A DNA stretch of 64,000 bases, taken from assembly GCA_964357605.1 (NCBI GenBank), contig CAYHLX010000004.1, positions 1,081-65,080 of the forward strand, given 5' to 3'. The notes beneath the pieces were generated by a model. That model searched no databases. It saw only the letters and a program-made list of their open reading frames with translations, and was not told the origin of the DNA. How positions within the stretch are numbered: position 1 is the stretch's first letter; every line of letters starts with the position of its first letter. Both the position numbers and the translations under genes were made by a program. Shown here piece by piece: positions 1 through 64,000 of the stretch. This DNA is from an uncultured Candidatus Saccharibacteria bacterium. GTDB lineage: Bacteria > Patescibacteriota > Minisyncoccia > Phycocordibacterales > PALSA-1337.

Positions 1-1
1 C

Positions 2-187
2 ATTTCAGCCGAGTTGAAAGTTACCGAAGCCCCTCCTAACGTTAAAGGTGATAGTGCCACCAGTGGAGGTAAGGTGATTACTTTAGAGACTGGTGCTACC
101 ATCACTGCTCCCCTATTCGTAAACGTTGGAGACATAATCAGGATCAATACCGAGACTGGAGAGTATCGAGAAAGAGTTGGAAAGTAA
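2..187 (+). CDS. efp: Elongation factor P, C-terminal fragment (5' end lies outside the window)
   Basis: Frame-2 translation ...[22 protein letters not shown] matches the EF-P C-terminus. Stop TAA at 185-187. Confidence 0.75.
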
Positions 188-191
188 TAAC

Positions 192-222
192 AAAAAAAGC
201 CACCCTCGGGTGGCTTTTTTTG
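192..222. terminator. Rho-independent terminator, probably bidirectional between efp (+) and rpsR (-)
   Basis: GCCACCC-tcg-GGGTGGC hairpin flanked by an A-run upstream and a T7 run downstream. Confidence 0.6.
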
Positions 223-223
223 T

Positions 224-427
224 TTATCTGGCTACATATGGAAGTAATCCCATAAATCTAGCTCTTTTGACAGCTACTGCCAACTGTCTTTGGCTTTTAG
301 CACAGACACCAGTCTTCTTGCGACTGATCATACGACCATGAGGATTGAGAAACTTTTTCAAGATTTCGGTGTCCTTATAGTCTATCTGCTTAATATTGTT
401 TTGTGAAAAATAACACTGTTTGATCAT
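224..427 (-). CDS. rpsR: 30S ribosomal protein S18
   Basis: 67 aa with TGVCAKSQRQLAVAVKRARFMGLLPY, the S18 signature. Last gene of the rpsF-ssb-rpsR operon. Confidence 0.9.
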   Translation of the reverse strand: MIKQCYFSQNNIKQIDYKDTEILKKFLNPHGRMISRKKTGVCAKSQRQLAVAVKRARFMGLLPYVAR

Positions 428-444
428 AATAATTTTTAATTAAT

Positions 445-894
445 TTAGAATGGTATATCGTCTGGATTAATTTCCTCTTCTGGATACTCTATAGTATCAG
501 CTGGGACATCTTTACTATCATCTGCTGGGATTTCTCCCTTTGGAGCAGATGAGCCTCCGCTCGCTCCGGATCGAGGACCAAACTGGACTCTATCGGCGAC
601 GATTTCAGTTCTGTATTTTTTCTGTCCGTCCTTAGCATCCCAAGATCTAGTCTGCATTCTACCTTCTACTAACACGCTGGCTCCCTTTTTTAGATATTGA
701 GCTGCGGTCTCTGCCTGACGACCAAAAACAACTATATTGTGATAATCAGCTGCCTCCTGTTTGGCCCCGCTCTTATCTTTCCAAACACGATTGGTGGCTA
801 CCGCCATACTACAAACCTTGATTCCAGAAGGAAGAGCTTTGATCTCTGGATCTCTAGTAAGATTTCCTATAATGATTGCTTTGTTTAAATACAT
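445..894 (-). CDS. ssb: Single-stranded DNA-binding protein
   Basis: OB-fold N-terminus and an acidic C-terminal tail ending DDIPF. Confidence 0.9.
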   Translation of the reverse strand: MYLNKAIIIGNLTRDPEIKALPSGIKVCSMAVATNRVWKDKSGAKQEAADYHNIVVFGRQAETAAQYLKKGASVLVEGRMQTRSWDAKDGQKKYRTEIVADRVQFGPRSGASGGSSAPKGEIPADDSKDVPADTIEYPEEEINPDDIPF

Positions 895-923
895 AGTGAT
901 ATAAGGTTATGGATAATATAATA

Positions 924-1418
924 TTACGCCCCTTTCACCATGTCGTCTATGCTCTTGTCCATTTCTTCAATAGTCGCAGGAGTTGCAACCACTGCATCCA
1001 CAACTGGTACTCCTTCTGCAACAGCTTCTTCTCCTTTTACTAGAACTGCTGGGGCTTTCTTTCCGAGGTAAGTATTTTCCTTAACGGTATTGATGAGAAG
1101 CATTCGGAGCATGTCTTTGTTGAGTTCAAAAGACTTCTTTATTGCCTCTATATCACCTGATGGTAACTCAAACTTAAACCAACCAAAATACGCCTGATCA
1201 AATCGATGATTCTGTGAACCGATCTTTTTAACCATTGTGTAGGCCAGCGGTCTAAGCTCAGGTGCTTCTTCAGCAATAAAACTGGCTCCCTTCTTAGAAA
1301 GAACATCCTTAAGTAGAGTAACTGTTTCCGTTACTTTATCTAAAGGTATTGAAGATACTAGCAGATACCCTATTTCATATATCTTAAGGTCTGCCTCTCT
1401 TGATATGGTCTCTGTCAT
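924..1418 (-). CDS. rpsF: 30S ribosomal protein S6 with an extended C-terminus
   Basis: Position upstream of ssb-rpsR fits the canonical operon. The N-terminal ~100 aa are S6-like. Confidence 0.75.
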   Translation of the reverse strand: MTETISREADLKIYEIGYLLVSSIPLDKVTETVTLLKDVLSKKGASFIAEEAPELRPLAYTMVKKIGSQNHRFDQAYFGWFKFELPSGDIEAIKKSFELNKDMLRMLLINTVKENTYLGKKAPAVLVKGEEAVAEGVPVVDAVVATPATIEEMDKSIDDMVKGA

Positions 1419-1602
1419 TGTTATTTGATGAGCAGTAATCCGTTATGATCCTCTAGAAGGGACGAACGGAGCATGGCCGTGCAAGCCAGGACTACTCATT
1501 TATTAATTTGGTAAAATGCACGTGCACGTACATTATCACAATGACAGAAAAATACAAGTTGACGCCATGGTAAGTGGCATAGAAAACTGTAGCAGATCGG
1601 TG

Positions 1603-1644
1603 ATGAAGAAATACCTAAGAAATAATAAAATTTTGATAAAATTT
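1603..1644. repeat. Left arm of a perfect 42-bp inverted repeat bracketing tatD
   Basis: atgaagaaatacctaagaaataataaaattttgataaaattt is the exact reverse complement of 2482..2523. Confidence 0.9.
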
Positions 1645-1707
1645 GTAGTTGCACAACATAAATAGATACCGCGTCAATACCACTTTGGATGTGATATTAT
1701 GTTGTTT

Positions 1708-2481
1708 ATGAAATACATAGATATTCACTGCCACCTAAACTTTGAGGCTTTTGATATAGACCGAACTGAAGTTATTGCTCGCGCTCAGGAAAAAGAAGTG
1801 GGGATGATTGTGGTTGGTACAAACCTGGCCACCTCAGAAAAGGCTATGAAAATTGCAGAAGAAAATGAAAACGTCTGGGCGATTGTAGGATTACACCCCG
1901 TAGAAGTTCCTTGTGAAGTTTTTGATATTGAAAATTATAGAAAATTAACCAAAAGTAAAAAAGTTGTGGGTATCGGAGAATGTGGTTTTGACTATTTTAG
2001 ACAAGGGTATGAGTTGAGGGATAAACAAAGAGAAATATTTGAAGCTCATATCGCTCTAGCCAATGAAATTAGAAAACCTCTCATGCTTCATCTACGTAAT
2101 GGTCTTAACCCAGGAGAAAATGCTTACAAGGATGCTCTGGAAGTTTTGAAGCAACATGCTAAGGTGCCTGGCGACGCCCACTTCTTTGCGGGAAATTGGG
2201 AGGAAGGAAAACAATTTTTAGATCTCGGCTTCAGACTGTCTTTTACCGGAGTCATTACTTTTGCCAGAGATTATGATGAAGTAATCAGAAATACTCCTTT
2301 AAACATGATTATATCTGAGACTGATGCCCCTTACGTAACTCCAGCACCTCATCGTGGAGAAAGAAATGAACCGTCCTTTGTTATGGAAGTCGCCCACACA
2401 ATTTCTGCCATAAGGGGTGAATCTCAAGAAAAAATACTCCCTCATCTTATTGACAACGCCAAGAAACTATTTTCCATATAG
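1708..2481 (+). CDS. TatD-family metal-dependent DNase/hydrolase
   Basis: MKYIDIHCHLNF..., GECGFDY, and ETDAPY motifs. I chose the internal Met (MKYID) as the start. Confidence 0.85.
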   Translation: MKYIDIHCHLNFEAFDIDRTEVIARAQEKEVGMIVVGTNLATSEKAMKIAEENENVWAIVGLHPVEVPCEVFDIENYRKLTKSKKVVGIGECGFDYFRQGYELRDKQREIFEAHIALANEIRKPLMLHLRNGLNPGENAYKDALEVLKQHAKVPGDAHFFAGNWEEGKQFLDLGFRLSFTGVITFARDYDEVIRNTPLNMIISETDAPYVTPAPHRGERNEPSFVMEVAHTISAIRGESQEKILPHLIDNAKKLFSI

Positions 2482-2523
2482 AAATTTTATCAAAATTTTA
2501 TTATTTCTTAGGTATTTCTTCAT
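2482..2523. repeat. Right arm of the perfect 42-bp inverted repeat bracketing tatD
   Basis: Reverse complement of 1603..1644. Begins 1 nt after the tatD stop codon. Confidence 0.9.
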
Positions 2524-2548
2524 AACCACTATGCTATCTTCATTTATA

Positions 2549-2617
2549 GCCACCGATTCGGCATGTGACTGGACTTGTTATTCCAACTTCACGAGGGTTC
2601 GATTCCCTCCGGTGGCT
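2549..2617 (+). ncRNA. tRNA-like element (acceptor stem plus a canonical T-arm) with no recognisable D or anticodon arm
   Basis: GCCACCG (2549-2555) pairs with CGGTGGC (2610-2616). T-arm is GAGGG-TTCGATT-CCCTC, discriminator U. The central 37 nt form a GTGA/TCAC + TGGA/TCCA hairpin rather than a cloverleaf. Confidence 0.35.
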
Positions 2618-2712
2618 TATTTGACCAATATTTAAATTTTGTTATACTGACCGAGATGTAGGAATCTGCATCTGGAGCCCGCGGAAGTGATTAAACACTC
2701 CTCGGTGGCAAC

Positions 2713-2745
2713 AAAACACCGCTTCATGCGGTGTTTTGTTTTACT
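2713..2745. terminator. Rho-independent terminator (bidirectional)
   Basis: AAAACACCGC-ttcat-GCGGTGTTTT followed by a T-rich tail. Abuts the stop of the minus-strand methyltransferase. Confidence 0.6.
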
Positions 2746-3556
2746 TTTCCAAAATATAAAAGAAATATTTCCACTCTCTATTTTTAAAGGAATTATATAG
2801 GTCAGAACCCTTAATTCCTGAAAAATCTACGGAGACTTTCTGAAATATTTTTGGTACTAGTTTTTTAATTGTATTCATCCTACGTTCACTATCTTTATCA
2901 AGAGCACTTACAACATTCATCGTTATGTCCTCATCTTTCACAATCCTCATGCCAGAATTAAGCAAATCTGATTTAAGTTGCTCCATTTTTTCTACCACAC
3001 GATAATCTGTAATAAGTAAACATCCTTTAGGGCGAAGGACTCTTCTAACCTCCTTAAGAAATTGAGGAAAATCCTCATAATGATGGGAAGTTTCAACATT
3101 TATTACAACATCAAATGAATTATCTAGGAAAGGAAGATTATGTGCATCAGCAACAATGAAAGATAGATTTTGAATTGATTTATATTTATCCTTGTTAAAA
3201 GTAATGGATCTTTTTGTAATATCACTTCCAACAACTTTTTTAGGTGACAAATATCTAGCAATGTAAGAAGCCCCCCCACCGCGACCACACCCAATCTCAA
3301 GTATATCCTTACCATACACATCAATACTTGAGGCAATGTGATTATATAACTGTAACGAATACCTATCATTTTCATCTATAGTTTCTAGTGGTAAATTACT
3401 ACCATCGTCATAACCATAATTCATAGTCATGATTTCATTATTTTTATCAAGAACACCTACTATTGAATACCAGCTATTTGATAAAAGTTTATTTAGTGGT
3501 TTGTATTCATAAATACTCATGAATAAACTATCCAAAAAAGAAGTGATTATTTTCAT
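2741..3556 (-). CDS. Class I SAM-dependent methyltransferase
   Basis: Motif I LEIGCGRGGGASY, acidic DI post-motif, DVVINVETSHH. AT-rich relative to its neighbours. Confidence 0.7.
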   Translation of the reverse strand: MKIITSFLDSLFMSIYEYKPLNKLLSNSWYSIVGVLDKNNEIMTMNYGYDDGSNLPLETIDENDRYSLQLYNHIASSIDVYGKDILEIGCGRGGGASYIARYLSPKKVVGSDITKRSITFNKDKYKSIQNLSFIVADAHNLPFLDNSFDVVINVETSHHYEDFPQFLKEVRRVLRPKGCLLITDYRVVEKMEQLKSDLLNSGMRIVKDEDITMNVVSALDKDSERRMNTIKKLVPKIFQKVSVDFSGIKGSDLYNSFKNREWKYFFYILEK

Positions 3557-3570
3557 ATAATTATTATAAC

Positions 3571-5013
3571 TTACTTCCTCATAAACAAAGCCTCGGCAAT
3601 CTTGTTATCCTTCAAAGCCTGCGCTATTTTTTCTGAGGTTTGTGGCAAAATTGGTCTCAAGAGAAACTCTATTTCTGCAATCTGTGTTAGTAAATATGAG
3701 ATCTGCTCTTTCCCCTTCTGTTCATCTGTTTTAATAACTTTGAATGGTTGGTTATCCTGGATAAATTTATCCGCATGTTGAATACGCAACCAGATATCAT
3801 CACAAACTCTATTGATCTCAAATGAGGCATAAAACTCTTCATGGCGGGGATCTTTTTGTGGCACAAAGTTGTGATCAAGCCTGATCTCATTCGTCTCAGC
3901 CATTTTCATCACCCGACTCACGAGATTTCCAAGACCATTCGCGAGGTGCGCATTGTAGGATTCCTTAAACTTCTCCATCGTAAAGGGACTATCTTCGAAG
4001 GGGTGAACTTCTCGGAGAACAAAGTAGCGTAAGGCATCCGTACCGTATTCTTTGATGATCTCTAGGGGGTCCACGGTGTTCCCTATTGATTTGCTCATCT
4101 TGATACCACCTTCACCAGTCACAAAGCCATTAATTACTATTTGCCTTGAATTAGGTAGTCCAACAGACATAAGCATCGCTTGCCACATGGCTGACTGCTG
4201 TCTAAGATTGTCTTTACCGCAGTACTGAATCACTCCTCCAGTCTTTATCCACCATTTTTCAAATGATTTTTCATCCTTGGGCCAACCAATGTTAGAGATG
4301 TAGCTCACCAAAGCATCGAACCAAACATACATCACATGATTTGAGTCATCTGGAACTTCCACACCCCAAGACATTTTACTTTTCAAACGAGAGATACTAA
4401 AGTCGTTAAGCCCACCCTTTACAAAGGATTTTATTTCATTAAATCTAAAAGAAGGTACAACAAAATCAGGATTCTTTTCATAAAAATCTAGGAGAGGTTT
4501 TTGAAATTCACTAAATTTAAAAAAGTAATTTTCCTCCTCAATTTCCTCAATTACCAAGGATGGATGGATCGGACACTTTCCATCCACCAGTTCCGAATCA
4601 GTTTTTTCTAGCTCACACCCCACACAGTATTTGATTTTGTAATTTTTCTTGTAGATATAGCCGTTTTTCTTGCAGATCTTCCAAAACCCTTGAGCTGATT
4701 CTATATGTTTGGGGTCTGTAGTACGATGGAAGTGTACGTCAGAAGAAATACCGAGTAGATTCATCAAATTTTTAAATGTCAAAGAAACTTTATCTACAAA
4801 CTCTTGGGGTGGCAGACTGAGAGCTTTAGCATTTCTTTCAATCTTTGCCCCATGTTCGTCAGTGCCCATACCCAAAAACACTTCGTAACCATCTATTTTC
4901 TTTACTCGCGCGATCACGTCTGCTCTGATAAATTCCAAAGCATGGCCAATATGAGCCTCTGCATTCACATAAGGTAAAGTCGTGGTGATGTAAAAACTCT
5001 TATTTTCTGTCAT
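3571..5013 (-). CDS. metG: Methionyl-tRNA synthetase, minimal form without a C-terminal tRNA-binding domain
   Basis: HIGH motif (AHIGHALE), KMSKS, and Zn-knuckle cysteines CVGC...C. Confidence 0.9.
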   Translation of the reverse strand: MTENKSFYITTTLPYVNAEAHIGHALEFIRADVIARVKKIDGYEVFLGMGTDEHGAKIERNAKALSLPPQEFVDKVSLTFKNLMNLLGISSDVHFHRTTDPKHIESAQGFWKICKKNGYIYKKNYKIKYCVGCELEKTDSELVDGKCPIHPSLVIEEIEEENYFFKFSEFQKPLLDFYEKNPDFVVPSFRFNEIKSFVKGGLNDFSISRLKSKMSWGVEVPDDSNHVMYVWFDALVSYISNIGWPKDEKSFEKWWIKTGGVIQYCGKDNLRQQSAMWQAMLMSVGLPNSRQIVINGFVTGEGGIKMSKSIGNTVDPLEIIKEYGTDALRYFVLREVHPFEDSPFTMEKFKESYNAHLANGLGNLVSRVMKMAETNEIRLDHNFVPQKDPRHEEFYASFEINRVCDDIWLRIQHADKFIQDNQPFKVIKTDEQKGKEQISYLLTQIAEIEFLLRPILPQTSEKIAQALKDNKIAEALFMRK

Positions 5014-5034
5014 GGACTAAGTATATCATCAGGC

Positions 5035-6309
5035 CTATTTTTTAAAAGTTAAAAGAGATTTCAACTTTTTTTCATCTTTATTGGGACCAATCACCGCCAA
5101 ATTTAGATTTTTATCAACAAATATTTCCTGAGCTAATTTTTGTATTTCGCGAGCGGTCACCTTCTCTGTTTCGGTGATCACCTCTTCGGGCAACCTAATC
5201 TTTCCCTTGAGAATCTCTTGGAATCCGGCAAATTCGGCCTGAGCATCAGAGGTTTCCAGATCCAACATTGTCGTACCAGCCAGATAATCTTTGGCTTTTC
5301 TCAACTCTTTTTCAGAAATTATTTCTTCTTTAAGTCTATTCAACTCTGACAGAATCGTAGAGATTGCGATTTCCAATCTCTTGTTATCAACTCCCGCAGA
5401 AATAGTTAGATCACCATGATCGGTATTAGGATTATGCGAAGCTCTGATGTAATAGCAGATTCCTAGCTCATCTCTCATTTTTGAGAAAAGACGTGAGCTC
5501 ATCCCCTTTCCCAAGATCGTCGTCAACATCCTCATGGTCGGAATTCTCGGATCGAGAATGGGAAAAGTTCGGAGGCCAATCACCAAATGGCTTTGATCGG
5601 TCTCTTTATAAACCACCTTTAGTTCTGGTTTCGTTTGAGATTCTTGAACGGCGACTTTTTTAGCTTTTGGCTGACGAGGAATATCCTTGAAAATTTGTTC
5701 TACCTTCTTTGTGACTTCTTTTTCGTCAATAGAACCAGAGACAATGACCGTCGTAGCTTCGGCCACATAATGTTGGTCTTTATAAGCTACAAAATGCTCT
5801 CGACCAAATTTCCTAATATTTTCTTCTGGACCAGTCACACTCCAACCGGCTGGTTGGTCTGGGAACATAAGTTCACCTAGCACATCCTGAACATGTTGCT
5901 GAGGTAGATCATTGTACATTTTTATTTCTTCAATAATCACTCCCTTTTCTTTATTTATTTCTGCTTCATCAAAAAGAGGGTTCTGATACATGTCAGAAAC
6001 AATATCCAAAGCTGTATCTAAATGCTTAGGATCCACTTTAGCATAATAGCCAGTATATTCCTGTGAGGTGAAAGCATTGTATTGGGCCCCGAGACTATCC
6101 AATTCTCTGGAAAGATCACTCGCTTTTGGTCTTCTGGGAGTGCCTTTAAATATGACGTGCTCTAGAAAATGCGACAGGCCATTGATCTCTTTCGTCTCGT
6201 ACTTTGAGCCCGCTTCAACCATGACCAAAACGGTCACGGCGGGATTATCCTGCATGGGTACGGTAATAACTCTTAGGCCATTTTTTAGAACGGTTTTGGT
6301 AAATTTCAT
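5035..6309 (-). CDS. M16-family zinc peptidase (insulinase-like)
   Basis: Inverted zinc motif HFLEH...E. Confidence 0.8.
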   Translation of the reverse strand: MKFTKTVLKNGLRVITVPMQDNPAVTVLVMVEAGSKYETKEINGLSHFLEHVIFKGTPRRPKASDLSRELDSLGAQYNAFTSQEYTGYYAKVDPKHLDTALDIVSDMYQNPLFDEAEINKEKGVIIEEIKMYNDLPQQHVQDVLGELMFPDQPAGWSVTGPEENIRKFGREHFVAYKDQHYVAEATTVIVSGSIDEKEVTKKVEQIFKDIPRQPKAKKVAVQESQTKPELKVVYKETDQSHLVIGLRTFPILDPRIPTMRMLTTILGKGMSSRLFSKMRDELGICYYIRASHNPNTDHGDLTISAGVDNKRLEIAISTILSELNRLKEEIISEKELRKAKDYLAGTTMLDLETSDAQAEFAGFQEILKGKIRLPEEVITETEKVTAREIQKLAQEIFVDKNLNLAVIGPNKDEKKLKSLLTFKK

Positions 6310-7635
6310 TTAGTTTATTTTTGCTTTCAAAAATTGAACTAGATTATCTAGAGAGATTCTTTCCTGTTTTCCTGTATCTCGATCACGGACAGTCACGCCC
6401 TCACCTTTTTCTACGGTCTCAAAATCAATAGTCACACAGAATGGTGTACCAATCTCGTCCTGTCGGCGATAGCGCTTGCCAATGTTACCGTTGTCGTCGA
6501 AAGTTACGGCACCAAATTCTTTCTTTAGTAGTAGATAAATCTCTTTAGCTTTTTCTACAAGTTGAGGTTTATTTTTAAGCAGAGGAAATACAGAGATCTT
6601 TGTCGGAGCTACTTTTGGTGAAAGTTTAAGATAAACTCTCTTTTCTCCATCTACCTCATCTTCGGTGTAGGCATCGGAAAGTACAGCCAGGATAGTACGA
6701 TCAAGACCGAAAGACGGCTCTATACAGTGAGGAATGAATCTTTCTTTGGTTTCTTCATCATAATATGAAAGGTCTACTTTGCTAAATTCAGAATGCTGTT
6801 TTAGATCAAAGTCTGTTCTGTAGGCTAGGCCGTAGAGCTCTTTTCTGCCAAATGGGAAATCAAATTCAAAATCAATCGTCCTTTTTGAGTAGTGAGCCAA
6901 TGAATCAGCCTCAATTTCTAATTCATGAACGTGTTTTTTATTTAACCCAATGTCTGCTGTATAGTTGTGCACTTCTTTTACAAAATGCTCAAATGTTTCC
7001 TTCCAATCTTTTGGATTTACAAAATATTCAATTTCCATTTGCTCAAACTCTCTCGCACGAAATAGAAAATCTCGTGGAGCAATCTCGTTCCTAAAAGCCT
7101 TCCCTATTTGGGCCATGCCAAACGGAAGTTTAGGATGAAATGTATCTAGAATGTTTTTAAAATTTACAAACATGCCCTGGGCCGTTTCCGGTCGAAGATA
7201 TGATACGGATGCAGAGTCAGTACTTGCTCCCACATGAGTTTTGAACATCATGTTGAATTGCTGTGCTTCACCAAGTTGTCCTCCACAATCTAGACATTTT
7301 TTTGTATCAACGAGTTGATCTGCACGAAAACGATGTTTACACTTTTTGCATTCAATCATCGGGTCAGCAAATCCGCCTACATGTCCACTTGCCTCCCATG
7401 TTTTTTGATTCATGAGTATGGCCGCATCAACGGCATACATATCGTCGCGATCATCTACAAAACGCTTCCACCACAATTTCCTGACATTATTTTTTAGCGC
7501 AACACCTAGAGGACCGTAGTCCCAAGTCCCAGCTAATCCGCCGTAAATCTCCGAACCCTGGAAAATAAAGCCGCGACGCTTGCATAGAGTTATGATGTTT
7601 TCCATCACCTTTGAGTTTTCCTCACTTTTTGACAT
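6310..7635 (-). CDS. glyQS: Glycyl-tRNA synthetase (class II, alpha2 type)
   Basis: 441 aa. N-terminus ...CKRRGFIFQGSEIYGG... and class II motifs. Confidence 0.9.
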   Translation of the reverse strand: MSKSEENSKVMENIITLCKRRGFIFQGSEIYGGLAGTWDYGPLGVALKNNVRKLWWKRFVDDRDDMYAVDAAILMNQKTWEASGHVGGFADPMIECKKCKHRFRADQLVDTKKCLDCGGQLGEAQQFNMMFKTHVGASTDSASVSYLRPETAQGMFVNFKNILDTFHPKLPFGMAQIGKAFRNEIAPRDFLFRAREFEQMEIEYFVNPKDWKETFEHFVKEVHNYTADIGLNKKHVHELEIEADSLAHYSKRTIDFEFDFPFGRKELYGLAYRTDFDLKQHSEFSKVDLSYYDEETKERFIPHCIEPSFGLDRTILAVLSDAYTEDEVDGEKRVYLKLSPKVAPTKISVFPLLKNKPQLVEKAKEIYLLLKKEFGAVTFDDNGNIGKRYRRQDEIGTPFCVTIDFETVEKGEGVTVRDRDTGKQERISLDNLVQFLKAKIN

Positions 7636-7822
7636 GAGATGATTCTACACCGAATGCACTAAAGTTGGAAGGACTTGACGAGATATGCATTTCCTTGACT
7701 TTTCAGAAATAGATTTGCTACAATGATCGCATTGACAAAGAGGAGCGAGATCGTGATATTAAGCTCAAGAAAAAAGATCGGTTGACCCGGTCTTTTTTCT
7801 TTTATATTTTTATAGAAAATAC

Positions 7823-9766
7823 CTACTGCCTCACCACCTCATCTCCATCTCTAAATGTAGAATCTGCAGAAAATCTAGTATTCAAAGCACCTTGAGCTCT
7901 GGTCAAATTTTGTTCTGTGAAATCATCATGCGCAGTGAGAGTACTCTGTCCCATAATCACCGGTGTCTGCCCGATTTGAGCGACACTTGGTTTAAAGGCC
8001 ACCTGAAAAGCGACTTGTCTTCGGCGTTTATTGTTTATGGTATAAGTATCAACACTACCCACTTTCCAAGTGATCTCCCCAGTCCCCTTATCGTAAACAA
8101 TACTTTCATCCGTAGGATTAGCCTGTCCACGCCATGTCACATAGGCCGGCAAAGAAGATTTAACCTCTACACCAGAAAGAGTGCTTGACGTATTATCTAC
8201 TGTCCACACAATGGTATAGGTAGTCTCTTGCTCTGCTCTAGGAGGTACAGGACCAATATTAGTAAAGGGGCTTCCAGTACGGATAATCTGAGCGGAGACA
8301 GAAGGATTTGAAGAAATTTTTATAACCCTAGTTGCACTTGATATTAACTGTTCTGGAACATTGCTTTCGGACACTCGTTTACCCCTTACATCTACAATTA
8401 ATGACAGGGTCGGATTCGCGACCGTCTTAAAGGTCGTGCTCGTATCTCTAGGAGTAAGATTGAATGTTACTTTCCCCTCTTCTCCAGCACCTACATTTCC
8501 CAGATTAGGAGTGGTAATTCTATTCCAAACTATGGTGTTATCCGCTGATTGGTACAATCCTTGGCCAGGAGACACGGAAAACTTATCGAAAGCATTGCCA
8601 GATAATTTGATATAGACTTCCCCATCGGTAATCGCCGTCGGCAGATTATTGAACCATGATATGTCAGTCTTTATAGATTCATTAAACTCTCCAATAAATT
8701 CTTTAATGCCCATAGAATCTTCCAAAGCAATACCAACGGTGATGAATGGTTTCTTGATAGTCAATTCCTGTATATGTGAAATAAACTCGGTACCAATGAT
8801 CGGTATTTGTGATCCTTGACCACTTTCTGAGCCCACAATAAACCTGAAAGCTCTCGTTTCATCATCTTGACCTTCGAGTTTACCATTCACGATGATAGAC
8901 CTCTTTCCTCCAGGAGGAATATCCCCTATTCTCCAAGATGAATTGTTTCCTGATGTCTTAACGTCTGACGAAAGGTAAGTAAAACCAAATGGATAAATAG
9001 CCTTTAGAGTAATATTTTTTAATGTTTCCTGTGAATTAGAAATTAGGGTAATCTTGGTATCAAAAGTTTGTCCAGAAGTAATCTCCTTAAAAGACTCGAC
9101 AGAAAGTGAAAGAGGAGATGAGCTCAAGAGAACATCAAAAGATTTTTGTTTCTGAAAAATAGCGTTGGAACCTTTTACCTTATAGGAAGTAGTGATGATG
9201 ATGGTCTTTTTACTATTCTCTTGTCCATAGACGATAGCTTGAACAGTCTTTTGAGCAACACCACCCGCTTCTATATCATTCATAAGTTCACGAAACTGTT
9301 TTAATTCCTTCGTATCATCAGCAGGATCTACGGTACCGGAAGGAAAATCCACCACAAAATCTACGTTCTCTAACTTGATGTTATTTTTATTGATCACCTG
9401 CACATCAAAGGTCACAGGCGTACCACCAGAAACAGACACGGGGCCACTCACCGTGATATCGATATTATTTGTAGAAACGATATTTGAACCATTGAAAACA
9501 AGGTAAGTGCCTATTCCAACAGCTAACACAAAAAAGACAGTTGATGCAATAAAAAGTTTAGTCAAAAATGACATGGAATGATCTTCATATCTCTTATTAA
9601 GTAGAATGTCCTCATCATTTTCTGGTGGATGCTCCCAATCTGTTTGTATTCCTTCCGTATCTGGTTTTTCAAAGTGAAGCCTACGCTTAGTCCTCACGAG
9701 AGGAGCATTGCGAGAATAGAGAGATTTTTTAAGTTCTTCAATTTGACTTCGATCCTGCTCTGACAT
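7823..9766 (-). CDS. Hypothetical membrane-anchored extracytoplasmic protein
   Basis: 647 aa. One N-terminal TM helix (LFIASTVFFVLAVGIGTYLVF) and a long beta-rich ectodomain. Confidence 0.45.
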   Translation of the reverse strand: MSEQDRSQIEELKKSLYSRNAPLVRTKRRLHFEKPDTEGIQTDWEHPPENDEDILLNKRYEDHSMSFLTKLFIASTVFFVLAVGIGTYLVFNGSNIVSTNNIDITVSGPVSVSGGTPVTFDVQVINKNNIKLENVDFVVDFPSGTVDPADDTKELKQFRELMNDIEAGGVAQKTVQAIVYGQENSKKTIIITTSYKVKGSNAIFQKQKSFDVLLSSSPLSLSVESFKEITSGQTFDTKITLISNSQETLKNITLKAIYPFGFTYLSSDVKTSGNNSSWRIGDIPPGGKRSIIVNGKLEGQDDETRAFRFIVGSESGQGSQIPIIGTEFISHIQELTIKKPFITVGIALEDSMGIKEFIGEFNESIKTDISWFNNLPTAITDGEVYIKLSGNAFDKFSVSPGQGLYQSADNTIVWNRITTPNLGNVGAGEEGKVTFNLTPRDTSTTFKTVANPTLSLIVDVRGKRVSESNVPEQLISSATRVIKISSNPSVSAQIIRTGSPFTNIGPVPPRAEQETTYTIVWTVDNTSSTLSGVEVKSSLPAYVTWRGQANPTDESIVYDKGTGEITWKVGSVDTYTINNKRRRQVAFQVAFKPSVAQIGQTPVIMGQSTLTAHDDFTEQNLTRAQGALNTRFSADSTFRDGDEVVRQ

Positions 9767-9781
9767 AGCTATATCATTATA

Positions 9782-10339
9782 TCATAGGTGGCTTTCCTTT
9801 AACGCATTGTTAATCTCCTTTATCGCAATTGTCTTAATCTTTCTCATTTCTCCAATGACCTCTTTGGTAAAATCATTATTAAGGAGAAATATTTCCAGTA
9901 AATTACTTTTAGAGATATAACCGAGAGAATGGAGTAGTCTAAGCATTATGATACACTCTACAATTTCAGCTTCTTCTTCAGCAAAAGGCAAGTTGTACAA
10001 AGCCTCTACTATTTCAAACAATTTTTCATTCTTTTCTTCACCAGTGAGCATTCTTTTAAGGACCTGGAGCACTCTCACAAAAAGAGGTGTTGGGGTTCTT
10101 TTTCTATCTCCCTCCACCGCCCCGGTCAACCTCCACATCTCTTTGCCACGAACCAAGGAAACATTGACGAAAGCATAATCTTGCAAATGATACCTTAGTT
10201 TTGAGCTAGACAGACGTACCCCCTGTGCCGTGGCCCAGAGCATGCCAAAATCTCGAGTAAAAAGTAGGAGTGATTTACCCGCTTCCCCATTGGCTGTGCT
10301 ATGGATAACAAAGGCAGGTGTAGTGTAGATATGATGCAT
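9782..10339 (-). CDS. recO: DNA repair protein RecO (short form)
   Basis: The N-terminal OB-fold pattern AFVIHS..GE..K.LLLFT...G.LWA.AQG matches RecO. Confidence 0.55.
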   Translation of the reverse strand: MHHIYTTPAFVIHSTANGEAGKSLLLFTRDFGMLWATAQGVRLSSSKLRYHLQDYAFVNVSLVRGKEMWRLTGAVEGDRKRTPTPLFVRVLQVLKRMLTGEEKNEKLFEIVEALYNLPFAEEEAEIVECIIMLRLLHSLGYISKSNLLEIFLLNNDFTKEVIGEMRKIKTIAIKEINNALKESHL

Positions 10340-10344
10340 GAGAT

Positions 10345-13300
10345 CTACTTATCAATACTCATTTTGAGAGCAAATTCTCCGATCGTCATAATTTCCCCTT
10401 CTAGATTTTCAAACTTTAAATCTTTCAGGAGAGTAGTTGAGAAAATGGAATTTTTATTTTTCATGATTAACTCTTGGGCTTTTGAATCTGCATCGATCTT
10501 AAGTATGATCTTATCTTGTATTGTAAAACCTTTCTCTTTTCTAAGGTCCTGAATAGTTCTAGTAAGTTCGCGAACAACTCCTTCTTCCTTCAATTCTGCA
10601 GTCAAAACTATGTCTAGCACAACCTCCTCCAAGATCGCTACGTCTGTGACCACCTCTTTAACATTTACCTCATCTTGAATAATCTTGACAAGATGAGCTG
10701 GAAATAAACCTTTGACAGTAAGTTTAGCCAATGGCTGTCTAACATTTATTTTAGCTTTCATACGGGCCTCGAGTCCTGTAGACGCTATCTGCCTTACTTC
10801 TTTCATATCAGAAAGAATTTTTTCATCTGGCTTTTTTAACTCTGGCCATTCCTCTAAATGAACACTTTCTTTTTCCCCTTTTACTCTCTGGTAGACATCT
10901 TCTGCTAGAAAAGGCATGAAAGGAGCTAACAGTTTAGAGAGATCCAAAAGAATCTTTCTTGTTGTAGAAAGAGCAGATCCCCTTTCATTGGCATCATCAT
11001 TCTTAAATCTATCCCGTGATCGACGAACATACCAAGTAGAAAGATCATCAATAAACTCGGCAAATGGTCTGGTCGCCCGATCTACTTCGTATTTTTCAAG
11101 GTTATCAGTCACCTCTTTACTCAACTCAGAAAGTCTCGCCGTAATCCATAAATCCAGAGGATCAACACTTTCAACTTCACTGGGAACATTTTTTGAGTAC
11201 ATCTCGTAGAAAGTCACGACGTTGTTCAAACGTCCAATATGTTTTTTAACAACCTCATCGACTCCCCGTTCGGAAAAACAAACATCTTGACTTCTCACCA
11301 CCGGAGATGACATCAGGAAATAACGCAGAGCATCCGCTCCATACTTATTTATCACCAAATTCAAATCAGGATAGTTTTTCTCCCTTTTCGACATCTTCCT
11401 ACCATCTTCTGCTAATACGAGACCATTGACCACCACTTTCTTGTATGGTGCTCTGCCAAACAAAGCCACTCCCAAAACCATCATAGAGTAGAACCATCCT
11501 CTGGTCTGATCCAAACCTTCGGCAATGAAATCGGCTGGATATCCCTTGGTCTTACCTAAAATCTTAGTAAATGGACCTGGTTTGGGGTTAAAATCACATT
11601 TTTCAAATGGATAGTGAGCTTCTCCAAAAGGCATGGAGCCAGATTCAAACCAGCAATCAAAAACTTCTGGAATTCTCGTAAGCTTATTTCCTTTTTCAGA
11701 AACAAGTTTCAGGTCATCAATGTATGGACGGTGGAGATCTGTTTCATATTCAGCATTATGTGGAAGCGGGTGAAAATCAAGCTTTCGGGGTTTGGCATTT
11801 TCATTGTAGTGATCACTGTGTCCCCTAAATAGAATAGATTCTATTCTATCCAAACCCCTCACCACAGTCTCCAAGAGAAAAAGGGGGGTGTCATGAGAAA
11901 TAATCAAGATATTTTTTCCTACATATTTCTTTTCTAGATCATAGAGCACCTCGCCCATTCTTTTTTTTATTTCTGTATAGTTCTCTCCGCCTTCAGGGAC
12001 ATCTATAAACCGATCTGCTTCTTTAAAGTGTGTCACAAAATCATGAAAGTTTTTGCCATTCCAGATTCCCGCATTTAATTCCTTCAATCTTTCATCAGTC
12101 AAAATATTTTTTCCATCAAGCCCTATTTCTCTGGCCACAATTTCTGAGGTCTGTTGTGTCCTCGGAAAAGGAGAGGTTACGATGAGATCTATTTTTTTAT
12201 CTTTCAGCCACTTTCCAGCTTCCTTGGCTTGTTTTTTTCCTTTTTCAGTTAGGTTGTGAGGATTGCTGGCGAGCGAACTGATCATAGAGGTGACGTTGTT
12301 GTCTGCTTCCCCATGGCGACTGACATAATAAGTATTTTTCGCATGGCTGTATTTTTTTAAGTCGGCAATGGAAGAGAGGATGTGACATGTGTCAGTTTTC
12401 TCTTCTCTCCAGACTGGCAATGGTGCTCCCCAGAAACGAGACCGCGAAATCGCCCAATCACGAGCACCCAAAAGCCAATTACCAAACCTCCCCTCTCCGA
12501 CTTCAGCTGGTGTCCATTTTACTTTTTTATTTTCTTTAACTAATTTATCTTTTAGATCTGTCACTTTTACAAACCAGGATGAAGAAGCATAATTTAAAAG
12601 TGGAGTATCACAACGCCAACAGTGTGGGTATGAGTGGATTAGTTTTTCTTTGGCAAAAAGAGTACCGTGAGCGGCAAGGTATTTGATGATCTCGATATCG
12701 GCTTTTTGATGTTTGTCTTTTTCTTCTTCGGTGGATTTCGGTTTGACATCAAGACCTACAAAATCCGTCACTTCTGATTTAAATTTACCATTTGTTCCAA
12801 CATGTTGAACAAAGGGTAAATTGTGTTTAAGAGATAACTCGTAGTCATCCGCCCCAAAGGCCGGAGCAATGTGCACGATCCCTGTTCCGTCCTCTGTCGT
12901 GACAAAATCACCCCCATAAACTTTCCAACCATTTTCCTTATTTTTTAATTTTGTATCTTTAGAATAGTAATCAAAAACTGGTTTGTATGATTTTCCAATA
13001 AGATCTTTTCCCTTGATTTCAGAGATTTGAGTATGATCAATTTTTATGGCAGATAGTCTAGATTTAGCGACATAGAAAAAATCGTTGTTTATTTTTATTT
13101 TGACATACTCAACCTCTGGACTAACGGCGAGAGCCACATTTCCAGGCAAGGTCCACGGTGTGGTTGTCCAGGCCAGAAAATAAGTACCCGGTTCATCAAC
13201 AAGCTCAAACTTCACATAGACAGAAATATCGGTGATGTCTTTATATCCTTGGCTCACCTCAAAATTGGAAAGAGTGGTCTCGCAACGCGGGCAGAGATTC

Positions 13301-13833
13301 ATAGACTTGAACCCTTCGTAAACCAAACCTTTCTTGTGTAATTCAGCAAAAGCCCACCAAACCGATTCTGTATACGTCGTATCCATGGTTCGATAATCAT
13401 TTTCCATATCTACAAAACGGCCAAGTCTGGGAATGATTCTTCTCCAATCATCGGCATATCTCATGACACTAGCTCGAGCTTTTTCATTAAATTTTTCTAT
13501 GCCATACTCAACGATATCTTTTTTTGAGGCGAGATTTAATTCTTTTTCTACAATATTTTCCACTGGCAAACCGTGACAATCCCAACCCCATCTACGACGT
13601 ACACGATAACCCTTCATCGTCTTGTATCGTGGAATCAGATCCTTTACCGTCCCCGGTACGACATGACCATAATGCGGTTCCCCAGTGGCAAAAGGAGGAC
13701 CGTCATAAAAGATAAAATCACCCTTGGGAGATTCTTTCTCAAGAGTTTTTTTGAAAATACCCTTTGCTTGCCAAAATTCCAGGATTTTCTCTTCAGTTAG
13801 GGCAACTTTACTTTTTTCCATATTAAATGCCAT
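10345..13833 (-). CDS. ileS: Isoleucyl-tRNA synthetase (type 2, eukaryote-like) with an inserted histidine-phosphatase (PGAM-like) domain
   Basis: DGPPFATGEPHYGH, zinc knuckles CPRC/CWRC around the CP1 editing domain, and KMSKR. About 200 aa (aa 495-690, nt 11764..12351) with RHGEADNN...LTEKGKKQA...ISHD lie between WGAPLPVW and TDLHRPY. One continuous frame. Confidence 0.85.
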   Translation of the reverse strand: MAFNMEKSKVALTEEKILEFWQAKGIFKKTLEKESPKGDFIFYDGPPFATGEPHYGHVVPGTVKDLIPRYKTMKGYRVRRRWGWDCHGLPVENIVEKELNLASKKDIVEYGIEKFNEKARASVMRYADDWRRIIPRLGRFVDMENDYRTMDTTYTESVWWAFAELHKKGLVYEGFKSMNLCPRCETTLSNFEVSQGYKDITDISVYVKFELVDEPGTYFLAWTTTPWTLPGNVALAVSPEVEYVKIKINNDFFYVAKSRLSAIKIDHTQISEIKGKDLIGKSYKPVFDYYSKDTKLKNKENGWKVYGGDFVTTEDGTGIVHIAPAFGADDYELSLKHNLPFVQHVGTNGKFKSEVTDFVGLDVKPKSTEEEKDKHQKADIEIIKYLAAHGTLFAKEKLIHSYPHCWRCDTPLLNYASSSWFVKVTDLKDKLVKENKKVKWTPAEVGEGRFGNWLLGARDWAISRSRFWGAPLPVWREEKTDTCHILSSIADLKKYSHAKNTYYVSRHGEADNNVTSMISSLASNPHNLTEKGKKQAKEAGKWLKDKKIDLIVTSPFPRTQQTSEIVAREIGLDGKNILTDERLKELNAGIWNGKNFHDFVTHFKEADRFIDVPEGGENYTEIKKRMGEVLYDLEKKYVGKNILIISHDTPLFLLETVVRGLDRIESILFRGHSDHYNENAKPRKLDFHPLPHNAEYETDLHRPYIDDLKLVSEKGNKLTRIPEVFDCWFESGSMPFGEAHYPFEKCDFNPKPGPFTKILGKTKGYPADFIAEGLDQTRGWFYSMMVLGVALFGRAPYKKVVVNGLVLAEDGRKMSKREKNYPDLNLVINKYGADALRYFLMSSPVVRSQDVCFSERGVDEVVKKHIGRLNNVVTFYEMYSKNVPSEVESVDPLDLWITARLSELSKEVTDNLEKYEVDRATRPFAEFIDDLSTWYVRRSRDRFKNDDANERGSALSTTRKILLDLSKLLAPFMPFLAEDVYQRVKGEKESVHLEEWPELKKPDEKILSDMKEVRQIASTGLEARMKAKINVRQPLAKLTVKGLFPAHLVKIIQDEVNVKEVVTDVAILEEVVLDIVLTAELKEEGVVRELTRTIQDLRKEKGFTIQDKIILKIDADSKAQELIMKNKNSIFSTTLLKDLKFENLEGEIMTIGEFALKMSIDK

Positions 13834-13843
13834 TTTAGCATTT

Positions 13844-15556
13844 TTACATCTTTTCTGGAACTTTTATGCCGAGAACCCAGAGACCATTCGTGAGGACATG
13901 AACAAAAGCTTTGGTCAGAGCAACTCTATAAGGTGAGAATGGGTCTGTCTCATCAATGATCTTGTTCGTTGCGTAATATGAGTTAAAAGCCGAAGACAGC
14001 TCCACCAGGTAGGTCACAGTGTGATGTGGGGCATATTCCAAACGAGATCGCTCTATGACTTCAGGAAAACGTACCAACATCCTTTCTAACAACTCTACTT
14101 TTTCCGGCATATTTTTTATTTTTGTAGAGATATCTGCCTCTAGAGCTTTCCTTATCACCGCTTCTGCTCTGACGCAAGCATACTGAAGATATGGTCCAGA
14201 ATCTCCCTCAAAAGAAACTGTTTTATCGGGATCATAAGTGATGTCGCCACCAATCGCCTGTCGCAAGACTACATATTTGAGAGCAGCCATTGCTACAATC
14301 TCCGCGACTACTTCTTTTTCATTTTCCTTCCACTCCCTATCTTTCATTTTTCCCATAACCAAAGATTCGAACTCCTTAATCAGATTTTCTGCAGAAACAA
14401 TATTCCCTTTTCTCGATGACATCTTGCCAGAGGTAGGGCGAAGTAGACCATGACTTAAATGTTTCATTCTAGAAGCAATGTTCGGATAGAGACATTCCAC
14501 GGTTTTGATCAGAACCTTGAAATAGTCACTTTGCTCATTGGCGGTAATCACCACTGATTCTCTCAAGTCCGGGTGCAAATCAAATTTCTTCTTAGTTAGT
14601 CCTAGTTCTTTAGCTTCATAAGTTGGTAAGCCTTCTGAGTTAATAAAAACTCTGGTATGCAATCCATGTTTTTCTCCAGGAAAAACGATCGCTCCTTGGC
14701 TTTCTTCAAATACACCTTTTTTGATAAATTCTTTGACTATTTTTACACCATCGAGAGCCACTTCACTCTCTGGGAAATATTCGTCAAAACTGGTGCCTAA
14801 TTTTCGGTAGATAGTTTCAAAATACTCTAGACTCCAACTTTTGCCGAGATCATAAAAAGAATTTATTTCTGGGTCTGATTTTTCAAATATTTTCTTATTT
14901 ATTTCAACAATCTCCTTCTTGACTGATTCATTTTCATAACTATTTGCCCCAAGGACATACATTTCGCCTAAAAATTCTATCCTAGAGACTAACAATATTT
15001 TTTCACTGGGAAATTTTTCTTTGTTCTGCAAGAGAGCCCACATGGTCTTGGCCACATGTAAACCTACATCACCATAATAGTTGGCCCTTATCACTTCTGC
15101 TCCAGAAAATTCGATGAAACGAGAAATCGATTCTCCGATTGTGTTGGACATGAGATGACCGATATGAAAAATCTTGAAGGGATTAGGGTCGGTATACTCA
15201 ACCATCACTTTTTTCCCCTTATCACAATTCCCTTTTCCAAAATCTCCATCAATCTTTAAAACTTCTTTAGAAAAGTATGAATCAACTATTTTAAAATTTA
15301 TAAATCCGGGACCGGCAATCTCCACCACACAAACTTCAGCTGGTAAATTTTTCTTGAGCTCAACCATGATATTTTCGGCTAAAGCTTTTGGACTGCTCTT
15401 GACTATTTTGGAATATACTAGGGCGATGTTTGAGGAAAAATCACCATGATTAATATCATCTGGATGTTCCAAATTGATCTCCGGATCAATGATTCCAACC
15501 TTATCTGAAGCCGCCTTTAAGCTATTCTTTATTTTCTGTTCTATATTTTGTCTCAC
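13844..15556 (-). CDS. argS: Arginyl-tRNA synthetase
   Basis: FHIGHLMSNTIG (HIGH region) and the C-terminal DALR-domain motif GPYLQYACVRA. Confidence 0.9.
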   Translation of the reverse strand: MRQNIEQKIKNSLKAASDKVGIIDPEINLEHPDDINHGDFSSNIALVYSKIVKSSPKALAENIMVELKKNLPAEVCVVEIAGPGFINFKIVDSYFSKEVLKIDGDFGKGNCDKGKKVMVEYTDPNPFKIFHIGHLMSNTIGESISRFIEFSGAEVIRANYYGDVGLHVAKTMWALLQNKEKFPSEKILLVSRIEFLGEMYVLGANSYENESVKKEIVEINKKIFEKSDPEINSFYDLGKSWSLEYFETIYRKLGTSFDEYFPESEVALDGVKIVKEFIKKGVFEESQGAIVFPGEKHGLHTRVFINSEGLPTYEAKELGLTKKKFDLHPDLRESVVITANEQSDYFKVLIKTVECLYPNIASRMKHLSHGLLRPTSGKMSSRKGNIVSAENLIKEFESLVMGKMKDREWKENEKEVVAEIVAMAALKYVVLRQAIGGDITYDPDKTVSFEGDSGPYLQYACVRAEAVIRKALEADISTKIKNMPEKVELLERMLVRFPEVIERSRLEYAPHHTVTYLVELSSAFNSYYATNKIIDETDPFSPYRVALTKAFVHVLTNGLWVLGIKVPEKM

Positions 15557-15794
15557 TCAATCATTCTAACATTAAAACTGTTATTTGCGTCAAAATTTGA
15601 CTTTTTTAGAAATTCTGTTATCTTACAGAAAGTGATTTGAACCTTCCGGTGAGATCAGAGACAAGTGATGTGCGTTGCCAAACCTCCATCACCAAAGCAA
15701 TGGCACGCTGTTCGTGCCTAAAAGTCTCTTCGATCTCCCACCCTTCCTTGTTCCGTTCTGCCGACGGATTGAGGAAGGGTTAATTTTTTATGTA

Positions 15795-16997
15795 CTATTT
15801 CTTTCGCAAGATCTGATCTATCCTCTCCGCAATCTTTTTCATGTCTTTTTCTTTTTTCCCACGAGTAGTTTCCGCCGCGGTTCCTAAGCGGATACCAGAG
15901 GGATCAAGTGGCGATCGTGTATCAAAAGGGATAGTATTTTCATTTACAATGATTCCCGCCGCCTCGAGTCTGTCGGCGGCCTCTCTTCCGCCCATTCCTT
16001 TTCCATTTTCCCAAACATCAACTCGAAGAAGATGGGTCTCGGTTCCTCCTTCCACTATTCTCCAACCTAGACGAGACAGTTCGTCGGAGAGAGCTTTGGC
16101 ATTCTTCTTGACCTGAGCTGTATATTTTCTGAAAGCAGGAGTCATTGCTTCCTTGAGAGCTATTGCCACAGCCGCAATCTGATTGAAGTGAGGGCCTCCC
16201 TGAAGACCGGGAATTATAGCCTTGTCAATGAGCGTAGTAAATGAAATTTCCTTTCCCTTTGAATTGGTCCTGGTCTTATTCTTTCTTGAAAAAATGATAG
16301 CCGAACGGGGTCCACGAAGAGTCTTGTGAGTGGTAGTCGTCACGATATCGGCATAAGGAAAAGGAGACGGATACGCTTTGCCCGCGACAAGTCCCCCGAA
16401 ATGAGACATGTCGATCATCAGAATTGCTCCGCAGGCATCTGCTATTTCCCTGAATTTACTGAAATCAATGATGTGGGCGTACGCAGTAAATCCGGCGACA
16501 ATAAGTTTCGGATTTTCAGCCAGGGCCATCTGCTTGATTTCTTCATAATCCAAGAGTTCGGTGTCCTTGTTCACTCCGTAGAGAACTGAATTCCAAAACT
16601 TTCCTGTCATGGAGACTTTTTGCCCATGAGTAAGGTGCCCTCCATGACTGAGTGTCATTCCCATAATTTTTTCTCCTGGCGGCACAAGAGCAGAATATAC
16701 TGCAAGATTTGCAGGAGAGCCGGAGAGCGGCTGAACATTCACCCCCCACTCGCTTTCTTTGAGGTCGAATAACTGTCGCGCTCTTTCCTGAGCGATTGTT
16801 TCTATTTTATCAACTATTACTGTTCCCCTATAATAACGCTGGCCCGGATAGCCTTCTCCATATTTATTGGTAAGTTCAGACCCAAGAGCTTCGAGAACAT
16901 CCTTAGAAACATAGTTTTCTGATGCAACAAGGTTCACCACACTCTTCTGGCGCTTTTTTTCAATGTCTATTAATTTTTTAATTTGAATATCTTTCAT
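15795..16997 (-). CDS. glyA: Serine hydroxymethyltransferase
   Basis: LVASENY, PLP-lysine region TTTTHKTLRGPR. Confidence 0.95.
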   Translation of the reverse strand: MKDIQIKKLIDIEKKRQKSVVNLVASENYVSKDVLEALGSELTNKYGEGYPGQRYYRGTVIVDKIETIAQERARQLFDLKESEWGVNVQPLSGSPANLAVYSALVPPGEKIMGMTLSHGGHLTHGQKVSMTGKFWNSVLYGVNKDTELLDYEEIKQMALAENPKLIVAGFTAYAHIIDFSKFREIADACGAILMIDMSHFGGLVAGKAYPSPFPYADIVTTTTHKTLRGPRSAIIFSRKNKTRTNSKGKEISFTTLIDKAIIPGLQGGPHFNQIAAVAIALKEAMTPAFRKYTAQVKKNAKALSDELSRLGWRIVEGGTETHLLRVDVWENGKGMGGREAADRLEAAGIIVNENTIPFDTRSPLDPSGIRLGTAAETTRGKKEKDMKKIAERIDQILRKK

Positions 16998-17085
16998 AGA
17001 TAATTAGAGATTAAGGGAATAATATCTGCTGATTGAAAGATAGGGAGTTAAATCATGGCAATTATTTAATACCGATAGTCTAGCA

Positions 17086-17508
17086 CTATTTCCCAGTGCT
17101 TCCAAATCCCCCCTTACCCCTCGCCGTCTCTGAAAGTTCCTCTACTTCTTCAAGTTCAACATATTCAATCTTTTGAATAAGCAGTTGAGCTATCTTGTGT
17201 CCTTTCTCAAAAGTAAAAGGGGTGTTTGATAAGTTCATCAACCCGATACTTATTTCACCACGATACCCAGCATCAATCACTCCCCAAAAAGCCTTCAGAC
17301 CATATTTTTGCGACAATCCGCTTTTGTCCCAAACAAGTCCTACATACCCTTGAGGAATTTCCATGGAGAGGCCAGTGGGTATAGATTTTCTCTCCATGGG
17401 AGCCAGTTCAAAAGATTCTAGACAATATAGATCCAGCCCGGCATCTCCTGGATGCGCATAGTTTGGTATCTTGGCTTCTGGATGGACTTTCTTTACTTTA
17501 ATTTTCAT
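17086..17508 (-). CDS. dut: dUTP diphosphatase
   Basis: GVIDAGYRGEI and RGKGGFGSTG motifs. Start taken at MKIKVKK. Confidence 0.85.
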   Translation of the reverse strand: MKIKVKKVHPEAKIPNYAHPGDAGLDLYCLESFELAPMERKSIPTGLSMEIPQGYVGLVWDKSGLSQKYGLKAFWGVIDAGYRGEISIGLMNLSNTPFTFEKGHKIAQLLIQKIEYVELEEVEELSETARGKGGFGSTGK

Positions 17509-17537
17509 GTGAAAGTAATTATAGTACAATAGCCAGT

Positions 17538-18449
17538 ATGAAACCATACAATGAACGAACACCGGATAATCAATACAAAAGATTACTCAAAGATATTCTA
17601 GAAAAAGGAGAACGCTCCAATAGTCAACAGGGGGTTGATACTATTAGCCTCATCGGTCCGGCCCCACTGCGCTTTAGATTTGATAACGGCTTTCCCATGA
17701 TCACAGAAAGAAATATGGCTCCCAAGGAAAATGAAAATCTAAAGGTCACTATTTGGAAACAAGCCATCGGAGAAATCTGCGCCTTTGCAAATGGAGTGCG
17801 AACACAAAAAGGACTGGAGGAATTTGGCTGTTCATGGTGGGCCTCATGGCTCACCGAAGAAAAATGTAAGAAAAGAGGATTAGAAACGGGAGACCTTGGA
17901 CCTGGATCATACGGAGCCGCTTTTCACGACTTTCCCACGGCAGAAGGTGGAACTTACAATCAATTCAAAAATATCATTGAACAGATGAAAGAATTTCCTC
18001 ATCTCAAAACTCATTTCATTAGTCCTTGGATTCCGCAGTATACTATTCGAGGGACCGGTAAGCAGCAGAAGGTGGTGGTCTGTCCTTGTCATGGCTGGAT
18101 TCATTTCAGAATTCTTGATAACAAATTAACCCTTCACCACTTCCAGCGTTCCGGGGATGTTCCTGTTGGCGTCCCTGCCAATATGGTCCAGTATGGTTCC
18201 CTCCTCATGATGGTGGCCCAGATTACTGGTACTATTCCTTATGAATACATCCATAGTTTTTCTGATGCACATATTTTTATTGATCAGGTTCCGGCCGTGG
18301 AGACCATGCTCACTCGAGAATCACGACCATTCCCAACTATGAAAATTGATACTTCCATAAAAGACTTTTTTGATTTTCGCAAAGACCATTTTACTCTAGA
18401 GGATTACAACCCTCACCCGGGAATAAAAGGAATTCCAGTAGCTATATAA
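17538..18449 (+). CDS. thyA: Thymidylate synthase (ThyA type)
   Basis: Catalytic CPCHGW, FQRSGDVPVGVPANM, and C-terminal YNPHPGIKGIPVAI matching E. coli ThyA ...YDPHPGIKAPVAI. Confidence 0.9.
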   Translation: MKPYNERTPDNQYKRLLKDILEKGERSNSQQGVDTISLIGPAPLRFRFDNGFPMITERNMAPKENENLKVTIWKQAIGEICAFANGVRTQKGLEEFGCSWWASWLTEEKCKKRGLETGDLGPGSYGAAFHDFPTAEGGTYNQFKNIIEQMKEFPHLKTHFISPWIPQYTIRGTGKQQKVVVCPCHGWIHFRILDNKLTLHHFQRSGDVPVGVPANMVQYGSLLMMVAQITGTIPYEYIHSFSDAHIFIDQVPAVETMLTRESRPFPTMKIDTSIKDFFDFRKDHFTLEDYNPHPGIKGIPVAI

Positions 18450-18451
18450 TT

Positions 18452-18955
18452 ATGGATCCACGCCAAGAAAATCGTTTTATAAATACAAAAGTTATTCGAC
18501 GAGAAGACCAGCGAGTTGTTATGGAAGAAATCCAGAAACAAGGTCATTGTCCTTTTTGTCGGGAAAATCTAGAAAAATATCACAAAAAACCTATCCTCAA
18601 GGAAGGAAAATTCTGGCTCCTGACCGACAATCAATGGCCGTATGAAAAAGTGAAATACCAGATGCTAGCTATCTACAAAGAACATGTAGAACATCTCAAA
18701 GATCTAGACCCCGAGGCAGGCAAAGAGCTTTTTGAAATATTTGCGGAAGCGACTAAAGAAAGAAATATTGAGGGGGGAGGCATCGCCATGCGTTTTGGAT
18801 CTTCTATTCATGGAAATTATGGTTCAAGCGTACTTCATATTCACGCTCATCTGGTAGAACCAAACCTGGAGGCACTGGAAGAAACGGAGGCCTGGAGATT
18901 TAAGTTTGGTCAACCAAAAAACTATAGAAAGGACGAAAAAAACAAATATAGTTGA
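18452..18955 (+). CDS. HIT-like (histidine triad) protein with an N-terminal CPFC motif
   Basis: GHCPFC ... GGIAMRFGS ... VLHIHAHLV (HxHxH). Confidence 0.55.
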   Translation: MDPRQENRFINTKVIRREDQRVVMEEIQKQGHCPFCRENLEKYHKKPILKEGKFWLLTDNQWPYEKVKYQMLAIYKEHVEHLKDLDPEAGKELFEIFAEATKERNIEGGGIAMRFGSSIHGNYGSSVLHIHAHLVEPNLEALEETEAWRFKFGQPKNYRKDEKNKYS

Positions 18956-19019
18956 CTTTCTTTCTCTGATAAGTAGAGTTACAGAGAAACCGTAGTAAAC
19001 TCAGCAACCAGTTCTTCTT

Positions 19020-19592
19020 ATGATAGAGATTCCAACGATTGATGGCCTCAGTCGAGACCAAGTCCTAACGCTCATGAACTGCCGTTCTTACAAGCAGTAC
19101 TTGAGCATGATCAGTGATTACGAAGCGGGCCGATGCCCGTTTTGCGACCCACTCGATGAAAAAAACAAGGTTCTACACAGCGCCCTTGGTTGGAGGGTTT
19201 GGGAAAATCCCTACTCCCTCACGCACACTTCCCTCCACCTCATCATGGCGCCACAACAACACACGACATCGATAGAAGACATCTCACCATCCGATTTTGA
19301 AGCGATGGGAAGGATCTTCAAATGGGTACGATACCAATTCAACCTGCAGGGAGGAGCATTCGCCATGCGATTCGGCTCCCCGCAATTCAATGCTGGCAGT
19401 GTCCTACATCTCCACGCCAACATCATCGTTCCGGACCACTCTGGCGCCGTCCAAATCACCCTCGCCAAAGATACGGCAAAGGTTGAGGAGACCATTGCCC
19501 GGATGAAGGTTTTCGAGAAACTCCGTGGGAATACCGCCCCTGTTGGCCTTTCCGACAAAGAAGCGGCCCTAATCGAAGGTCGACTGACTTAA
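19020..19592 (+). CDS. HIT-like paralog of the preceding gene. GC-rich (about 50%).
   Basis: GRCPFC ... GGAFAMRFGS ... VLHLHANIIV. Same architecture as 18452..18955. Followed by a GC hairpin terminator at about 19615-19650. Confidence 0.55.
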   Translation: MIEIPTIDGLSRDQVLTLMNCRSYKQYLSMISDYEAGRCPFCDPLDEKNKVLHSALGWRVWENPYSLTHTSLHLIMAPQQHTTSIEDISPSDFEAMGRIFKWVRYQFNLQGGAFAMRFGSPQFNAGSVLHLHANIIVPDHSGAVQITLAKDTAKVEETIARMKVFEKLRGNTAPVGLSDKEAALIEGRLT

Positions 19593-19643
19593 CCGTCTTC
19601 GTCAGATTCAACCGAGCGCAGTCATCATGGCTGCGCTTGTTTT

Positions 19644-20501
19644 CTATTTAACAAAAATAATTTCCACTCCCTGGCTTTTAAGTATTCTTTCTGCATCAAG
19701 AACTCGATACCCTGTTCGATAGTACAATTTGATAATCCCCGAATACGCCAACTGTTTTGCACATGGTGGACAGGGAAATGTTTCTGCATAAATTTCCGCT
19801 CCTTTAAGTGAAATCCCCTCTCTAGCCGCCCAGGCCACACAACTCGCCTCAGCATGAAAAGCCAAGGATGACTCCAGATGAACACCGCTTTTAAAATTCC
19901 CTCGTGGATCCCCTTCTGCATTTGCAATCTGATCAGAAGGAACGTAGACATTGTGCTCTTTGTGAATAATTTTTCCATCTTTCATGAGGATGACTCCAAT
20001 TCTGCGCCACCAATCTTTTGATTTCTTAGCTTCTTCTTTACAAAGAGCAATCATTTTTTTATCAAATTCATTTGTAGTAACTTTACCGTGAGGATTTATG
20101 GGAGCCTCAATAATAGAAGTTTTCTTGTCCCAGCGTAGGAAAATGGTGTCTTTTTCTATAGGATTTTTTGAAAAGTATTTTGAAATCAGTTCTTGAGTCA
20201 AATCATCATCAGAAACAACCAAGGGTGTTTTATCTTTTGAGAGATCTTTAATTTTCTCTGGAGTAAGAATTTCAACCGTCTCAAATATCTCCCAAGCTTC
20301 AATCGCCTTTTTGACCAAAATAGGTGAGATGCGTCGAATATCTCTATCGAGATGAGCAAATTCTCCAATTACATCATCCCCAAAAATATAGAGGGTGCGG
20401 GCATCGAGATGATTTTTGAAAAGCTGATAGTAGCCTTCGTGCAGTACAGGTACGTAGGCGACGACAGCTTTGTTAGATTTATTTTTCATTTTTCGCACCA
20501 T
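19644..20501 (-). CDS. dCMP/cytidine deaminase-family protein with an uncharacterised ~130-aa N-terminal extension
   Basis: Zinc motifs HAEASCVAWA ... PCPPCAKQL in the C-terminal half. The N-terminal half has no recognisable motif. Confidence 0.7.
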   Translation of the reverse strand: MVRKMKNKSNKAVVAYVPVLHEGYYQLFKNHLDARTLYIFGDDVIGEFAHLDRDIRRISPILVKKAIEAWEIFETVEILTPEKIKDLSKDKTPLVVSDDDLTQELISKYFSKNPIEKDTIFLRWDKKTSIIEAPINPHGKVTTNEFDKKMIALCKEEAKKSKDWWRRIGVILMKDGKIIHKEHNVYVPSDQIANAEGDPRGNFKSGVHLESSLAFHAEASCVAWAAREGISLKGAEIYAETFPCPPCAKQLAYSGIIKLYYRTGYRVLDAERILKSQGVEIIFVK

Positions 20502-21096
20502 TCAAAACGTCTTGGATTGTTTTTAGAAGTTTAGGGGTCAGAGCTTGTTCAAGTTTCTTGGCGTGACCGATCTGTAACAATCTAATCTTAGCACTGGTAG
20601 ATGTTGTAGCTTGAGGCTCTAGAACCACTACCTCCTTACAGTATTTTTTCAGTTCCTTAATCTCCATTTTGCTATATGTCTTCCTAGTAGCAATCAAAAC
20701 ATCCGGTCTCACTAATTTTATAAGATGCCAACGTGGTGCTCTGAGTTTTTTCAAGTAAACAACATCAACTGATCTTAAATGGACAACCATTTCTAGTCTT
20801 TCTTCTTCAGGAACAACTGGTCTTTCTGGACCTTTTCTAGCTCTGACTTTTTCATCAGAATCCACACCTACCACTAGCAAATCCCCATGTTTCTTGGCCA
20901 TTTCAAAATAACGAGCATGACCCACATGAACCATATCATAAGTACCTTGAGTGAGTACTATCTTTAAACCCAAACCTTTACAATTTTCTACAAACTTTTT
21001 GACTTTTTCATCATCTTTTATAAATCTTTCCTTGAAGTTTGAACCAGCTCCAAATATTCCTATGCCGATATGAGTATTAAAATTTAATTCTTTCAT
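20479..21096 (-). CDS. Cytidylyltransferase-like nucleotidyltransferase (RfaE domain II / PPAT-like fold)
   Basis: GTYDMVHVGHARYFEMAKKHGDLLVVGVDSDEKV (the [TH]xGH NTase motif). An alternative upstream start exists at 21159. Confidence 0.6.
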   Translation of the reverse strand: MKELNFNTHIGIGIFGAGSNFKERFIKDDEKVKKFVENCKGLGLKIVLTQGTYDMVHVGHARYFEMAKKHGDLLVVGVDSDEKVRARKGPERPVVPEEERLEMVVHLRSVDVVYLKKLRAPRWHLIKLVRPDVLIATRKTYSKMEIKELKKYCKEVVVLEPQATTSTSAKIRLLQIGHAKKLEQALTPKLLKTIQDVLNGAKNEK

Positions 21097-21176
21097 ATAA
21101 TTTCTCTTTAATCTGTATCTGAAGTATAATCCTAATAAAGAAATTGTCATAGATGACAACTTCTTAAATCTAATTT

Positions 21177-21701
21177 ATGATTAAATGCTTTATCATCGCT
21201 GCGGTTTCAGCTGACGGCTTCATCGCCAAAGACGCCAAACACGCTTCTATCGAATGGACCAGTAAGGCCGACAAAAAACGCTTTGTAGAGCTTACCAAGC
21301 GCGCCGGTGTCGTGGTGATGGGAGGTGCAACCTATAGAACCATTGGCCGACCCCTTCCCAACCGAAAAACTATTGTATATTCACGTACAGGTCAATTTGA
21401 AGGATCAGAAGTCACCCAGAAGCCTCCCCTAGAGCTCTTAACCGAACTCGAAGCTCTCGGCCACAAAGAAGTCGCCATCTGTGGAGGCGCTCAGATCTAT
21501 ACCCTGTTCATGCAAGCCGGAGTCGTCGATGAAATCTATCTCACCCTTGAACCAATTATGTTTGGAAAAGGAATAAATCTTTTCAATGAAGATCTCAAAT
21601 ATCACCTCAAACTCATCGAGGCGCAAACGTCAGAAGAAACAGGAACACTGCTTCTACACTACAAAGTAGACTACGTAGGAAATATAAAAAGGAAGGACTA
21701 G
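21177..21701 (+). CDS. folA: Dihydrofolate reductase
   Basis: [14 protein letters not shown] ... [26 protein letters not shown]. Confidence 0.8.
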
Positions 21702-22123
21702 TTTTTAACATCAATCCCCAGCGACCTACATGAACCCTCAATAATCTTCATCGCGGCATTTACATCTCCAGCATTTAGATCTGGCATTTTCTTTTCCGCA
21801 ATAGCTTTGACCTGAGCGCGAGTGATGGTTCCAGCTTTCTTTACCGCATGTTTACCTGATCCCTTCTCTACACCGGCTGCTTTTAAAATAAGTGAACTAG
21901 CGGGAGGAGTTTTGAGTACAAAACTATATGTTCTATCTTCATAAACAGTAATCACAACAGGAACAATGTCTCCCATCATGTTCTTGGTCGCATCGTTAAA
22001 TTTCTTGGTAAAATCACCGATGTTAACCCCAGCCTGACCAAGAGTTGGACCAAGTGGAGGAGCTGGTGTTGCCTTTCCTGCTGGAGCACTGACTTTTACT
22101 TTTTTGATTATCTTTTTAGCCAT
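21698..22123 (-). CDS. rplK: 50S ribosomal protein L11
   Basis: [14 protein letters not shown] motif. Confidence 0.9.
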
Positions 22124-22149
22124 AAAATGTTTAGTGGATGTAGATTACC

Positions 22150-22695
22150 TTATATCTTCTTAACTTGCAAGAAATCTAGCTCAACCGGAGTTTCTCGTCC
22201 AAACATAGAAACTAGAACCTTGATTTTTCCTCGATTATCGTCAACTTCACTCACCTTCCCTTCTAGATCCTTGAAAGGACCGTCCACAATCTTCACCATC
22301 TCATCGATCGCGAGATCTATTGTGTGTTTAACCTCTCCCTTGTTCATTCGAGCAAAAAGAGCGTCAACTTCCTTTGTCTCAAGAGGAACTGGATAGACTC
22401 CAGAACCCACGAAGCCGGTCACTCGAGGAGTATTGCGAACCACAAACCAAGAATCGTCGGAAACGATCATATCTACCAACACGTATCCTGGGTAGATTTT
22501 TTCCTCTTCCTCTACTCTCTTTCCTCCCTTAATCTTGATTTTCTTTTCTGTCGGCACAAGCACGTTAAAAATTCTCTCTTCCATTCCAAGAGATTCAATT
22601 CTCTGTTTTAGATTTCTAGCTACGGCATTTTCATAACCAGCATAGGTATGAATCGCGTACCAATTTCTTTGTCCACCAACTTGCTGTTTGCTCAT
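22150..22695 (-). CDS. nusG: Transcription antitermination factor NusG
   Basis: NGN domain (WYAIHTYAGYE) plus a C-terminal KOW. Confidence 0.9.
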   Translation of the reverse strand: MSKQQVGGQRNWYAIHTYAGYENAVARNLKQRIESLGMEERIFNVLVPTEKKIKIKGGKRVEEEEKIYPGYVLVDMIVSDDSWFVVRNTPRVTGFVGSGVYPVPLETKEVDALFARMNKGEVKHTIDLAIDEMVKIVDGPFKDLEGKVSEVDDNRGKIKVLVSMFGRETPVELDFLQVKKI

Positions 22696-22714
22696 ACGAA
22701 TTTATTTAAAATTA

Positions 22715-22891
22715 TTAAACCAAAAGAGTTAGAAGTCTGGAGAAGATATAGTCAAAGAAAGACAAGAAAAGTGCTGTTACAATAGACACTACAATAACCG
22801 CGATCGCATAGCTTATCGCTTGTTTTCTACTTGGCCAACTTACATGGGCCATTTCTGCTCGTGTTTCTTTTACATATTCAGCTATTTTCAT
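22715..22891 (-). CDS. secE: Preprotein translocase subunit SecE (58 aa, below the ORF-track cutoff)
   Basis: My translation: MKIAEYVKETRAEMAHVSWPSRKQAISYAIAVIVVSIVTALFLSFFDYIFSRLLTLLV. It lies immediately upstream of nusG. Confidence 0.7.
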   Translation of the reverse strand: MKIAEYVKETRAEMAHVSWPSRKQAISYAIAVIVVSIVTALFLSFFDYIFSRLLTLLV

Positions 22892-22994
22892 ATCTTTTTA
22901 TCTTTAATATAACCTTCCTCTAGTAAAAAACCCCTCCCTGGGGTGATAGGGATATACTACTCTTTTGGGGCTTTTTAGTCAATCTTCGAGACAA

Positions 22995-23795
22995 CTATCT
23001 GATCTCGTAAGTGATCGTAACTATAGATGTAACCTTCTGCTCTCCAGTAGGAATTGAGGGAGCCGCTTGTGGAGCCACAGCCGATCTCACCATCATATCT
23101 CCACCCATTCCTTTTTCTGCGTAGCCATAATATGGCTGATTGTCACTGGAATCATAAAAACTAGTAATCTTGACCAAACGAACTCCGAGTTGCTTTGAGA
23201 GCACTTTGGCTTTAGCTTGAGCATCATCTATCGCCGTTGTTCTGGCCTTAGCTTTGACTGTCTCTATATCATCGATAGAAAAAGTCAGACCATTGACATT
23301 TTGCACACCGAGAGAGCCGACCGTTTCAAAAAGGGCTCCGGCCTTATCTATGTCTCTCACTTTAACCTCTATCGTCTGGCTCACTTCGTAGCCAGTCAGA
23401 ACTTGTTTACCAGATCGACAAACACTGTTTGCGGTACAAAGTGTTTGCACATACTCGTATTTTGGATTGATATTGTAAGCAAGGGTCTTTATATCCTTCT
23501 TTTCAATTTTATTATCTTCAAGAGCTTTGAGGGCGGCGTTGGTCTTATTTGTGGCTTTTGTCTGAGCTTCACCTACAGTCTTGGCTTCTTCTGTAATGCT
23601 AAATGAGAAAGTGGCGATATCTGGAATAATAACCTCTTCTCCTTTTCCAGTGACACTAATCGCATTCATAATCGGTACGTCCTTGCCAACATAGCCAATT
23701 TCTCTGATGCCTTTTATAGAAATGATGGCCAAAAACACGGCCAAAAGCACTCCAACCCAAACCCCAACTTTCCACACTTTTTCTTGATAATTCAT
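22995..23795 (-). CDS. SIMPL/DUF541-family periplasmic protein (YggE-like)
   Basis: Signal anchor followed by ISVTGKGEEVIIPDIATFSF...GYEVSQTIEVKVRD pattern. Confidence 0.65.
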   Translation of the reverse strand: MNYQEKVWKVGVWVGVLLAVFLAIISIKGIREIGYVGKDVPIMNAISVTGKGEEVIIPDIATFSFSITEEAKTVGEAQTKATNKTNAALKALEDNKIEKKDIKTLAYNINPKYEYVQTLCTANSVCRSGKQVLTGYEVSQTIEVKVRDIDKAGALFETVGSLGVQNVNGLTFSIDDIETVKAKARTTAIDDAQAKAKVLSKQLGVRLVKITSFYDSSDNQPYYGYAEKGMGGDMMVRSAVAPQAAPSIPTGEQKVTSIVTITYEIR

Positions 23796-23811
23796 AATTT
23801 TATATTATTTA

Positions 23812-24651
23812 TTAATTTTTTCCATTATAACATGCGTCTACAAGGTTTTCAAAAAGAGCCAAAACCGTCATCTGTCCAACTCCTCCAGGAACGGGAGTGA
23901 GGCTGCCAACAATACTTTTCGCCTCTTCAAAATTTACATCTCCTGATAATTTTCCATTTGATAATCTCGTAATACCAACGTCTATCACAACTTGTCCCTT
24001 ACTCACAAAGGTTTTGCCAATAAAACTTGGCTTACCGATAGCCACAATCAAGACATCAGCTTTTTTAGTCTCATTCTCTAGACCGACCGTCTTGCTATGA
24101 CAAATAGTTACGGTCGCATTCTGATTAAGACACATTAACGCTGTAGGCTTCCCTACCAATGAAGACCTTCCGACTATTGTCACTTTTTTACCAAAAAGAT
24201 CTATAGAATAGTGCTCAAGTAATTCTTTAATACCTCTCGTGGTTGCGGGCATAAAGGCATTCTCGTGTCCATTCATCCACCTCTTCACATTATAAGACGT
24301 CAGTCCGTCAATATCCTTACTGGGCAAGATCGCATCAATGACTTCGTCTGAATCTATATGTATAGGCAATGGAAGTTGTAAAATGATGCCTTGGACCTCT
24401 TTATCTCCATTATATTTCTGGATAACAGAAATTATTTCTTTTCCAGTTACTTTTTCTTCTAGCTGGATATGTATTTCTTTGACTCCCAGTTTTTTGGCAA
24501 AAGCTTTCTTGGCAGCAATGAAAGCTGTGGAATCTTCTCTGTTACCGATTTGAATAATCACAAAACCCGGCACAAAGGATAATGCTTTCAATCTTTCCAC
24601 CAAAACAGGAGTCCTCTCCTCTCTAACTTTTTTACCATCTAGAAGTTGCAT
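23812..24651 (-). CDS. folD: Bifunctional methylene-THF dehydrogenase / methenyl-THF cyclohydrolase
   Basis: N-terminal LLDGK and the conserved central and C-terminal FolD blocks. Confidence 0.9.
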   Translation of the reverse strand: MQLLDGKKVREERTPVLVERLKALSFVPGFVIIQIGNREDSTAFIAAKKAFAKKLGVKEIHIQLEEKVTGKEIISVIQKYNGDKEVQGIILQLPLPIHIDSDEVIDAILPSKDIDGLTSYNVKRWMNGHENAFMPATTRGIKELLEHYSIDLFGKKVTIVGRSSLVGKPTALMCLNQNATVTICHSKTVGLENETKKADVLIVAIGKPSFIGKTFVSKGQVVIDVGITRLSNGKLSGDVNFEEAKSIVGSLTPVPGGVGQMTVLALFENLVDACYNGKN

Positions 24652-24661
24652 GAAACCTACA

Positions 24662-25324
24662 TTACCACGATTTCTTGGGAATTTCTATAGAAACGGTCTT
24701 TTTCCCACTACTTCCTTCTATCCTTGTAGCTGGCTCAAAAGAAATTGAGGTGGCGGTGAGCATCACTCGCTGATCTGGTAATTTTACCTTTGAACCGTAC
24801 TTGGTATCACCAACTATCGGATGTCCGATATGTGACAATTGGGCTCGTATCTGGTGATGTCGACCGGTTTTTAGAATTATTTTTAAAAGAGAAAATCCCC
24901 CTTCGCTTTGTACGACCTCATATGAGAGTTCAGCCAAATCTGCATTTTTCTTTTCTTGTTCTTTGATTGTTGAGACATTTTTTACTTCGTCGTGATAGAG
25001 ATAGTGAACTAAGGTATCTTTGCTTTTTCTAGGTATTCCTTCCACCCACGCATGGTAAATCTTTTGGACGGTATGCAATCTGAATTGTTCAGATATTCGT
25101 GAGGCTCCTTTTGACGTCTTGGCAAAAATCACGACCCCATCTACATTCCTATCCAGTCTATGAACTAATCCCAGGAAAACATTACCTGGTTTTTTGTAGG
25201 TATTTTTGAGATATTCTTTGACTTCATCCATAAATGAGGCTACTCCACTCTTGTCCCCTTGAATGAGAACTCCGGCTGGTTTGTAGACTCCGATTAGGTG
25301 ATTATCTTCATAAAGCACTTTCAT
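24662..25324 (-). CDS. RluA-family pseudouridine synthase
   Basis: HRLDRNVDGVVIFAKT catalytic Asp motif. Confidence 0.8.
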   Translation of the reverse strand: MKVLYEDNHLIGVYKPAGVLIQGDKSGVASFMDEVKEYLKNTYKKPGNVFLGLVHRLDRNVDGVVIFAKTSKGASRISEQFRLHTVQKIYHAWVEGIPRKSKDTLVHYLYHDEVKNVSTIKEQEKKNADLAELSYEVVQSEGGFSLLKIILKTGRHHQIRAQLSHIGHPIVGDTKYGSKVKLPDQRVMLTATSISFEPATRIEGSSGKKTVSIEIPKKSW

Positions 25325-25405
25325 AGAGGCTATACTAGCACAGAAGAGCGAAGATATTCACATATTTTATTGCTCAGAGTTTCATTAGAGACTATAATAT
25401 CTGCT

Positions 25406-25708
25406 ATGGACGGTATCTTGCCAAATTTTCCACAGGAACAAAAACACTCTCATTTTGTAGTCATTCTTTCAATCTTTGTAGTGATTGTTCTGGCTTTTCT
25501 CGCCTACGTGATTTATATGTATCGTTCTACTCCCTCTTTTGTGGTAGAGCAAGAGATTCCTCTGATTCAGCAAAGAGTGACGCTCACCCCTGAGCAAGCG
25601 ATAGAAAAACAGAGGATTATAGAGGGTACGGATGATTCGAGGGTGACGTTAACAAAGAAAGAGGCAGAGATCAAAAAATTACAAATTAAGCAAGCTAGTG
25701 AAATTTAA
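25406..25708 (+). CDS. Hypothetical small membrane protein
   Basis: One TM helix followed by a charged C-terminus. Start taken at the internal Met. Confidence 0.35.
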   Translation: MDGILPNFPQEQKHSHFVVILSIFVVIVLAFLAYVIYMYRSTPSFVVEQEIPLIQQRVTLTPEQAIEKQRIIEGTDDSRVTLTKKEAEIKKLQIKQASEI

Positions 25709-25716
25709 ATAAAAAT

Positions 25717-26628
25717 ATGAAAAAATCAATAAAACAATACGTAGTCGCGGTAGTCCTTGGTTTAGGTATAGTTCTGGGTGTTGGTTCTCTACAAGCCCAG
25801 TGGACTGCTCCTAGTGCCACTCCTCCAGATGGAAATGTCCCCGCTCCTTTGAATACTGGGAATAGCAGTCAGAGCAAACTTGGACAATTAATCGTCAATA
25901 CTAATACTACTTCCAACGGCCCTGGTCCTTTTGCTGTTGGTCTTTCTGTTTTTGGTAAGACTATTTTAAATGGCGGAGTCCAGATCCCTGCTGGCGCGGG
26001 AGATAACAAGGTTTTGACAAGTGATGCTAGTGGAAATGGAACGTGGCAGGATGCAACGGGGGGTGTAGGTGGTGGCAGTGGAACTTGGGGGAGAATATAT
26101 ACCTATCGCACTGCTATTGATTTCAATAATGGAGTTTCTGATTGGATAACAATCAGTCTACCAAATGGAGATACAATGACCGCAGCATCTCTACGTTATG
26201 GCGGTAGAGATAATTACTTATATGATACTCCAACCCAACTTAGTTCATTTGACGATGCACAATCATACATTGAAATTAATACTGCAGAATCTAAATTAAG
26301 AGTACATTTGCTGAATACTGATCACGTCACTCCGAATACCACATATGATTCAGGTACGTATTTTAATTATGTATATCTAAATATTTACACCGGTAGTCCT
26401 GGGGGCAGTAGTGGAACTCCAACTGGTACAATCAGAGGATATGGCACTGGAGCTTACGCATACTCAACTCAAGCCAACACCTCTTGCACAGCAGTTTCTG
26501 CACCATTTTCATGTTCTGGCGTTTCTCCAGTATGTGAGTCCGGTTGGAGTGTGATCTCTGCTGGAAATCAATATGGAAGCTGTGCAGGATCCACTTGTTC
26601 CAAAATCTACATGTGCGTCAAAAACTAG
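25717..26628 (+). CDS. Hypothetical secreted protein, Gly/Thr-rich with a Cys-rich C-terminus
   Basis: Signal peptide MKKSIKQYVVAVVLGLGIVLGVGSLQA and 9 Cys in the last 60 aa. Confidence 0.45.
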   Translation: MKKSIKQYVVAVVLGLGIVLGVGSLQAQWTAPSATPPDGNVPAPLNTGNSSQSKLGQLIVNTNTTSNGPGPFAVGLSVFGKTILNGGVQIPAGAGDNKVLTSDASGNGTWQDATGGVGGGSGTWGRIYTYRTAIDFNNGVSDWITISLPNGDTMTAASLRYGGRDNYLYDTPTQLSSFDDAQSYIEINTAESKLRVHLLNTDHVTPNTTYDSGTYFNYVYLNIYTGSPGGSSGTPTGTIRGYGTGAYAYSTQANTSCTAVSAPFSCSGVSPVCESGWSVISAGNQYGSCAGSTCSKIYMCVKN

Positions 26629-26636
26629 CTGCACCC

Positions 26637-26685
26637 CTCCACCTCGCAAAGATTCCGCACGGTAAAAGCCGGGCGGTTTCTTTTT
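26637..26685. repeat. 49-bp direct repeat, copy 1 (terminator-like hairpin inside)
   Basis: ctccacctcgcaaagattccgcacggtaaaagccgggcggtttcttttt is identical to 27578..27626. Confidence 0.9.
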
Positions 26686-26726
26686 TCCCACTGGAAAAGA
26701 TAGAAAGCTTATGGTATAATACACCT

Positions 26727-26915
26727 ATGAAAAACTGGTCAACTGACACGAGAGAGCTAGAAAAAAACCATCAGCAGCTCGAGATATGGAAACTCGAACA
26801 ACTTATTAACTTTGGTCTAGACGGAAAAAAACTTAACAAAGAAACCCTAAAAAAGTATTGGGCTTCCCTCTCTCTAGATCCTTATAAAAAAAAGTTCTTA
26901 TCTCTTTTTCTTTAA
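26727..26915 (+). CDS. Small ORF (62 aa) translationally coupled to the AbiEii-like gene; possible cognate antitoxin
   Basis: TATAAT at 26715-26720. Its stop overlaps the next start (TAATG). Confidence 0.3.
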   Translation: MKNWSTDTRELEKNHQQLEIWKLEQLINFGLDGKKLNKETLKKYWASLSLDPYKKKFLSLFL

Positions 26916-27574
26916 TGAGTTCCATACTTTCAGAAAATCAGAAAAATTTGATCTCACTCATTGGAAAAGAATCTTCTCTGTGTAACGCTTTTTATTTAGG
27001 AGGAGGCACTGCACTCGCAGAATTTTATCTCCATCATAGATTATCTGAAGATCTTGATTTCTTTTCTGAGAATGAATTTGATCCTATGAGTATTACTGTC
27101 TTCTTCAAAAAAATCGAGAGAGAAGCGGGAATATTAAGAACTGAATATGAGCAGAGCTTTAACCGCAATCTTTTTTTTCTTGAACTCAAGAATGACAGAA
27201 TTAAGACTGAATTTACATATTTTCCCTTCCAGAGAGTTGAGAAAGACAATTATTTTAAAAATATCCAAATAGATAGTCTTCTAGATATAGCTATCAATAA
27301 AGTCTTTACCATTTATCAAAAACCTCGTTCGAGAGACTTCATCGATCTTTACTGTATATTACAAAAGGAAAAAGATTGGACTCTCGAAGAACTTGGAAAA
27401 AAAGCTCAGATCAAGTTCGACACGTATCTTGATCCGATCCAACTTGGCTCCCAACTTGTTAAGGTAACAGAATTAAAAGATTATCCACGAATGATCATTG
27501 AACTTAAGGAGAAAGACTGGCAAGATTTCTTTTTACATGAAGCAAGTAAATTGGAGAAAAGAATTCTGAGTTAA
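26915..27574 (+). CDS. AbiEii/AbiGii-family nucleotidyltransferase (type IV TA toxin / abortive-infection family)
   Basis: Motif LGGGTALAEFYLHHRLSEDLDFF. Confidence 0.75.
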   Translation: MSSILSENQKNLISLIGKESSLCNAFYLGGGTALAEFYLHHRLSEDLDFFSENEFDPMSITVFFKKIEREAGILRTEYEQSFNRNLFFLELKNDRIKTEFTYFPFQRVEKDNYFKNIQIDSLLDIAINKVFTIYQKPRSRDFIDLYCILQKEKDWTLEELGKKAQIKFDTYLDPIQLGSQLVKVTELKDYPRMIIELKEKDWQDFFLHEASKLEKRILS

Positions 27575-28473
27575 GCTCTCCACCTCGCAAAGATTCCGCA
27601 CGGTAAAAGCCGGGCGGTTTCTTTTTCTTCTATCGTCAACTCACCTTTTTCTATTGTTCCACCAAACTTTTCTTTCAAAAAGAGTAGGTTATTCTCATAT
27701 GCCACCGCTGAATAACCCGCAGAATATCCATTGATAATAAAAAATAGAGGTTTATCAGAGAGAAGTTGCAGACAATTCTCAACCAAAGGAAGAAAATGCT
27801 CCTCTATCTTCCACAACTCCTTGGATGGACCATGACCAAAAGCGGGAGGGTCCATCACAATACCGTCATATTTCCTTCCCCTCTTGATCTCCCTCTCTAC
27901 AAAAATCCTCACATCCTCAATAATCCATCTGATAGGTTTGTCCGTAAGACCCGAAAGTTCCGCATTCTCCCGCGCCCAAGACACCGCAGATTTTGAACTA
28001 TCCACATGAACAACTTTAGCCCCTACTTTGGCGCAAGAGAGGGTGGCTCCGCCAGTATAACCAAAAAGATTAAGAATTTCACACTCTCTTCTCTCAGAAA
28101 TAACTTTCCTCATCCATTCCCAATTCAGAGCTTGTTCCGGAAAAAGACCAGTGTGTTTGAAAGCGGTTGGTTTAATATGAAATTTCAAATCAGCAAATTC
28201 TATTTCCCATTTACTAGGAATATCCTTTTTCAAATTCCATTTACCATCCTTCCCTTCACGAGAAAAAATGGCGTGAGCTTTCTTCCACTCAGTGTCAGAC
28301 AAATGTTTCTTCCACAGAGTCTGCGGATCTGGTCTAGACAAAACAACATTTCCAAAACGTTCCAATTTCTCCCCCTCGCCAGAGTCTAGGAGTTCGTAGT
28401 CTTTGCTAGATTTTAGAATTAAAAGAGAATTATTATTCACGATATTTGGCAAAAGAATACATAGAAAAAACAA
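27571..28473 (-). CDS. Class I SAM-dependent RNA methyltransferase (RlmI/YccW-like); 3' end uncertain
   Basis: GYTGGATL ... DPPAFG motifs. The C-terminal ~17 aa are encoded by repeat copy 2. Confidence 0.6.
   Translation of the reverse strand: MFFLCILLPNIVNNNSLLILKSSKDYELLDSGEGEKLERFGNVVLSRPDPQTLWKKHLSDTEWKKAHAIFSREGKDGKWNLKKDIPSKWEIEFADLKFHIKPTAFKHTGLFPEQALNWEWMRKVISERRECEILNLFGYTGGATLSCAKVGAKVVHVDSSKSAVSWARENAELSGLTDKPIRWIIEDVRIFVEREIKRGRKYDGIVMDPPAFGHGPSKELWKIEEHFLPLVENCLQLLSDKPLFFIINGYSAGYSAVAYENNLLFLKEKFGGTIEKGELTIEEKETARLLPCGIFARWRA
27578..27626. repeat. 49-bp direct repeat, copy 2
   Basis: Identical to 26637..26685. Lies 3 nt after the AbiEii-like gene's stop codon and supplies the last ~17 codons of the minus-strand ORF 27571..28473. 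Confidence 0.9.
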
Positions 28474-28894
28474 AAAGAACGGTAGATGTTACAGCCGAAA
28501 CTAAACAGTACTGACAGAAGGCATTTATCACCGCCGCTTGAAGGATAAAGAAGTAAAGAGAAGCTAGAAAACCAAGAGGGGTCAGAAGCATGGTGAGCCT
28601 AAGTAAGATCTCTTTCTTAGAGTCAAAATAAGCGATTAGAAGAACGAGAATGGTAAAGTAGTAGATTGATCCCAGTAAAGCCACCGGAATGCCTATAACT
28701 TCAGAATAGCTACTGGTAAGTACCTTTTCACATCCATCAGTTGTACATGGAGGTATGTTATTTTGAAAATGCTCAATAGTTAGATACGTAGCATCAATAA
28801 ACCCTAGAAGGGCGACAATGAGCAGAGTAATGATAATCCATTTAGGGATTGACTCCTGCTGTAGCGGCTTTGTTAATAATATCTTTAAATTCAT
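28433..28894 (-). CDS. Vitamin K epoxide reductase (VKOR) family protein
   Basis: CTTDGCEKVLTSSYS ... CQYC. Overlaps dsbA by 53 nt, so its start is uncertain. Confidence 0.7.
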   Translation of the reverse strand: MNLKILLTKPLQQESIPKWIIITLLIVALLGFIDATYLTIEHFQNNIPPCTTDGCEKVLTSSYSEVIGIPVALLGSIYYFTILVLLIAYFDSKKEILLRLTMLLTPLGFLASLYFFILQAAVINAFCQYCLVSAVTSTVLFVFSMYSFAKYRE

Positions 28895-29501
28895 TTAGAC
28901 TCTTTGGGCTTGCTATTTGTTTTCCATTTACAAAGAATGTAGGGGTACCGACAATACCAGCCTTCACTCCACCTTTATAATCATTGATTATTCTCTCTTT
29001 TGCCTGCTCTGAAGTCAGATCAGTCTTGAATTTTTCAATATCAAGATTGATGTTTTGAGCATACTTTACAAAAATAGATGTTGGATCCTTTACATTTTCC
29101 CATTCCCTCTGCTCTTTGTACAAAATATCATACATTTCCCAGAATTTTCCCTGACTACCAGCCGCTTCTGCAGCGAGAGAGGAGATCATGGCATTTGCGT
29201 GTTGAGCTAGAGGAAAATGTCTGAACACAAATCTGACGGTACTTGAACCAAGTTCAGAGATCAATTGCTCTACCATAGAATGGTAAGTTTGGCAGGCCGG
29301 ACATTGGAAATCCCCGTATTCTACAAGCGTCACGGGTGCCATCTCACTTCCCTTGATATGGTCCGTGGCGACGATCTGTTCAGGTAAAGGAAGGAGTTCT
29401 TGTTCCTTATTACTCTTCATTTCTGCCGCGATCAAACCCCAGATAATAAGGCCAACAATAACGACAAAACCTCCCCAAGTAAATATTCTTTTTGATGTCA
29501 T
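28842..29501 (-). CDS. DsbA-family thiol:disulfide oxidoreductase
   Basis: CPAC active site inside a thioredoxin fold, with an N-terminal TM anchor. Confidence 0.8.
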   Translation of the reverse strand: MTSKRIFTWGGFVVIVGLIIWGLIAAEMKSNKEQELLPLPEQIVATDHIKGSEMAPVTLVEYGDFQCPACQTYHSMVEQLISELGSSTVRFVFRHFPLAQHANAMISSLAAEAAGSQGKFWEMYDILYKEQREWENVKDPTSIFVKYAQNINLDIEKFKTDLTSEQAKERIINDYKGGVKAGIVGTPTFFVNGKQIASPKSLNEFKDIINKAATAGVNP

Positions 29502-29516
29502 AGGGGCTATTATACT

Positions 29517-30134
29517 TTAAAAAAATACATTTACAAAGCCGAGAAGTAAGTATATCCCTAGAATATTCATGGCCAAAGATATGGGTATCAAAAAAGAAAG
29601 TTTGACCTTAGACATACCCAAAAGAGCAATTCCCAACTCATCTGGTAAAGGAGAAGCAATCACAGCCGCCCCAACCAATGGGGCCAGCCATTTCAAAAAA
29701 CCAAGATGAAATGATCGGAAAATGTGGTGCCGAATAGAAGGCTTGATAGCTTTGATTAGATCATTATAGAACCTATCTCTAATAAAAAAGAAGAGGATCA
29801 GATCACCACAGAGTGCGCCTAATCCACCCCAGAGAGCGATGGTCTCTACTGGCGCATATTCAGCAATCCTGACCAACGCCACTGATGCAGGGGCGAGAGT
29901 AAAAGCAGAAGTAAAGAAAATTCCAGCGACAAAACTCGCTAAAACATAATAATTACCGATAATCGAGATTAGATAGTCAATAAAACCGACCTTGGCTAAT
30001 ACCAGAGCCACAAAAATTCCCACCGCAATAATGATCAGATCATAAACCAAAGCATGAGCGCTTGTTTTACTATATTTCTTTCTTTTCGGCATGTATGTAT
30101 TTATTATACCCCAATAATCTGCTACTATGTACAC
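29517..30134 (-). CDS. Hypothetical integral membrane protein
   Basis: 4-5 predicted TM helices and no confident family call. Confidence 0.35.
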   Translation of the reverse strand: MYIVADYWGIINTYMPKRKKYSKTSAHALVYDLIIIAVGIFVALVLAKVGFIDYLISIIGNYYVLASFVAGIFFTSAFTLAPASVALVRIAEYAPVETIALWGGLGALCGDLILFFFIRDRFYNDLIKAIKPSIRHHIFRSFHLGFLKWLAPLVGAAVIASPLPDELGIALLGMSKVKLSFLIPISLAMNILGIYLLLGFVNVFF

Positions 30135-30689
30135 ATGTTAAAATCTTACGCTAGTAGAAATCACGAAGCCATGAAAGAGGTTCTCATGTCTCCAAATGAA
30201 AGTGGGCCAGAAATTCATTATTACATGATTCGAGGAGGAGATAGTAAAACAAATATCACCATTTGGGAAAGCGGTACTGTTGGAGAAGAATACATCAAAA
30301 CCTATGGTCACTACCACGTCGGAGATCTCGAGGAAGATTACACCGTCCTACAGGGAGAAGGAGTTATTATTCTCCAAGGGCAGATCGTAGACGATAGTAT
30401 TGAGACTTTTAGAGCCATCAAAGTCAAAGCTCACGACAAAGTCCATATCCCAAAAAATACCGGCCATTTAGCCATTAATACTGGAAATGTGTGGTTTGTC
30501 ACTTCAGACAATAGCCCCGTCAATTTTGAAGAAAAAGATGCCGTTTCCCTTCCGGGACATGCTGATTATAGCCAGTTCAAAAGACTACGCGGAGCAGCGT
30601 ACTATGTGGTAAAAAAAGATAACGAACCCACCTTGGTCAAGAATCCTTTATACAAAAAAGTACCCGAAGTAAAAATAGAAAATCTATGA
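30135..30689 (+). CDS. Cupin-type (archaeal-type) glucose-6-phosphate isomerase
   Basis: TYGHYHVGDLEEDYTVLQGEG metal-binding motif and a downstream His. Confidence 0.65.
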   Translation: MLKSYASRNHEAMKEVLMSPNESGPEIHYYMIRGGDSKTNITIWESGTVGEEYIKTYGHYHVGDLEEDYTVLQGEGVIILQGQIVDDSIETFRAIKVKAHDKVHIPKNTGHLAINTGNVWFVTSDNSPVNFEEKDAVSLPGHADYSQFKRLRGAAYYVVKKDNEPTLVKNPLYKKVPEVKIENL

Positions 30690-32177
30690 ACCCCTCTGTT
30701 CTGGTTGACCACCACGAATAGCGCGGTATTTGTCTTTATACTTTGCAATAGTCTGTTCCACCTCATCATTAGGAATTTCCACACGTAACAAGTCAATAGC
30801 GTTAATTGTATCGTAAATATCTAATTTATTCTCAAGCTTATACATTGCATCTCTCCACAAAATCGCTTTTTCATATTCACGGCTATCGATAGATTCTTTT
30901 TCCAGTCTTTTCATCATATCCATAAAAGCATGGTATACCCCTTCTTCCGCACCTCCAAGTCCTACTGTTCTTTCCTTAAAAGGAATCCTCAAAACAGATC
31001 TTTGTTCTGACATCATCTGCCTAATCTTTCCGGTCCTCTGCCAAGTAAACGCTGTGGAGATTATTTTTTCATACAGATCACTAGCCTTGGCAAGTTTTTC
31101 CCCTGAAACATCAGGAATCATGCGGATCGTATCCAGTAGTCTCCACGCGCCATCTTCTATCATCTCTAAACTCCACCAAGGTTTGGCCGACGCCCACCAA
31201 AAATGGTCGCTAGCTGTACCGATATCCATCCGATGTTTTACTTCTCGATATTTTGCATGGGTGTCATCCATCACACGAACCTCACCTCTCACCAGATGAA
31301 AAAGCTCCCACTGCCATTTATGAACACTATTTTCAGGATCTTTCCAAGATAGAAACTGCACTCCCCTTTCTATATCCTCTTTACTACTAGCCCAAGTAGA
31401 TTTGACCGGAGAAATTTCTACTTCTTCACGGTCCTCAGAAAGCAGATCTGATAAAGTAACTAAGTTAAAATCTTTTGTATCAAAAATATCAAAAAGAAAT
31501 TTCTCCAATCCAGGTCTATGATGTCCAAAAGTTTCTCCGTCCATCGCCGTTACGACATATCTAGAACTTGAGAGGTCTTCCTTCATCGCTTCTTTCAGGG
31601 TTTCTTTTGAACGAACTACGGCACTCATGATAAGATTGCTCAATCTTCTCTCTCTAAATAAAACTTTTAGTTTTGAATCCTTAATCTTGTAGATTTTTGT
31701 ATAGTCAACCTTTCCAGGTTCGCCGCATAGAGCAATTTCATCCAAGAGAATCCATTCCAATCCTAGAGATTCGACAATTGGTATTATCTTTGGATCATAG
31801 CCCATTTCCGGAGGAAAAAATCCCTTTGGTTTATAGGCTTTCCCTAAATAAAAAGAATTAGTTTCATCGTTGATCTTGATCTGACGAACGATATCTTCTT
31901 CGTCTAACAAAGGGAGGAATCCATGATACTTGAGAGAACTAGTGAATTCTATTTTTCCATCTTCGCCCGCCTGCTTTAACATACTAATAAGATCTTGATA
32001 TCCATGCTTATCAAAAAGTTCCAGAAGTGCTCCAGTAATATTGAACGTCACGCGAACATTAGAAGTATTGACGATATGAGAGATGATTGGTCGATAACTT
32101 TGAGTAACAATCGCTTCTAGAATATCTTTTTGTTGATCAGCCGGCTGATAAATGTGAAGAAAATTTCCCCAGTTCAT
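30684..32177 (-). CDS. Glycoside hydrolase family 57 protein (alpha-glucan branching/processing)
   Basis: N-terminal HIYQP (HQP-like) and DGETFGHH motifs. Confidence 0.65.
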   Translation of the reverse strand: MNWGNFLHIYQPADQQKDILEAIVTQSYRPIISHIVNTSNVRVTFNITGALLELFDKHGYQDLISMLKQAGEDGKIEFTSSLKYHGFLPLLDEEDIVRQIKINDETNSFYLGKAYKPKGFFPPEMGYDPKIIPIVESLGLEWILLDEIALCGEPGKVDYTKIYKIKDSKLKVLFRERRLSNLIMSAVVRSKETLKEAMKEDLSSSRYVVTAMDGETFGHHRPGLEKFLFDIFDTKDFNLVTLSDLLSEDREEVEISPVKSTWASSKEDIERGVQFLSWKDPENSVHKWQWELFHLVRGEVRVMDDTHAKYREVKHRMDIGTASDHFWWASAKPWWSLEMIEDGAWRLLDTIRMIPDVSGEKLAKASDLYEKIISTAFTWQRTGKIRQMMSEQRSVLRIPFKERTVGLGGAEEGVYHAFMDMMKRLEKESIDSREYEKAILWRDAMYKLENKLDIYDTINAIDLLRVEIPNDEVEQTIAKYKDKYRAIRGGQPEQRGS

Positions 32178-32178
32178 A

Positions 32179-33735
32179 TTATTTATTTGAATGAATTTCT
32201 ATGGCTCTAGTAAAAAGAGCCAAGTATTTCTTTGCTGAGCCTGTCCATGAAAAATCTTTAGACATCGCTCTTTTGATGAGCTCTTGCCATTTTTTCTGGT
32301 CTCTAAAATTTTCAAAAGCTCTAATGAGAGCAATCATAAGAGAAGATGAGTCAAATCTTTCAAAAACAAAGCCTGTGCCAGTCTGCTTGTCAGGATTATA
32401 ATCCTCCACACTATCGGCCAAGCCACCAGTCTTTCTCACAATAGGTATACAACCCATTCTCATGGCCTCCATTTGGACCAATCCACAAGGTTCAAAACGA
32501 GAAGGAACTAGAACGACATCGGCCCCAGAGAAAACTAAGTGGGGTAAGATCGCATCAAATTTTAAATGGTTTGCTACCCTACCAGGGTGACGACTCTCGA
32601 GATCATGCATGAAACCCATGATATCCGATTCGCCCTCACCGACCACCACCAGTTGAATAGGTAGTTCTTGGATGAGAAGATCGGCAATAGGCATGAGAAG
32701 ATCTAGACCTTTCTGTTTTGATAGGCGACCAACAATGGCAATCAAAAAAGTATCCTTTTTTACAGAGAGACCGAAACGTTCCTGCAAAATACCTTTATTC
32801 TTAATTCTTTCACTCAACTGCTTCACGTCATATGGAAAATTTATATATTTATCGGTCTCTGGATTCCAGTAATCATAATCAATACCGTTAAGAATGCCCG
32901 ACAAAACTGCTCTCCTTTCACGCAATAGATCGTCGAGGAGCTCCCCGTAGTCTTTGGTCATGATTTCTCTAGCATAATTTGTAGAAACAGTATTTATCGC
33001 ATCAGCATACATGATTCCTCTTCTCATATAGTTAATTTTTGACAACCTAGGGTTATCCAGACTTGGGATTGGAGAGTGTCCATCATCAAAATCCATCTCC
33101 GAAACAAAGTGATGATCAAAGGTTCCTTGGAAAAATAAATTGTGTATAGAAAAGACTGTAGCAATTTTAGAAAGTACTGGATCAGTAGAATATACAGTTT
33201 TTAGATAATTAGGAATCAAGCCAAGTTGCCAGTCCAAAGAAACAATCACGTCTGGTACCCACTCACTTTTTTTCAAAAACTCCAAAGTCCCTCTACAAAG
33301 CAGAGCCCACCTTATAGCATCATCAGCATACCCGTAGACATTGGCTCTCTGTTCATAATACTCCTGATTTTCTAGAAAATAACTAGTTACCCCCGCTCCA
33401 GAACCATTTGGTTCGCACTTTTTGATGTTGCAAATGAGCGTTTTTGGACCATTTTCATTCTCTGTTGGTACATTCAAACCCTCATGTTCCATACTCAAGT
33501 GAAAAACCCTATCATCGATAGATAAGTATCTAGGCAACATCACTCTTGCATCACATCCAAGTTCAGAAAGAGCTTTGGGTAATGAATACATAACTGACGA
33601 GAGACCACCAACTTTCACAAAAGGAGCTGCTTCTGTACCAACAAGTAGAATTTTCAGCCCCTTTTTACCCCTCAGACTGCTTGTAAATATAGACATGTAG
33701 GAGAAAATTATAGCAAAATAATCACCACTTATCAA
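32179..33735 (-). CDS. glgA: Glycogen/starch synthase (GT5)
   Basis: KILLVGTEAAPFVKVGGLSSVMYSLPKAL N-terminal ADP-glucose binding motif. Confidence 0.85.
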   Translation of the reverse strand: MISGDYFAIIFSYMSIFTSSLRGKKGLKILLVGTEAAPFVKVGGLSSVMYSLPKALSELGCDARVMLPRYLSIDDRVFHLSMEHEGLNVPTENENGPKTLICNIKKCEPNGSGAGVTSYFLENQEYYEQRANVYGYADDAIRWALLCRGTLEFLKKSEWVPDVIVSLDWQLGLIPNYLKTVYSTDPVLSKIATVFSIHNLFFQGTFDHHFVSEMDFDDGHSPIPSLDNPRLSKINYMRRGIMYADAINTVSTNYAREIMTKDYGELLDDLLRERRAVLSGILNGIDYDYWNPETDKYINFPYDVKQLSERIKNKGILQERFGLSVKKDTFLIAIVGRLSKQKGLDLLMPIADLLIQELPIQLVVVGEGESDIMGFMHDLESRHPGRVANHLKFDAILPHLVFSGADVVLVPSRFEPCGLVQMEAMRMGCIPIVRKTGGLADSVEDYNPDKQTGTGFVFERFDSSSLMIALIRAFENFRDQKKWQELIKRAMSKDFSWTGSAKKYLALFTRAIEIHSNK

Positions 33736-36053
33736 ATCTTGAGATTAATATACAACAACTTGAGATAATTATCTAACATTTTAGATGTCGTGTAAGATTT
33801 TTCTACAAGCTCCATAGTGCTTTGCATCTTTTCTGTCCAATTCTGCCTAGAACCCTCAGATGATTCGGCGTAAAAACAAGGTAAGATCTCATGTTCGAGA
33901 AGATCGTAGAGAACCTGAGCAGTGTTTTCTTCTGGCAAGATCCAACCACGATTGGCCCAATTTACCTCATCCACCCAGCCATCAGAGATACTGCATTGCA
34001 AAGCTCCATTGAGACTGGCCTTCATGCCACTAGTCCCGCAAGCCTCTTTACCTCTTTCTGGAGTATTAAGCCACACGTCTGCACCTTTCACTAATTCATG
34101 CGAAATTGCCACGGAATAATTTGGAATATAGATTACCCTTCCCATCGTCTCTGGATCCTCTGAAATCTCCATGATCTTTTTTATGATTTCTTGACCCTCA
34201 CCATCTGCCTCATGAGCTTTTCCAGCAATCACAAACTGGACTGGATTTTCTTGGTTTCTAATGATTTTTTTAACTCTTTCATAATCAGAAAAAAGTAGGA
34301 ATGGCCTTTTATACGCAGCAAATCTTCTAGCCCAAACCACCGTACATACATCCGGATTGAGTTTTTTACCAAGACTCTCTCTAATATAATCCGCTAGACC
34401 GATTCTTAGTTTTTTCTTGATCTCCCAGATCTCTTTACTGGAAACATCGTGGTTCCGGGTAATAAATTCTTTCACTTGCCAACGCTTTCGGTAAACTCCA
34501 TTGGTAATAGAAATCAGTTCACTATGTGGATGTCGAATCTTTTCAAAGACAGCATGGAGAGCGCTCACGCTATTTTTGATTTTAGAAGTAGTCATGACCA
34601 ATTTGGTAGTGGAAAAAGTATCTGGATCTAGTTCGTATTTACCTTTCTCAAATATTTCGTTAATATCTACTCCAAATTCTTTACAGTATGTGTTAAGTAA
34701 GACAAAGAAGTCTTTTTTTGGAATATAAAGTCCAGCGGCAGACAAAATAGTATGCTTTGTACCGACAATCTTCCCGATATCTTCATTTCTCTCCACCAAC
34801 ACCCCTACCCCAGCAAAAGCCGTGTGTCCCTCATTTAAATGATAAACACTTGGATGAATATCTAACAGCTTCAAAAATTTTATTCCGCCAATACCAAGTA
34901 CAATCTGTTGTTTAACACGTGTGTAAAAATGTGGATCGTATAGATGAGAGGTAATATTTCTATGCTTATCATCATTTTTTTCAAAGTTTGTATCCAAGAG
35001 AAAAACATGAGTATTCTCGGCAAACCTCCTGTGCCAGATTTGAGCATATATCAGATGTTCACCTATCGGTATTGAGACTACCGCTGACTTACCTTGATGA
35101 CTAAAAATAGCAAAATCCTTTAGATTACCTGGATCATAATTAAGTCCTATGGCAATAAACGGCATGTTTTTATCTGCCATCTCCATCAAGTAGTCCCCGG
35201 CGAGAATACCCAATCCACCCGCATACATGAGAGTATTTTCCTCTATCGCATATTCGGCACAAAAATAAGCTATAGGGTTCTGTGGGATAGAAATGGTGGG
35301 ATTATTTTTCTCACCAAACCAACTCCTAATGACACCTTCAGTGTGAGTTGGACCGTCTACTTTTACCGTCTTAATTCCATCTTCCATAACCGAGTAATCA
35401 TTGCCTCCAGGAAAAACTGCGTCTCCCAAAAAAATCACGTCTTTTTTATCTATCTTTATTTTTTCCAACAAAATCCCCAATCCATAAGCCTTATCAAAAC
35501 CCTTTGGTAAAATATCGACCGAGGTCGTGCCGGCCACCGTCGCATCTACCTCAGGAATTTTTCTTTCAATTTCCTTTTCTATTTTTCTTCTCTTTTTCTG
35601 ATCTGGATCCCATTTTTCTTTAATTTCTAGTGGGGCATCTTGTCCCATGGCAGAAAGATTGATCTCAGTATCACGATCTTCAACATATTTTCCTTGATGT
35701 TCTTTTGGTATTTCAAACAGACCAGAATCGATAATCTCACCCAAAGCCTTTATCACTTTTTCCTTGATTGATTTTTTAAATTCATGTTTATCCGTTAACT
35801 GCCATTTTTTTGACTCTGAATTATATTCAAATCGCTCACTGCCATCCACCGGCAAGAGAATGATATTTTTAGATGGTTTGATAAAAGGTAAAAGCTGTTT
35901 TTCAAACTGCACAATAGAACCTCCAGAAATTATTGCAACTTTTGTTGTTTCGGAAAGTTTCTGCAAAAGACCTGCCATCTCTGGAGTAATCGGTGTTTTG
36001 CTACGAGTCAAAGTACCATCAAGATCAAAAGCTGTTAGTTTATAGGGGAACAT
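33732..36053 (-). CDS. Fusion protein: N-terminal eukaryotic-type phosphomannomutase (HAD-IIB, PMM family) and C-terminal alpha-glucan phosphorylase (GT35)
   Basis: N-terminal domain (nt 35304..36053): FDLDGTLT, IISGGS, TSVDILPKGFDK, FLGDAVFPGGNDYSV, matching human PMM2 blocks. C-terminal domain: AYFCAEYAI...YAGGLGILAGDYL and TSGMKASLNGAL (PLP lysine region). Confidence 0.8.
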   Translation of the reverse strand: MFPYKLTAFDLDGTLTRSKTPITPEMAGLLQKLSETTKVAIISGGSIVQFEKQLLPFIKPSKNIILLPVDGSERFEYNSESKKWQLTDKHEFKKSIKEKVIKALGEIIDSGLFEIPKEHQGKYVEDRDTEINLSAMGQDAPLEIKEKWDPDQKKRRKIEKEIERKIPEVDATVAGTTSVDILPKGFDKAYGLGILLEKIKIDKKDVIFLGDAVFPGGNDYSVMEDGIKTVKVDGPTHTEGVIRSWFGEKNNPTISIPQNPIAYFCAEYAIEENTLMYAGGLGILAGDYLMEMADKNMPFIAIGLNYDPGNLKDFAIFSHQGKSAVVSIPIGEHLIYAQIWHRRFAENTHVFLLDTNFEKNDDKHRNITSHLYDPHFYTRVKQQIVLGIGGIKFLKLLDIHPSVYHLNEGHTAFAGVGVLVERNEDIGKIVGTKHTILSAAGLYIPKKDFFVLLNTYCKEFGVDINEIFEKGKYELDPDTFSTTKLVMTTSKIKNSVSALHAVFEKIRHPHSELISITNGVYRKRWQVKEFITRNHDVSSKEIWEIKKKLRIGLADYIRESLGKKLNPDVCTVVWARRFAAYKRPFLLFSDYERVKKIIRNQENPVQFVIAGKAHEADGEGQEIIKKIMEISEDPETMGRVIYIPNYSVAISHELVKGADVWLNTPERGKEACGTSGMKASLNGALQCSISDGWVDEVNWANRGWILPEENTAQVLYDLLEHEILPCFYAESSEGSRQNWTEKMQSTMELVEKSYTTSKMLDNYLKLLYINLKI

Positions 36054-36122
36054 GTATTATATATTAACATGTGTTAGTGGTGATGTTCAAAACTAGGGAG
36101 AAGTGATAGAATCAAAAAACAC

Positions 36123-36872
36123 ATGATAACATATCTACCAATCCTGAGTGTAATTGTAGTAAGCTTGATCTCACTCGTCGGAGCTTTTTTGATTTCCATT
36201 AAAGAGGATTTTATCAAGAAGTATATTTTTCTTTTTGTTTCTCTAGCCGTGGGGGCTCTTTTAGGAGATGCCTTCATCCACCTCATCCCAGAAGGTTTGG
36301 AAAAATTCAGCAACCCCACCATCTTCTCTCTACTTCTTATTGTGGGTATTTTAATTTTTTTTACCATAGAAAAATACCTCCACTGGCATCATCACAGTGA
36401 AGCAGAGGACTTGGAACACACCGTTCACCCTATCGGGAAGATGATTCTTTTATCAGACGGGGTTCACAATTTTATCGATGGATTGATCATCGGTTCTAGC
36501 TACATAGTGAGTATTGAGCTAGGAATCGCCACAACTATCGCTGTCATCTTGCACGAAATACCACAGGAAATTGGTGATTTTGGCGTCTTGCTCCATGCCG
36601 GGTTCTCCAGAATGAGGGCTCTATGGTTCAATTTTCTTTCCGCTCTAAGTTCTGTACTAGGAGTCATTGTGGTACTTCTACTGGGACAAATGTCTGAAAC
36701 CCTTTCAATTTGGCTCATTCCTTTCGCCGCTGGAGGATTTATCTACATTGCCTTATCCGATCTTATACCCGAACTTCACAAAAAATCAGACAAAAAAATA
36801 TATTTCTTTATACAAATAGTGATGATCGTGGTGGGAGTACTAGCGATGTTCCTGCTCACTACTCTAGAGTAA
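36123..36872 (+). CDS. ZIP-family metal transporter (ZupT-like)
   Basis: HEIPQEIGDFGVL signature and a His-rich loop. Confidence 0.85.
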   Translation: MITYLPILSVIVVSLISLVGAFLISIKEDFIKKYIFLFVSLAVGALLGDAFIHLIPEGLEKFSNPTIFSLLLIVGILIFFTIEKYLHWHHHSEAEDLEHTVHPIGKMILLSDGVHNFIDGLIIGSSYIVSIELGIATTIAVILHEIPQEIGDFGVLLHAGFSRMRALWFNFLSALSSVLGVIVVLLLGQMSETLSIWLIPFAAGGFIYIALSDLIPELHKKSDKKIYFFIQIVMIVVGVLAMFLLTTLE

Positions 36873-37752
36873 AAAATTTCAAAAATGTCAGCGGATCAAT
36901 GGAAATCCCATTTACTCTCACACTTATATGTAAGTGTGGAGCACCCGCATAACCCGTCTCTCCGCTAAGTCCTAAAATATCTCCTTTCTTTACTCTCTCT
37001 CCTTTTTTGACATTTATTTTTGATAAATGCATATACATAGTATGAATGCCAGAACCGTGATCAACAACTACTGTATTTCCATAAACTGTATACTTGGTGG
37101 CAATTTCAACCACCCCACTGTTCATGACCATTACCTCTATGCCTGTCAGTGCTCTAAAATCAGTGCCTTTGTGGACGATAGTCTGTCCTACCGTCTTTCG
37201 ATCATAGCCATAATTATCAGTCACAAAAATATAGGACAGAGGATAGGAAAAATTTTCTGTCCACAGAGTTGTGGAGGCGGTTTTTATGCTATTTAAAGTA
37301 AAATTTTCAGCTGCGAGATTTTTGACCAAAGCTTTGCTGGCCTCCGGAGTATTCCCTCCCAACTTGGCAGGAATGCCTAGGGGCTTCTCTATTTTTTCTC
37401 TGGGTGTAATAGTGATAGATGTCGTAGCAATCATCTTATTTGAAAGAGTAGCAGCAATAGTATGTTTGAAAACTTTTGTAGAAAAATCTATTGGAACAAC
37501 AGCATGACTCTTGCCATCATACTGAAACGTTTTGAGAGGCTTTTTATCAAATAAAACAACCGTTGGGGTAGAACTAGAGTTGATAGTGATGAAAACCGGA
37601 TCTCCAGGGTAAATAACAGCTGGGTAGATTGAAATGGTGGGTAGAGATGATTCTTTTTTAGAAATAACAGAATTTGAAAAGTCAGGCTTGAGAATAAAAA
37701 TTCCTAAAACAACAACCAAAATAATTGTGGTGATTGAGAGAAATATTTTCAT
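36859..37752 (-). CDS. M23-family peptidase (LytM-like), membrane anchored
   Basis: HKGTDF ... GYAGAPHLHISV zinc-binding motifs. Confidence 0.8.
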   Translation of the reverse strand: MKIFLSITTIILVVVLGIFILKPDFSNSVISKKESSLPTISIYPAVIYPGDPVFITINSSSTPTVVLFDKKPLKTFQYDGKSHAVVPIDFSTKVFKHTIAATLSNKMIATTSITITPREKIEKPLGIPAKLGGNTPEASKALVKNLAAENFTLNSIKTASTTLWTENFSYPLSYIFVTDNYGYDRKTVGQTIVHKGTDFRALTGIEVMVMNSGVVEIATKYTVYGNTVVVDHGSGIHTMYMHLSKINVKKGERVKKGDILGLSGETGYAGAPHLHISVRVNGISIDPLTFLKFFTLE

Positions 37753-37764
37753 AAATAAGAAAAA

Positions 37765-38076
37765 TTACAGAAACTTTTCTATGCCAATAACTACGATATA
37801 GTGCACCACCTCTATGACCAGCAAAAATAAAATAGCACCAGTCATTGATTGTCCTGTAGTTTTAGAAATCAAGATCATAGTGACAACGAGCGACACCGCC
37901 CACCCCATCCATCCTATATAATCTGGGAGAGTATTGAGTAAAGGAATCGCCACAGCGAGAACTAAAGCTCTTAGCCAATCTCGACCATCACCAAAATTAG
38001 ATGCTGTAAAATACAGCATCAACAGAACAAAAATAACAACGATTTCTGCTATAAGATGAGAATTAAATATCTCCAC
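37765..38076 (-). CDS. Hypothetical small membrane protein
   Basis: 3 hydrophobic helices. Confidence 0.3.
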   Translation of the reverse strand: MEIFNSHLIAEIVVIFVLLMLYFTASNFGDGRDWLRALVLAVAIPLLNTLPDYIGWMGWAVSLVVTMILISKTTGQSMTGAILFLLVIEVVHYIVVIGIEKFL

Positions 38077-38080
38077 TACT

Positions 38081-38401
38081 CTATTCTACCACTACCGCCG
38101 TCCCAGAGATACTGATCATGAGCATAGAGCCTTTTGACCCCACTGTTTCAAAATCAAAGTCTATCCCGACAATGGCATTGGCACCCTTCTGACTAGCCTC
38201 TTCTTCTAGTTCGGCTAGAGCCATGACCTTCCCTTCGGCTAGCTTTTTTTCGTAAGTAGCAGAACGACCACCGACGATATCACGCACACTCGCAAAAATA
38301 TCACTGAAAATATTGGCCCCAATGATGACATCGGCACTGATAACGCCTAAATATGTTTTAATTTTCTTACCCTCTATGGAGGGTGTGGTTGTGTGGATCA
38401 T
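38081..38401 (-). CDS. YbjQ/UPF0145-family protein
   Basis: GANAIVGIDFDFETVGSKGSMLMISISGTAVV. Confidence 0.65.
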   Translation of the reverse strand: MIHTTTPSIEGKKIKTYLGVISADVIIGANIFSDIFASVRDIVGGRSATYEKKLAEGKVMALAELEEEASQKGANAIVGIDFDFETVGSKGSMLMISISGTAVVVE

Positions 38402-38411
38402 GGTTATTTAT

Positions 38412-38957
38412 TTAATTTAATAATTGTCTCTCAAGTGCCATAATATCATATCCTTTATGAACTTCATCATCCGTAGAAACACCGAGTGATAAGAGAAACT
38501 TTTGCAATTCTTTTCTCACAAGAATAGGGTCCTCATCCGACATTTTTTCTATTTCAATAAAAGCACCGATTTTCTCTACTTCATCAATACAGATTTCAAA
38601 TCTACCAAAGTAAGTGGTACGTCTAAGTTTGGTGACTTTATTGGCAATTTGGTATCCCATGAGAAAAAGGGCTCGTTCGAGAGCTCCAGCATCCTTCACT
38701 TCAGTTTCATATTCGGTCTTGGTCAAGGCCACTTTAGGATGAGGTTGCTTGACGGTAAAAATAAAGCGGCCGTCACTCTTTTCTCTGATGCGTAAAAAAT
38801 GGTCGTTTGTTAGATACTCTTCAATTGTGCCCAGAACTTTCGTATACACCGTATCTACTTGCCGAACCGGTTCCGACAAAACACACCCAAGTTCTAGGAG
38901 TTTCTTGATAACCTGATCCTCATTTTTAAGATGGGCTTTAACTTCGATTTCTTTCAT
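38412..38957 (-). CDS. CYTH-domain protein (CyaB/thiamine-triphosphatase-like)
   Basis: N-terminal EIEVKA motif and a C-terminal acidic patch. Confidence 0.55.
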   Translation of the reverse strand: MKEIEVKAHLKNEDQVIKKLLELGCVLSEPVRQVDTVYTKVLGTIEEYLTNDHFLRIREKSDGRFIFTVKQPHPKVALTKTEYETEVKDAGALERALFLMGYQIANKVTKLRRTTYFGRFEICIDEVEKIGAFIEIEKMSDEDPILVRKELQKFLLSLGVSTDDEVHKGYDIMALERQLLN

Positions 38958-39002
38958 CCTAAAAGTATATCAGATCAGAAATAAATAGCCCATCAGTAAA
39001 TA

Positions 39003-39155
39003 CTACTTAAGCGGATTCTCTCCTCGAATAACTCTAATAAGAATCATGATTATCGCGATTACGAGCAAGATATGGATAAACCACCCGATGGTATAGGTAC
39101 CAACTACCCCAAGAAACCACAAGATCAAAAGTATGACAGCGATTGTGATAAGCAT
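39003..39155 (-). CDS. lmo0937-family tiny membrane protein (50 aa, below the ORF-track cutoff)
   Basis: My translation: MLITIAVILLILWFLGVVGTYTIGWFIHILLVIAIIMILIRVIRGENPLK. Confidence 0.45.
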   Translation of the reverse strand: MLITIAVILLILWFLGVVGTYTIGWFIHILLVIAIIMILIRVIRGENPLK

Positions 39156-39241
39156 ATAATTAAAGACGAGTTGGGAATGATAATATTACAGGTTTTTGTA
39201 TTGGGGTCGCGTAGTGGATAGATTTAGAACCTGTTCACAGT

Positions 39242-40609
39242 TTAGTTTGAAAAACCAACATTGACCTCCAATTCCCTTTTGAAAATATTCCCTGCAGTAT
39301 CTTTTACGAAGAAAACAGGAGTCCACGTAGTTCCAGTAGTGGAAACCTTAAAATATTTATGAGTAAAACTTGCACTACTCTGATACTTAACTGCAGAAAG
39401 CGGCATACCACCGTACATGTTTTTATATTCAGGCTCATCGCCCCACATTACTCCATAGGTGAGCATATTTTTTTGTGGATTGATAACTTCAACACTCCAA
39501 ACGCCCGTTTCTCCATCATTTAATTTTTGAGGTCCTGAAATCTTTGAAATATCAACTTGATTTGTTGCCGTCTTATCAGTTGTATTGCTTTGCTTAGTGG
39601 TCGCAGGTACAGAACTTGTAGAGTTACAAGTGAATCCTTTCGGCTCATTGGTGACTATCCCATACCAATCTTTGTCCGCACAAACATATCCATAACGATT
39701 GTTCATCTTGTAATAACCAATGAATTCAGTCTTGCTTTCGCGACAGGTAATATTGGGCATAGTACCGACAAGCGCTGCATCAGTACACGTACCGATATAG
39801 GACTTGGTGTTGAGGGGACTCTTCTCTGGTCCGTAGGTATATATACGCGAAGCAACATATCGTACACCCTGTATTGAGGTCAACTCCATCGAAAGCGCAT
39901 AACGACTTTCCCCAGTATACATTGTATTCGCATCACCTGTATCTTTCACGTCCGTGTCCATTGATCCTATGATGGATTCAATTATTTCAAACATGGGTTT
40001 GAAATCCACAGTTGATAAATCTTTACCAGCCTGACCTCCATATGCATATGACACATGTGCAACCTTACAAAATGGTTGTTTTTCAATATACACAAAATTC
40101 TTCAACGAACTATATGACGTCACGAGATCATTTGATCCGATTAAGAACACTCTTCCATTTATTGTTTTTGTGTCTGTATATGAACTCAGTTGTGAATAAG
40201 TGTCACTCTGTACCAAATCCGAACATTTAGTTTGATCTGGCGTTGAAGAAATACTCAAAGAAAACTCAGTATTATCCGTAGTAGTTCCTACTATACTGAC
40301 CGCGTAAATATCGTCAAAACCCCACGCATCGGGAGATTCATCTAATGTCATTGTCGGAGGATACCTGAGTGATAAATCAAATTTTTCATTTAAATACGTT
40401 TTCCACGATAAAGGGGCTGCCACGTAATTATCCTCTGCAATAAAAGCTGCATCCTTTTTAAAAAAGATTTCTGGGTATGACAATAAAATTCCGATAAATC
40501 CTACGATAATCAAGATAGGAAAAGCAATAAACCACGTAACACGATGAGTATTTTTTTCGAGAGTGTTTGGCCGTAAAGGTGGAGAAGGTATGACTTGGTC
40601 AGGTTGCAT
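39242..40609 (-). CDS. Hypothetical membrane-anchored secreted protein
   Basis: N-terminal TM helix and a Ser/Thr-rich ectodomain. Confidence 0.45.
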   Translation of the reverse strand: MQPDQVIPSPPLRPNTLEKNTHRVTWFIAFPILIIVGFIGILLSYPEIFFKKDAAFIAEDNYVAAPLSWKTYLNEKFDLSLRYPPTMTLDESPDAWGFDDIYAVSIVGTTTDNTEFSLSISSTPDQTKCSDLVQSDTYSQLSSYTDTKTINGRVFLIGSNDLVTSYSSLKNFVYIEKQPFCKVAHVSYAYGGQAGKDLSTVDFKPMFEIIESIIGSMDTDVKDTGDANTMYTGESRYALSMELTSIQGVRYVASRIYTYGPEKSPLNTKSYIGTCTDAALVGTMPNITCRESKTEFIGYYKMNNRYGYVCADKDWYGIVTNEPKGFTCNSTSSVPATTKQSNTTDKTATNQVDISKISGPQKLNDGETGVWSVEVINPQKNMLTYGVMWGDEPEYKNMYGGMPLSAVKYQSSASFTHKYFKVSTTGTTWTPVFFVKDTAGNIFKRELEVNVGFSN

Positions 40610-40790
40610 ATAATTGTCAATAATAGCATGGGATTTTTCAAAAGAAAAATACCACTTACGTATAACTTTTTCTCGTGGATACCGTCGTAGAGGAAGTTAG
40701 AACTGTTTTTGAGAAAAAGACAAACCACAGATTTCTTTGCGGCTGTTTGAATAACCTTACATTTCGAGAGTTCTGATATTCTAAAAATAT

Positions 40791-41567
40791 TTACAGGATC
40801 TGCAACGTCTTCAAAATTTCTGCGTTAACAATATCGATCTCTGCAACACTTCGACGATAACCATGCCCTATACCCCTAAGAAAAAGGTATCTCTTAGGTT
40901 CATTTGCGTTATCAAAGAGAATCTTCACCTCTTCTGGTAAGCAAACTTTGTCTAATTCTCCAGCAACAAATATTATTGGGGTGTGAATTTTCTTGACTGC
41001 TTGAATTGAATTAAATTTTAGACGATCAGTTAAATGATCATAAGGCAATTTAAAACTCTTGGTTTCACTACTACCTGGAATATCTCGAGTGGAAAGATAG
41101 AAGCCTTGCTTTTTCCAATTTGTGTATTTATCTCCCTTTAATTCTTCTGCTGAAATAGGGGTTGGTGGCATAATTGGTACGACTATGGAAATTCTTGGAT
41201 CTTGGGCTGCGTACAAAATAGAAATTTCCCCTCCCCGACTATGTCCACCAAGCAAGATAGTTTTGTAAGATTTTCTAGATAGCATGAAATCTAAAACACT
41301 CGCTACGTCTTTCAAATATCGAGAAACTGAATAATCAGCATCCTGACCATCACTTTCCCATGTTCCCAAAGGATCAAATCTTACCGTAGTGTAACCCTCT
41401 TTCGACAAAGTTTCAGCTAGTTTTATAAGATGATTATAATCTTTTGTATCTAGATTCCCTGGACACAAAACAGCAAGTTTATCTGTCTCAATTTCAGGAT
41501 AGTGAATAGCTGCTGCAATATTTTTCTTTGTCTTGATCGGAATTTTTACTTTTTCAGTTTTCATCAT
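40791..41567 (-). CDS. Alpha/beta hydrolase
   Basis: GGHSRGG nucleophile elbow. Confidence 0.6.
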   Translation of the reverse strand: MMKTEKVKIPIKTKKNIAAAIHYPEIETDKLAVLCPGNLDTKDYNHLIKLAETLSKEGYTTVRFDPLGTWESDGQDADYSVSRYLKDVASVLDFMLSRKSYKTILLGGHSRGGEISILYAAQDPRISIVVPIMPPTPISAEELKGDKYTNWKKQGFYLSTRDIPGSSETKSFKLPYDHLTDRLKFNSIQAVKKIHTPIIFVAGELDKVCLPEEVKILFDNANEPKRYLFLRGIGHGYRRSVAEIDIVNAEILKTLQIL

Positions 41568-41569
41568 CG

Positions 41570-41644
41570 TGGGGTGACTAGAGGGAATCGAACCCTCGAC
41601 GCCGCTGCCACAGAGCGGAGTTTTACCATTAAACTATAGCCACC
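41570..41644 (-). tRNA. tRNA-His (anticodon GTG) with encoded G-1 and CCA
   Basis: Cloverleaf folded by hand. Anticodon loop CTGTGGC. The extra 5' G pairs with discriminator C. Confidence 0.85.
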
Positions 41645-41694
41645 ATATACCGCGCACCACCAATTTATAACACACCTATCACTTCTTAGCGAGT

Positions 41695-42021
41695 CTAGGC
41701 CTGCACCTTATCTATCTTCGTTGCTAGAATAAAATCATTCTCTGTAAGCCCTGAGACAGCATGCGTCTGAAGCTCGATCGTCACTTTATTAAAATAAATG
41801 TGCAAATCAGGATGATGCCCTTCTGCCTCCGCAATGCCGGCCACTTTATTTACAAAAACCATGGCTTCAGTAAAATTGCCAAAAACAAATTCTTTTTTAA
41901 TCTTGATATCTCCTTCTACTTTCCAACCAGAGAGACCTTGCATAAAAATACTAATCTCTTCTGGAGTAAGAGCTTTGCCACCAACCTCACAGGGAATACA
42001 TTTTTTATTTGAGAGATCCAT
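41695..42021 (-). CDS. Pterin-4a-carbinolamine dehydratase
   Basis: EAEGHHPDL ... THAVSGLTEND. The start was moved to MDLSNKK so the gene clears tRNA-Leu. Confidence 0.75.
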   Translation of the reverse strand: MDLSNKKCIPCEVGGKALTPEEISIFMQGLSGWKVEGDIKIKKEFVFGNFTEAMVFVNKVAGIAEAEGHHPDLHIYFNKVTIELQTHAVSGLTENDFILATKIDKVQA

Positions 42022-42025
42022 AATA

Positions 42026-42109
42026 TGGTGCCCAGGAGAGGATTCGCACCTCCACGCCTTACGGCACACGCACCTCAAGCGTGCTTGGCTACTGTTACAA
42101 CACCTGGGC
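42026..42109 (-). tRNA. tRNA-Leu (anticodon GAG), type II with a long variable arm, CCA encoded
   Basis: Acceptor GCCCAGG/CCTGGGC and anticodon stem CACGC/GCGTG with loop TTGAGGT. Confidence 0.8.
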
Positions 42110-42784
42110 ATTAATGCTTTCTTGTTTCTTCACTATACCCAAACTTTTCTTTATTTTCAAGTACTTTCTAGTTAAAAATAGGCTCTCTTTATTTTTATAC
42201 ATATATTTGAAAAGTATGACTGACTCATTTTTTGCATATTTTAACTGAAAACAAGACTGATTTTTTGATTTGGTAATATGCCCTTTTATTTCAATTTCTT
42301 TACGTAGAGTATCTTGTAACCAGGTAATATGCTTTTTACTTGCAGATATAAATTCCAAATACAACATAAAACTTGATTTCCATCTTTTATCCCAATAGGA
42401 GTATGAGCATCCATCTCCATCAAAACTTCCTCTTATGAAGTCTCTCATGTATTTTTGTGGAACATCTATCTTTCCTATAGTTTTTGATTTATTAGATGTC
42501 AAACCAATCGACTGAAGAAATTTGTAAAATAAAACATCACCTATTTGAATAACATAGTATTTCTTTTCAGACCCTGATCCACTTCCTTTCATACAGTAAT
42601 CGTATGAAATACTTAGAGCTTTCTGAAAATTATCGACCATTTCTTTATCTATAGATGTAAAAGAGATATGCCTATTATCTGGTGATAAGTTCCCATCAGT
42701 TGCAATAAGCCCGATCGCATACGCAAAATTAGCTGACCATTTGATCTTCACTTTACCTCTTGGTTTTGGTCCTCTCTTCCCCAT
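42095..42784 (-). CDS. LAGLIDADG-family homing endonuclease (two-motif, free-standing)
   Basis: AYAIGLIATDGNLS and FIRGSFDGDGCSY motifs. The 3' end overlaps the 5' end of tRNA-Leu by 15 nt. Confidence 0.65.
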   Translation of the reverse strand: MGKRGPKPRGKVKIKWSANFAYAIGLIATDGNLSPDNRHISFTSIDKEMVDNFQKALSISYDYCMKGSGSGSEKKYYVIQIGDVLFYKFLQSIGLTSNKSKTIGKIDVPQKYMRDFIRGSFDGDGCSYSYWDKRWKSSFMLYLEFISASKKHITWLQDTLRKEIEIKGHITKSKNQSCFQLKYAKNESVILFKYMYKNKESLFLTRKYLKIKKSLGIVKKQESINAQVL

Positions 42785-42900
42785 CAGTTAATAATACTAG
42801 ATATTAAAAACTACTCAAGGTGATAGCATCTACCTATTTATAAATAAATATAGGCCGTGGGTATTTCCCACGGCCTTCGTAAACACAAGGCGCAAACAAG

Positions 42901-43746
42901 TCAGAACTGCTCCGTAAGTTTGGCGATGGTTTTGTAGCGTTCGAAAAGAAGCTGTTTGATCGCTTCACCATCCTTCTCCTGGCTCTTCCGAAATGGGTCC
43001 TTGTCAAACGCCTCTGCCTTGTTCCCACCCTTCCACAGCCGCCACTCATCCGGCGTGATTGCATCAATCACCACCGTCCTCCCCGTCAAAGGACAGATGC
43101 CAACCTCAATCTTGAGATCCACCAGGGTGTACCCAAGTTTCGCCCACGATTTGGCCAGAATCCGATAAGTATTGAGGACAAGCACGTTAACTTCCAGGAA
43201 GAAATCACTGATTTCCTCACAGGAAGGTGCATGCCCCCACAGATCCCACCTTTCATCCTTGAAATCCAGGAACCCAAGTCCTGAACCAGTCGCTGTGAGT
43301 GGCAAAGCCGGCTTGTGAAGTGTGTATAGACCCTCCATGGAATCAGCCGTCTGAATAAACGGGTCATGCCGAGCGTCATCCTTTAAGAACATTTCGGTGA
43401 TGGGGCTCCCGAAAACCTCGCCCTCTTTCGCATCAGGATTGCGTTTGAGGTATGAGCCGGTAGCAATACCACGGCAAACGACTTCCACCGGCGCTGGGTA
43501 TGCATACAAAGCCATGAAAGAATCACGCCCCGAGGCCTCGATGAAAGTGGTAGATATACCACTCTTGTGAAGAAGGCGGAAGCAGTTGCCAGCAATGGCA
43601 GAGGATAGTGCCCCTTTGCCCGGCACCCGGATCAATGAGGCGCCATCGCCAGCAGTCACGTTGTCAGAAAAATGCACCTGCACAACCTGAGAAGGAAAAC
43701 CTCTGATTGTCTTGGTTTTTCCTTGATGGAATTTGATCGTCTTCAT
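42901..43746 (-). CDS. purC: SAICAR synthetase (PurC, short bacterial type). GC-rich (about 50%).
   Basis: Blocks HQGKTKTIRG, FSDNVTAGDGAS, VEVVCRGIATGSYLKR, LVDLKIEVG, and RLWKGGNK match E. coli PurC. Confidence 0.85.
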   Translation of the reverse strand: MKTIKFHQGKTKTIRGFPSQVVQVHFSDNVTAGDGASLIRVPGKGALSSAIAGNCFRLLHKSGISTTFIEASGRDSFMALYAYPAPVEVVCRGIATGSYLKRNPDAKEGEVFGSPITEMFLKDDARHDPFIQTADSMEGLYTLHKPALPLTATGSGLGFLDFKDERWDLWGHAPSCEEISDFFLEVNVLVLNTYRILAKSWAKLGYTLVDLKIEVGICPLTGRTVVIDAITPDEWRLWKGGNKAEAFDKDPFRKSQEKDGEAIKQLLFERYKTIAKLTEQF

Positions 43747-43890
43747 GAGATGAACTTTCTTTTCTGTATCTAGCCTTAGCTAGGAGTTTATGGTTTACCG
43801 CATTTACATCCTGATGCTATCATTTGAATATGCTCTGTCAAGAAAAAGAAAAAACCGCTTTCGCGGGTCTTTCTTTTTGTATTTTGTAAC

Positions 43891-44343
43891 TTAAGCCGCC
43901 ACCTCTTCTTTCTTTTCTCCTGCTACAACTGCAATCTTGGTGTCCGTGTTCTGTTCAGGGTCAATCGCTAGCAAACGTCTCATTTGTTTTCTAATCTCCT
44001 TTGTAGCTTTTTCACGAACGAAATATAGCTTAGCTCGGCGCACCTTTGAGCGGCGAAGTAGTTCAATCTTATCAATCATGGGAGAATAGAGAGGAAAAAT
44101 CTTTTCTACACCCACCCCGTCAATCACCTTTCTAACAGTAAAAGTCGCTCCGGCTTCTGTACCATGCTTTCGAGAAAGAACTAGGCCTTCAAAAGCTTGA
44201 AGACGTGTCTTATCCTTTTCCTTAACCTTTTGCCAAACACGCACATTGTCACCAGAACGAAGACTCAGAGCCTTGCGTTCCTCTACATTTATCGGAGAAT
44301 TTATATTTTTATTTGTAGCCATACGTAGGGACAAATCTATCAC
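43891..44343 (-). CDS. rplS: 50S ribosomal protein L19
   Basis: Typical L19 core ...[12 protein letters not shown]... Confidence 0.9.
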
Positions 44344-45122
44344 ACGAGCCTTTTTTTGGCAAATTCCTCCATCCCTAGCTCCTTCATCGCCTCTTTAAAA
44401 TCTTTAGGTAAAGGAGCGGTCACCATTATCTCTTTCCCCTTACGATTTTTGAAGGAAATAAAGAAAGCGTGCAAAGCGGTTCTTTGAAACCCCAGAGCCA
44501 CTGGTTTATCACTAGCATAAAGCCTGTCACAGACCACTGGGTGATTAATTGCCTTAAAATGCACTCTGATCTGGTGTGTCCTACCAGTCTTCGGTTCTAT
44601 CTCCACCAAAGAAAATCCAGACTTAAAAGCCATCATCGTCCACCAAGTTTCCGCCTCTCTCATCTCTCCCTTTGCTCCACGAGTCGCCGAAAATCTTCTA
44701 AAATCACTAGGACTTTTGCCGATTGGACGATTGATAATTCCGTACTTCTCTTTCATATCACCGTAAACAAAAGCAAAATATTTCTTGGATACGATTCTAT
44801 TTTGAAATTGCTCTTTCAAGTGAGCGTAGCCTTTTTTGGTCTTAGCAATGAGCATCACGCCTGAGGTTCCTCTATCTAGTCTATGTACAATTCCTGGACG
44901 CTCTATAGTCTTCCCCTCTCCTGTAACAATAGGTTCTCCCACCCCCTTAGTCTTGGGGTACTTTTTTATAATCCAATCTACCAGAGTCGGTTCTTCCGTT
45001 CTACCATCAGAATGCACCACCAAACCAGCCGGCTTGTTAATGGCCAAAATGTCCGGATCTTCATATAAAATTGTAATGGTATTGTTTTTCAAATTAATTG
45101 TTTCTTTAGACCCTCTATCCAT
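44340..45122 (-). CDS. RluA-family pseudouridine synthase (second copy)
   Basis: [16 protein letters not shown]. Confidence 0.8.
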
Positions 45123-45751
45123 CCGAGTATCCTAAGCAAGAGCTTTGTATCGCCAACTCCGACGTCAAGAGTACCATATTTTAAAGTTTTACGAAGATTT
45201 TTTGAACTTTTACTTTTAATTGCATATGTTTTAAAAAACTGAGAGAGTGGTATCTTAGTAATTTCTGACCAATATTTCTCTGCTTCTTTTACTATTTGAG
45301 TAGAGTGAACATGGATATGAGCGCGGAATCTACTTTCCTCAACCTTACATATTTCCCTAAAAAATCTCATTCCCATCATTATCATGAACGGATCGCTATT
45401 ACTAATACGAGCCATACCTTTTGATGTCTTAGCTCCTTCACCCCAATACAAACCGAGACCTAATATTTTAAGAGATTCGTGATCTATTTTTCTAATCTCT
45501 CTAGATGCCAAATCAATAATTTGACTCTTTTTATAAGATTCGTTTTTCAATCTACTCTGACGCCTCTTTTCAACCACCTCAGGAGAATGGCTTCTTCTTT
45601 TTAAATTTAGTTTTTGCTGTGAAGTTAGGGTAATATCTCTAACCCAAGTACTCACACTTCCCTTAGCGACAGACAACTCTTCAGAAATATCTTTTACAGA
45701 GTATCCTTTACTTCTCATTTCTACAGCTTTTTGTTTTATTTTAGGCTTCAT
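45089..45751 (-). CDS. HTH-domain protein with one LAGLIDADG-like motif (homing-endonuclease-like)
   Basis: N-terminal HTH (YSVKDISEELSVAKGSVSTWV) and ILGLGLYWGEGAK. Confidence 0.4.
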   Translation of the reverse strand: MKPKIKQKAVEMRSKGYSVKDISEELSVAKGSVSTWVRDITLTSQQKLNLKRRSHSPEVVEKRRQSRLKNESYKKSQIIDLASREIRKIDHESLKILGLGLYWGEGAKTSKGMARISNSDPFMIMMGMRFFREICKVEESRFRAHIHVHSTQIVKEAEKYWSEITKIPLSQFFKTYAIKSKSSKNLRKTLKYGTLDVGVGDTKLLLRILGWIEGLKKQLI

Positions 45752-45838
45752 GACTATTATAGTATATCGCTATAACACAAGAAGTCAAGACTGGAATGAT
45801 TGAAAATTTATCTTTTTTAGTCTATGCTACCTACTATT

Positions 45839-45914
45839 GCGCGATTAGCTCAGTTGGTAGAGCAACATGCTTACACCATGAAGGTCGCAGGTTCAAGTCC
45901 TGCATCGCGCACCA
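45839..45914 (+). tRNA. tRNA-Val (anticodon TAC), CCA encoded
   Basis: GCGCGAT acceptor, anticodon loop CTTACAC, T-arm GCAGG-TTCAAGT-CCTGC. Confidence 0.85.
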
Positions 45915-45920
45915 TAAAAA

Positions 45921-45952
45921 CAAAAAATACCCCGAAGGGTATTTTTTGTTTC
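45921..45952 (+). terminator. Rho-independent terminator after tRNA-Val
   Basis: AAAAATACCC-gaag-GGTATTTTTTG. Confidence 0.6.
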
Positions 45953-45967
45953 AAAGAAAATCTCAAA

Positions 45968-46348
45968 CTACATATTCATTGAAGACGAAGAATTTTTTGC
46001 AGAAAAACCAGCGATGAGCATAACTAGACCCAACACTATGTGTAACCAAGCATCAGCTCCATTGTAAGCGATAAAGCCTAGAAGTTGACCCTCACCAACA
46101 TAGAATCCTAGGATTGCAATGATAATAAAGATCACACCAAAGATCTTCAAAGCTAGAGGTGCCTTTGAAGGAGATCGTGATGCAATAAGTAGGAAGATCA
46201 AACCAGTAACTAGGCTCACAAGATTGTGGGCTAGGTTAACCATAAATATCGATTCTCCACTTGCACCCACTATCGGATTTGGGAAAAGCCCTAAGATACC
46301 TACTAATAGAAATATTACACCAAAGATCGTTGCTAATGTTTTAGCCAT
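45968..46348 (-). CDS. Hypothetical membrane protein (4 TM)
   Basis: Hydrophobicity pattern only. Confidence 0.4.
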   Translation of the reverse strand: MAKTLATIFGVIFLLVGILGLFPNPIVGASGESIFMVNLAHNLVSLVTGLIFLLIASRSPSKAPLALKIFGVIFIIIAILGFYVGEGQLLGFIAYNGADAWLHIVLGLVMLIAGFSAKNSSSSMNM

Positions 46349-46460
46349 ATAAATACTAATTTAAATTAATAATAACCCTTAAAAGCTACTAGAATATTAT
46401 ATCACGAAAATATTACTGTTATCTACAACTTATTAACAAGTTATACACAGATAGCCATTG

Positions 46461-46532
46461 TGCCTTCGGTAGGAATCGAACCTACATCAAGACCTTAGAA
46501 GAGTCCTGTTCTATCCATTGAACTACGAAGGC
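46461..46532 (-). tRNA. tRNA-Arg (anticodon TCT)
   Basis: Acceptor GCCTTCG/CGAAGGC, anticodon loop CTTCTAA. No encoded CCA. Confidence 0.8.
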
Positions 46533-46561
46533 GAACCTTAGGAATATACCAGAAATATGAC

Positions 46562-46894
46562 CTATTGCGAAGGGTCAGTGATTCCAGAGAAGCCTCTTGC
46601 AGCTTGTTCAGACTTTGAAGCCTTCGCATCAAAAATCTTAATAGTCTCAGCAAGAGCCTTGCTATCAAAAGAAATCGCATCTCCAGATGAAGTAGAAATG
46701 GTATATTGTATTCTACCTTGAGTCACCGCAAAATATAGGTAGGTACTCCCTATTGCCAAAACGACAATCACAATTACAGTTATAGAGATAATCATCAACC
46801 AGTCAATGTATGAATTTCGCCCAACCTCTTTCATAGCTCGAGAAAAGGATAGGCTAGAAGTTGCAAGATGATTTTTTGAAAGATGATTATCCAT
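46562..46894 (-). CDS. Hypothetical membrane-anchored protein, last gene of the pilMNO operon
   Basis: One TM helix. Operon position only. Confidence 0.3.
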   Translation of the reverse strand: MDNHLSKNHLATSSLSFSRAMKEVGRNSYIDWLMIISITVIVIVVLAIGSTYLYFAVTQGRIQYTISTSSGDAISFDSKALAETIKIFDAKASKSEQAARGFSGITDPSQ

Positions 46895-46900
46895 ATTAAT

Positions 46901-47473
46901 TTAAATAGTTTGCTTAGCCAACACTCTAATTGTCATGGACATACCCCACGATTTCACTGATGCACCTTTTTTTGAGGGAGCAATCAGATCGTCTCCCAGT
47001 GTAGATAATTTTAAGTTATTAATCTCCAAACTGTATGGTAGGTTTTCAATTAAAATCAAAGCTCTCATAATGTTGATCCAAGAACCCTTAACTGCCAGAG
47101 TGGCGTTTATATGAGTCAGTCCATTGGTTTCATCTTCTTTTGGTTTTTCTGTATTTATAGCAGATATTTCAAGATCTGTGGCTGAATTCTCACCAGCTTT
47201 TTCTATAGCCTCAATAAGACCTACAATCTTCTCTTCCGGTACAATAAAAGAATTAATCCTTGCACGGGCATTCAATGAATCAGCATACAGGGCAGTCAGT
47301 TCTCTTTCTACTAACTTTTTATTATTCTCAAGTGTAAATTCAGCTAAAGCTTGAGAGGATTCTCTAGCTTGAGACACTACCTGTCTATAGAGTAATAAAT
47401 AACTAGCCGCCGAAACAACTAAGGCAACAAGGGCAATGGTAATGAGAATGTAATGTTTATAATTTACTTTCAT
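46901..47473 (-). CDS. pilO: PilO-like type IV pilus assembly protein
   Basis: N-terminal TM, coiled coil, and order after pilM-pilN. Confidence 0.5.
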   Translation of the reverse strand: MKVNYKHYILITIALVALVVSAASYLLLYRQVVSQARESSQALAEFTLENNKKLVERELTALYADSLNARARINSFIVPEEKIVGLIEAIEKAGENSATDLEISAINTEKPKEDETNGLTHINATLAVKGSWINIMRALILIENLPYSLEINNLKLSTLGDDLIAPSKKGASVKSWGMSMTIRVLAKQTI

Positions 47474-47474
47474 A

Positions 47475-48029
47475 TTATTTGAGTACTATGAGGCGCATGG
47501 CAAAATTTATGTTCTTACTTTTGGCCAGATCAGATATCGGTAGCTCAATCCCAGCAAATTTACTATCATTTTCCAAACTATCCTTAAAAGCAATCAGGGC
47601 TTCCCTGGTAAGAGCCTTTCCTTGAATCACTGCGCTAATAGTGGTAGTACTTTTTGTCTGAAAACCAGAAAGTTCGAATGCCGACAAAGTGACCTGACCA
47701 GAGCGATGCTTAGAAATACTTTGGATAATATCAGAAAACATAATTTCTTTATTCTCCAAATTTAATTCCCTGGTAAGCATTTGGTTTTGCGCTAATTCTT
47801 TCTCTACCTGATCAATACCTCTCGCCTGTCTACTTTTTTGTAACTCTTCAGCATTTTTTACAGCCTGGATGCCTTGGGTATCAGAAAGTATATATGAAGG
47901 AATAAGAGAAAACGTGCCGATCACCATTGCACAAGAAACAAAAAACAAAAGAATGATGGAGAGACGTATCCGATATTCCCATCGTAATTTTTTTATTTCG
48001 TCATCTGGTAAAAGAGTGTAGTGAATCAT
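47475..48029 (-). CDS. pilN: PilN-like type IV pilus assembly protein
   Basis: TM anchor plus periplasmic domain. Overlaps pilM by 4 nt. Confidence 0.5.
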   Translation of the reverse strand: MIHYTLLPDDEIKKLRWEYRIRLSIILLFFVSCAMVIGTFSLIPSYILSDTQGIQAVKNAEELQKSRQARGIDQVEKELAQNQMLTRELNLENKEIMFSDIIQSISKHRSGQVTLSAFELSGFQTKSTTTISAVIQGKALTREALIAFKDSLENDSKFAGIELPISDLAKSKNINFAMRLIVLK

Positions 48030-49006
48030 GATGGTAAAGCTAAACCAGCTGCCACAGCATAATCTAGGGAATCTTCATAAGAAATGGGTGGTATATAATT
48101 TTCTCCAGAAAAAGCATTCTGCCAGATTTGTCCAATCTCTACTGGAATTCTAGGGTCGGGAGAACAATGAGAAGCCAGTCCGGCTGATAAAGATCCTTTA
48201 CCAACAAGAATAATGCGGGAAATGTTTGTACCGCCACCGTGCTCAACCCAATATCCATAAACTTTACTAATCTCTTTTTTTAAGTCTGATGCCGTATTTA
48301 CCATGTCTTTGGATTCTAAAATCGTAGAATGACCCCACGCCACAGTAGAGGTAAAACAGACCACTCCCCCACAAACTATATATATTCCCGTCTTTTTCTT
48401 CATGATATAAGTAATAATCTGTGTTTCAGTAGAATTTGGAGAAACCAATGCTCTAGCAATAGCTTTGGCCTGAATCTCAAAAGATAAGACAGTAATTCCA
48501 GCTTTCTGGATCACAGATAGATAAGTAGAAATTAAGTCATGTGGAGCTACAGAGACACTGGCAAACTTGGTATTCTTAGTTTCTATAGATAAAGCATTGT
48601 GAGGAATCAGATCAAAAAAGAAAACTGATTCTGATGCTGGCAGAGGGACATTTTCTTCTAATTTAAATTCAATATTTTGTCTAATATCCTCTTCATAAGC
48701 ATCCGGTACCTCTGTTTTAAAAAGATACATTCTTTCTTCTGGTAAAGAAGCTTTAGCTACTGAAATTTTTAATTCACCGGCAACTTTTTTAATCGTTTCA
48801 ACTAACACTTTTTCATCTTTGATATGTCCAGATTCTATAATTCCTGGTGGTAAAACTTTTGTAATGTACCGATTAATAGTGAGTCCTTTACGACCATGTG
48901 AATATTCTATACAGCGAACTGCGTCTTCACAAATATCCAAACCAGCATAAGGAATATTTAAAAATTTAGGCGGAGGAAATAATTTGAAAAATGATTGGGT
49001 AAGCAT
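48026..49006 (-). CDS. pilM: PilM, actin-like type IV pilus assembly ATPase
   Basis: AGLDICEDAVRCIE (phosphate-1-like) and VGKGSLSAGLA. Confidence 0.7.
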   Translation of the reverse strand: MLTQSFFKLFPPPKFLNIPYAGLDICEDAVRCIEYSHGRKGLTINRYITKVLPPGIIESGHIKDEKVLVETIKKVAGELKISVAKASLPEERMYLFKTEVPDAYEEDIRQNIEFKLEENVPLPASESVFFFDLIPHNALSIETKNTKFASVSVAPHDLISTYLSVIQKAGITVLSFEIQAKAIARALVSPNSTETQIITYIMKKKTGIYIVCGGVVCFTSTVAWGHSTILESKDMVNTASDLKKEISKVYGYWVEHGGGTNISRIILVGKGSLSAGLASHCSPDPRIPVEIGQIWQNAFSGENYIPPISYEDSLDYAVAAGLALPS

Positions 49007-49028
49007 AATGTACTTCCCCTTTATTGTA

Positions 49029-49658
49029 CTACACTATCTCTTTTCTTTCCTGTTTTTGAACTTTCTTGCTCTTAAAATAGTGGAAAATGGGGGGTATAAA
49101 TGAAGTAAGAATTATAAGAATAACAATAGGAAGCATATAGCGGTCCGCGTTTGGCACAACTTTTCCTAGGAAATATCCGGCCAAAGTCAGGCCGACAGAC
49201 CAGATGAAAGCCCCTATAACGTTGTAACTTAAAAATGTCCGGTAGTGCATGTTACCAACTCCAGCCACAATTGGTGCAAAAGTACGAACAATTGGCATAA
49301 ATCTAGCTAAGATTAGGGTTTTCTTTCCATGTTTCTCATAAAAGAGGGCGGCTTGGAGAGCATACTTCTTTTTAAAAAAGAATGAATTGTCTTTGGTAAA
49401 TAGTCTTGGCCCGGTTTTTTTACCAAACCAATAACCCACACTATCCCCCGCCACCGCCGCCACAAAAACACCGATGAGTAGTGCTTCTATTGGCAATAAA
49501 CCTTGTGAAGCTAGAAAGCCTGCTGTAAATAGTAGTGAGTCACCAGGAAAAAAGAAACCAAAGAAAACTCCTGATTCCAGAAAAATTATCACAATGACAC
49601 CTACCAAACCAAACATGGCTATAAGTTGTTGTGGATCTAGTACAGCGGAGATGGACAT
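49029..49658 (-). CDS. DedA-family membrane protein
   Basis: FFPGDSLLFTAG and ARFMPIVRTFAPIVAG motifs. Confidence 0.75.
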   Translation of the reverse strand: MSISAVLDPQQLIAMFGLVGVIVIIFLESGVFFGFFFPGDSLLFTAGFLASQGLLPIEALLIGVFVAAVAGDSVGYWFGKKTGPRLFTKDNSFFFKKKYALQAALFYEKHGKKTLILARFMPIVRTFAPIVAGVGNMHYRTFLSYNVIGAFIWSVGLTLAGYFLGKVVPNADRYMLPIVILIILTSFIPPIFHYFKSKKVQKQERKEIV

Positions 49659-49667
49659 TTTATTTTA

Positions 49668-50012
49668 TTATTTAGCTTTAGTCCCTGGAGGGATGGATGA
49701 ATTTGGCTCAAGTAAAGAAAAAGCCCCTTCGGCCGTAGAAACAGCAAAAAGCATGCCGTTACTTTCATGATCCTTGATGATTCTAGGTTCAAGATTTGTG
49801 ACAAACATGGCGGTTCGTCCTACCAGCACAGTAGGGTCTGGAAAATAAAAAGAAATCCCAGAAACAATTTGACGAGGTTTTTCCTCGGCAAAATCAACCA
49901 TAAGCTTCAGGAGCTTATCGGTATCAGGAATTTTCTCTGCAGACAGGATCTTCCCTGCTCTTATTTCTACCTTGGCAAAATCTTCGTACGAGATCATGAC
50001 TTTATTATGCAC
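49668..50012 (-). CDS. Standalone tRNA-binding protein (CsaA/Trbp111-like EMAP fold)
   Basis: VGKIL...PDTDKLLKLMVDFAEE...QIVSG. Confidence 0.7.
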   Translation of the reverse strand: MHNKVMISYEDFAKVEIRAGKILSAEKIPDTDKLLKLMVDFAEEKPRQIVSGISFYFPDPTVLVGRTAMFVTNLEPRIIKDHESNGMLFAVSTAEGAFSLLEPNSSIPPGTKAK

Positions 50013-50391
50013 TATTTTTCCTTTTATCCAAGAAGCTTTGGAGAATGAGGGCGGCAGCCGATTCGTCTGTGGTTTTTGTCTTACCTTGTAGTTTTTCTAC
50101 ATGAGCACTAGTCATGAATTCCGGCTCAAGGTGTACGGTAAATCCAGATGATTCAAGATTTTTTTTGAATTCTAAACTCTTTTCCAAGATAGCATTGGCC
50201 TCACCTTTATAATTCCTTGATTCTCCAAGAATGATCTCTTTTATTTCATTCTTTTTGGCTAGATCAATGACTTCTTGGAGAAGTGTTTTGGAGTTTGAGA
50301 AAGTCATAAAAGGCATGGCAAACTGACACTCTGGGTCAGATAGAGCAATCCCCACCCTCTTTGTGCCATAGTCTATACCGAGAAGTCGCAT
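50005..50391 (-). CDS. ruvX: Holliday junction resolvase-like YqgF/RuvX
   Basis: MRLLGIDYGTKRVGIALSD. Confidence 0.85.
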   Translation of the reverse strand: MRLLGIDYGTKRVGIALSDPECQFAMPFMTFSNSKTLLQEVIDLAKKNEIKEIILGESRNYKGEANAILEKSLEFKKNLESSGFTVHLEPEFMTSAHVEKLQGKTKTTDESAAALILQSFLDKRKNSA

Positions 50392-50449
50392 GTGGTCAGT
50401 CTACTCTAAGTTGAAAGTTAGAGCAAAATATGAGAGGATCTTCTTACAG

Positions 50450-50536
50450 GGATGGGTGGCTGAGTGGTTTAAGGCAACAGTCTTGAAAACTGTCGTCCTC
50501 GCAAGGGGACCGTGAGTTCAAATCTCACCCCATCCG
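50450..50536 (+). tRNA. tRNA-Ser (anticodon TGA), type II
   Basis: Anticodon stem ACAGT/ACTGT with loop CTTGAAA, long variable arm, discriminator G. Confidence 0.8.
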
Positions 50537-50570
50537 CAATATTCGCAAAAGCCATGTTATAATATTCTCC

Positions 50571-51029
50571 ATGAAACCCCTCATGGAATGGGATGCTCCC
50601 GATCATCTTCATATAGAAAAAAATAGTGATTGGTACTGGGCAGTCGGTATTGTCACTATTACTGCCGTAACCCTAACTTTTATGTTTGGTAATGTCATCT
50701 TTGGCATCCTTATCTTAATTGGGGTCTTTTCTCTACTTGTTCATGCAGGCAAAAAACCAAAAATCATTCATGTAGAAATAAACGACAGAGGACTGGTGGT
50801 AGATGATATCCTTTATCCTTTTATTACCTTGGAATCATTTTGGATTGACGCTCATGAACGTCCTGGCAAAATACTTTTGAAATCTCTCAAAACTTTCATG
50901 CCCTATATAATTGTCTATATTGATGAAGTAGATTCAGAAGAGGTGAGAGATGTATTGCTAAACTACATTGCCGAAACAGAGCATCACGAACCATTATCTC
51001 AAAAGATCATGGAGAGGTTTGGATTTTAG
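50571..51029 (+). CDS. Hypothetical membrane protein
   Basis: Two TM helices. Confidence 0.4.
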   Translation: MKPLMEWDAPDHLHIEKNSDWYWAVGIVTITAVTLTFMFGNVIFGILILIGVFSLLVHAGKKPKIIHVEINDRGLVVDDILYPFITLESFWIDAHERPGKILLKSLKTFMPYIIVYIDEVDSEEVRDVLLNYIAETEHHEPLSQKIMERFGF

Positions 51030-51054
51030 GTCAAATATGCTACCCTACTTTTAC

Positions 51055-51126
51055 GCCCTCATCGTTCAATGGATAGGACGCAACTTTGCGGAAGTTGCGA
51101 TGTAGGTTCGATTCCTACTGAGGGCA
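51055..51126 (+). tRNA. tRNA-Arg (anticodon GCG)
   Basis: Acceptor GCCCTCA/TGAGGGC and anticodon stem CAACT/AGTTG with loop TTGCGGA. Confidence 0.75.
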
Positions 51127-51132
51127 CCCCCA

Positions 51133-51447
51133 TTAGAGCAATGTAACCTTAAGTTTAGCATCCAGTGCTTTTGCTACGCGCTTCAAAAACTTAATGGAGG
51201 GATTGTAATTCCCTGCCTCTAGGCGAGAGATGACGGATTGGTCACTACCAATCTTTTTGGCGAGCTGTTTTTGGCTCATGTCTTTTTCGATACGTCTGCG
51301 AATGATCGAGAATTCTAATTCGAGAGCATCATAAGCCGCTTTGACTCCAGGTCTTTTCATAACCTCACGAGACCAGTCTTCATAACGAATAAATTTTAAC
51401 TTTGGATTTAATTTTATCATAGGATGATTATATGCTATATAAGTCAT
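51133..51447 (-). CDS. XRE-family HTH antitoxin (HigA-like)
   Basis: C-terminal MSQKQLAKKIGSDQSVISRLEAG HTH. ATGA overlap with the upstream toxin. Confidence 0.65.
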   Translation of the reverse strand: MTYIAYNHPMIKLNPKLKFIRYEDWSREVMKRPGVKAAYDALELEFSIIRRRIEKDMSQKQLAKKIGSDQSVISRLEAGNYNPSIKFLKRVAKALDAKLKVTLL

Positions 51448-51752
51448 ATTTGCAACCACTTATATTTTATTTTTATAAGATCTAATTCCCTTCTTGTTAT
51501 CTTTTCAGTCTTTTTTTCGAATCCGTGAAAAATAATAGCAGCTTCATGCGAGAATATATAGATAAGACGAATATTATGTACTCCGCCAACCCGCAACTCA
51601 AAAATACCCGGCAATATGTTTTTGCTATACGGCATTCTAATATTGTAGCCATATTTTTTTAAGAGATCAAAATATCCTCGACAGCGTCCAACTGCTCCAT
51701 CTCCAAGATTATCCATAAAATTTTGCACTTCCTCCATTACTATTATTTCCAT
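51444..51752 (-). CDS. RelE/ParE-superfamily toxin (HigB / Gp49-like)
   Basis: IRLIYIFSHEAAIIFHGFEKKTEKI. Toxin-first gene order. Confidence 0.6.
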   Translation of the reverse strand: MEIIVMEEVQNFMDNLGDGAVGRCRGYFDLLKKYGYNIRMPYSKNILPGIFELRVGGVHNIRLIYIFSHEAAIIFHGFEKKTEKITRRELDLIKIKYKWLQI

Positions 51753-51896
51753 CCCACCACCCTAGCACAATGAAATGAAGCCAAAATAAAAAAGTTCTAA
51801 AGAAACGATAAAGTTCGTAGTTGCTCAACAAAAAGTCCCATTGTGTGAATGGGTCATTTTGTGTCGTGGTAACTAAAATTATGATAGAATATAGGT

Positions 51897-52436
51897 ATGA
51901 AAAAAAATTTACCTTTAGTCATTGGGATAGTTTTGCCTATCATTTTTATCATTATAATCTCATTGGTCATTTTCCTACCAAAAGCTTCTTTGAAACCTCT
52001 GCATAACTTTATTTACTCAGCAGAAACCCCCTATTATTCATACAACAATGGACCGTACAAAAACACCTACAAAATAGAGAGCGGACGTCTCATAACCCAA
52101 GCCCTACCAATAAATCCAGAATATAATAAAAATATTGTCTTTAAAGCAGACAATCCCCCTCTTTACCTATACGATGTAAAAAACGAATCCGCCCATGAAA
52201 TTACTTTGGAAGAAGCTCAGAGATATATCCTAGATCCCGGACCATCTTCCCCAGATGGATATAGTGTCGGTTATAGTTATGGTCATGATGGGATTTTTGA
52301 GATATTTGGTTCTGATGGGAATGATAATGGTTACTATGTTTCAAAAGGAAATGCCAAGAGAAAACTACCTGGATTGACCAATGGCACTCGATATTCGTAT
52401 GATGGAAATTTCAAACTTATTGGTTGGGTAAAATAA
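51897..52436 (+). CDS. Hypothetical membrane-anchored secreted protein
   Basis: N-terminal TM helix. Confidence 0.4.
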   Translation: MKKNLPLVIGIVLPIIFIIIISLVIFLPKASLKPLHNFIYSAETPYYSYNNGPYKNTYKIESGRLITQALPINPEYNKNIVFKADNPPLYLYDVKNESAHEITLEEAQRYILDPGPSSPDGYSVGYSYGHDGIFEIFGSDGNDNGYYVSKGNAKRKLPGLTNGTRYSYDGNFKLIGWVK

Positions 52437-52443
52437 TAAATAT

Positions 52444-53433
52444 ATGAACAAAGAACAAATAATCTCTTTTATAAAGGAACAAGTGGCAGCGGGCAAAATC
52501 TCAAACGGTGATTTGTTAAACATGACTCAAAACACAGTTACAGAACACAAAGAAGAAGCTCCCACCAGAAACCTCACTAGTGTTTTCTATGCCATAGGAG
52601 GAGTCATCGCCGTTATCGGAGTAGCCATACTAGTGGCCCAGAACTGGGAAGAAATCGGTTTTGCTGGAAGAATCTTGGTGACCTTAGGCATTTCCCTGGT
52701 AGCCTACGTAGTTGGCCTCGTCATGAGAAGCCCTGAATCCCGAGTCCTTTCTCAGGTCATGTTTACAATCTCTGTAGCTCTAGCCCCAATGGGAACATTT
52801 ATCCTCCTACAAGAAGCTGATGTCAATTTTACCTTGAATGTGCAAATCTTGATTTCCCTGGTGTTAGCAGTCATCTACGGAGTAGCCCTGCTCATCAGCA
52901 AAAGAAATATTCTCTCCATCTTTACTCTCGCCTTCCTAACTTGGACATACTTCGCGGTCGTCTTAAAAATATTTGATATTGAAAATCTAAGGGACATGGA
53001 TATTCTAAAGTGGACAGTGATGATTCTCGGTTTTTCTTACCTACTCATCGCTTATGGATATGGAGTGCTAAGCAAGAGAGCAACCGACATGATAGACCGA
53101 AGAGAAAAATCCGGTATCAAAAGTATTTTATACGGCCTAGGCACCATCGGGGTTTTAGGAGCGGGAATATCTATCGGCGGTGCTTTTGACCTCATCTTTA
53201 TTGCCTTCATCTTTGCTTTCTTTTACGGAAGCGTCTACCTCAAGAGTACGGGTATACTCATTCTCGCCAGCTTATTCCTCATTGGACACATCATCAAACT
53301 AACAGCGAGATACTTCATTGACTCCATCAACTGGCCAGTCGCACTCATCATTACCGGTTTTGTAGTCATCGGTATAGGATATCTAACTTATTATTTAAAC
53401 AAGAAATTTATTTCTTCTCCTCGAGTCTCTTAA
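52444..53433 (+). CDS. Hypothetical polytopic membrane protein
   Basis: About 8 TM helices. Confidence 0.4.
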   Translation: MNKEQIISFIKEQVAAGKISNGDLLNMTQNTVTEHKEEAPTRNLTSVFYAIGGVIAVIGVAILVAQNWEEIGFAGRILVTLGISLVAYVVGLVMRSPESRVLSQVMFTISVALAPMGTFILLQEADVNFTLNVQILISLVLAVIYGVALLISKRNILSIFTLAFLTWTYFAVVLKIFDIENLRDMDILKWTVMILGFSYLLIAYGYGVLSKRATDMIDRREKSGIKSILYGLGTIGVLGAGISIGGAFDLIFIAFIFAFFYGSVYLKSTGILILASLFLIGHIIKLTARYFIDSINWPVALIITGFVVIGIGYLTYYLNKKFISSPRVS

Positions 53434-53680
53434 GAGCGGACATGATTCTAGATTTGTAACGTCCAGCGGAGTTGGCTTTGATGTATTTTCTTTTTGCACC
53501 TTTGTCTAAAGCTTTATAAAGAGACGGGACGAGAGCTTTGGCTTCAGCAATCTTATTTTCTGACACGAGTTTCCTAAATTTCTTCATAGGAACGTCAATA
53601 GCGGCCTTGGTTCTAAGGTTATAAACTCTTTTTCTGGATGAGGCACGTAAAGCTTTGTGAGCTGATGATGTGATCGGCAT
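53408..53680 (-). CDS. rpsT: 30S ribosomal protein S20
   Basis: Basic helical protein ...SAHKALRASSRKRVYNLR... Start taken at the internal Met. Confidence 0.75.
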   Translation of the reverse strand: MPITSSAHKALRASSRKRVYNLRTKAAIDVPMKKFRKLVSENKIAEAKALVPSLYKALDKGAKRKYIKANSAGRYKSRIMSALKRLEEKK

Positions 53681-53749
53681 ATATTGTTTTTGTATCTCAA
53701 AACTATCATATACCTTTAAAAAAGACAAGGTTCAGGCTATGATAGAGTC

Positions 53750-54319
53750 ATGATCGCCAAACTAATAGGAAAAATTGCCCATATAGACCCCAAATACCTG
53801 GTTCTAGATGTTGGCGGGGTTGGATACAAAGTTTCAACCACCTCCGATATTATGACCAAGATAGGCCGTGAGGAGGAGCTGGTAACTCTCTGGACATATC
53901 TCGCTGTCCGTGAAAACGCTTTGGATTTATACGGATTTCTAACCCTCGCCGAGCTCGGTTTCTTTGAGTTACTTATCACCATCTCAGGTATCGGTCCAAA
54001 AACAGCCCTTGGAATACTCAACTCTGCTTCTGTGCATGCCTTAGAAACAGCCGTTCAGACTGGGGACACTTCCCATCTGACCAAGGTTTCGGGTATTGGT
54101 AAAAAGATTGCAGAGAAAATTGTGATGGAATTAAAAGATAAGGTGGAAAAGATGACAGGAACCATAAAAATGAATAATGACGATGGAGATGTTGTAGAGG
54201 CCCTAAAAACCCTGGGTTACAGCCCACAGGAAGATAGGGATGTGATGAAAAAATTACCTAAAGATTTAACCAAAACAGGCGATCGGGTAAAAGCAGCTTT
54301 AAAAATACTTGGAAAATAA
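53750..54319 (+). CDS. ruvA: Holliday junction helicase subunit RuvA
   Basis: MIAKLIGKI...LDVGGVGYKV and the HhH motifs GIGPKTA / SGIGKKIAEKI. Confidence 0.9.
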   Translation: MIAKLIGKIAHIDPKYLVLDVGGVGYKVSTTSDIMTKIGREEELVTLWTYLAVRENALDLYGFLTLAELGFFELLITISGIGPKTALGILNSASVHALETAVQTGDTSHLTKVSGIGKKIAEKIVMELKDKVEKMTGTIKMNNDDGDVVEALKTLGYSPQEDRDVMKKLPKDLTKTGDRVKAALKILGK

Positions 54320-55354
54320 TTAGTCATAAAAAAGCCTTGCTATAGAATCTTTAATTTTCTCACTTTTACAATGAGAGAGCATACCGAGATAAGATTGCAT
54401 TGATTGTTCAAGAAATTCTTTGGTGATTTTTCCTTCTTCGTATGAACATTTTAGTTTTCGTATTTTATTGAGCATCCTTCTCTTGGTTCTCGTCCTCAAA
54501 ACTTTGTGGTGTGGTAAGGATACATAGCCAAGAAAATCCGTCCCTGTGTTCAATTTTCTTATAGTTACCTTATTTGGATGAAGTTCCATCCGAAGATTAT
54601 CTGTTAAAAATGATTGGATTTTTAAAATACACTCTTGTAAAAAGTCTCTGGAGTTATGAACGATAACAAAATCATCACAGTAACGAATATAATATTTCGT
54701 TTTGAGTGTATGTTTGCAAAATTGATCTAGCTCATTGAGATAGATATTTGCGAATACCTGGCTAGTTACATTGCCCAAAGGCAAACCTTTTCCCTGCGTC
54801 ACCTTAAATGAATCTATGATTTTATTAAGAAGATCTAAAAGCTCCTCGTCATGTACCCTCTTTCCCACCAGAGATTTGAGAACTTGGTGATCAATTGAAT
54901 CAAAGAATTTTCTGATATCGCATTTAAGAACAAAAGCTTGCTGTGTATAATTTCTAGAAACCTTTCTTGAAAATTGTTCCAATCTCTCTACTCCCTTGTG
55001 AGTACCTTTGTCATCTCTTGACGCAAAAGAATCATGAATAAAAGTCTTATCAAAAACCTGATATAATGCCTGATACAGAGCTTGGTAAAGGACCCTATCA
55101 CGGACACTCGCTTTGTGAATTTTCCTCAATTTCGGATCTTGGACATAGAATGCCTTGTATGGATCAGGCTTCCACTTACCAATAATTAGTTCGTTGCAAA
55201 GACTAAAAAGATTTTCCTCCAAATTAAACTCAAATTCTGCAACTTCTTTTTTTGATCTTTTTCCTTTTCTAAATCTTTTCCACGCCCGAAACAGATTTTC
55301 AAGACTTATTACATCACAAAAATTCAAACTATGACGCCCCCCCCCCGAACACAC
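54320..55354 (-). CDS. Diversity-generating retroelement reverse transcriptase
   Basis: 344 aa with RT motifs, YCDD box, and the DGR-specific motif-4 signature LGNVTSQVFANIYLNELD. GTG start directly followed by a G10 tract. Confidence 0.85.
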   Translation of the reverse strand: MCSGGGRHSLNFCDVISLENLFRAWKRFRKGKRSKKEVAEFEFNLEENLFSLCNELIIGKWKPDPYKAFYVQDPKLRKIHKASVRDRVLYQALYQALYQVFDKTFIHDSFASRDDKGTHKGVERLEQFSRKVSRNYTQQAFVLKCDIRKFFDSIDHQVLKSLVGKRVHDEELLDLLNKIIDSFKVTQGKGLPLGNVTSQVFANIYLNELDQFCKHTLKTKYYIRYCDDFVIVHNSRDFLQECILKIQSFLTDNLRMELHPNKVTIRKLNTGTDFLGYVSLPHHKVLRTRTKRRMLNKIRKLKCSYEEGKITKEFLEQSMQSYLGMLSHCKSEKIKDSIARLFYD

Positions 55355-55475
55355 CCTCTCTATTATTGAAAAGATTCGCCTGCTTCATGCGGATATTTAT
55401 ATCATAGGACAGAGACTTCCTAAACAGCACAAACTTGGTATTCATCATGATTTAGAGAGAGCAATTGGAAAGATT

Positions 55476-55703
55476 ATGGAATTGACCATAGAAGCTAGAT
55501 TTCTAGTGGCCAAAAATAAGATTAGGGTATTAGAAATTACTCGAATCAAGAATGAAGTATTGAAACACACCATTCGTACAGAATACGAGTTTAAAATTAT
55601 AAATGAAAAGGAATACTTGAGGCTTGCTGGTCAAATTGTAGAAATCTCAAGAATGATTAACGGCTGGATAAGGTACCTAACAGAAAAAAGTCATGTTAGT
55701 TAG
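55476..55703 (+). CDS. Truncated Avd-like four-helix-bundle protein (75 aa), antisense to the RT/TR transcript
   Basis: C-terminus LAGQIVEISRMINGWIRYL resembles the Avd / S23-IVS family C-terminal helix (bAvd ...EVGRILGSWIARV). Confidence 0.4.
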   Translation: MELTIEARFLVAKNKIRVLEITRIKNEVLKHTIRTEYEFKIINEKEYLRLAGQIVEISRMINGWIRYLTEKSHVS

Positions 55704-55728
55704 ACAATGACTTTTTCTGCAAAAACTT

Positions 55729-55841
55729 CCAAGCGAGCCCCGATGTTCGGATTGCAATTGTCACGATAGTTCCAGTTGAAGTTGGCCTGGGCGTTGTTGA
55801 CGTTCCAGTTGCCGTTAGCCACCTTCTTGTCACCAGGCAAC
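55729..55841 (-). repeat. DGR template repeat (TR)
   Basis: 113 bp homologous to 56122..56234. 22 of its 31 minus-strand adenines are substituted in the other copy. Confidence 0.8.
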
Positions 55842-56092
55842 GCACTAGTATCACCTCTTTTCCCTATCACCAAAAATCATTTTCATAATTTTTTGTGTTT
55901 TGTGTATCCATTTGTATTCAATGGCATTGTATAAAAGATGACACGCAGTTTTTATATTATGGCAAATTGCTATTCTCTGTATATAGGGAACCAATTTTAC
56001 AACCACCATCATCAGTATAAATAAAAGAAAAGTGGCGTGCAATATTTCAGCACACCACTTTATTGAATTCCCCAAGCCCAAGGGAAAAAGAG

Positions 56093-56953
56093 TTAGGACT
56101 TGCGAAGGGCAAAGAACTCTACCAAGCGAGCCCCGAGGCTCGGAGAGCAAAGGCCACGAGAGTGCCAGCGGAAATCGGCCTGAGCGCTGTCGACGACCCA
56201 GTAGCCGTGCGCCACCCGCTCGCCACCAGGCAACCGATCATCAGGAAACCATGTGAGCGTTTCCCCAGAATCAAGATGCTCGTCGGTGATTAGGAAGTGG
56301 AGATTATCCGCATCTGACCAACCAAACAGGTTAATCCAGTTCTGATTCTTCTCAACCTTGACTTCGAGGAGTCCGTCCGGCGACTTGGCATTTTTGCCCA
56401 AGGTATCTGCATCAGGCCGAATAGATCGCTTGATGAAACCGAGTTGAGAAATATCTAAACCCCTAGAGTTCTTGTATTTCATCACGTCTGCTTCCTCGTA
56501 AGAGGCGTTCATGCCGAGCTTCATCTTCCAGTCAAGCGCCATCCTATTGGTGGCACCGGCGGGACGAAAAACTGGCATGATGTCGGTCCGGGCCAAGACT
56601 CGGTCATCCATCATGAACATGTCCCGGAAGATGACTGTCTCGCCCGTGAGGAACTTGTGAAGTTTCTCTCGAGCTTCCAGCCATTCTGCGAAGGTCTCGC
56701 CGGTGGCGGTGAGAATGAGTGGTTCGGGAGTTGGGACCTTTGCAGATTCCACGACCTCAACCCTGCTCACCTCTCCTGGAAGGACGAAACCTCGACGCAA
56801 CACTTCCTGCAGTTGAGGCAGGTTTTGTTCGTAGTGTTCCAATTGCTCAATCGTGAGAACTTGAGGCATATTGGAGACCAGTTTTAGGCCGAGGTTAAAT
56901 CCACGCACAATGAGTGCTGGATCCTGTGTTTCAATCAAGGGTATACCTTTCAT
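56093..56953 (-). CDS. DGR target (variable) protein with VR at the C-terminus. GC-rich (about 50%).
   Basis: 286 aa. The last ~38 codons are the VR. C-terminus WSDADN...GYWVVDSAQADFRWH resembles C-type-lectin-fold DGR variable domains (inference). Confidence 0.7.
   Translation of the reverse strand: MKGIPLIETQDPALIVRGFNLGLKLVSNMPQVLTIEQLEHYEQNLPQLQEVLRRGFVLPGEVSRVEVVESAKVPTPEPLILTATGETFAEWLEAREKLHKFLTGETVIFRDMFMMDDRVLARTDIMPVFRPAGATNRMALDWKMKLGMNASYEEADVMKYKNSRGLDISQLGFIKRSIRPDADTLGKNAKSPDGLLEVKVEKNQNWINLFGWSDADNLHFLITDEHLDSGETLTWFPDDRLPGGERVAHGYWVVDSAQADFRWHSRGLCSPSLGARLVEFFALRKS
56122..56234 (-). repeat. DGR variable repeat (VR)
   Basis: 25 mismatches to TR, 22 of them at TR adenine positions. 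The shared 3' end CCAAGCGAGCCCCGA is an IMH-like GC-rich segment. Confidence 0.8.
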
Positions 56954-57094
56954 AGGTGTTTCCTTTCACTTTTCATGACCGACTGCGAGCTTAGACGGTA
57001 GTCGTTTTATTTATTGCCATGAATTCCACCCTAGATATTATCACAAATCTACACATAAGTCAATGGTAATAAAACCCTTGAAATAGGGCATAAT

Positions 57095-58360
57095 ATGGCC
57101 ATGGAACGCATTCTTTTTAGTATTAAAAAACTCATCCCTTCCCGCCTTTTTACCCTCTTTCAACCTGCTTACCACTATTCCCTCGCCTTTCTCGCCGCTC
57201 TCATCTATCGTTTTCCATCTAGGAAAATAAAAGTCATCGGAGTTACTGGAACAAAGGGAAAAAGTTCAACGACAGAAATTATCAATGCCATCATAGAAGA
57301 AGCTGGGTACAAGACCGCCCTTTCAAACACCATCAGGTTTAAGATTGCCGAACACTCTACAAACAATCTCTATAAAATGTCTATGCCCGGCAGATTCTTT
57401 GTTCAACGATTTTTACGACAAGCGGTGCAGGCCAAATGTGACTATGTGATCCTAGAAATGACTTCTCAGGGCACGCTTCAATACCGCCACAAGTTCATAG
57501 ATCTAGATACTTTTGTCTTTACCAATCTTTCGCCTGAACACCTAGATTCTCACGGCTCATATGAAAAATATATAGAAGCAAAAGTAAAGATCGCCTGCGA
57601 AATGATCAAATCAAAAAAACAAAATAAAACTATTATCGCCAATAGTGATGACAAAGAAGCTCAGAGATTCCTAGATTGTGAAGCAGATAAAAAAGCCACT
57701 TATTCAGCAAAAGATGTAGAGCCTTACGAAATTCTTTCTAGTGGTATAAATTTCACCTTCGCCGGACACAAAGTTCATTCGGAACTTTCTGGACTATTTA
57801 ATCTATACAATTTAGTGGCAGGAATTACTTGTGCTAAAAATTTAGGCATCGCTGATGAAATAATCGTGAGGGCGGTGGAAAAATTTAGCGACATAAAAGG
57901 CCGGGTAGAAAAAATAGACGCTGGACAAGATTTTACCGTGGTCGTTGATTACGCCCACACTCCCGATTCTCTAGAGAAGTTCTACCAAGTCTTTGAAAAA
58001 ACTAGAAACATTTGCGTACTAGGAGGCACGGGAGGTGGCAGAGATAACTGGAAAAGAAAGGAAATGGGTAGGATCGCTGATAATTATTGTAAAGAAATTA
58101 TTCTCACCGATGAGGATCCGTACGACGAGGATCCAAATAAGATCGTTAGTGATGTCGCAGAAGGTATCAAGAGTCAAACCCCCACGATTATCATGGATAG
58201 AAGAGCGGCAATCAAAGAAGCTTTGAGACGGGCTAAGACGGGTGATTCTGTGCTGATCACTGGCAAAGGAACTGACCCATATATCATGGGGCCAAACGGG
58301 ACAAAAACACCCTGGAGTGATGCTCAAATCGCCAAAGAAGAGTTAGAGCGTCTTGCCTGA
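57095..58360 (+). CDS. murE: Mur ligase family protein (MurE-like)
   Basis: GVTGTKGKSS P-loop, DYAHTPDSL, and GGTGGGRDNWKR. Confidence 0.6.
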   Translation: MAMERILFSIKKLIPSRLFTLFQPAYHYSLAFLAALIYRFPSRKIKVIGVTGTKGKSSTTEIINAIIEEAGYKTALSNTIRFKIAEHSTNNLYKMSMPGRFFVQRFLRQAVQAKCDYVILEMTSQGTLQYRHKFIDLDTFVFTNLSPEHLDSHGSYEKYIEAKVKIACEMIKSKKQNKTIIANSDDKEAQRFLDCEADKKATYSAKDVEPYEILSSGINFTFAGHKVHSELSGLFNLYNLVAGITCAKNLGIADEIIVRAVEKFSDIKGRVEKIDAGQDFTVVVDYAHTPDSLEKFYQVFEKTRNICVLGGTGGGRDNWKRKEMGRIADNYCKEIILTDEDPYDEDPNKIVSDVAEGIKSQTPTIIMDRRAAIKEALRRAKTGDSVLITGKGTDPYIMGPNGTKTPWSDAQIAKEELERLA

Positions 58361-59590
58361 ATATCTTTCATTCAAAACTTTTTTGGTTTTGTCCCCAACC
58401 ATTCCCTCTTCCCCATTGATTTTATATTTTTTCTGGAAAACATTTAGAGCCTCACGAGTACAAGGACCAAAACGACCTGTTCGAGGGCAATCATTTTTAG
58501 TTTTACCCTGACCAGGATAGACTCCATCGATAAGCAAGGCTGTTTGGAGAGCGAGAACATCCTTTGTATTTGAATCTGAGACTGTCAAATCATTGTTCCA
58601 GATATGTGGCAACATGAGAGTATCGTAAGCAAAAGAAACATCATTGCCACTACCAAAAAAGTCCTGGAGTCCGAGATAAGTTTGAAAAGCAAAGTCTTTC
58701 AGGGTACTTTCTCTAACCCTCTCATCCACGATCTGTGGTTCATAAATATATCCATACTCAATGAGCATACTAGCAGCGTCAGAGGTGTTGTAAGCTCCAA
58801 TCGCGATGAGATCAGGTTCATCTATCACTCCCGCATTTTCATTTGGCAAATTACTCACGGGATTATACTTAGCAATACGCTTAAAAACGGCTTCCGCTAT
58901 GGCTCTAGTGGTAGTGCTATTGGCATAAATCCTTTCTGGTACATAAATAGCAAAACCAGAATACTCTCCCGGAGAAGAAATATCTCTTCTAGCATAATCA
59001 TTAAAATGAATGTGAATGGCAATATCTACCGCATTTTCATTTCCCCATTTATTGATACCATAAAGACGATATGCCACATTTTGCGGAGCATCATTATGAG
59101 AAATTTTAGCATTTGGTTTAGTAATCTTACCAATACTGATGAAATGCAGTGTATCTTGCTTACTTTCCTTAAAAAAAGAGATTATCGATTCCCAATTATT
59201 CTTAAAATATTCAGTAAAAATAGGATTCCATGATTTGTAATCGCGCGTCATGACCACTTCATAGTGTCCATTATTTTGAAGAAAAAAACGTAAATTATTT
59301 GCCAGTTCGACATTGAGATCTCTTTCTTTTAACTTATTGAATACCGTACCACCAAAATCAGGCTCATGTCCTGGGACAATTAGTACACGAATTTTCTTTT
59401 TTGGGGCTTCATCATAACGAGCTTTTAGTTCAGAAATCGTCACTGGTTTATGTAACAAAGCGGCTACCAAATGATCTCCTACGTATCCATAGAGATTATC
59501 TATATAGGCAACACCCTGAGGAAAATTTTGGACCATCCACGGTGTAATAAGAAGAACAACGGCAAAAAATGAGATAGCAATGTATTTCAT
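58343..59590 (-). CDS. N-acetylmuramoyl-L-alanine amidase (Amidase_3-like) with a C-terminal peptidoglycan-binding domain
   Basis: VLIVPGHEPDFGG...VVMTRD and a C-terminal PG_binding_1-like LALQTALLIDGVY...GRFGPCTREAL. Confidence 0.65.
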   Translation of the reverse strand: MKYIAISFFAVVLLITPWMVQNFPQGVAYIDNLYGYVGDHLVAALLHKPVTISELKARYDEAPKKKIRVLIVPGHEPDFGGTVFNKLKERDLNVELANNLRFFLQNNGHYEVVMTRDYKSWNPIFTEYFKNNWESIISFFKESKQDTLHFISIGKITKPNAKISHNDAPQNVAYRLYGINKWGNENAVDIAIHIHFNDYARRDISSPGEYSGFAIYVPERIYANSTTTRAIAEAVFKRIAKYNPVSNLPNENAGVIDEPDLIAIGAYNTSDAASMLIEYGYIYEPQIVDERVRESTLKDFAFQTYLGLQDFFGSGNDVSFAYDTLMLPHIWNNDLTVSDSNTKDVLALQTALLIDGVYPGQGKTKNDCPRTGRFGPCTREALNVFQKKYKINGEEGMVGDKTKKVLNERYSGKTL

Positions 59591-59615
59591 GAACAAAATA
59601 TGATATAAGAATTGT

Positions 59616-60488
59616 ATGCCAGAATTGCCAGAAGTACAAACCACCGCTTCCGGACTTCATAGTTTTGTCCAGAAATTGAAAATCAAAGATGTATGGACTG
59701 ACTATAATAGTCCTTATTTCAAGGGCTCGGAAACCATAAAAGATCCTAGATACTTTCAATATTTCAAAAAAGGAGTAGTAGGTAAAAAGATTTTACATGT
59801 CTCTAGACGAGCCAAAAATATCCTGATCAACCTCTCCGGTAATCTGACAATTATCATTCACATGAAAATGACCGGGCACTTACTCTACGGAGACTATAAT
59901 AAAAGTGATCCTTACAACCGCTTTATTCATTTCATTATCTACCTTTCAAATGGAAAAAACATTGAGCTCTCCGATGTTAGAAAGTTTGCCAAGGTAGCTC
60001 TTGTCCCCACCGACACCATCCATGATTCTATTCATTTAAAAGGAATCGGTCCAGAACCATTGGAAAAATCTTTCACCTTTGAGAAATTCTTAGCAAGGAT
60101 CTACACAAAAAGAAATGGGAAAATAAAACCAACCCTAATGGATCAGTCTATTGTGGCTGGTATTGGAAATATCTATGCTGATGAAAGTCTGTGGAAGGCA
60201 GGAATCCATCCCGAGTCACTAGTCAAAGATGTTTCTTGTGTAGTCCTTAAAAAACTTTTTGATTCTATAAAAATCACTCTTTCAAAAGGAATTGATTTAG
60301 GAGGAGCTTCTATGTCTGATTACAGGAACATCCACGGAGAAAAAGGTAGGTTTCAAGAACAGCACAAAGTCTATCAAAGGAAGGGTGAGAGATGCTCAAA
60401 AAAGGGTTGCGGCGGAATTATTGTGAGAAGTGTGGTTGCTGGTAGAGGGACACATTTTTGCAATGGACATCAGAAATTATTTAAATAA
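59616..60488 (+). CDS. mutM: Formamidopyrimidine-DNA glycosylase (Fpg/MutM)
   Basis: N-terminal MPELPEV and a C-terminal zinc finger C..C...C..C. Confidence 0.85.
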   Translation: MPELPEVQTTASGLHSFVQKLKIKDVWTDYNSPYFKGSETIKDPRYFQYFKKGVVGKKILHVSRRAKNILINLSGNLTIIIHMKMTGHLLYGDYNKSDPYNRFIHFIIYLSNGKNIELSDVRKFAKVALVPTDTIHDSIHLKGIGPEPLEKSFTFEKFLARIYTKRNGKIKPTLMDQSIVAGIGNIYADESLWKAGIHPESLVKDVSCVVLKKLFDSIKITLSKGIDLGGASMSDYRNIHGEKGRFQEQHKVYQRKGERCSKKGCGGIIVRSVVAGRGTHFCNGHQKLFK

Positions 60489-60947
60489 GACTATCCCTGC
60501 AGCCACAGAAACGTTGAGAGATTCTTTCTTTCCCTTCATGGGGATTTCTAAAATCTGATGGCACAGATCTAATAAACCATTTTCTATTCCTCCAACCTCA
60601 CTTCCAAGAATAAAAACTGATTTGGAATTGATTTTTATTTTCTTGTAATTAATAGAGTTTTTGCTCTGTTCTATTGCATACACCTTCCAATCTTTTCTTT
60701 TTAAAAATTTTACAAGCTTAACTGTCTCAGTTACGCCCTCCCACTCCACTGTCTTCTCTGCCCCTAGAGCAGACTTGGCGATATCTTTTCTTATGCGTCC
60801 GAAACGATCGATAGGTGCTGGGGTTATGCCACAAAGATAGATTTTGGAGACCCCGGCCGCGTCTGCTGTACGAAAAATAGACCCAACATTATGGGTACTA
60901 CGGATATTATGGAGTGCCAAGCAGATCTTGGGTTCTTGTGATATCAT
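60477..60947 (-). CDS. SpoU/TrmH-family RNA 2'-O-methyltransferase (TrmL-like)
   Basis: NVGSIFRTADAAG and the knotted SPOUT C-terminal motifs. Confidence 0.8.
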   Translation of the reverse strand: MISQEPKICLALHNIRSTHNVGSIFRTADAAGVSKIYLCGITPAPIDRFGRIRKDIAKSALGAEKTVEWEGVTETVKLVKFLKRKDWKVYAIEQSKNSINYKKIKINSKSVFILGSEVGGIENGLLDLCHQILEIPMKGKKESLNVSVAAGIVLFK

Positions 60948-60982
60948 AGTGACACTATATAAGAGTTTAATTAAATATCAAC

Positions 60983-61342
60983 ATGCTTTCAATTTTCCCC
61001 TGGCTTTTAACTTACGAACAATTTGCTCCCCTACTCTTAAGACTCACCCTGGGAATTATCTTCCTCTTCTGGGCCTATAGAAGATTTTTACAAAAAAAAT
61101 CAACAAAAGATATTATTTATCTAGTCATTGATGCCTTGGTTGGTATTCTTTTGGTGATCGGACTCTTCACCCAACTCGCCGCCCTGGCCGCCAGCCTACT
61201 CTTCTTGATTCATCTTATAAACAAGATAAAAGATAGGGCTTTCCTCACAAACGGCATTAACTACTATTTTATTCTTCTTATTATCTCTCTCTGTATCCTT
61301 CTTACTGGTCCAGGACGTCTGGCAATAGATATACCGTTATAG
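60983..61342 (+). CDS. DoxX-family membrane protein
   Basis: LLRLTLGIIFLFWAYRRF plus 3 further TM helices. Confidence 0.65.
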   Translation: MLSIFPWLLTYEQFAPLLLRLTLGIIFLFWAYRRFLQKKSTKDIIYLVIDALVGILLVIGLFTQLAALAASLLFLIHLINKIKDRAFLTNGINYYFILLIISLCILLTGPGRLAIDIPL

Positions 61343-61364
61343 TTTTTGATAATCAGGCTAAAAA

Positions 61365-61392
61365 TTGAACTTTAGCGTAATTGTGCTATAGT
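61365..61392 (+). promoter_or_regulatory. Sigma70-like promoter for tRNA-Lys
   Basis: TTGAAC, 16-nt spacer, TATAGT. About 20 nt upstream of the tRNA 5' end. Confidence 0.5.
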
Positions 61393-61412
61393 TTTTGGAC
61401 CTTCGTGTATAT

Positions 61413-61488
61413 GCGCCCATAGCTCAGTTGGTAGAGCATCTCCCTTTTAAGGAGTGGGTCGTAGGTTCGATTCCTACTGGGCGCACCA
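61413..61488 (+). tRNA. tRNA-Lys (anticodon TTT), CCA encoded
   Basis: GCGCCCA acceptor, anticodon loop CTTTTAA, T-arm GTAGG-TTCGATT-CCTAC. Confidence 0.85.
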
Positions 61489-62721
61489 ATGGATACCAAG
61501 AAAAATATTTCCCTTTGGGCCCTGTACGATTTTGCGAACTCTATAGTTTCTATCGTCTTTTTCTTCTACTTTGCTCAATGGATTGTAGTGGATAAAGGTA
61601 TCCCCGACATTTATCTCAATCTAACTTTTACGATATCGGCTGTTCTACTTCTTTTTACCGTGCCAATTACCGGGCTTCTTTTAGATAGATTTTTCCGCAG
61701 AATCACTGGGTTGAGAGTCACCACAATCCTAGCTGTTATTTTCTATGCCATTTGTGCCCTCTTGGCGATCTATGACAAGGAAATTATGTCTTTGGTCTTT
61801 TTCACTCTAGCGGCCTATTTTTACCTACTCACTTTTACCTTCTATACTCCTCTTTTAAAAGATATAACTTCGGCTGACAAAACTGGTAGAACCTCTGGGA
61901 TTGGTATCGCTGCCAACTATCTAGGTCAGTTTGCCGGACTTTTGTTAGTCCTCCCCTTCTCCAATGGATCATGGAATCTGTTTGGAGCAGAACCTAGAGC
62001 CGAAACTCTTTTACCTGCCGTCATCATCTTTGCTATCCTGACCTTACCCATGCTAATTTATTTCCACGAACCAAAGAAAATTAAACCGGAACTGAAAATT
62101 GGTGATGAAATAAAAAACCTAGTCTCGCAGACAAAATCCCTTCTCTTCTATCCTGGCATTGCCCTCTTTATGCTCTCTTATTTCTTTTTCAATGATGCTG
62201 TGCTCACCGCCGCCAACAACTTTCCAATTTTCATGGAGCAAGTTTGGGGAGTCTCAGATACGGTCAAAACATATATTCTCATTGGCATTCTCCTCACTTC
62301 CGCTGTTGGCGGACTCACTGCAGGACTAGTGGCTGACAAAGTTGGTCACAAGAAAACCCTACTATTTTTGGTAGGAGGTTGGCTTTTTATCCTACCCTTC
62401 ATCGCTTTTATTGAAAATTTCACTCTTTTTGTGATCGCGACAACAGTTATGGGCTTGTGGTTTGGCGCCAACTGGGCTGTCTCACGATCCGTAATGTCCT
62501 ACCTCGCCCCTCCACAAGGACACAATCTAGCCTTTGCGTACTTTGGACTAGTGGAAAGGGCTTCTTCTTTTGTAGGACCGATAGTCTGGGGACTCATCGT
62601 TTCAGGATTTGTTTCAATCGGTAGTGATCGATATAGATTTGCCACACTAGCCGTTACAGCTTTTATTGTCTTTGGTTTTATTTCTCTTTGGAAAGTGAGA
62701 AGTGATCGGTCTTATCTTTAA
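61489..62721 (+). CDS. MFS transporter
   Basis: 12 TM helices. The ATG directly abuts the tRNA-Lys CCA (ccaATGg). Confidence 0.7.
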   Translation: MDTKKNISLWALYDFANSIVSIVFFFYFAQWIVVDKGIPDIYLNLTFTISAVLLLFTVPITGLLLDRFFRRITGLRVTTILAVIFYAICALLAIYDKEIMSLVFFTLAAYFYLLTFTFYTPLLKDITSADKTGRTSGIGIAANYLGQFAGLLLVLPFSNGSWNLFGAEPRAETLLPAVIIFAILTLPMLIYFHEPKKIKPELKIGDEIKNLVSQTKSLLFYPGIALFMLSYFFFNDAVLTAANNFPIFMEQVWGVSDTVKTYILIGILLTSAVGGLTAGLVADKVGHKKTLLFLVGGWLFILPFIAFIENFTLFVIATTVMGLWFGANWAVSRSVMSYLAPPQGHNLAFAYFGLVERASSFVGPIVWGLIVSGFVSIGSDRYRFATLAVTAFIVFGFISLWKVRSDRSYL

Positions 62722-64000
62722 CCATCACCAAATAAAACGCTGGAACTAAGAATAGAGTAAGGAATGAGGATAGAGCTAGACCAAAGATAATGGCACTTCC
62801 TAGGGCCATCCAGAACTCATTTGAGAGGGTTACGGGCAGGATACCGATGATGGTACAAATGGAAGTGATAAAGATAGCTTCTAGACGTGACTTCCCCGCA
62901 TCTGCCACCGCATCTTCAAAAGGAATACCACTTTTCACATTGAGATTTATTTTATCCACTAGGATAATAGAATTTTTAACCACAATACCAAACAAAGCTA
63001 GGACTCCAATAAGAGCTGGGAAACTGAGAGGTGTATCAAAGATCGCCATCCCCAAAAAGACCCCGGTCAAGGCCATCGGTATCGGCACAAGCACGATGAG
63101 CGCTTTCCTAAAGGAGTTAAACTGAATCACTAGAGTTGCCACAATGAGGATCAGGGCGATGATCATGGCTCTGACGATAGAGAGAACAGATTCAGCATTC
63201 TGTTCATTTTCACCTCCGTACACAATAGAATATCCTTGAGGCATATTGTAATCTGCTATCAACTTTTCAAATTCTACTAAAACTGCCTGTCCATTGGTCG
63301 TAGTGTCTACCCCCGCCGAAAGAAGGATGGTTCGTTTTTGATCGATACGTGTAATCACGTTAACAGCTGGTTCAAGTCTCACTTCGGCCACGTCTTTCAA
63401 AAAGACTGGTTGTTTTTGCAGATTCAGTATTTGCATATTCTGCAAAGAATTTAAATCAGGAATTGAGGATTGATCAAATGTGGCAATCAATCTTATTTCT
63501 TTCTCATCTCTAATGATTTTGGTAAGCTCTATACCTTCTACAGCCGTTCTAAGTACGGAGCCAACATAAGCCGCACTTAGATAATTCTCTTCCATCCTGG
63601 TTGGATTTAAAGAAAATGTATACTGTGGCACAGAATCCTTCTGTGAGACACTAACATTTACAACTCCAGGAATAGAGGCGAGCTTTGGCCGTAGATCTGA
63701 AACTACTCTTGTCAAAACATCCAAATTATCTCCGATCACTCTTCCCTCAAAAGCGGCTCCGGCTGGCGGACCTCCCGCTAAAGATGAAACTTCTATACTC
63801 AAACTTTGATTCTCAAGTGCACCAAGATCTTTTCTTACCATGTCGGCAAATTCATAAGATTTAATATCCCTCTCTTTCTTTTTCTTTAGAGTAATAGTGA
63901 TAGAGGCGACATTAGCGAAGCTATTCCCTCCTGTAAATGATCCGGAGTTGGCACTAGGACGTCCGACGATTGTAGAGAAGTTGGCAATGTCTTTGTATTC
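62678..64000 (-). CDS. RND-family efflux transporter (AcrB-like), 3' part; gene continues beyond the window end
   Basis: The frame stays open to nt 64000. C-terminal TM bundle with the AcrB pattern ...GGENEQ... Confidence 0.65.
   Translation of the reverse strand, partial: EYKDIANFSTIVGRPSANSGSFTGGNSFANVASITITLKKKKERDIKSYEFADMVRKDLGALENQSLSIEVSSLAGGPPAGAAFEGRVIGDNLDVLTRVVSDLRPKLASIPGVVNVSVSQKDSVPQYTFSLNPTRMEENYLSAAYVGSVLRTAVEGIELTKIIRDEKEIRLIATFDQSSIPDLNSLQNMQILNLQKQPVFLKDVAEVRLEPAVNVITRIDQKRTILLSAGVDTTTNGQAVLVEFEKLIADYNMPQGYSIVYGGENEQNAESVLSIVRAMIIALILIVATLVIQFNSFRKALIVLVPIPMALTGVFLGMAIFDTPLSFPALIGVLALFGIVVKNSIILVDKINLNVKSGIPFEDAVADAGKSRLEAIFITSICTIIGILPVTLSNEFWMALGSAIIFGLALSSFLTLFLVPAFYLVMVKDKTDHFSLSKEK

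Follow-up and report, generated by a model that had tools for sequence, protein, structure and literature searches.

In a population of groundwater bacteria the tatD gene has been inverted on its own within an otherwise collinear gene cluster, and a pair of inverted repeats sits exactly at the two breakpoints. The explanation which we favour, with a probability of roughly 55%, is a fixed inversion by recombination between two duplicated, outward-facing copies of one promoter. Positions refer to the window, i.e. the whole stretch of 64 kb of DNA that was analysed; its lineage is called the window lineage, and L-numbers denote the lineages or loci compared with it.

Results

A perfect inverted repeat encloses tatD

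The tatD gene (1708..2481, plus strand) codes for a TatD-family hydrolase of 257 amino acids (match to Pfam PF01026, E = 5.5e-69). The left arm of the repeat at 1603..1644 (ATGAAGAAATACCTAAGAAATAATAAAATTTTGATAAAATTT) is the exact reverse complement of the right arm at 2482..2523 (42 of 42 positions; the arms as such have no strand). This agrees with the first-pass annotation, which had reported a perfect 42-bp repeat with tatD as the only gene inside; no other gene was found between the arms. It had also placed 1 nt between the tatD stop codon and the right arm. This has to be corrected because the TAG (2479-2481) abuts the arm with 0 nt between. Outward, the repeat extends imperfectly to 1590-1644 and 2482-2536 (51 of 55 positions), and identity drops abruptly at the outer edge from 42/42 to 9/13, i.e. 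four mismatches in 13. Allowing up to three mismatches, the 42-mer occurs only twice in the 64-kb window, and it was not recovered in 100 shuffles. Apart from tRNA paralogs, the window has no inverted repeat of at least 24 nt other than the pair flanking tatD. The arms and their flanks did not match any RNA family in Rfam.

An assembly artefact was ruled out. The same structure in the same orientation was present in three further assemblies from the Hainich groundwater well H41 (L001, L002 and L090), and the L090 copy differs by 6 SNPs in 1468 nt. Because the structure is shared by four assemblies, one of them with SNPs, the repeat is not a one-off product of assembly. Two other candidates were discarded. 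TTCTT-N6-TTCTT had 7 matches against 0.8 expected and was considered as a window-wide regulatory motif, yet the other five sites are intragenic, in coding sequence, and are not arrays. An inverted homology beyond the arms, with the 5' half of the neighbouring tRNA-like gene derived from the hairpin upstream of rpsF, was dropped because the outer flanks aligned no better than shuffled sequence (z < 1 in each of the five carriers).

The segment between the arms is inverted

TatD-encoding loci were gathered from public genomes and metagenomes; the hosts are Patescibacteria (Paceibacteria / Parcubacteria group; CPR). In 159 of 161 informative lineages or loci tatD is co-directional with metG (methionyl-tRNA synthetase) upstream and/or with rpsF-ssb-rpsR downstream. 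The exceptions in this count are the window's population and L172; L180/L181, fetched later, constitute a third flipped lineage. In the window rpsR, ssb, rpsF (ribosomal protein S6; 924..1418), a methyltransferase, metG (3571..5013) and an M16 peptidase are all encoded on the minus strand, and tatD alone on the plus strand. Because tatD alone is reversed amid collinear flanks, which rpsF and metG anchor on either side, the segment between the arms is inverted with respect to a deeply conserved gene order. The arms are located precisely at the breakpoints, i.e. inverted repeats bound, at both ends, a segment that is oriented otherwise than in relatives. The inner junctions, with the stop codon beside one arm and the promoter region beside the other, are the same as in the unflipped L003. 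Whether relatives have tatD at this site without the repeats, a check proposed in the first-pass annotation, could be answered affirmatively: tatD occupies the same slot across relatives, most of which carry one copy of the array described below. Thus, tatD is inverted in this lineage relative to its relatives.

Other rearrangements were seen in the gathered loci. In L178/L179 (1-3000) the place of metG upstream of tatD is taken by opposite-strand genes (phospholipase D-like, infC, rpmI and rplT) and by an ORF of 41 aa; here, too, a rearrangement had its breakpoint at the metG-tatD junction. In the more distant L026, L066 and L163, ssb is on the strand opposite to rpsF and rpsR, and single-gene flips may have happened elsewhere in the cluster.

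tatD has a predicted promoter of its own

In most relatives metG abuts tatD on the same strand with 1-15 nt between the metG stop and the tatD ATG, i.e. the two form an operon. In the window they are uncoupled, and a region of 63 nt inside the flipped segment (1645..1707, plus strand) is a predicted tatD promoter. Its extended -10 element, TGATATTAT at 1692-1700, ends 7 nt upstream of the ATG. The start codon is probably the ATG at 1708, since the relatives' proteins have 257 amino acids and an ATG at 1699 falls inside the predicted -10. An extended -10 ending 6-7 nt before the tatD ATG is present in all seven lineages in which tatD is uncoupled from metG (the window lineage, L003, L011, L013, L017, L172 and L180), and in none of ten with a tight metG-tatD junction. 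Because of this short distance a leaderless tatD mRNA which starts downstream of the left arm is predicted. The flipped unit (1645-2481) would therefore consist of promoter plus gene. Similarity of the tatD promoter regions was significant for some pairs only (window lineage and L003, z = 3.6; L003 and L172, z = 3.0); L003 and L180 have 17 of 19 nt in common just upstream of the tatD ATG.

The left arm belongs to a predicted distal rpsF promoter

The arm sequence is native DNA which is single copy in relatives. All close relatives, also those without a second copy, share homologous sequence in the 40-60 nt downstream of the tatD stop. These nucleotides form an A/T-rich array of about four 11-nt units, in L006 for example AATCTTTATCA TTTCTTAAGAA CTTCTTTATAA CTTCTTAATAA. 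The periodicity is well above chance, with a pooled self-match at lag 11 of 0.578 versus 0.355 ± 0.020 in shuffles. Directly after the array, 41-65 nt from the tatD stop, the motif TGnTAnnnT was found in 14 of 18 close lineages at a background of 0.0015 per nt. The window's instance is TGCTACAGT at 1586..1594 (minus strand), offset by 51 from the inner end of the arm. We read array and first -10 together as P1, a distal promoter of the rpsF-ssb-rpsR operon in which the array is the UP/-35 region. The left arm, on the minus strand, would then represent the A/T-rich, 11-nt-periodic UP/-35 region of the predicted P1. A conserved hairpin (GCCACTTACCATGGC, 1562..1580, minus strand) follows about 7 nt past the P1 -10, where the P1 transcript is predicted to start; relatives have a hairpin in the equivalent spot, again about 7 nt beyond the first -10 (GCCAYTTCACCATGGC). 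Nearer to rpsF, a second extended -10 (TGATAATGT, 1530..1538, minus strand; TGATAATCT in relatives) marks a predicted proximal promoter, P2.

The predicted promoters are motif-based and lack clear -35 boxes, and a generic promoter scan made no call at them. An extended -10 of the sigma-70 type (TGn plus hexamer) at a conserved position was found for P1 in 14 of 18 lineages, at the same offset in the second copy, and for tatD in seven of seven. From these motifs we infer promoter activity of the arms and of the tatD region.

The region upstream of rpsF (window 1419-1600, minus strand) and the tatD-rpsF spacers of relatives are highly structured and conserved throughout. They comprise the two tandem predicted extended -10 promoters, the hairpin, a conserved ACGTGCA palindrome immediately past the second promoter (window about 1508-1541) and an rpsF leader of roughly 100 nt (...GTCCTGGCTYGCACGG...). 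Possibly this is an S6/S18 autoregulatory leader; a comparison of the region with Rfam gave no match.

The right arm faces a tRNA-like gene

On the plus strand the right arm appears to be the upstream region of a predicted promoter that faces a tRNA-like RNA gene. The extended -10 of this second copy (TGCTATCTT, 2532..2540, plus strand) is likewise offset by 51 from the inner end of its arm and ends 8 nt before the 5' end of the tRNA-like gene. The offsets are equal in both copies not only in the window lineage (51/51) but also in L011 (42/42) and L013 (49/49). The gap between -10 and tRNA-like 5' end is 8 nt in the window lineage and L011, and 9 nt in L013; in L003 there is a leader of 29 nt. 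The tRNA-like gene itself (2549..2617, plus strand) is D-arm-less; it folds into an acceptor stem of 7 bp, a T-arm and a central hairpin whose loop has 8 nt. A D-arm and a 7-nt anticodon loop, as in a tRNA, are absent from 2549-2617, ARAGORN made no tRNA call on the element, and the tRNA model RF00005 had no match in the window at E ≤ 10. The L011 homolog alone passes RF00005, and only just (30.6 bits versus a gathering score of 29); the homologs matched no other Rfam family.

The gene is kept beside the second arm in L003, L011, L013 and L017, upstream of tatD and on the strand opposite to metG. Compensatory changes were present at 12 of 19 predicted pairs of the fold (five homologs). The closest likeness to the copy in the window is that of L013, from the same well. 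The suspicion in the first-pass annotation that a tRNA-like element lies just outside the repeat was thus justified as far as the element is concerned, which is real and conserved; its suggested role at the end of a mobile element was not, as it is a neighbour gene with the right arm as its predicted promoter. Among the homologs, the loop in L011 reads CUCAUCA (CAU), L003 and L017 possess a G3:U70 pair, and the 8-nt loop of the central hairpin is common to the window lineage and L013.

Next to the tRNA-like gene lies a putative small-RNA unit (2621..2740, plus strand). It has a promoter-like site, TTGACC-16-TATACT (2621-2648) with an upstream TG, and a strong bidirectional terminator at 2710-2740; the roughly 60 nt in between suggest a small RNA gene. 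Units of analogous build (promoter, sRNA, terminator) adjoin the tRNA-like gene of L003, L011 and L013; their sequences are not evidently conserved and gave no Rfam match. The unit is part of the insert that parts metG from tatD; the insert consists of the tRNA-like gene, the small-RNA unit, the second arm and the tatD promoter. In L180, where a gene for a PemK toxin is inserted, a further copy of the array lies ahead of this gene in direct orientation, and the extended -10 behind the copy ends 6 nt short of the PemK ATG. As the second copy and the copy at PemK repeat the same arrangement, array plus -10 would serve here as a portable promoter.

A class I SAM-dependent methyltransferase (window 2741-3556, minus strand) sits between metG and tatD. 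Because homologs at the same position were limited to weak matches in L014 and L083, it looks like a lineage-specific insertion at the metG-tatD junction.

Arm pairs and flips in relatives

Inverted pairs around an unflipped tatD were found in L003, L011, L013 and L017, so that the repeats would pre-date the inversion, though none of these four is among the closest relatives of the window lineage. L003/L004/L005 have a perfect 42-bp pair (42/42) of different sequence at the same relative positions. The L011 pair has 22 perfect nt within about 31/33. The pairs of L013 and L017 are decayed, about 70% identical with indels. In three lineages the best match of the left arm is its own right arm (window lineage 93% over 55 nt, L003 90% over 52 nt, L011 93% over 44 nt), and between genomes the arms diverge; beyond the A/T-rich periodic units there is no sequence conservation between lineages. 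As the arms are near-identical within a genome, unlike between genomes, the arm pairs evolve in concert. Furthermore, the -10 offset is identical in both copies yet the outer part has diverged, so the duplication should be older than the perfect core. The likely course of events is an early duplication, the core of which was homogenised recently.

The same 0.8-kb gene was flipped independently three times among about 27 close lineages. The window lineage is sister to the unflipped L012 (191-200 of 200 bootstraps), and L172 is sister to the unflipped L174 (196-198 of 200). The flips in L172 and L180 are independent of that in the window lineage. Neither now has an inverted pair. In L172 the array is single, and no more than 14 nt separate the convergent stop codons of tatD and metG (L172 2705-3790); in L180/L181 the PemK gene is inserted and the array repeat is direct (L180 2705-4380). 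These two cases may mean that a flip does not need the repeat, or that the arms were lost later.

In L012 and L170, the nearest relatives of the window lineage, the second copy is absent, metG and tatD are tightly joined, and the array is single. The lineages with the insert are dispersed over the flank-gene tree, and the sister lineages of each have 1-15 nt between metG and tatD. To account for this scatter among tight-junction sisters, several events of gain, loss or transfer of the insert have to be assumed. It may have been gained once and lost many times, gained several times, or passed between populations that occur together.

A horizontal replacement of tatD in the window lineage was considered and rejected. 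The discordance in identity, 68% versus 77%, was traced to a divergent TatD of L012, and the TatD of the window lineage groups with L170 of its own clade (174 of 200 bootstraps). The L012 protein (L012 3501-4274) is unusually divergent, with 68% identity to that of the window lineage versus 82-85% for the flank genes, so tatD of L012 may have evolved faster or have been replaced.

Discussion

According to the favoured explanation the arms would be twin copies of one promoter, both pointing away from tatD. The native copy would be the distal promoter P1 of the rpsF-ssb-rpsR operon directly past the tatD stop, and the second, inverted copy would drive the tRNA-like RNA gene. An insert carrying this gene would have uncoupled tatD from metG and provided tatD with a promoter of its own and a leaderless mRNA. 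An inverted repeat of 55-70 nt, the inner 42 bp of which would be kept identical by gene conversion from time to time, would thus enclose a self-contained tatD unit. Recombination between the copies, most likely of the RecA-type homologous kind, would then have flipped the tatD unit in this lineage, and the inversion would have become fixed. Because both promoter copies face outward and tatD has its own promoter, all three transcription units would survive the flip.

Could the inversion itself have made the repeat? Without any prior pair, the array could have been copied in inverted form to both breakpoints if the tatD/rpsF junction underwent staggered breakage or template switching. The tight junction and single array in the sister lineages L012 and L170 would fit, as would the type of array, since the arms have the lineage's own AAATTTTAYC start that is common to L012 and L170. 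A perfect 42/42 match is what a recent duplication would give, and L172 was flipped and has no inverted pair now. We nevertheless consider this origin unlikely. Unflipped L003, L011, L013 and L017 carry the second copy in the same place together with a homologous tRNA-like gene, and the tatD promoter region of L003 is significantly similar to that of the window lineage. An identical -10 offset next to a diverged outer part (4/13 mismatches) puts the duplication before the perfect core, and an ancestor with a tight junction would not supply a promoter region of 63 nt.

Staggered-break inversions are known from Drosophila, where inverted duplications of breakpoint sequence flank the inversion. 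As there, an ancestrally single-copy sequence is found here in inverted copies at both ends. The difference is that in our case unflipped relatives are already duplicated and the outer duplication is older than the perfect core.

Rather improbable, in our estimate, is a reversible whole-gene flip-flop of the tatD unit kept in this CPR clade, in which the twin promoter copies double as recombination sites and are held identical by repeated recombination. If true, the three flips, and the arms homogenised in three lineages, would bear witness to switching that still goes on and not to rare accidents. Each flip would send tatD read-through to the other side, to the rpsF ribosomal-protein operon or to the tRNA-like/small-RNA unit, and would change the strand which receives antisense transcription from metG.

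We give little credence to a programmed inverton, i.e. a site-specific recombinase encoded elsewhere that reversibly flips the tatD unit between two transcriptional contexts. The anatomy is suggestive, with inverted repeats that exactly bound a segment seen in both orientations across lineages, three independent flips among about 27 close lineages and arms kept identical in three of them. Yet a single orientation was found in four assemblies of the window's population and in three of the L003 population, although assemblies show the majority state only. No invertase or recombinase was called among the genes in the roughly 7.4 kb covered by L001 (window 1-7322, i.e. about 1.6 kb to the left and 4.8 kb to the right of the repeat), which contain efp, rpsR, ssb, rpsF, tatD, the methyltransferase, metG, the M16 peptidase and proS. 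The arms share no more than A/T-rich periodic units between lineages, and they have decayed in L013 and L017. Finally, the flip does not part tatD from its predicted promoter. Because the flipped unit carries its own promoter the link between gene and promoter stays intact, and, judged by the predicted promoter motifs, the flip neither links nor unlinks promoter and gene, nor does it recode. The proposal of an invertible segment in the first-pass annotation is therefore borne out in one respect, the inversion of the inter-arm segment versus 159 relatives with the arms at the breakpoints, and not in the other, as there is no sign of a recombinase-driven switch: one orientation in four assemblies, no recombinase nearby and a promoter that flips with its gene.

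Published invertons are recombinase-driven and switch within populations. The tatD locus resembles fimS, hin, the invertible promoters of Bacteroides and the invertons of the PhaseFinder and PhaVa surveys in that inverted repeats flank a segment with two orientations. It differs from them in the absence of an adjacent invertase, in having one orientation per population in the assemblies, which reflect the majority state, and in its long arms that are not conserved in sequence across lineages. Moreover, a whole gene flips together with its predicted promoter, without obvious on/off logic.

Very improbable is a role of the arms in RNA, where both would pair as a 42-bp duplex within one tatD-spanning transcript and provide an RNase III substrate for regulation or excision of the tatD mRNA. 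The duplex would be very stable (-50.9 kcal/mol), and read-through on the antisense strand from metG and the methyltransferase could hold both arms. However, as the predicted promoter lies between the left arm and the ATG, the left arm would be outside of the tatD mRNA. In addition, the differences between the arms in L013 and L017 are transversions and indels, neither compensatory nor wobble, and would break the pairing; most relatives have one copy only, and no Rfam family matched. The duplex of 5' and 3' UTRs considered in the first-pass annotation fails on the position of the predicted promoter and on these arm differences.

Least credible is the reading, also from that annotation, of the arms as terminal inverted repeats of a non-autonomous mobile cassette with tatD as cargo: one gene between inverted repeats with an adjoining tRNA-like element superficially has this anatomy, but tatD is in its ancestral syntenic slot in 159 relatives and its product groups with L170 of its own clade (see above), the arms are native, single-copy sequence in relatives, direct reading of the sequence on either side of the repeat, at its 42-bp as at its 55-bp limits, shows no direct repeat that could be a target-site duplication, the 64-kb window has no further arm copy, no transposase is nearby, and viral contigs and plasmids gave no match.

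This leads back to recombination between duplicated promoter copies, for which a related event has been described in Wolbachia: in ISWpi1, recombination between 23-bp terminal inverted repeats inverts the element and makes the arms symmetric (PMC3004938). In both cases short repeats of some tens of bp are located at the exact boundaries, an internal gene flips with its own -10 while the flanks remain collinear, the arms become or stay symmetric, and the event is seen by comparison of related genomes. The tatD arms are not transposon ends, though, but a duplicated native promoter, as predicted, of a ribosomal-protein operon, and what flipped is a housekeeping gene that has kept its ancestral place. 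The tatD event thus is of a known kind, an inversion between short inverted repeats, in this instance of predicted promoter DNA that was duplicated.

The proposed promoters have familiar features. An extended -10 (TGn) preceded by A/T-rich, UP-like sequence is typical of the promoters of stable-RNA and ribosomal-protein genes. Similarly, TGnTAnnnT follows phased A/T tracts here, upstream of a ribosomal-protein operon and of a tRNA-like gene. What sets them apart is the unusually regular array of 4 x 11 nt in the upstream region, and a spacing that implies starts without a leader, for mRNA or for the RNA gene, as predicted from the motifs.

Most likely the tatD flip is an instructive but fairly ordinary genome rearrangement, and it reveals no new molecular mechanism. 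It exemplifies how duplication of a native promoter gives a substrate on which a single housekeeping gene can flip without harm to the neighbouring transcription units, here in the very small genomes of uncultivated Patescibacteria, with a groundwater bacterium as the host. Because the same 0.8-kb gene was flipped at least three times independently in one clade, the metG-tatD-rpsF junction is a hot spot of rearrangement. The comparison provides testable predictions on promoter architecture, i.e. extended -10 elements, a periodic A/T-rich upstream array and leaderless mRNAs, and it adds a tRNA-like small RNA that was previously undescribed. The finding is of moderate interest, chiefly for genome evolution and promoter architecture in CPR bacteria.

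Follow-up and report, generated by a model that had tools for sequence, protein, structure and literature searches.

The ileS gene and its product

The window, by which we mean the whole 64-kb stretch of DNA that was analyzed, carries an uninterrupted open reading frame on the minus strand (10345..13833) that encodes a protein of 1,162 amino acids, followed by a stop codon; this gene is ileS, and its orientation in an earlier note on this DNA needs correcting to the minus strand. Directly upstream lies argS (13844..15556, minus strand), in synteny with sister lineages, and directly downstream lies a recO-like gene (9782..10339, minus strand), which is part of a conserved block. The product is an isoleucyl-tRNA synthetase (IleRS) of the IleRS2 type with an inserted phosphatase. 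It scored 877 bits against the TIGR00392 (ileS) profile, for which the cutoff is 621.4 bits, and the match fell into two stretches around the insert; profile searches also matched tRNA-synt_1, Anticodon_1, and DUF5915. The closest solved structure (719 bits) was that of Priestia megaterium IleRS2 (8c8u). The host is of this type, to which MupA/MupB-like enzymes also belong, and it has DUF5915 and the HIGH, KMSKS, and editing motifs. With scores of 753 (MupB) and 711 (MupA) bits against an NCBIfam exception-model cutoff of 1900, the window IleRS falls below both of these models, and it scored 348 bits against the ileS_w_GNAT model (NF040702; cutoff, 1999).

The N-terminal part of the synthetase (amino acids [aa] 1 to 498; 12340..13833, minus strand) comprises a Rossmann half with the HYGH motif (aa 54; 13663-13674, minus strand), the CP1 editing domain, and the CPRC/CWRC zinc site, and it ends with the WGAPLPVW strand and the first half of a hairpin. 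The C-terminal part (aa 697 to 1162; 10348..11745, minus strand) begins with the second half of that hairpin (DLHRPYIDD) and continues with DCWFESGSMP, the KMSKR motif (aa 813; 11383-11397, minus strand), the anticodon-binding domain, and the IleRS2 C-terminal domain (DUF5915). All of the host motifs are intact, including the editing motifs WTTTPWT (aa 222) and GTGIVHIAPAFGADD (aa 316). Judged by these motifs, the window IleRS looks functional and is predicted to isoleucylate tRNA-Ile, in agreement with the earlier note, which had considered the editing and catalytic motifs intact and the enzyme probably functional.

A histidine phosphatase domain within IleRS

The inserted module occupies aa 499 to 696 (11746..12339, minus strand), approximately 197 residues, as delimited by alignment with insert-less IleRS proteins. 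The earlier note had placed about 200 extra residues at aa 495 to 690; the size holds, and the boundaries shift by a few residues. In the alignment to 8c8u the break fell at query positions 496/691, corresponding to chain positions 478/479, which indicates a single insertion point. The flanking blocks quoted in the earlier note were located on either side, WGAPLPVW before the insert and DLHRPYIDD...EVFDCWFESGSMP after it. The module consists of a phosphatase of approximately 185 aa and a 12-aa return linker, LDFHPLPHNAEY (aa 685 to 696; 11746..11781, minus strand), which is conserved among the insert-bearing enzymes; neither the free-standing proteins nor the IleRS enzymes that lack the insert have it.

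The Pfam His_Phos_1 family (PF00300) matched aa 503 to 654 (11872..12327, minus strand) with 104.8 bits (gathering score, 21.7) and an E value of 6e-30; when the interval 11764-12351 from the earlier note was searched by itself, the E value was 2e-31. That note had proposed a histidine phosphatase with the branch-1 hallmarks, and the match bears this out, as do the quoted motifs RHGEADNN, LTEKGKKQAKEAGKWL, and ISHD, all of which were located in the insert. An AlphaFold2 (AF2) model of the insert by itself was confident (pLDDT, 89.4; pTM, 0.88) and gave a separately folded module, a point that the earlier note had proposed to check. Foldseek matched this model best to small phosphatases, namely, PhoE (1h2e), PspA (4ij5/6), CobC (6e4b/6nru), HFP (9mmh), and GpgP (4pz9), with TM scores of 0.68 to 0.76 (probability, 1.00 for 1h2e, 4ij5, 6e4b, and 4pz9), and mutases ranked lower. 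The module is thus shown, as modeled, to be a branch-1 domain that folds on its own and that belongs to the short, phosphatase type rather than the mutase type. In the AF2 model of the full-length protein the insert was again confident, but both Rossmann halves had pLDDT values below 50 and the pTM was 0.39; this model is therefore unusable for the geometry of the module relative to the active site. An intein or other self-excising element was rejected as an identity for the insert: no intein family appeared among the Pfam matches, the fold is that of His_Phos, the insert begins with KNTYY and not with the Cys, Ser, or Thr of an intein N-junction, and its sole HN dipeptide (PHN followed by AEY) precedes an alanine, whereas at an intein C-junction His-Asn is followed by Cys, Ser, or Thr.

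The insertion site

The insert occupies the loop, or tip, of a zinc-knuckle hairpin (CxxC...CxxC), a small structure that the second half of the Rossmann fold sends outward. In 8c8u this hairpin is uninterrupted, whereas the window protein has 197 extra residues there and has lost the cysteines, as has the rest of its lineage. The empty site, with an uninterrupted hairpin, was also found in approximately 57 non-CPR IleRS2 proteins among the matches listed. The earlier description of a domain inside the catalytic core is thus apt for the Rossmann-fold region in terms of sequence, but the actual place, as seen in 8c8u and in alignments with insert-less enzymes, is a peripheral hairpin loop.

Across the relatives, four insertion sites were distinguished, at approximately host aa 425, 498, 740, and 880, all of them in the latter half of the catalytic domain or where this domain meets the anticodon-binding domain; among the relatives compared, no insertion was found in the editing or C-terminal domains. 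Two relatives carry other material. At the zinc-knuckle hairpin, one IleRS (L041) has an uncharacterized 135-aa insert, and a second (P0205) hosts a GNAT domain and an IS200-like domain in addition to His_Phos.

Catalytic residues and relationship to known phosphatases

The predicted active site comprises the RHG motif (R506, H507, and G508; 12310..12318, minus strand), in which H507 is the predicted phospho-accepting histidine; R558, the second phosphate-binding arginine, in SPFPRTQQT (12160..12162, minus strand); E585, the predicted proton donor (12079..12081, minus strand); and H647, the second active-site histidine, in ISHD (11893..11895, minus strand). The catalytic set R506, H507, R558, E585, and H647 was invariant, as was G508, across a set of 38 diverse sequences. 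When extra copies were counted, the R-H..R..E/D..H set was retained in approximately 160 of 164 domain copies, at a mean identity of approximately 34%, with E or D at position 585 in nearly all of them. From this conservation pattern the catalytic residues appear to be under clear purifying selection, and the insert is apparently an active phosphatase.

One alternative is that the fold has been kept as a spacer, a dimerization module, or a ligand-sensing module that no longer catalyzes a reaction. The mean conservation of the insert (0.58, compared with 0.75 and 0.66 in the IleRS body) and the loss of the zinc-knuckle cysteines around the module in the window's lineage would be consistent with such a role; however, the (near-)invariance of five catalytic residues in 164 copies at approximately 34% identity would be difficult to account for unless the module catalyzes a reaction or, at the least, binds phosphate, and we regard a purely structural insert as very unlikely.

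Membership in the branch-1 His_Phos superfamily is indicated by the profile score, the RHG motif, the second arginine, the acidic donor, the second histidine, and the predicted alpha/beta phosphoglycerate mutase (PGM)-like fold. The insert resembles PhoE/YhfR (1h2e, 1ebb), PspA (4ij5), CobC (6e4b, 6nru), HFP (9mmh), and GpgP Rv2419c (4pz9) in fold and size, and it shares with the small branch-1 phosphatases the R-H...R...E...H set and the predicted phospho-histidine chemistry. Of these, PspA is a phosphoserine phosphatase, CobC is an alpha-ribazole phosphatase, and HFP belongs to the riboflavin pathway. These known enzymes are independent metabolic enzymes, whereas the kind represented by the insert sits in an aminoacyl-tRNA synthetase (aaRS) or in its operon. 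Identity to them was 21 to 28%, and the insert fell below all of their NCBIfam equivalog cutoffs, among them those for CobC (TIGR03162; 70 to 75 bits versus 162.9), PspA (59 to 64 versus 350), and GpmB (60 to 65 versus 261). Since no cutoff of a characterized subfamily was reached and identity was this low, a substrate cannot be transferred from the known phosphatases. The best NCBIfam profile was that of the bifunctional RNase H/acid phosphatase PRK07238, with 86 to 90 bits against a cutoff of 326.

The same comparisons bear on two further readings. The module could be the organism's cofactor-dependent phosphoglycerate mutase (dPGM), housed inside ileS; the insert weakly matches the short archaeal profile (dPGM_arch), and the Schizosaccharomyces pombe PGM (1fzt) was among the fold matches. 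Nevertheless, all dPGM profiles scored far under their cutoffs (dPGM_arch, 84 to 88 bits versus 225; pgm_1, 26 versus 81.7), the module is of the short type of approximately 185 aa, which stops at the last beta-strand, like the free-standing proteins of approximately 190 aa, and lacks the C-terminal tail of the mutase form (approximately 250 aa), and mutase structures were only partly covered (TMt, approximately 0.55), so that a glycolytic role seems most unlikely. Alternatively, since the superfamily includes protein phosphatases (SixA, PGAM5, and Sts-1), the module might dephosphorylate a protein, either its own synthetase or a partner, and might in this way undo, for instance, inhibition by a kinase toxin that phosphorylates the target. 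Tethering would suffice for such an activity, which fits the variable sites and copy numbers, and the SixA profile was weakly matched. That match reached only 38 to 42 bits against a cutoff of 74.5, though, the closest folds are small-molecule phosphatases, and no kinase was found in the conserved neighborhood in the window or in the contexts of relatives; we therefore consider a protein phosphatase quite unlikely.

Distribution, copy number, and history

PF00300 was present in 120 of the 120 best homologues of the window IleRS, and the same insertion is found clade-wide in Patescibacteria, in many of these ultra-small bacteria of the candidate phyla radiation (CPR). The same architecture occurred at the same site in at least 21 GTDB species genomes, a figure that comes from a presence/absence contrast rather than a census, the flank motifs being generic to IleRS; it also occurred in approximately 100 of the best 150 cluster representatives at 50% identity, all of them from Patescibacteria, and in more than 100 independent assemblies (NCBI, ENA, JGI, and Logan). 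The last of these results excludes a chimeric join. A misjoin of ileS with a phosphatase gene, a hazard that the earlier note had raised, was an a priori possibility only, and it is scarcely credible given the uninterrupted frame, the identical junctions in all 120 homologues and in at least 21 GTDB species from independent projects, and a GC content of 0.392 in the insert compared with 0.397 in the remainder of ileS.

In some relatives the number of modules is higher, at two to four, with the extra copies in tandem or in three further IleRS loops. In the tandem pair of Peribacteria, first copies cluster together and so do second copies, and the pair must therefore be old. In a neighbor-joining tree of 160 domain copies, identity was approximately 34% both within and between the inserted and free-standing classes, and the antiquity of the tandem pair alone was clear. 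A second tree, of host IleRS sequences with the inserts masked, into which a few loci had been entered with the wrong open reading frame, gave no resolution of insertion versus fission. These data show that the architecture is of great age and occurs widely across Patescibacteria.

In the best 150 representatives there were no simple end-to-end terminal fusions, although the two genes may sit 1 nucleotide apart, and neither ArgRS nor any other aaRS was seen as a host.

A free-standing orthologue between argS and ileS

The order of the conserved block is argS-[hisPhos]-ileS-recO-DUF11/CLIPPER-class II aaRS-M16 peptidase. In Staskawiczbacteria-like lineages, the same phosphatase, of approximately 190 aa, has a gene of its own, which is flanked by argS and by an ileS that lacks the insert; the synteny is that of the window, and the window insert aligns end to end with these free-standing operon proteins. 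Starting from the phosphatase, all of the informative contexts (L082-84, L086, L087, L088, and L090) showed the order argS-hisPhos-ileS; starting independently from IleRS, two of three did (L093 and L094/95). The free-standing gene spans 2120-2707 in L082 and 4225-4818 in L093. Many proteins that had seemed to be free-standing (P0128, P0157, P0229, P0152, and P0155) are fragments of IleRS, and the count was therefore restricted to those with proper termini and context.

The association has its limits. At L088 and L090 the phosphatase gene is codirectional with argS and convergent with ileS, so the association could be with the operon rather than with IleRS specifically. Nor is it obligatory, because some insert-less Patescibacteria IleRS genes (L091/92, L022, and L036) have no His_Phos gene within 5 to 6 kb. 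The conservation of the neighborhood may also be due in part to the inertia of a deeply conserved gene block.

Discussion

Taken together, the fusion and the shared gene neighborhood link the phosphatase to IleRS, and the strongest evidence for a functional connection comes from the free-standing orthologue in the operon and from the variants with several sites and copies. We favor the view that the ileS product is a bifunctional protein, an IleRS2 joined to a small histidine phosphatase that probably serves as an accessory activity of the synthetase. The occurrence of the pair in split and fused forms, the repeated internal insertion, the lack of terminal fusions among the 150 best representatives, and the location of all four sites in the later part of the catalytic domain or at its border with the anticodon-binding domain speak, on balance, for such a role. 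The module would hydrolyze a phosphomonoester or phospho-anhydride via a phospho-His507 intermediate, with E585 as the proton donor, and the accessory phosphatase would be supplied either in cis, as the insert, or in trans, as the operon partner. Selection would then act on physical tethering to IleRS and not on one fixed geometry; the variable position of the insertion argues against tight channeling from one active site to the other. The substrate might be a small phosphorylated metabolite or nucleotide by-product that is handled on the ATP/KMSKS side of the catalytic domain. The earlier note had suggested a moonlighting or regulatory phosphatase, or hydrolysis of a phosphorylated ligand close to the active site, as roles that the module may have.

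It is possible, although we put this forward tentatively, that the phosphatase is mechanistically coupled to isoleucylation, in cis or in trans, and forms a third catalytic center of IleRS; for example, it could remove a phosphorylated by-product, an inhibitor, or a damaged end that blocks the charging of tRNA-Ile. The idea that the module makes up for a missing inorganic pyrophosphatase has lost its argument from absence, since Peribacteria, in which the tandem pair occurs, reportedly have a normal enzyme of this kind (PMC4736985).

Fusion by itself is weak evidence, since these organisms commonly join housekeeping domains that are unrelated to one another. In CPR bacteria, Sua5 is fused variously to Ogt, TruB, GNAT, NUDIX, 2H, or His_Phos domains, the last in four clusters; the Sua5-His_Phos fusion was down-weighted as a functional clue because it is rare and because CPR Sua5 has many unrelated partners. 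The module could accordingly be a hitchhiker, an ordinary metabolic phosphatase similar to PhoE, PspA, CobC, or HFP that is mechanistically unconnected to aminoacylation and was absorbed from the ileS operon into tolerant surface loops through a tendency toward fusion and genome compaction. Its nearest folds and profiles are those of metabolic phosphatases, the promiscuous fusions of CPR Sua5 offer a parallel, and the gene is absent near ileS in some lineages. The net charge of the modules is near neutral rather than consistently basic (mean, -0.7; median pI, 6.45), as expected of a small-molecule enzyme, and the other domains found in IleRS (the GNAT and IS200-like domains of P0205 and the 135-aa insert of L041) suggest that the loops are simply permissive. 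Against this stands the observation that the easy route, terminal fusion, is unseen, whereas internal insertion recurs at four sites with up to four active-looking copies. Furthermore, the host is nearly always IleRS (approximately 100 of the 150 best representatives) and, in that set, never ArgRS, although argS is the other neighbor, and an old tandem duplication has been kept with its catalytic residues intact. A hitchhiking phosphatase is, in our judgment, a reading to be taken seriously but a rather unlikely one.

Another possibility is that the module is a tRNA or RNA end phosphatase, which would remove a 2'- or 3'-phosphate from damaged ends, for instance, once a 2',3'-cyclic phosphate has been opened, so that tRNA-Ile becomes chargeable; this would amount to built-in repair or quality control. 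The variable tethering positions fit a large, flexible substrate that is already on IleRS, a close relative is fused to the tRNA modification enzyme Sua5, which elsewhere in CPR is fused to 2H cyclic-phosphodiesterase domains, and the NCBIfam profile with the highest score describes a bifunctional RNase H/acid phosphatase, of which the insert resembles the phosphatase half. Several points weigh on the other side. The modules lack the consistently basic surface that such a substrate might call for, given the charge values above, the Sua5 fusion is confined to four clusters, and a general repair activity carried by IleRS alone would be hard to account for. We know of no member of the histidine phosphatase superfamily that acts on RNA ends, and a literature search found nothing relevant linking the superfamily to tRNA. 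An end phosphatase is thus improbable, and the preferred reading is still that of an accessory phosphatase of IleRS.

Few enzymes are as strongly conserved as the aminoacyl-tRNA synthetases; to our knowledge, those of bacteria rarely gain domains, and a second, unrelated catalytic domain within the catalytic region is very unusual. The CP1 domain of IleRS, ValRS, and LeuRS is a universal hydrolytic domain that is inserted in the class Ia Rossmann fold and clears misactivated or mischarged amino acids. Like CP1, the His_Phos module is a hydrolase inserted in the same catalytic domain, of which it would be the second; unlike CP1, the fold of which is unrelated, it is lineage specific and of the phosphatase type. 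A precedent for a bacterial IleRS with an extra enzymatic domain is provided by ileS_w_GNAT (NF040702), although the accessory domain differs from His_Phos; P0205 carries both, and NCBIfam holds no equivalent curated model for an IleRS with His_Phos. PRK07238 (the Rv2228c type) likewise joins a branch-1 phosphatase to a nucleic acid-processing enzyme, which resembles the pairing with IleRS, but it is an end-to-end fusion with a different partner, whereas the window protein has an internal insertion.

The antiquity and repetition of the module and its spread across a very large and little-understood radiation, together with its operon partner, suggest that the phosphatase reaction is important to translation, or to IleRS specifically, in these minimal-genome organisms. 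If a coupled third catalytic center were confirmed, much of Patescibacteria would have an aaRS accessory function of a novel kind. The recombinant enzyme and an H507A mutant would be straightforward to make and offer a directly testable entry point. The family may also serve as a natural example of domain insertion through capture of a neighboring gene.

IleRS with an inserted phosphatase is a genuine, widespread variant for which a full-text literature search found no published description. The view in the earlier note that such a domain within an aaRS was undescribed therefore stands as far as the literature is concerned; the proteins themselves are already in public databases and are not unique to this genome. 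They are named there only generically, as class I tRNA ligase family proteins, and the insert may be the reason that such ileS genes get no specific name from annotation pipelines.

An IleRS2 enzyme with an inserted phosphatase module

The ileS gene (10345 to 13833, minus strand) is a single uninterrupted open reading frame (ORF) of 1,162 aa, whose product scored 877 bits against the isoleucyl-tRNA synthetase model TIGR00392 (cut-off, 621), carries the Pfam domains tRNA-synt_1, Anticodon_1 and DUF5915 (the IleRS2 C-terminal domain), and was classed as an ileS/IleRS2 member. Within this frame PF00300 (His_Phos_1) matched aa 503 to 654 (E = 6e-30; 104.8 bits; gathering score, 21.7), which bears out the proposal of the earlier note that ileS contains a histidine-phosphatase domain. 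When positions 11764 to 12351 were searched alone, His_Phos_1 was recovered at E = 2e-31; the module has all the testable defining features of this family, and the assignment is certain. No second His_Phos domain was found in the window. All the motifs quoted in the earlier note are present, and the insert had been placed correctly overall; however, alignment with insert-less enzymes shifts its boundaries slightly, to about aa 499 to 696 (11746 to 12339), and its strand is corrected to minus. The catalytic and editing motifs of the host enzyme, which were thought to be intact, are so: HYGH and KMSKR were identified, as were two editing motifs (WTTTPWT and GTGIVHIAPAFGADD) and the CPRC/CWRC zinc site. 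Alignment with the solved Priestia megaterium IleRS2 structure (8c8u) breaks at query residues 496/691, which correspond to the adjacent chain residues 478/479; therefore, there is a single insertion point.

In 8c8u and in IleRS2 enzymes from outside the candidate phyla radiation (CPR), the WGxPxPxW strand is joined to the LHRPYID...DxWF[ED]SG block by a short hairpin bracketed by two CxxC motifs, a zinc knuckle. Both motifs are kept, flanking the module, in distant insert-bearing enzymes (cluster representatives P0135, P0175, P0186, P0190, and P0270), which places the module at the tip of a peripheral hairpin from the second Rossmann half. The description of the insert as lying inside the catalytic core thus stands only in part, since it is within the catalytic domain by sequence but on a peripheral hairpin rather than in the core. 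In the window's lineage the knuckle cysteines have been lost from both flanks (aa 468 to 498, 12340 to 12432, and aa 697 to 720, approximately 11674 to 11745; minus strand), REEKTDTC and VSEKGNK standing in their place, and zinc binding by the hairpin has presumably ceased.

Modelled by itself, the insert at the hairpin tip folded confidently (pLDDT, 89.4; pTM, 0.88); the full-length model (pTM, 0.39) was unusable for interdomain geometry. The nearest solved structures (TM scores of 0.68 to 0.76) were PhoE (1h2e), PspA (4ij5 and 4ij6), CobC (6e4b and 6nru), HFP (9mmh), and GpgP (4pz9), that is, phosphatase-type members of about 200 aa; mutases of about 250 aa ranked below and were only partly covered. 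Profiles and length speak against a hidden phosphoglycerate mutase, one of the lesser alternatives. None of the NCBIfam equivalog cut-offs (dPGM, GpmB, CobC, PspA, SixA, and RNase H/acid phosphatase) was reached, so that the module belongs to the superfamily without falling into any characterized subfamily.

Distribution and copy number

An assembly artefact is excluded: PF00300 and IleRS domains occurred together in all of the 120 best homologues (identity, 58 to 100%), drawn from NCBI, ENA, JGI, and Logan assemblies, and insert and host gene do not differ in base composition (GC content of 0.392 versus 0.397 for the rest of ileS). The named hosts among these homologues were Patescibacteria or Parcubacteria. 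In a GTDB scan of one genome per species, 80 loci were kept among the matches listed, of which 21 carried the module at the window's site; every one of them was from Patescibacteria (Paceibacteria, Minisyncoccia, Yanofskybacteria, Spechtbacterales, and Peregrinibacteria/Peribacteria). Among the same matches, the site was empty in approximately 57 IleRS2 enzymes of Firmicutes, Actinobacteria, Bacteroidota, and other groups, and also in one Saccharimonadales and one Peribacteria locus. An exhaustive search of 1.84 billion cluster representatives with the insert alone showed about 100 of the best 150 to be IleRS or IleRS fragments carrying the module. Two loci have disrupted frames: in L018 (4669 to 8146; Yanofskybacteria) a frameshift inside the insert yields two overlapping ORFs, and in L015 (4555 to 8403; "Peregrinibacteria") one in-frame stop lies within the N-terminal part of ileS. 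These could be sequencing errors or pseudogenes or, for L015, reflect a different genetic code.

Mapping of the IleRS halves and the module onto cluster representatives revealed further copies and sites. Tandem pairs occupy the window's site in P0264, P0206, and P0238 and in the Peribacteria loci L016 (4516 to 8931), L017 (4477 to 8949), L019 (4486 to 8946), and L021 (4429 to 7227), whose enzymes reach about 1,470 to 1,490 aa. The first copies of different pairs cluster with one another, as do the second copies; therefore, the duplication is ancient and was retained. Elsewhere, modules follow host residues ~740 and ~880 (P0143), or occupy the window's site together with ~880 (P0196 and P0183) or ~740 (P0185), and the fragment P0124 has four, one of them after residue ~425. 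In the mapped representatives, each of the four insertion sites falls either within the catalytic domain's second half or where that domain meets the anticodon-binding domain; the editing and C-terminal domains have none.

Other domains were also seen in these enzymes. P0205 (1,066 aa) contains three foreign domains, an IS200-like Y1_Tnp (340 to 461) inside the editing-domain region, His_Phos (680 to 854), and GNAT (935 to 1063), which suggests that IleRS may be a hot spot for domain accretion in these bacteria. At L041 (1589 to 5434; MAG "bacterium isolate GLR2"), a 1,282-aa IleRS carries at the His_Phos hairpin site another insert of ~135 aa (ORF residues ~650 to 785), for which Pfam gave nothing even at E ≤ 5 and which the His_Phos profile did not match.

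Conservation and predicted catalysis

Among 38 diverse sequences no variation was seen at R506, H507, G508, E509, N513, R558, E585, or H647, and in a set of 121 each was conserved to at least 98%; mean conservation of the insert (0.58) was nevertheless below that of the IleRS body (0.75 and 0.66). The R-H...R...E/D...H set was kept in all but about 4 of the 164 domain copies in the representative search, including every extra copy. Its retention at a mean identity of ~34% indicates selection for catalysis or, at minimum, phosphate binding, and such invariant residues count against a noncatalytic module, another lesser alternative. By analogy with the superfamily, R506, R558, and H647 would hold a phosphoryl group for attack by H507, and E585 would protonate the leaving group.

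Free-standing relatives and gene neighborhood

Genuine free-standing relatives of ~187 to 197 aa with consistent termini exist; several other apparent free-standing hits proved to be IleRS fragments and were discarded. The window's insert aligns with them end to end, from KNTY[FY]xLRHG to GExRKLN, at 35 to 41% identity, and adds just a 12-residue return linker (LDFHPLPHNAEY). In every informative context the free-standing gene lies between argS and an insert-less ileS: argS-hisPhos-ileS, 1 nt ahead of ileS, at L082 to L084; hisPhos-ileS with gaps of 10 nt (L086) and 7 nt (L087); and hisPhos directly after argS with ileS convergent (L088 and L090). The L088 ileS (2682 to 5609, minus strand) consists of two adjacent ORFs 24 nt apart, an N part (4371 to 5609; Rossmann half and editing domain) and a C part (2682 to 4346; from tRNA-synt_1 profile position ~187); either the gene is genuinely split or a sequencing error has broken it.

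Independent sampling from the IleRS side, starting at insert-less Staskawiczbacteria-type enzymes, gave PF00300 in none of 120 relatives; argS-hisPhos-ileS was present in two of three long-contig members (L093 and L094/95), and at L091/92 argS abuts ileS, with His_Phos absent within 5 kb. This IleRS type (L082, 2709 to 5663; L087, 4779 to 7646; P0390 to P0509) is distinctly divergent, with NPWLDAGIV instead of DCWFESGSMP, a long branch in the host tree, and an additional weak tRNA-synt_1f hit; ileS may have been replaced in these lineages and the adjoining phosphatase gene retained.

The order argS, ileS, recO, DUF11/CLIPPER protein, class II aminoacyl-tRNA synthetase (aaRS), M16 peptidase is conserved in these distant Parcubacteria (L091, L093, and L094) and matches that of the window, where an aaRS-rich housekeeping block (2741 to 18449) is on the minus strand up to 17562. 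It comprises a methyltransferase gene, followed by those for MetRS (3571 to 5013), an M16 peptidase (5035 to 6309), a class II aaRS (6310 to 7635), and a 647-aa DUF11/CLIPPER-like protein (7823 to 9766), then consecutively a recO-like gene, ileS, and argS, and lastly SHMT (15795 to 16997), dUTPase (17086 to 17562), and, on the plus strand, thyA (17538 to 18449).

Possible role of the module

The evidence shows one polypeptide that combines a complete IleRS with a complete, selectively maintained small histidine phosphatase, and elsewhere the pair is encoded by neighboring genes. We infer that physical association with IleRS was what was selected, because internal insertions are repeated, copies are multiple, the host is almost always IleRS rather than ArgRS, and terminal fusions are absent (none of the 150 best representatives was a simple end-to-end His_Phos-IleRS fusion, though loss of one stop codon would suffice). 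In the main rival explanation, the module would be a metabolic phosphatase carried along as a hitch-hiker: unrelated housekeeping domains are often fused in these bacteria, CPR Sua5 being joined to Ogt, TruB, GNAT, NUDIX, 2H, or His_Phos; IleRS loops also accept GNAT and IS200-like domains (P0205) and an unknown 135-aa insert (L041); and some lineages have no His_Phos near ileS. On balance, a functional link of the module to IleRS is reasonably likely.

The module is found at four or more positions and also on its own, which makes a rigid channel between active sites unlikely; tethering, or a higher local concentration, is the more plausible arrangement. The KMSKS loop of class I synthetases holds the pyrophosphate part of ATP, and the insertion sites cluster around this region and the second Rossmann half, which weakly suggests, as a best guess, that the target on that side would be a small phosphorylated compound, either a ligand or a by-product. 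The module is not simply a substitute for a missing pyrophosphatase, because Peribacteria encode a normal inorganic pyrophosphatase (PMC4736985), and this possibility was set aside. Among lesser alternatives, a protein phosphatase may be considered, and a dedicated tRNA-end phosphatase is not favored because the modules are not consistently basic (mean net charge, -0.7).

The IleRS-His_Phos architecture is real, robust, and uncharacterized. The suspicion that it was undescribed is supported, in that literature searches found no description of an IleRS with inserted His_Phos and no curated model matches the combination; an NCBIfam exception model covers IleRS with a GNAT domain but has no His_Phos counterpart, and public databases name these proteins only "class I tRNA ligase family protein," "isoleucyl-tRNA synthetase," or "hypothetical protein." The best classification is as a variant among synthetases that bear an accessory domain. 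Three features set it apart: the added domain is itself an enzyme and is inserted in the catalytic domain, it has a wide distribution, and it is also encoded separately, as an operon partner.

As a separate observation, the most frequent fusion partner of Patescibacteria Sua5/TsaC (threonylcarbamoyl-AMP synthase; P0200 and P0271 to P0389) was an Ogt/MGMT-type DNA_binding_1 domain (PF01035); TruB, 2H cyclic phosphodiesterase (PF13563/PF07823), GNAT, NUDIX, and DNA glycosylase (PF02245) domains also occurred, and the His_Phos module was a rare partner.

Follow-up and report, generated by a model that had tools for sequence, protein, structure and literature searches.

The DNA between a Cys-rich protein gene and the convergent gene of an RNA methyltransferase (MTase) is probably a complete two-gene module of toxin-antitoxin type, DUF1814/AbiEii and MenAT-like in kind, which was inserted between these genes as a 0.9-kb cassette and duplicated 49 bp on arrival. 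The window, that is the whole stretch of 64,000 nucleotides that was analysed, carries here the gene of an AbiEii nucleotidyltransferase and that of a 62-aa partner, named small62, between two copies of a 49-mer (Table 1). This type of cassette is common in Patescibacteria, and the present case is a tidy, fairly ordinary gene-cassette insertion.

Table 1. Features of the cassette and its surroundings, in window coordinates
Feature	Position	Strand	Description
Cys-rich protein gene, left neighbour	25717..26628	+	303 aa; stop 8 nt before left 49-mer
Left 49-mer copy	26637..26685	+	non-coding duplicate of MTase 3' end; exact match
Insert between repeats	26686..27577	+	892 bp: promoter-like site and two genes
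Cassette promoter-like site	26692..26720	+	TGGAAA, 17 nt, TATAAT, with TG upstream
small62, putative antitoxin	26727..26915	+	62-aa basic protein, predicted helical
AbiEii/DUF1814 nucleotidyltransferase, putative toxin	26915..27574	+	219 aa; start overlaps small62 stop (TAATG)
RlmI/RlmK-like SAM-dependent RNA methyltransferase, right neighbour	27571..28473	-	PF10672, E = 2.7e-13
Right 49-mer copy	27578..27626	-	MTase's own final ~16 codons (KETARLLPCGIFARW-R)

Anatomy of the cassette and its flanking repeats

The whole 64-kb window was searched with the 49-mer. Two exact copies were found, and no third copy was present in the window at up to three mismatches, while shuffled-sequence controls gave matches in 0 of 100 cases. 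The pair was the sole exact long direct repeat of the 64 kb, and its length was exactly 49 nt, the outer bases differing between the copies (c/t before, t/c after). Only two ORFs, of 62 codons and 219 aa and joined by TAATG, lie between them. The preliminary description of this DNA, which had reported identical 49-bp repeats on both sides of the cassette, was thus correct on this point. A metagenome collection was also searched with the 30-nt core of the 49-mer and returned the same locus only. A frequent 49-mer, which had been named beforehand as the result that would speak against a link between repeat and cassette, was seen neither in the window nor in the metagenome collection. With two copies in 64 kb and a core absent elsewhere from the collection, the 49-mer does not show the many copies of a dispersed REP/MITE-like repeat.

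The GC content of the insert was 0.337, compared with 0.397 for the window. The insert starts 41 nt upstream of the ATG and ends 3 nt downstream of the last stop codon. Its promoter-like site was the best one found in 25-29 kb (10/12 matches), and the layout TGnTAnAAT-N5-6-ATG was kept in nine of ten cassettes of the family. Because the -10 element ends 6 nt ahead of the ATG, a leaderless mRNA is implied, and on this layout the cassette would be transcribed without a leader.

The 49-mer on the + strand was predicted to fold as a hairpin followed by UUUCUUUUU (-18.1 kcal/mol, z = -3.3), and this hairpin was more stable than the equivalent MTase stretch in 46 of 49 orthologs. The left copy, 7 nt ahead of the cassette promoter, places the hairpin and U-run just behind the Cys-rich gene, 8 nt past its stop codon. 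The right copy, read on the + strand, places the same elements directly 3' of the AbiEii gene, 3 nt past its stop codon. This is the layout of an intrinsic terminator, and the fold agrees with the earlier view that the repeat is terminator-like; a terminator function of the 49-mer is plausible on its predicted fold. A simple terminator consensus scan gave no call at the 49-mer because the stem holds one A.G mismatch. No Rfam family was found in 25-29 kb.

Given the exact repeat, the cassette might owe its position to an assembly artefact, in which the 49-bp repeat led the assembler to place DNA from elsewhere, or a small circular element, between the two genes. Coverage was low (3-4x), and two contigs end near the repeat, L086 inside the left copy and L003 21 nt past the right copy. 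However, three replicate Hainich assemblies (L001, L002 and L003) each contained both 49-mers, the cassette between them and both junctions, and their agreement makes an assembly loop unlikely. Moreover, the contig names are metaSPAdes-style. The largest default k of metaSPAdes is 55, longer than the 49-bp repeat, and genuine k-mers should therefore underlie the junctions. We regard an artefact as highly improbable.

The nucleotidyltransferase and its 62-residue partner

The 219-aa protein matched Pfam PF08843 over residues 20-207 (E = 6.4e-18; score 66 bits, cut-off 22.5) and 17 PADLOC AbiEii models, confirming its first assignment to the AbiEii family of nucleotidyltransferases. It is named 'nucleotidyl transferase AbiEii/AbiGii toxin family protein' at NCBI. 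Residues were assigned to motifs after the descriptions in PMC10435456, motifs I to IV being taken as GG[ST], an acidic D/E-x-D/E, a third motif with a Lys and, as motif IV, the R-x-R-D that is specific to DUF1814. The nucleotidyltransferase motifs were all present, as G30-G31-T32, S44-E45-D46-L47-D48, K97/E99, N128-K129 and R138-x-R140-D141-x-x-D144. These residues were invariant or nearly so across 48 homologs, the invariant ones being G31-T32, R42, S44, D46, K97, E99, N128-K129, R138, R140, D141 and D144. When the profile of the 219-aa protein was run against the PDB, only 4OK0 was matched (E = 0.008), and the MenT structures were not reached by sequence.

For small62, no match was found in Pfam, NCBIfam or PADLOC, in line with the earlier remark that the upstream partner is tiny and unrelated. 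An HMM search of the 62-aa ORF had been proposed there, and a large homolog family with no Pfam model was found, almost only from Patescibacteria; it comprises at least 365 proteins of about 62 aa, and 224 representative clusters were counted. The small62 protein is a member of this conserved Patescibacteria family and is no gene fragment. It was encoded directly upstream of a 219-225-aa AbiEii protein in all ten independent contexts examined, the window included, and one natural small62-AbiEii fusion was found (protein P0161). The preliminary description had left the choice between a novel antitoxin and an incomplete system. The second option did not hold, as the partner is conserved in every context examined, and the first is in keeping with a partner family that has no model. 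The AF2 model of small62 showed four helices (pLDDT 82). Nothing relevant came up when all PDB sequences were searched with the small62 profile, and with the predicted fold Foldseek found no PDB entry at E below 4. DUF2674 was considered as a family for small62 and rejected; 53 members matched it at 14-16 bits, short of the cut-off of 27, over the Lys-rich C-terminus, and these matches were deemed compositional.

By analogy, the nucleotidyltransferase is a putative toxin and small62 its putative antitoxin. The small protein might instead regulate transcription or sense phage on behalf of an abortive-infection nucleotidyltransferase, or the pair might serve RNA modification as a non-toxic housekeeping function. 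Such roles would suit a basic protein (pI 9.5) modelled as a small helical bundle and unlike any known antitoxin, and AbiE systems are annotated for phage defence (PMC11375011). However, the upstream place, the stop/start overlap, the strict co-occurrence and the natural fusion are classical signs of a toxin-antitoxin pair, and one DUF1814 toxin is documented to have a helical antitoxin of 68 aa (PMC10435456). We consider these alternative roles rather unlikely.

The duplicated gene end, related loci and other cassettes

The 303-aa Cys-rich protein belongs to no Pfam or NCBIfam family. The MTase, for which gene callers set the start at 28452 (293 aa), gave partial RlmK/RlmI matches in NCBIfam, and its stop codon shares TTAA with that of AbiEii (27571-27574). 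Patescibacteria orthologs of the MTase share a conserved motif near the C-terminus, RLLP[CA]GIFARW, with 1-10 residues after it. In the window this C-terminus is encoded by the right copy and reads RLLPCGIFARW; therefore the 3' end of the MTase gene is intact, and the earlier doubt about where the gene truly ends can be dropped. The left copy matched MTase residues 283-300 only (tblastn).

We compared 80 orthologous MTase loci from GTDB genomes, with an MTase identity of 71% or less. The gene order in these relatives is DsbA-VKOR-MTase-RluA-FolD, and both the AbiEii cassette and the Cys-rich gene were absent beside the MTase from all 80 loci. The preliminary description had predicted an empty site with a single repeat copy in relatives. 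No such site, with one 49-mer and no cassette, was found in the 80 GTDB loci or in the metagenome scan, and when the exact sequences of the Cys-rich protein and VKOR were looked up, only filled sites came back, from the same Hainich population. Because the nearest genomes lack the Cys-rich gene as well as the cassette, we infer the order of events. The claim that the repeats are a duplication caused by insertion is favoured by the native right copy, by the cassette-less relatives and by an insert that coincides with the limits of homology. Against it, no insertion mechanism is known to give target duplications of 49-155 bp, and the window ORFs scanned included no recombinase gene.

These limits were drawn from nine cassettes, among which homology extended from the promoter to the AbiEii stop codon, exactly the insert that the repeats bound in the window. 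Cassettes of the small62-AbiEii family occupy many different loci. A flanking duplication was found in two of the nine evaluable contexts, the window and L088, and in the other seven there was none; therefore duplication is no regular hallmark of the cassette. In L088, the cassette is bracketed at -49/+6 nt by a diverged, ~155-nt copy of the last ~50 codons of the neighbour gene. The duplicated stretches of the window (49 nt) and of L088 (about 155 nt) are unrelated sequences, both of local origin and each derived from the neighbour gene, and each holds a stable hairpin.

Two further candidates were rejected. The 115-nt repeat of L098, considered as a third target duplication, belongs to a diversity-generating retroelement as its VR/TR pair, all 12 of its mismatches falling at adenines of the copy that adjoins bAvd and the reverse transcriptase. 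L092 and L093 were considered as a presence/absence polymorphism of the cassette, and they differ by a 131-nt deletion or gap.

Given that seven of the nine contexts lack a flanking duplication, the duplication might be separate from the arrival of the cassette. It might come from slippage or template switching at the hairpin, or gene conversion might keep the copies identical, and the stable hairpins of the window and L088 could provoke the replication errors needed. However, the cassette fills the gap exactly, in each of two independent cases its homology limits lie no more than a few nucleotides from either repeat boundary, and it is hard to expect an independent insertion to hit a duplication junction precisely, twice. 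We judge a separate origin to be fairly improbable and favour insertion itself as the likely maker of the 49-bp duplication.

The 49-mers could also be att-like repeats of a small integrative cassette, with the recombinase encoded elsewhere and the core overlapping the 3' end of the MTase gene. Islands integrate at tRNA genes or gene 3' ends, here a discrete cassette lies between exact direct repeats that leave the target gene with a restored 3' end, and one cassette family is found at many different loci. However, the duplications of the window and L088 are unrelated and locally derived, so no fixed att sequence is carried by the cassette. The nine cassettes had no conserved termini other than the promoter and the stop codon, and no terminal inverted repeats were found at the ends of the insert. 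With two genes only, no inverted ends, and duplications of 49 nt and about 155 nt where a short one of fixed length would be expected, the insert does not have the make-up of a transposon, an IS or an integrative element. Moreover, the 30 window ORFs that were scanned and the gene calls of about 15.8-29.5 kb included no recombinase, integrase or transposase. Neither cassette gene was found on IMG/VR contigs, small62 had no match in plasmids or phages, and plasmid-borne AbiEii genes were only ~30% identical to that of the cassette. Site-specific integration of this kind is very unlikely.

A bolder proposal is a recombinase-less mobile cassette of Patescibacteria that enters hairpin-bearing gene 3' ends and leaves duplications of 49 to ~155 bp, with small62 as a new class of DUF1814 antitoxin. 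We think this quite unlikely. If true, the cassette would enter by a route not yet described, such as template switching at stalled forks or the capture of transformed DNA during repair. Patescibacteria cells are naturally competent and recombination-poor. Should flanking duplications turn out to recur, they would be the mark of a so far undescribed way of insertion.

Proposed action and comparison with known systems

On the preferred reading of an inserted, complete module, the cassette would be transcribed from its own extended -10 promoter, probably as a leaderless bicistronic mRNA. The small62 protein would be made first, and the nucleotidyltransferase would be translationally coupled to it via TAATG. 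By analogy with MenT1/3/4 and AbiEii, the putative toxin may extend the acceptor ends of tRNAs with nucleotides and so block translation, and small62, again by analogy, may neutralise it through direct binding, which possibly sets off auto-phosphorylation of the active-site Thr32. Insertion of the cassette would have copied 49 bp of the MTase 3' end, a stretch whose opposite strand forms a terminator-like hairpin. The right copy would remain the true C-terminus of the MTase and also terminate cassette transcription, and the non-coding left copy, placed after the Cys-rich gene, would insulate the cassette promoter. Mechanistic precedents for such a module have been described (PMC10435456, PMC11375011, PMC7450476, bioRxiv 10.64898/2026.01.19.700257).

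The locus defines a compact 62-aa partner family, without a model in Pfam, NCBIfam or PADLOC, that appears to be confined to Patescibacteria. DUF1814/AbiEii toxins are among the most abundant effectors of toxin-antitoxin and phage-defence systems. Their antitoxins are diverse, and neutralisation by sequestration or by induced auto-phosphorylation is debated. The compact family, the conserved leaderless promoter layout and the natural fusion make the pair a simple candidate for biochemistry. Moreover, a duplicated gene end that may double as a terminator illustrates how a cassette could enter a very compact genome with both convergent neighbours undamaged.

Genomic islands and 'minimal mobile elements' occupy gene 3' ends or the space between conserved genes and have direct repeats at their flanks. 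The cassette resembles them as a discrete accessory unit between conserved housekeeping genes, with repeats on both sides that leave the 3' end of its target gene whole. Unlike islands, it spans 892 bp with two genes, carries no integrase, fixed attachment sequence or inverted ends, and has a repeat that comes from the local target gene.

AbiE of Lactococcus and Streptococcus agalactiae resembles the cassette in its PF08843 toxin, which is covered by the PADLOC AbiEii models too, and in its bicistronic arrangement with the partner gene first and overlapping genes. AbiE is a type IV toxin-antitoxin and abortive-infection system, now proposed as type VII. However, its partner is an AbiEi of ~200-300 aa with an N-terminal winged helix-turn-helix, whereas the cassette partner has 62 aa and no winged-helix domain, and the cassette AbiEii, at 219 aa, is short, unlike that of AbiE.

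DUF6922 (PF21956) offers a comparison from the same phylum, a protein of ~100 aa encoded directly upstream of an AbiEii of ~208 aa (L092, 5384-6290). DUF6922 and small62 have an N-terminal motif in common, W-S-x-D followed by h-h-x-Q-x-h-x-[FY]-G, and small62 is ~40 residues shorter than DUF6922 proteins. PF21956 was matched by 0 of 109 small62 members, hhalign gave a probability of 19.7% (P = 0.0012) over the N-terminal motif, and reciprocal HMM searches gave many matches at only 12-15 bits. A link between the two families, if any, would be distant.

In MenAT1 of M. tuberculosis, as in the cassette, the gene of a very short, all-helical protein immediately precedes that of a DUF1814 nucleotidyltransferase. 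The antitoxin MenA1 (68 aa) inhibits the toxin MenT1 both through binding and through induced auto-phosphorylation (PMC10435456, PMC11375011). There is no detectable similarity of sequence or fold between MenA1 and small62, and the V-shaped helix pair of the former differs from the four short helices predicted for the latter. Nevertheless, small62 is similarly short and predicted to be helical, is adjacent to the AbiEii gene in 10/10 contexts and is fused to it in P0161, and the active-site Ser/Thr position of MenT1 is kept in the cassette AbiEii as Thr32.

The 49-bp repeat and the end of the methyltransferase gene

The 49-mer (CTCCACCTCGCAAAGATTCCGCACGGTAAAAGCCGGGCGGTTTCTTTTT) occurred exactly twice in the window, with a period of 941 nt; no extra copies were found there when up to three mismatches were allowed, and none in 100 shuffles. 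The bases flanking the two copies are unlike, which fixes the length of the repeat at exactly 49 nt, and it is the sole exact long direct repeat within the 64-kb window. On the plus strand it forms a hairpin (CCGC.CGGU / GCCG.GCGG) followed by UUUCUUUUU, with a folding energy of -18.1 kcal/mol (z = -3.3). A simple consensus terminator scan did not match it because of one stem mismatch. In the metagenome collection, a 30-nt core of the 49-mer matched this locus alone. Both copies and the cassette between them were recovered in 3/3 replicate assemblies from Hainich groundwater well H41 (L001, L002 and L003), so an assembly loop is an unlikely origin of the arrangement.

A minus-strand gene encoding an RlmI/RlmK-like SAM-dependent methyltransferase (MTase; PF10672) contains the right copy in its 3′ end, where the copy codes for KETARLLPCGIFARW-R. 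MTase protein alignments extended to query residues 298-300 in 80 related loci, and the motif RLLP[CA]GIFARW, with a variable tail of 1-10 residues, is kept throughout the Patescibacteria orthologs. These alignments indicate that the right copy is native coding sequence and that the MTase is intact, which removes the doubt about its true end raised in the preliminary description. For the left copy, similarity was confined to MTase residues 283-300; no further MTase sequence adjoins it, and it is therefore a non-coding duplicate. It begins 8 nt past the stop of the gene for a 303-aa Cys-rich protein and ends 7 nt ahead of the cassette promoter's -35 hexamer. The 49-nt MTase end folds more stably than its counterpart in 46/49 orthologs (-18.1 vs mean -9.3, sd 4.6), consistent with a coding end that also terminates the convergent gene. 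In MTase orthologs of two other lineages (L046 and L043), an antisense hairpin plus T-run was seen within the last codons (GGCAAAAGGCG...CGCCTTTTT); an embedded terminator at this gene end is thus not unique to the window.

Features of the window and of other cassette loci
Feature	Locus	Position	Strand	Remark
49-mer, left copy	window	26637-26685		
sigma-70-like site	window	26692-26720		TGGAAA-17-TATAAT + upstream TG
TGnTAnAAT-N5-6-ATG	window	26700-26729		
small62 ORF	window	26727-26915		62 codons
AbiEii ORF	window	26915-27574		219 codons
TTAA shared by AbiEii and MTase stops	window	27571-27574		
49-mer, right copy	window	27578-27626		
LAGLIDADG_3 homing-endonuclease-like ORF	window	42095-42784	minus	GC 0.314
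SAICAR synthetase	window	42901-43746		
tRNA-like sequence, first	window	45838-45914		
tRNA-like sequence, second	window	61412-61488		
Diversity-generating retroelement (DGR)	window	54320-56953		
DGR reverse transcriptase	window	54320-55354	minus	PF00078
DGR template repeat	window	55726-55841		
DGR variable repeat	window	56119-56234		in 3′ end of ORF 56093-56953
DGR variable-repeat ORF	window	56093-56953	minus	no Pfam match
DGR with cassette	L098	2782-5595		
Decayed downstream duplicate	L088	4864-5096		
IS200-like Y1 transposase gene	L088	5275-5778		
Second short AbiEii pair	L092	5384-6290		
25-nt tandem unit	L103 (also L105)	3852-3960		at least four copies

The AbiEii gene and its small partner

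The 892-nt insert between the two copies holds two ORFs and no others, overlapping through TAATG. The 219-aa protein matched Pfam AbiEii (PF08843) with 66 bits (cut-off 22.5) as well as 17 PADLOC AbiEii models, and it already carries the NCBI name 'nucleotidyl transferase AbiEii/AbiGii toxin family protein'. Residues invariant among 48 homologs include G31-T32, R42-S44-D46, K97-E99, N128-K129 and R138-R140-D141-D144, which fit the four DUF1814 motifs described in MenT and AbiEii toxins (PMC10435456, PMC11375011). Its sequence places the protein in the AbiEii/DUF1814 family. One homolog, P0369, 65% identical to the AbiEii of the window, bears the label 'Candidatus Micrarchaeaceae archaeon' (DPANN archaea). 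This points either to a binning error or to transfer between the two groups, both with ultra-small cells. At two other cassettes (L103 and L105), the tandem unit lies directly past the AbiEii stop and includes the last AbiEii codons (ATTGCGATTTATATCGCTACGCTAA).

The upstream partner, small62, had been described as tiny and unlike AbiEi, and this was borne out: the 62-aa protein had no match in Pfam, NCBIfam or PADLOC. The suggestion that the system is incomplete did not hold, since small62 is a conserved family paired with AbiEii. The small62 homologs number at least 365, measure about 62-63 aa and come almost exclusively from Patescibacteria; a full profile search gave 224 representative clusters, with few exceptions 60-100 aa in length. 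Nine homolog neighbourhoods were retrieved, making ten independent ones with the window, and in 10/10 a 219-225-aa AbiEii follows small62 immediately. Apart from the cassette these are unrelated, the neighbours being the Cys-rich gene and MTase (window), AlaRS, a 92-aa gene, SecA, peptidase M16, a DGR target gene, a TrwB-like ATPase and PGK, a 765-aa gene, UDG and a Kelch protein, and TruB and peptidase M20. In P0161 (282 aa) small62 is naturally fused to a full AbiEii. P0259 and P0240, in which it is joined to the AbiEii C-terminal half alone, probably derive from decaying modules.

The AlphaFold model of small62 has four short helices (pLDDT 82), and neither a fold nor a sequence match was found in the PDB. 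DUF6922, which accompanies a different short AbiEii in L092, has the motif W-S-x-D ... Q-x-h-x-[FY]-G in common with small62 (hhalign probability 19.7%, P = 0.0012; reciprocal HMM 12-15 bits), and a distant kinship of the two families is suggestive only. This second pair, a 99-aa DUF6922 protein and a 208-aa AbiEii, lies in the same genome 0.5 kb downstream of a small62-AbiEii cassette, and the sole difference in L093 relative to L092 is a deletion or gap of 131 nt at the pair's junction.

The top sigma-70-like site within 25-29 kb lies within the insert, its -10 element ending 6 nt ahead of the small62 ATG. The TGnTAnAAT-N5-6-ATG layout was present in 9/10 cassettes (window, L087, L088, L092, L095, L098, L111, L112 and L115), with the -10 so close that a ribosome-binding site cannot fit. 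This conserved spacing suggests that small62 is probably translated from a leaderless mRNA.

Limits of the cassette and flanking duplications

Nucleotide homology across nine cassettes starts at the promoter and ends at the AbiEii stop codon, and the repeat-bounded insert, which starts 41 nt ahead of the small62 ATG and ends 3 nt past the AbiEii stop, agrees with these limits. With a native right copy and a duplicate left copy, the target duplication proposed in the preliminary description is supported. The GC of the insert is 0.337 vs 0.397 for the window, and that of AbiEii is third-lowest among 51 long window ORFs. Relatives carry DsbA-VKOR-MTase-RluA-FolD in this order on a single strand, RluA often starting a few nt past MTase, and no AbiEii, small62 or Cys-rich gene was found at this position of their MTase loci. 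In the window, MTase and RluA are parted by a four-gene opposite-strand block (100-aa ORF, Cys-rich gene, small62 and AbiEii). An empty site with one repeat copy between the Cys-rich gene and MTase was not found among the relatives' loci compared. The insert showed no inverted ends, no integrase or transposase was found among 30 window ORFs scanned or in gene calls for about 15.8-29.5 kb, and no cassette was found on plasmids, phages or viral contigs. Elsewhere in the window, the LAGLIDADG_3 ORF, second-lowest in GC, adjoins SAICAR synthetase, which its Pfam model matched in two stretches. A direct repeat proved to be a pair of tRNA-like sequences with 71% mutual identity, the second abutting an MFS transporter gene, not an integrase.

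Nine cassette contexts could be evaluated for flanking duplications. In L088 and L091 a second bracketed cassette has its limits 49 nt ahead of the ATG and 6 nt past the stop. Flanking it is a duplication, diverged to 80-90% identity with three indels, that derives from the upstream 92-aa gene's last ~50 codons; no flanking duplication was found in the seven other contexts. A fixed attachment site as the source does not fit, because the two duplications each come from different local sequence. A stable hairpin lies inside the duplicated stretch in both the window and L088; these are two cases, a note and not a pattern. Three additional segments, each 20-35 nt long, are present in the decayed duplicate of L088, and two of these are small GC-rich hairpins (e.g. 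CAGCCGT...ACGGCTG). About 250 nt beyond it lies the transposase gene, with a perfect hairpin upstream, which is missing in the otherwise identical L091.

A repeat in L098 was considered as a third duplication and ruled out: it represents the variable and template repeats of a DGR, with 12/12 mismatches at template adenines. There the cassette has the variable repeat (3′ end of a target gene with an AAA_5 domain) on one side and the template repeat, bAvd and reverse transcriptase on the other, so that about 1.2 kb separates the retroelement and its target. The window has a DGR of its own (23/26 mismatches at template adenines).

Proposed origin and comparison with known systems

Most likely, the locus is a complete DUF1814-type toxin-antitoxin module that arrived as a discrete cassette of 0.9 kb, inserted where two convergent genes meet. 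Its insertion would have been accompanied by a 49-bp duplication of the MTase end, which is also the terminator hairpin; either template switching at the hairpin or fill-in repair of staggered breaks would be compatible with it. After insertion, the MTase would have kept its conserved C-terminus, taking its last two codons and stop codon from the cassette end, and the Cys-rich gene would have retained its terminator, leaving terminators on both sides of the cassette. By analogy with MenT1/3/4 and AbiEii (PMC7450476, PMC10435456, PMC11375011, bioRxiv 10.64898/2026.01.19.700257), the nucleotidyltransferase may extend tRNA 3′ ends and so block translation, and small62 may neutralise it through binding, possibly inducing auto-phosphorylation of the invariant Thr32.

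The cassette has the AbiEii toxin family in common with the AbiE system, but it is not a strict AbiE system because it has no AbiEi. MenA1, the antitoxin of MenAT1, is unrelated to small62 in sequence; in its working, however, the cassette would come closest to MenAT1, where a DUF1814 toxin has a short helical antitoxin as its partner.
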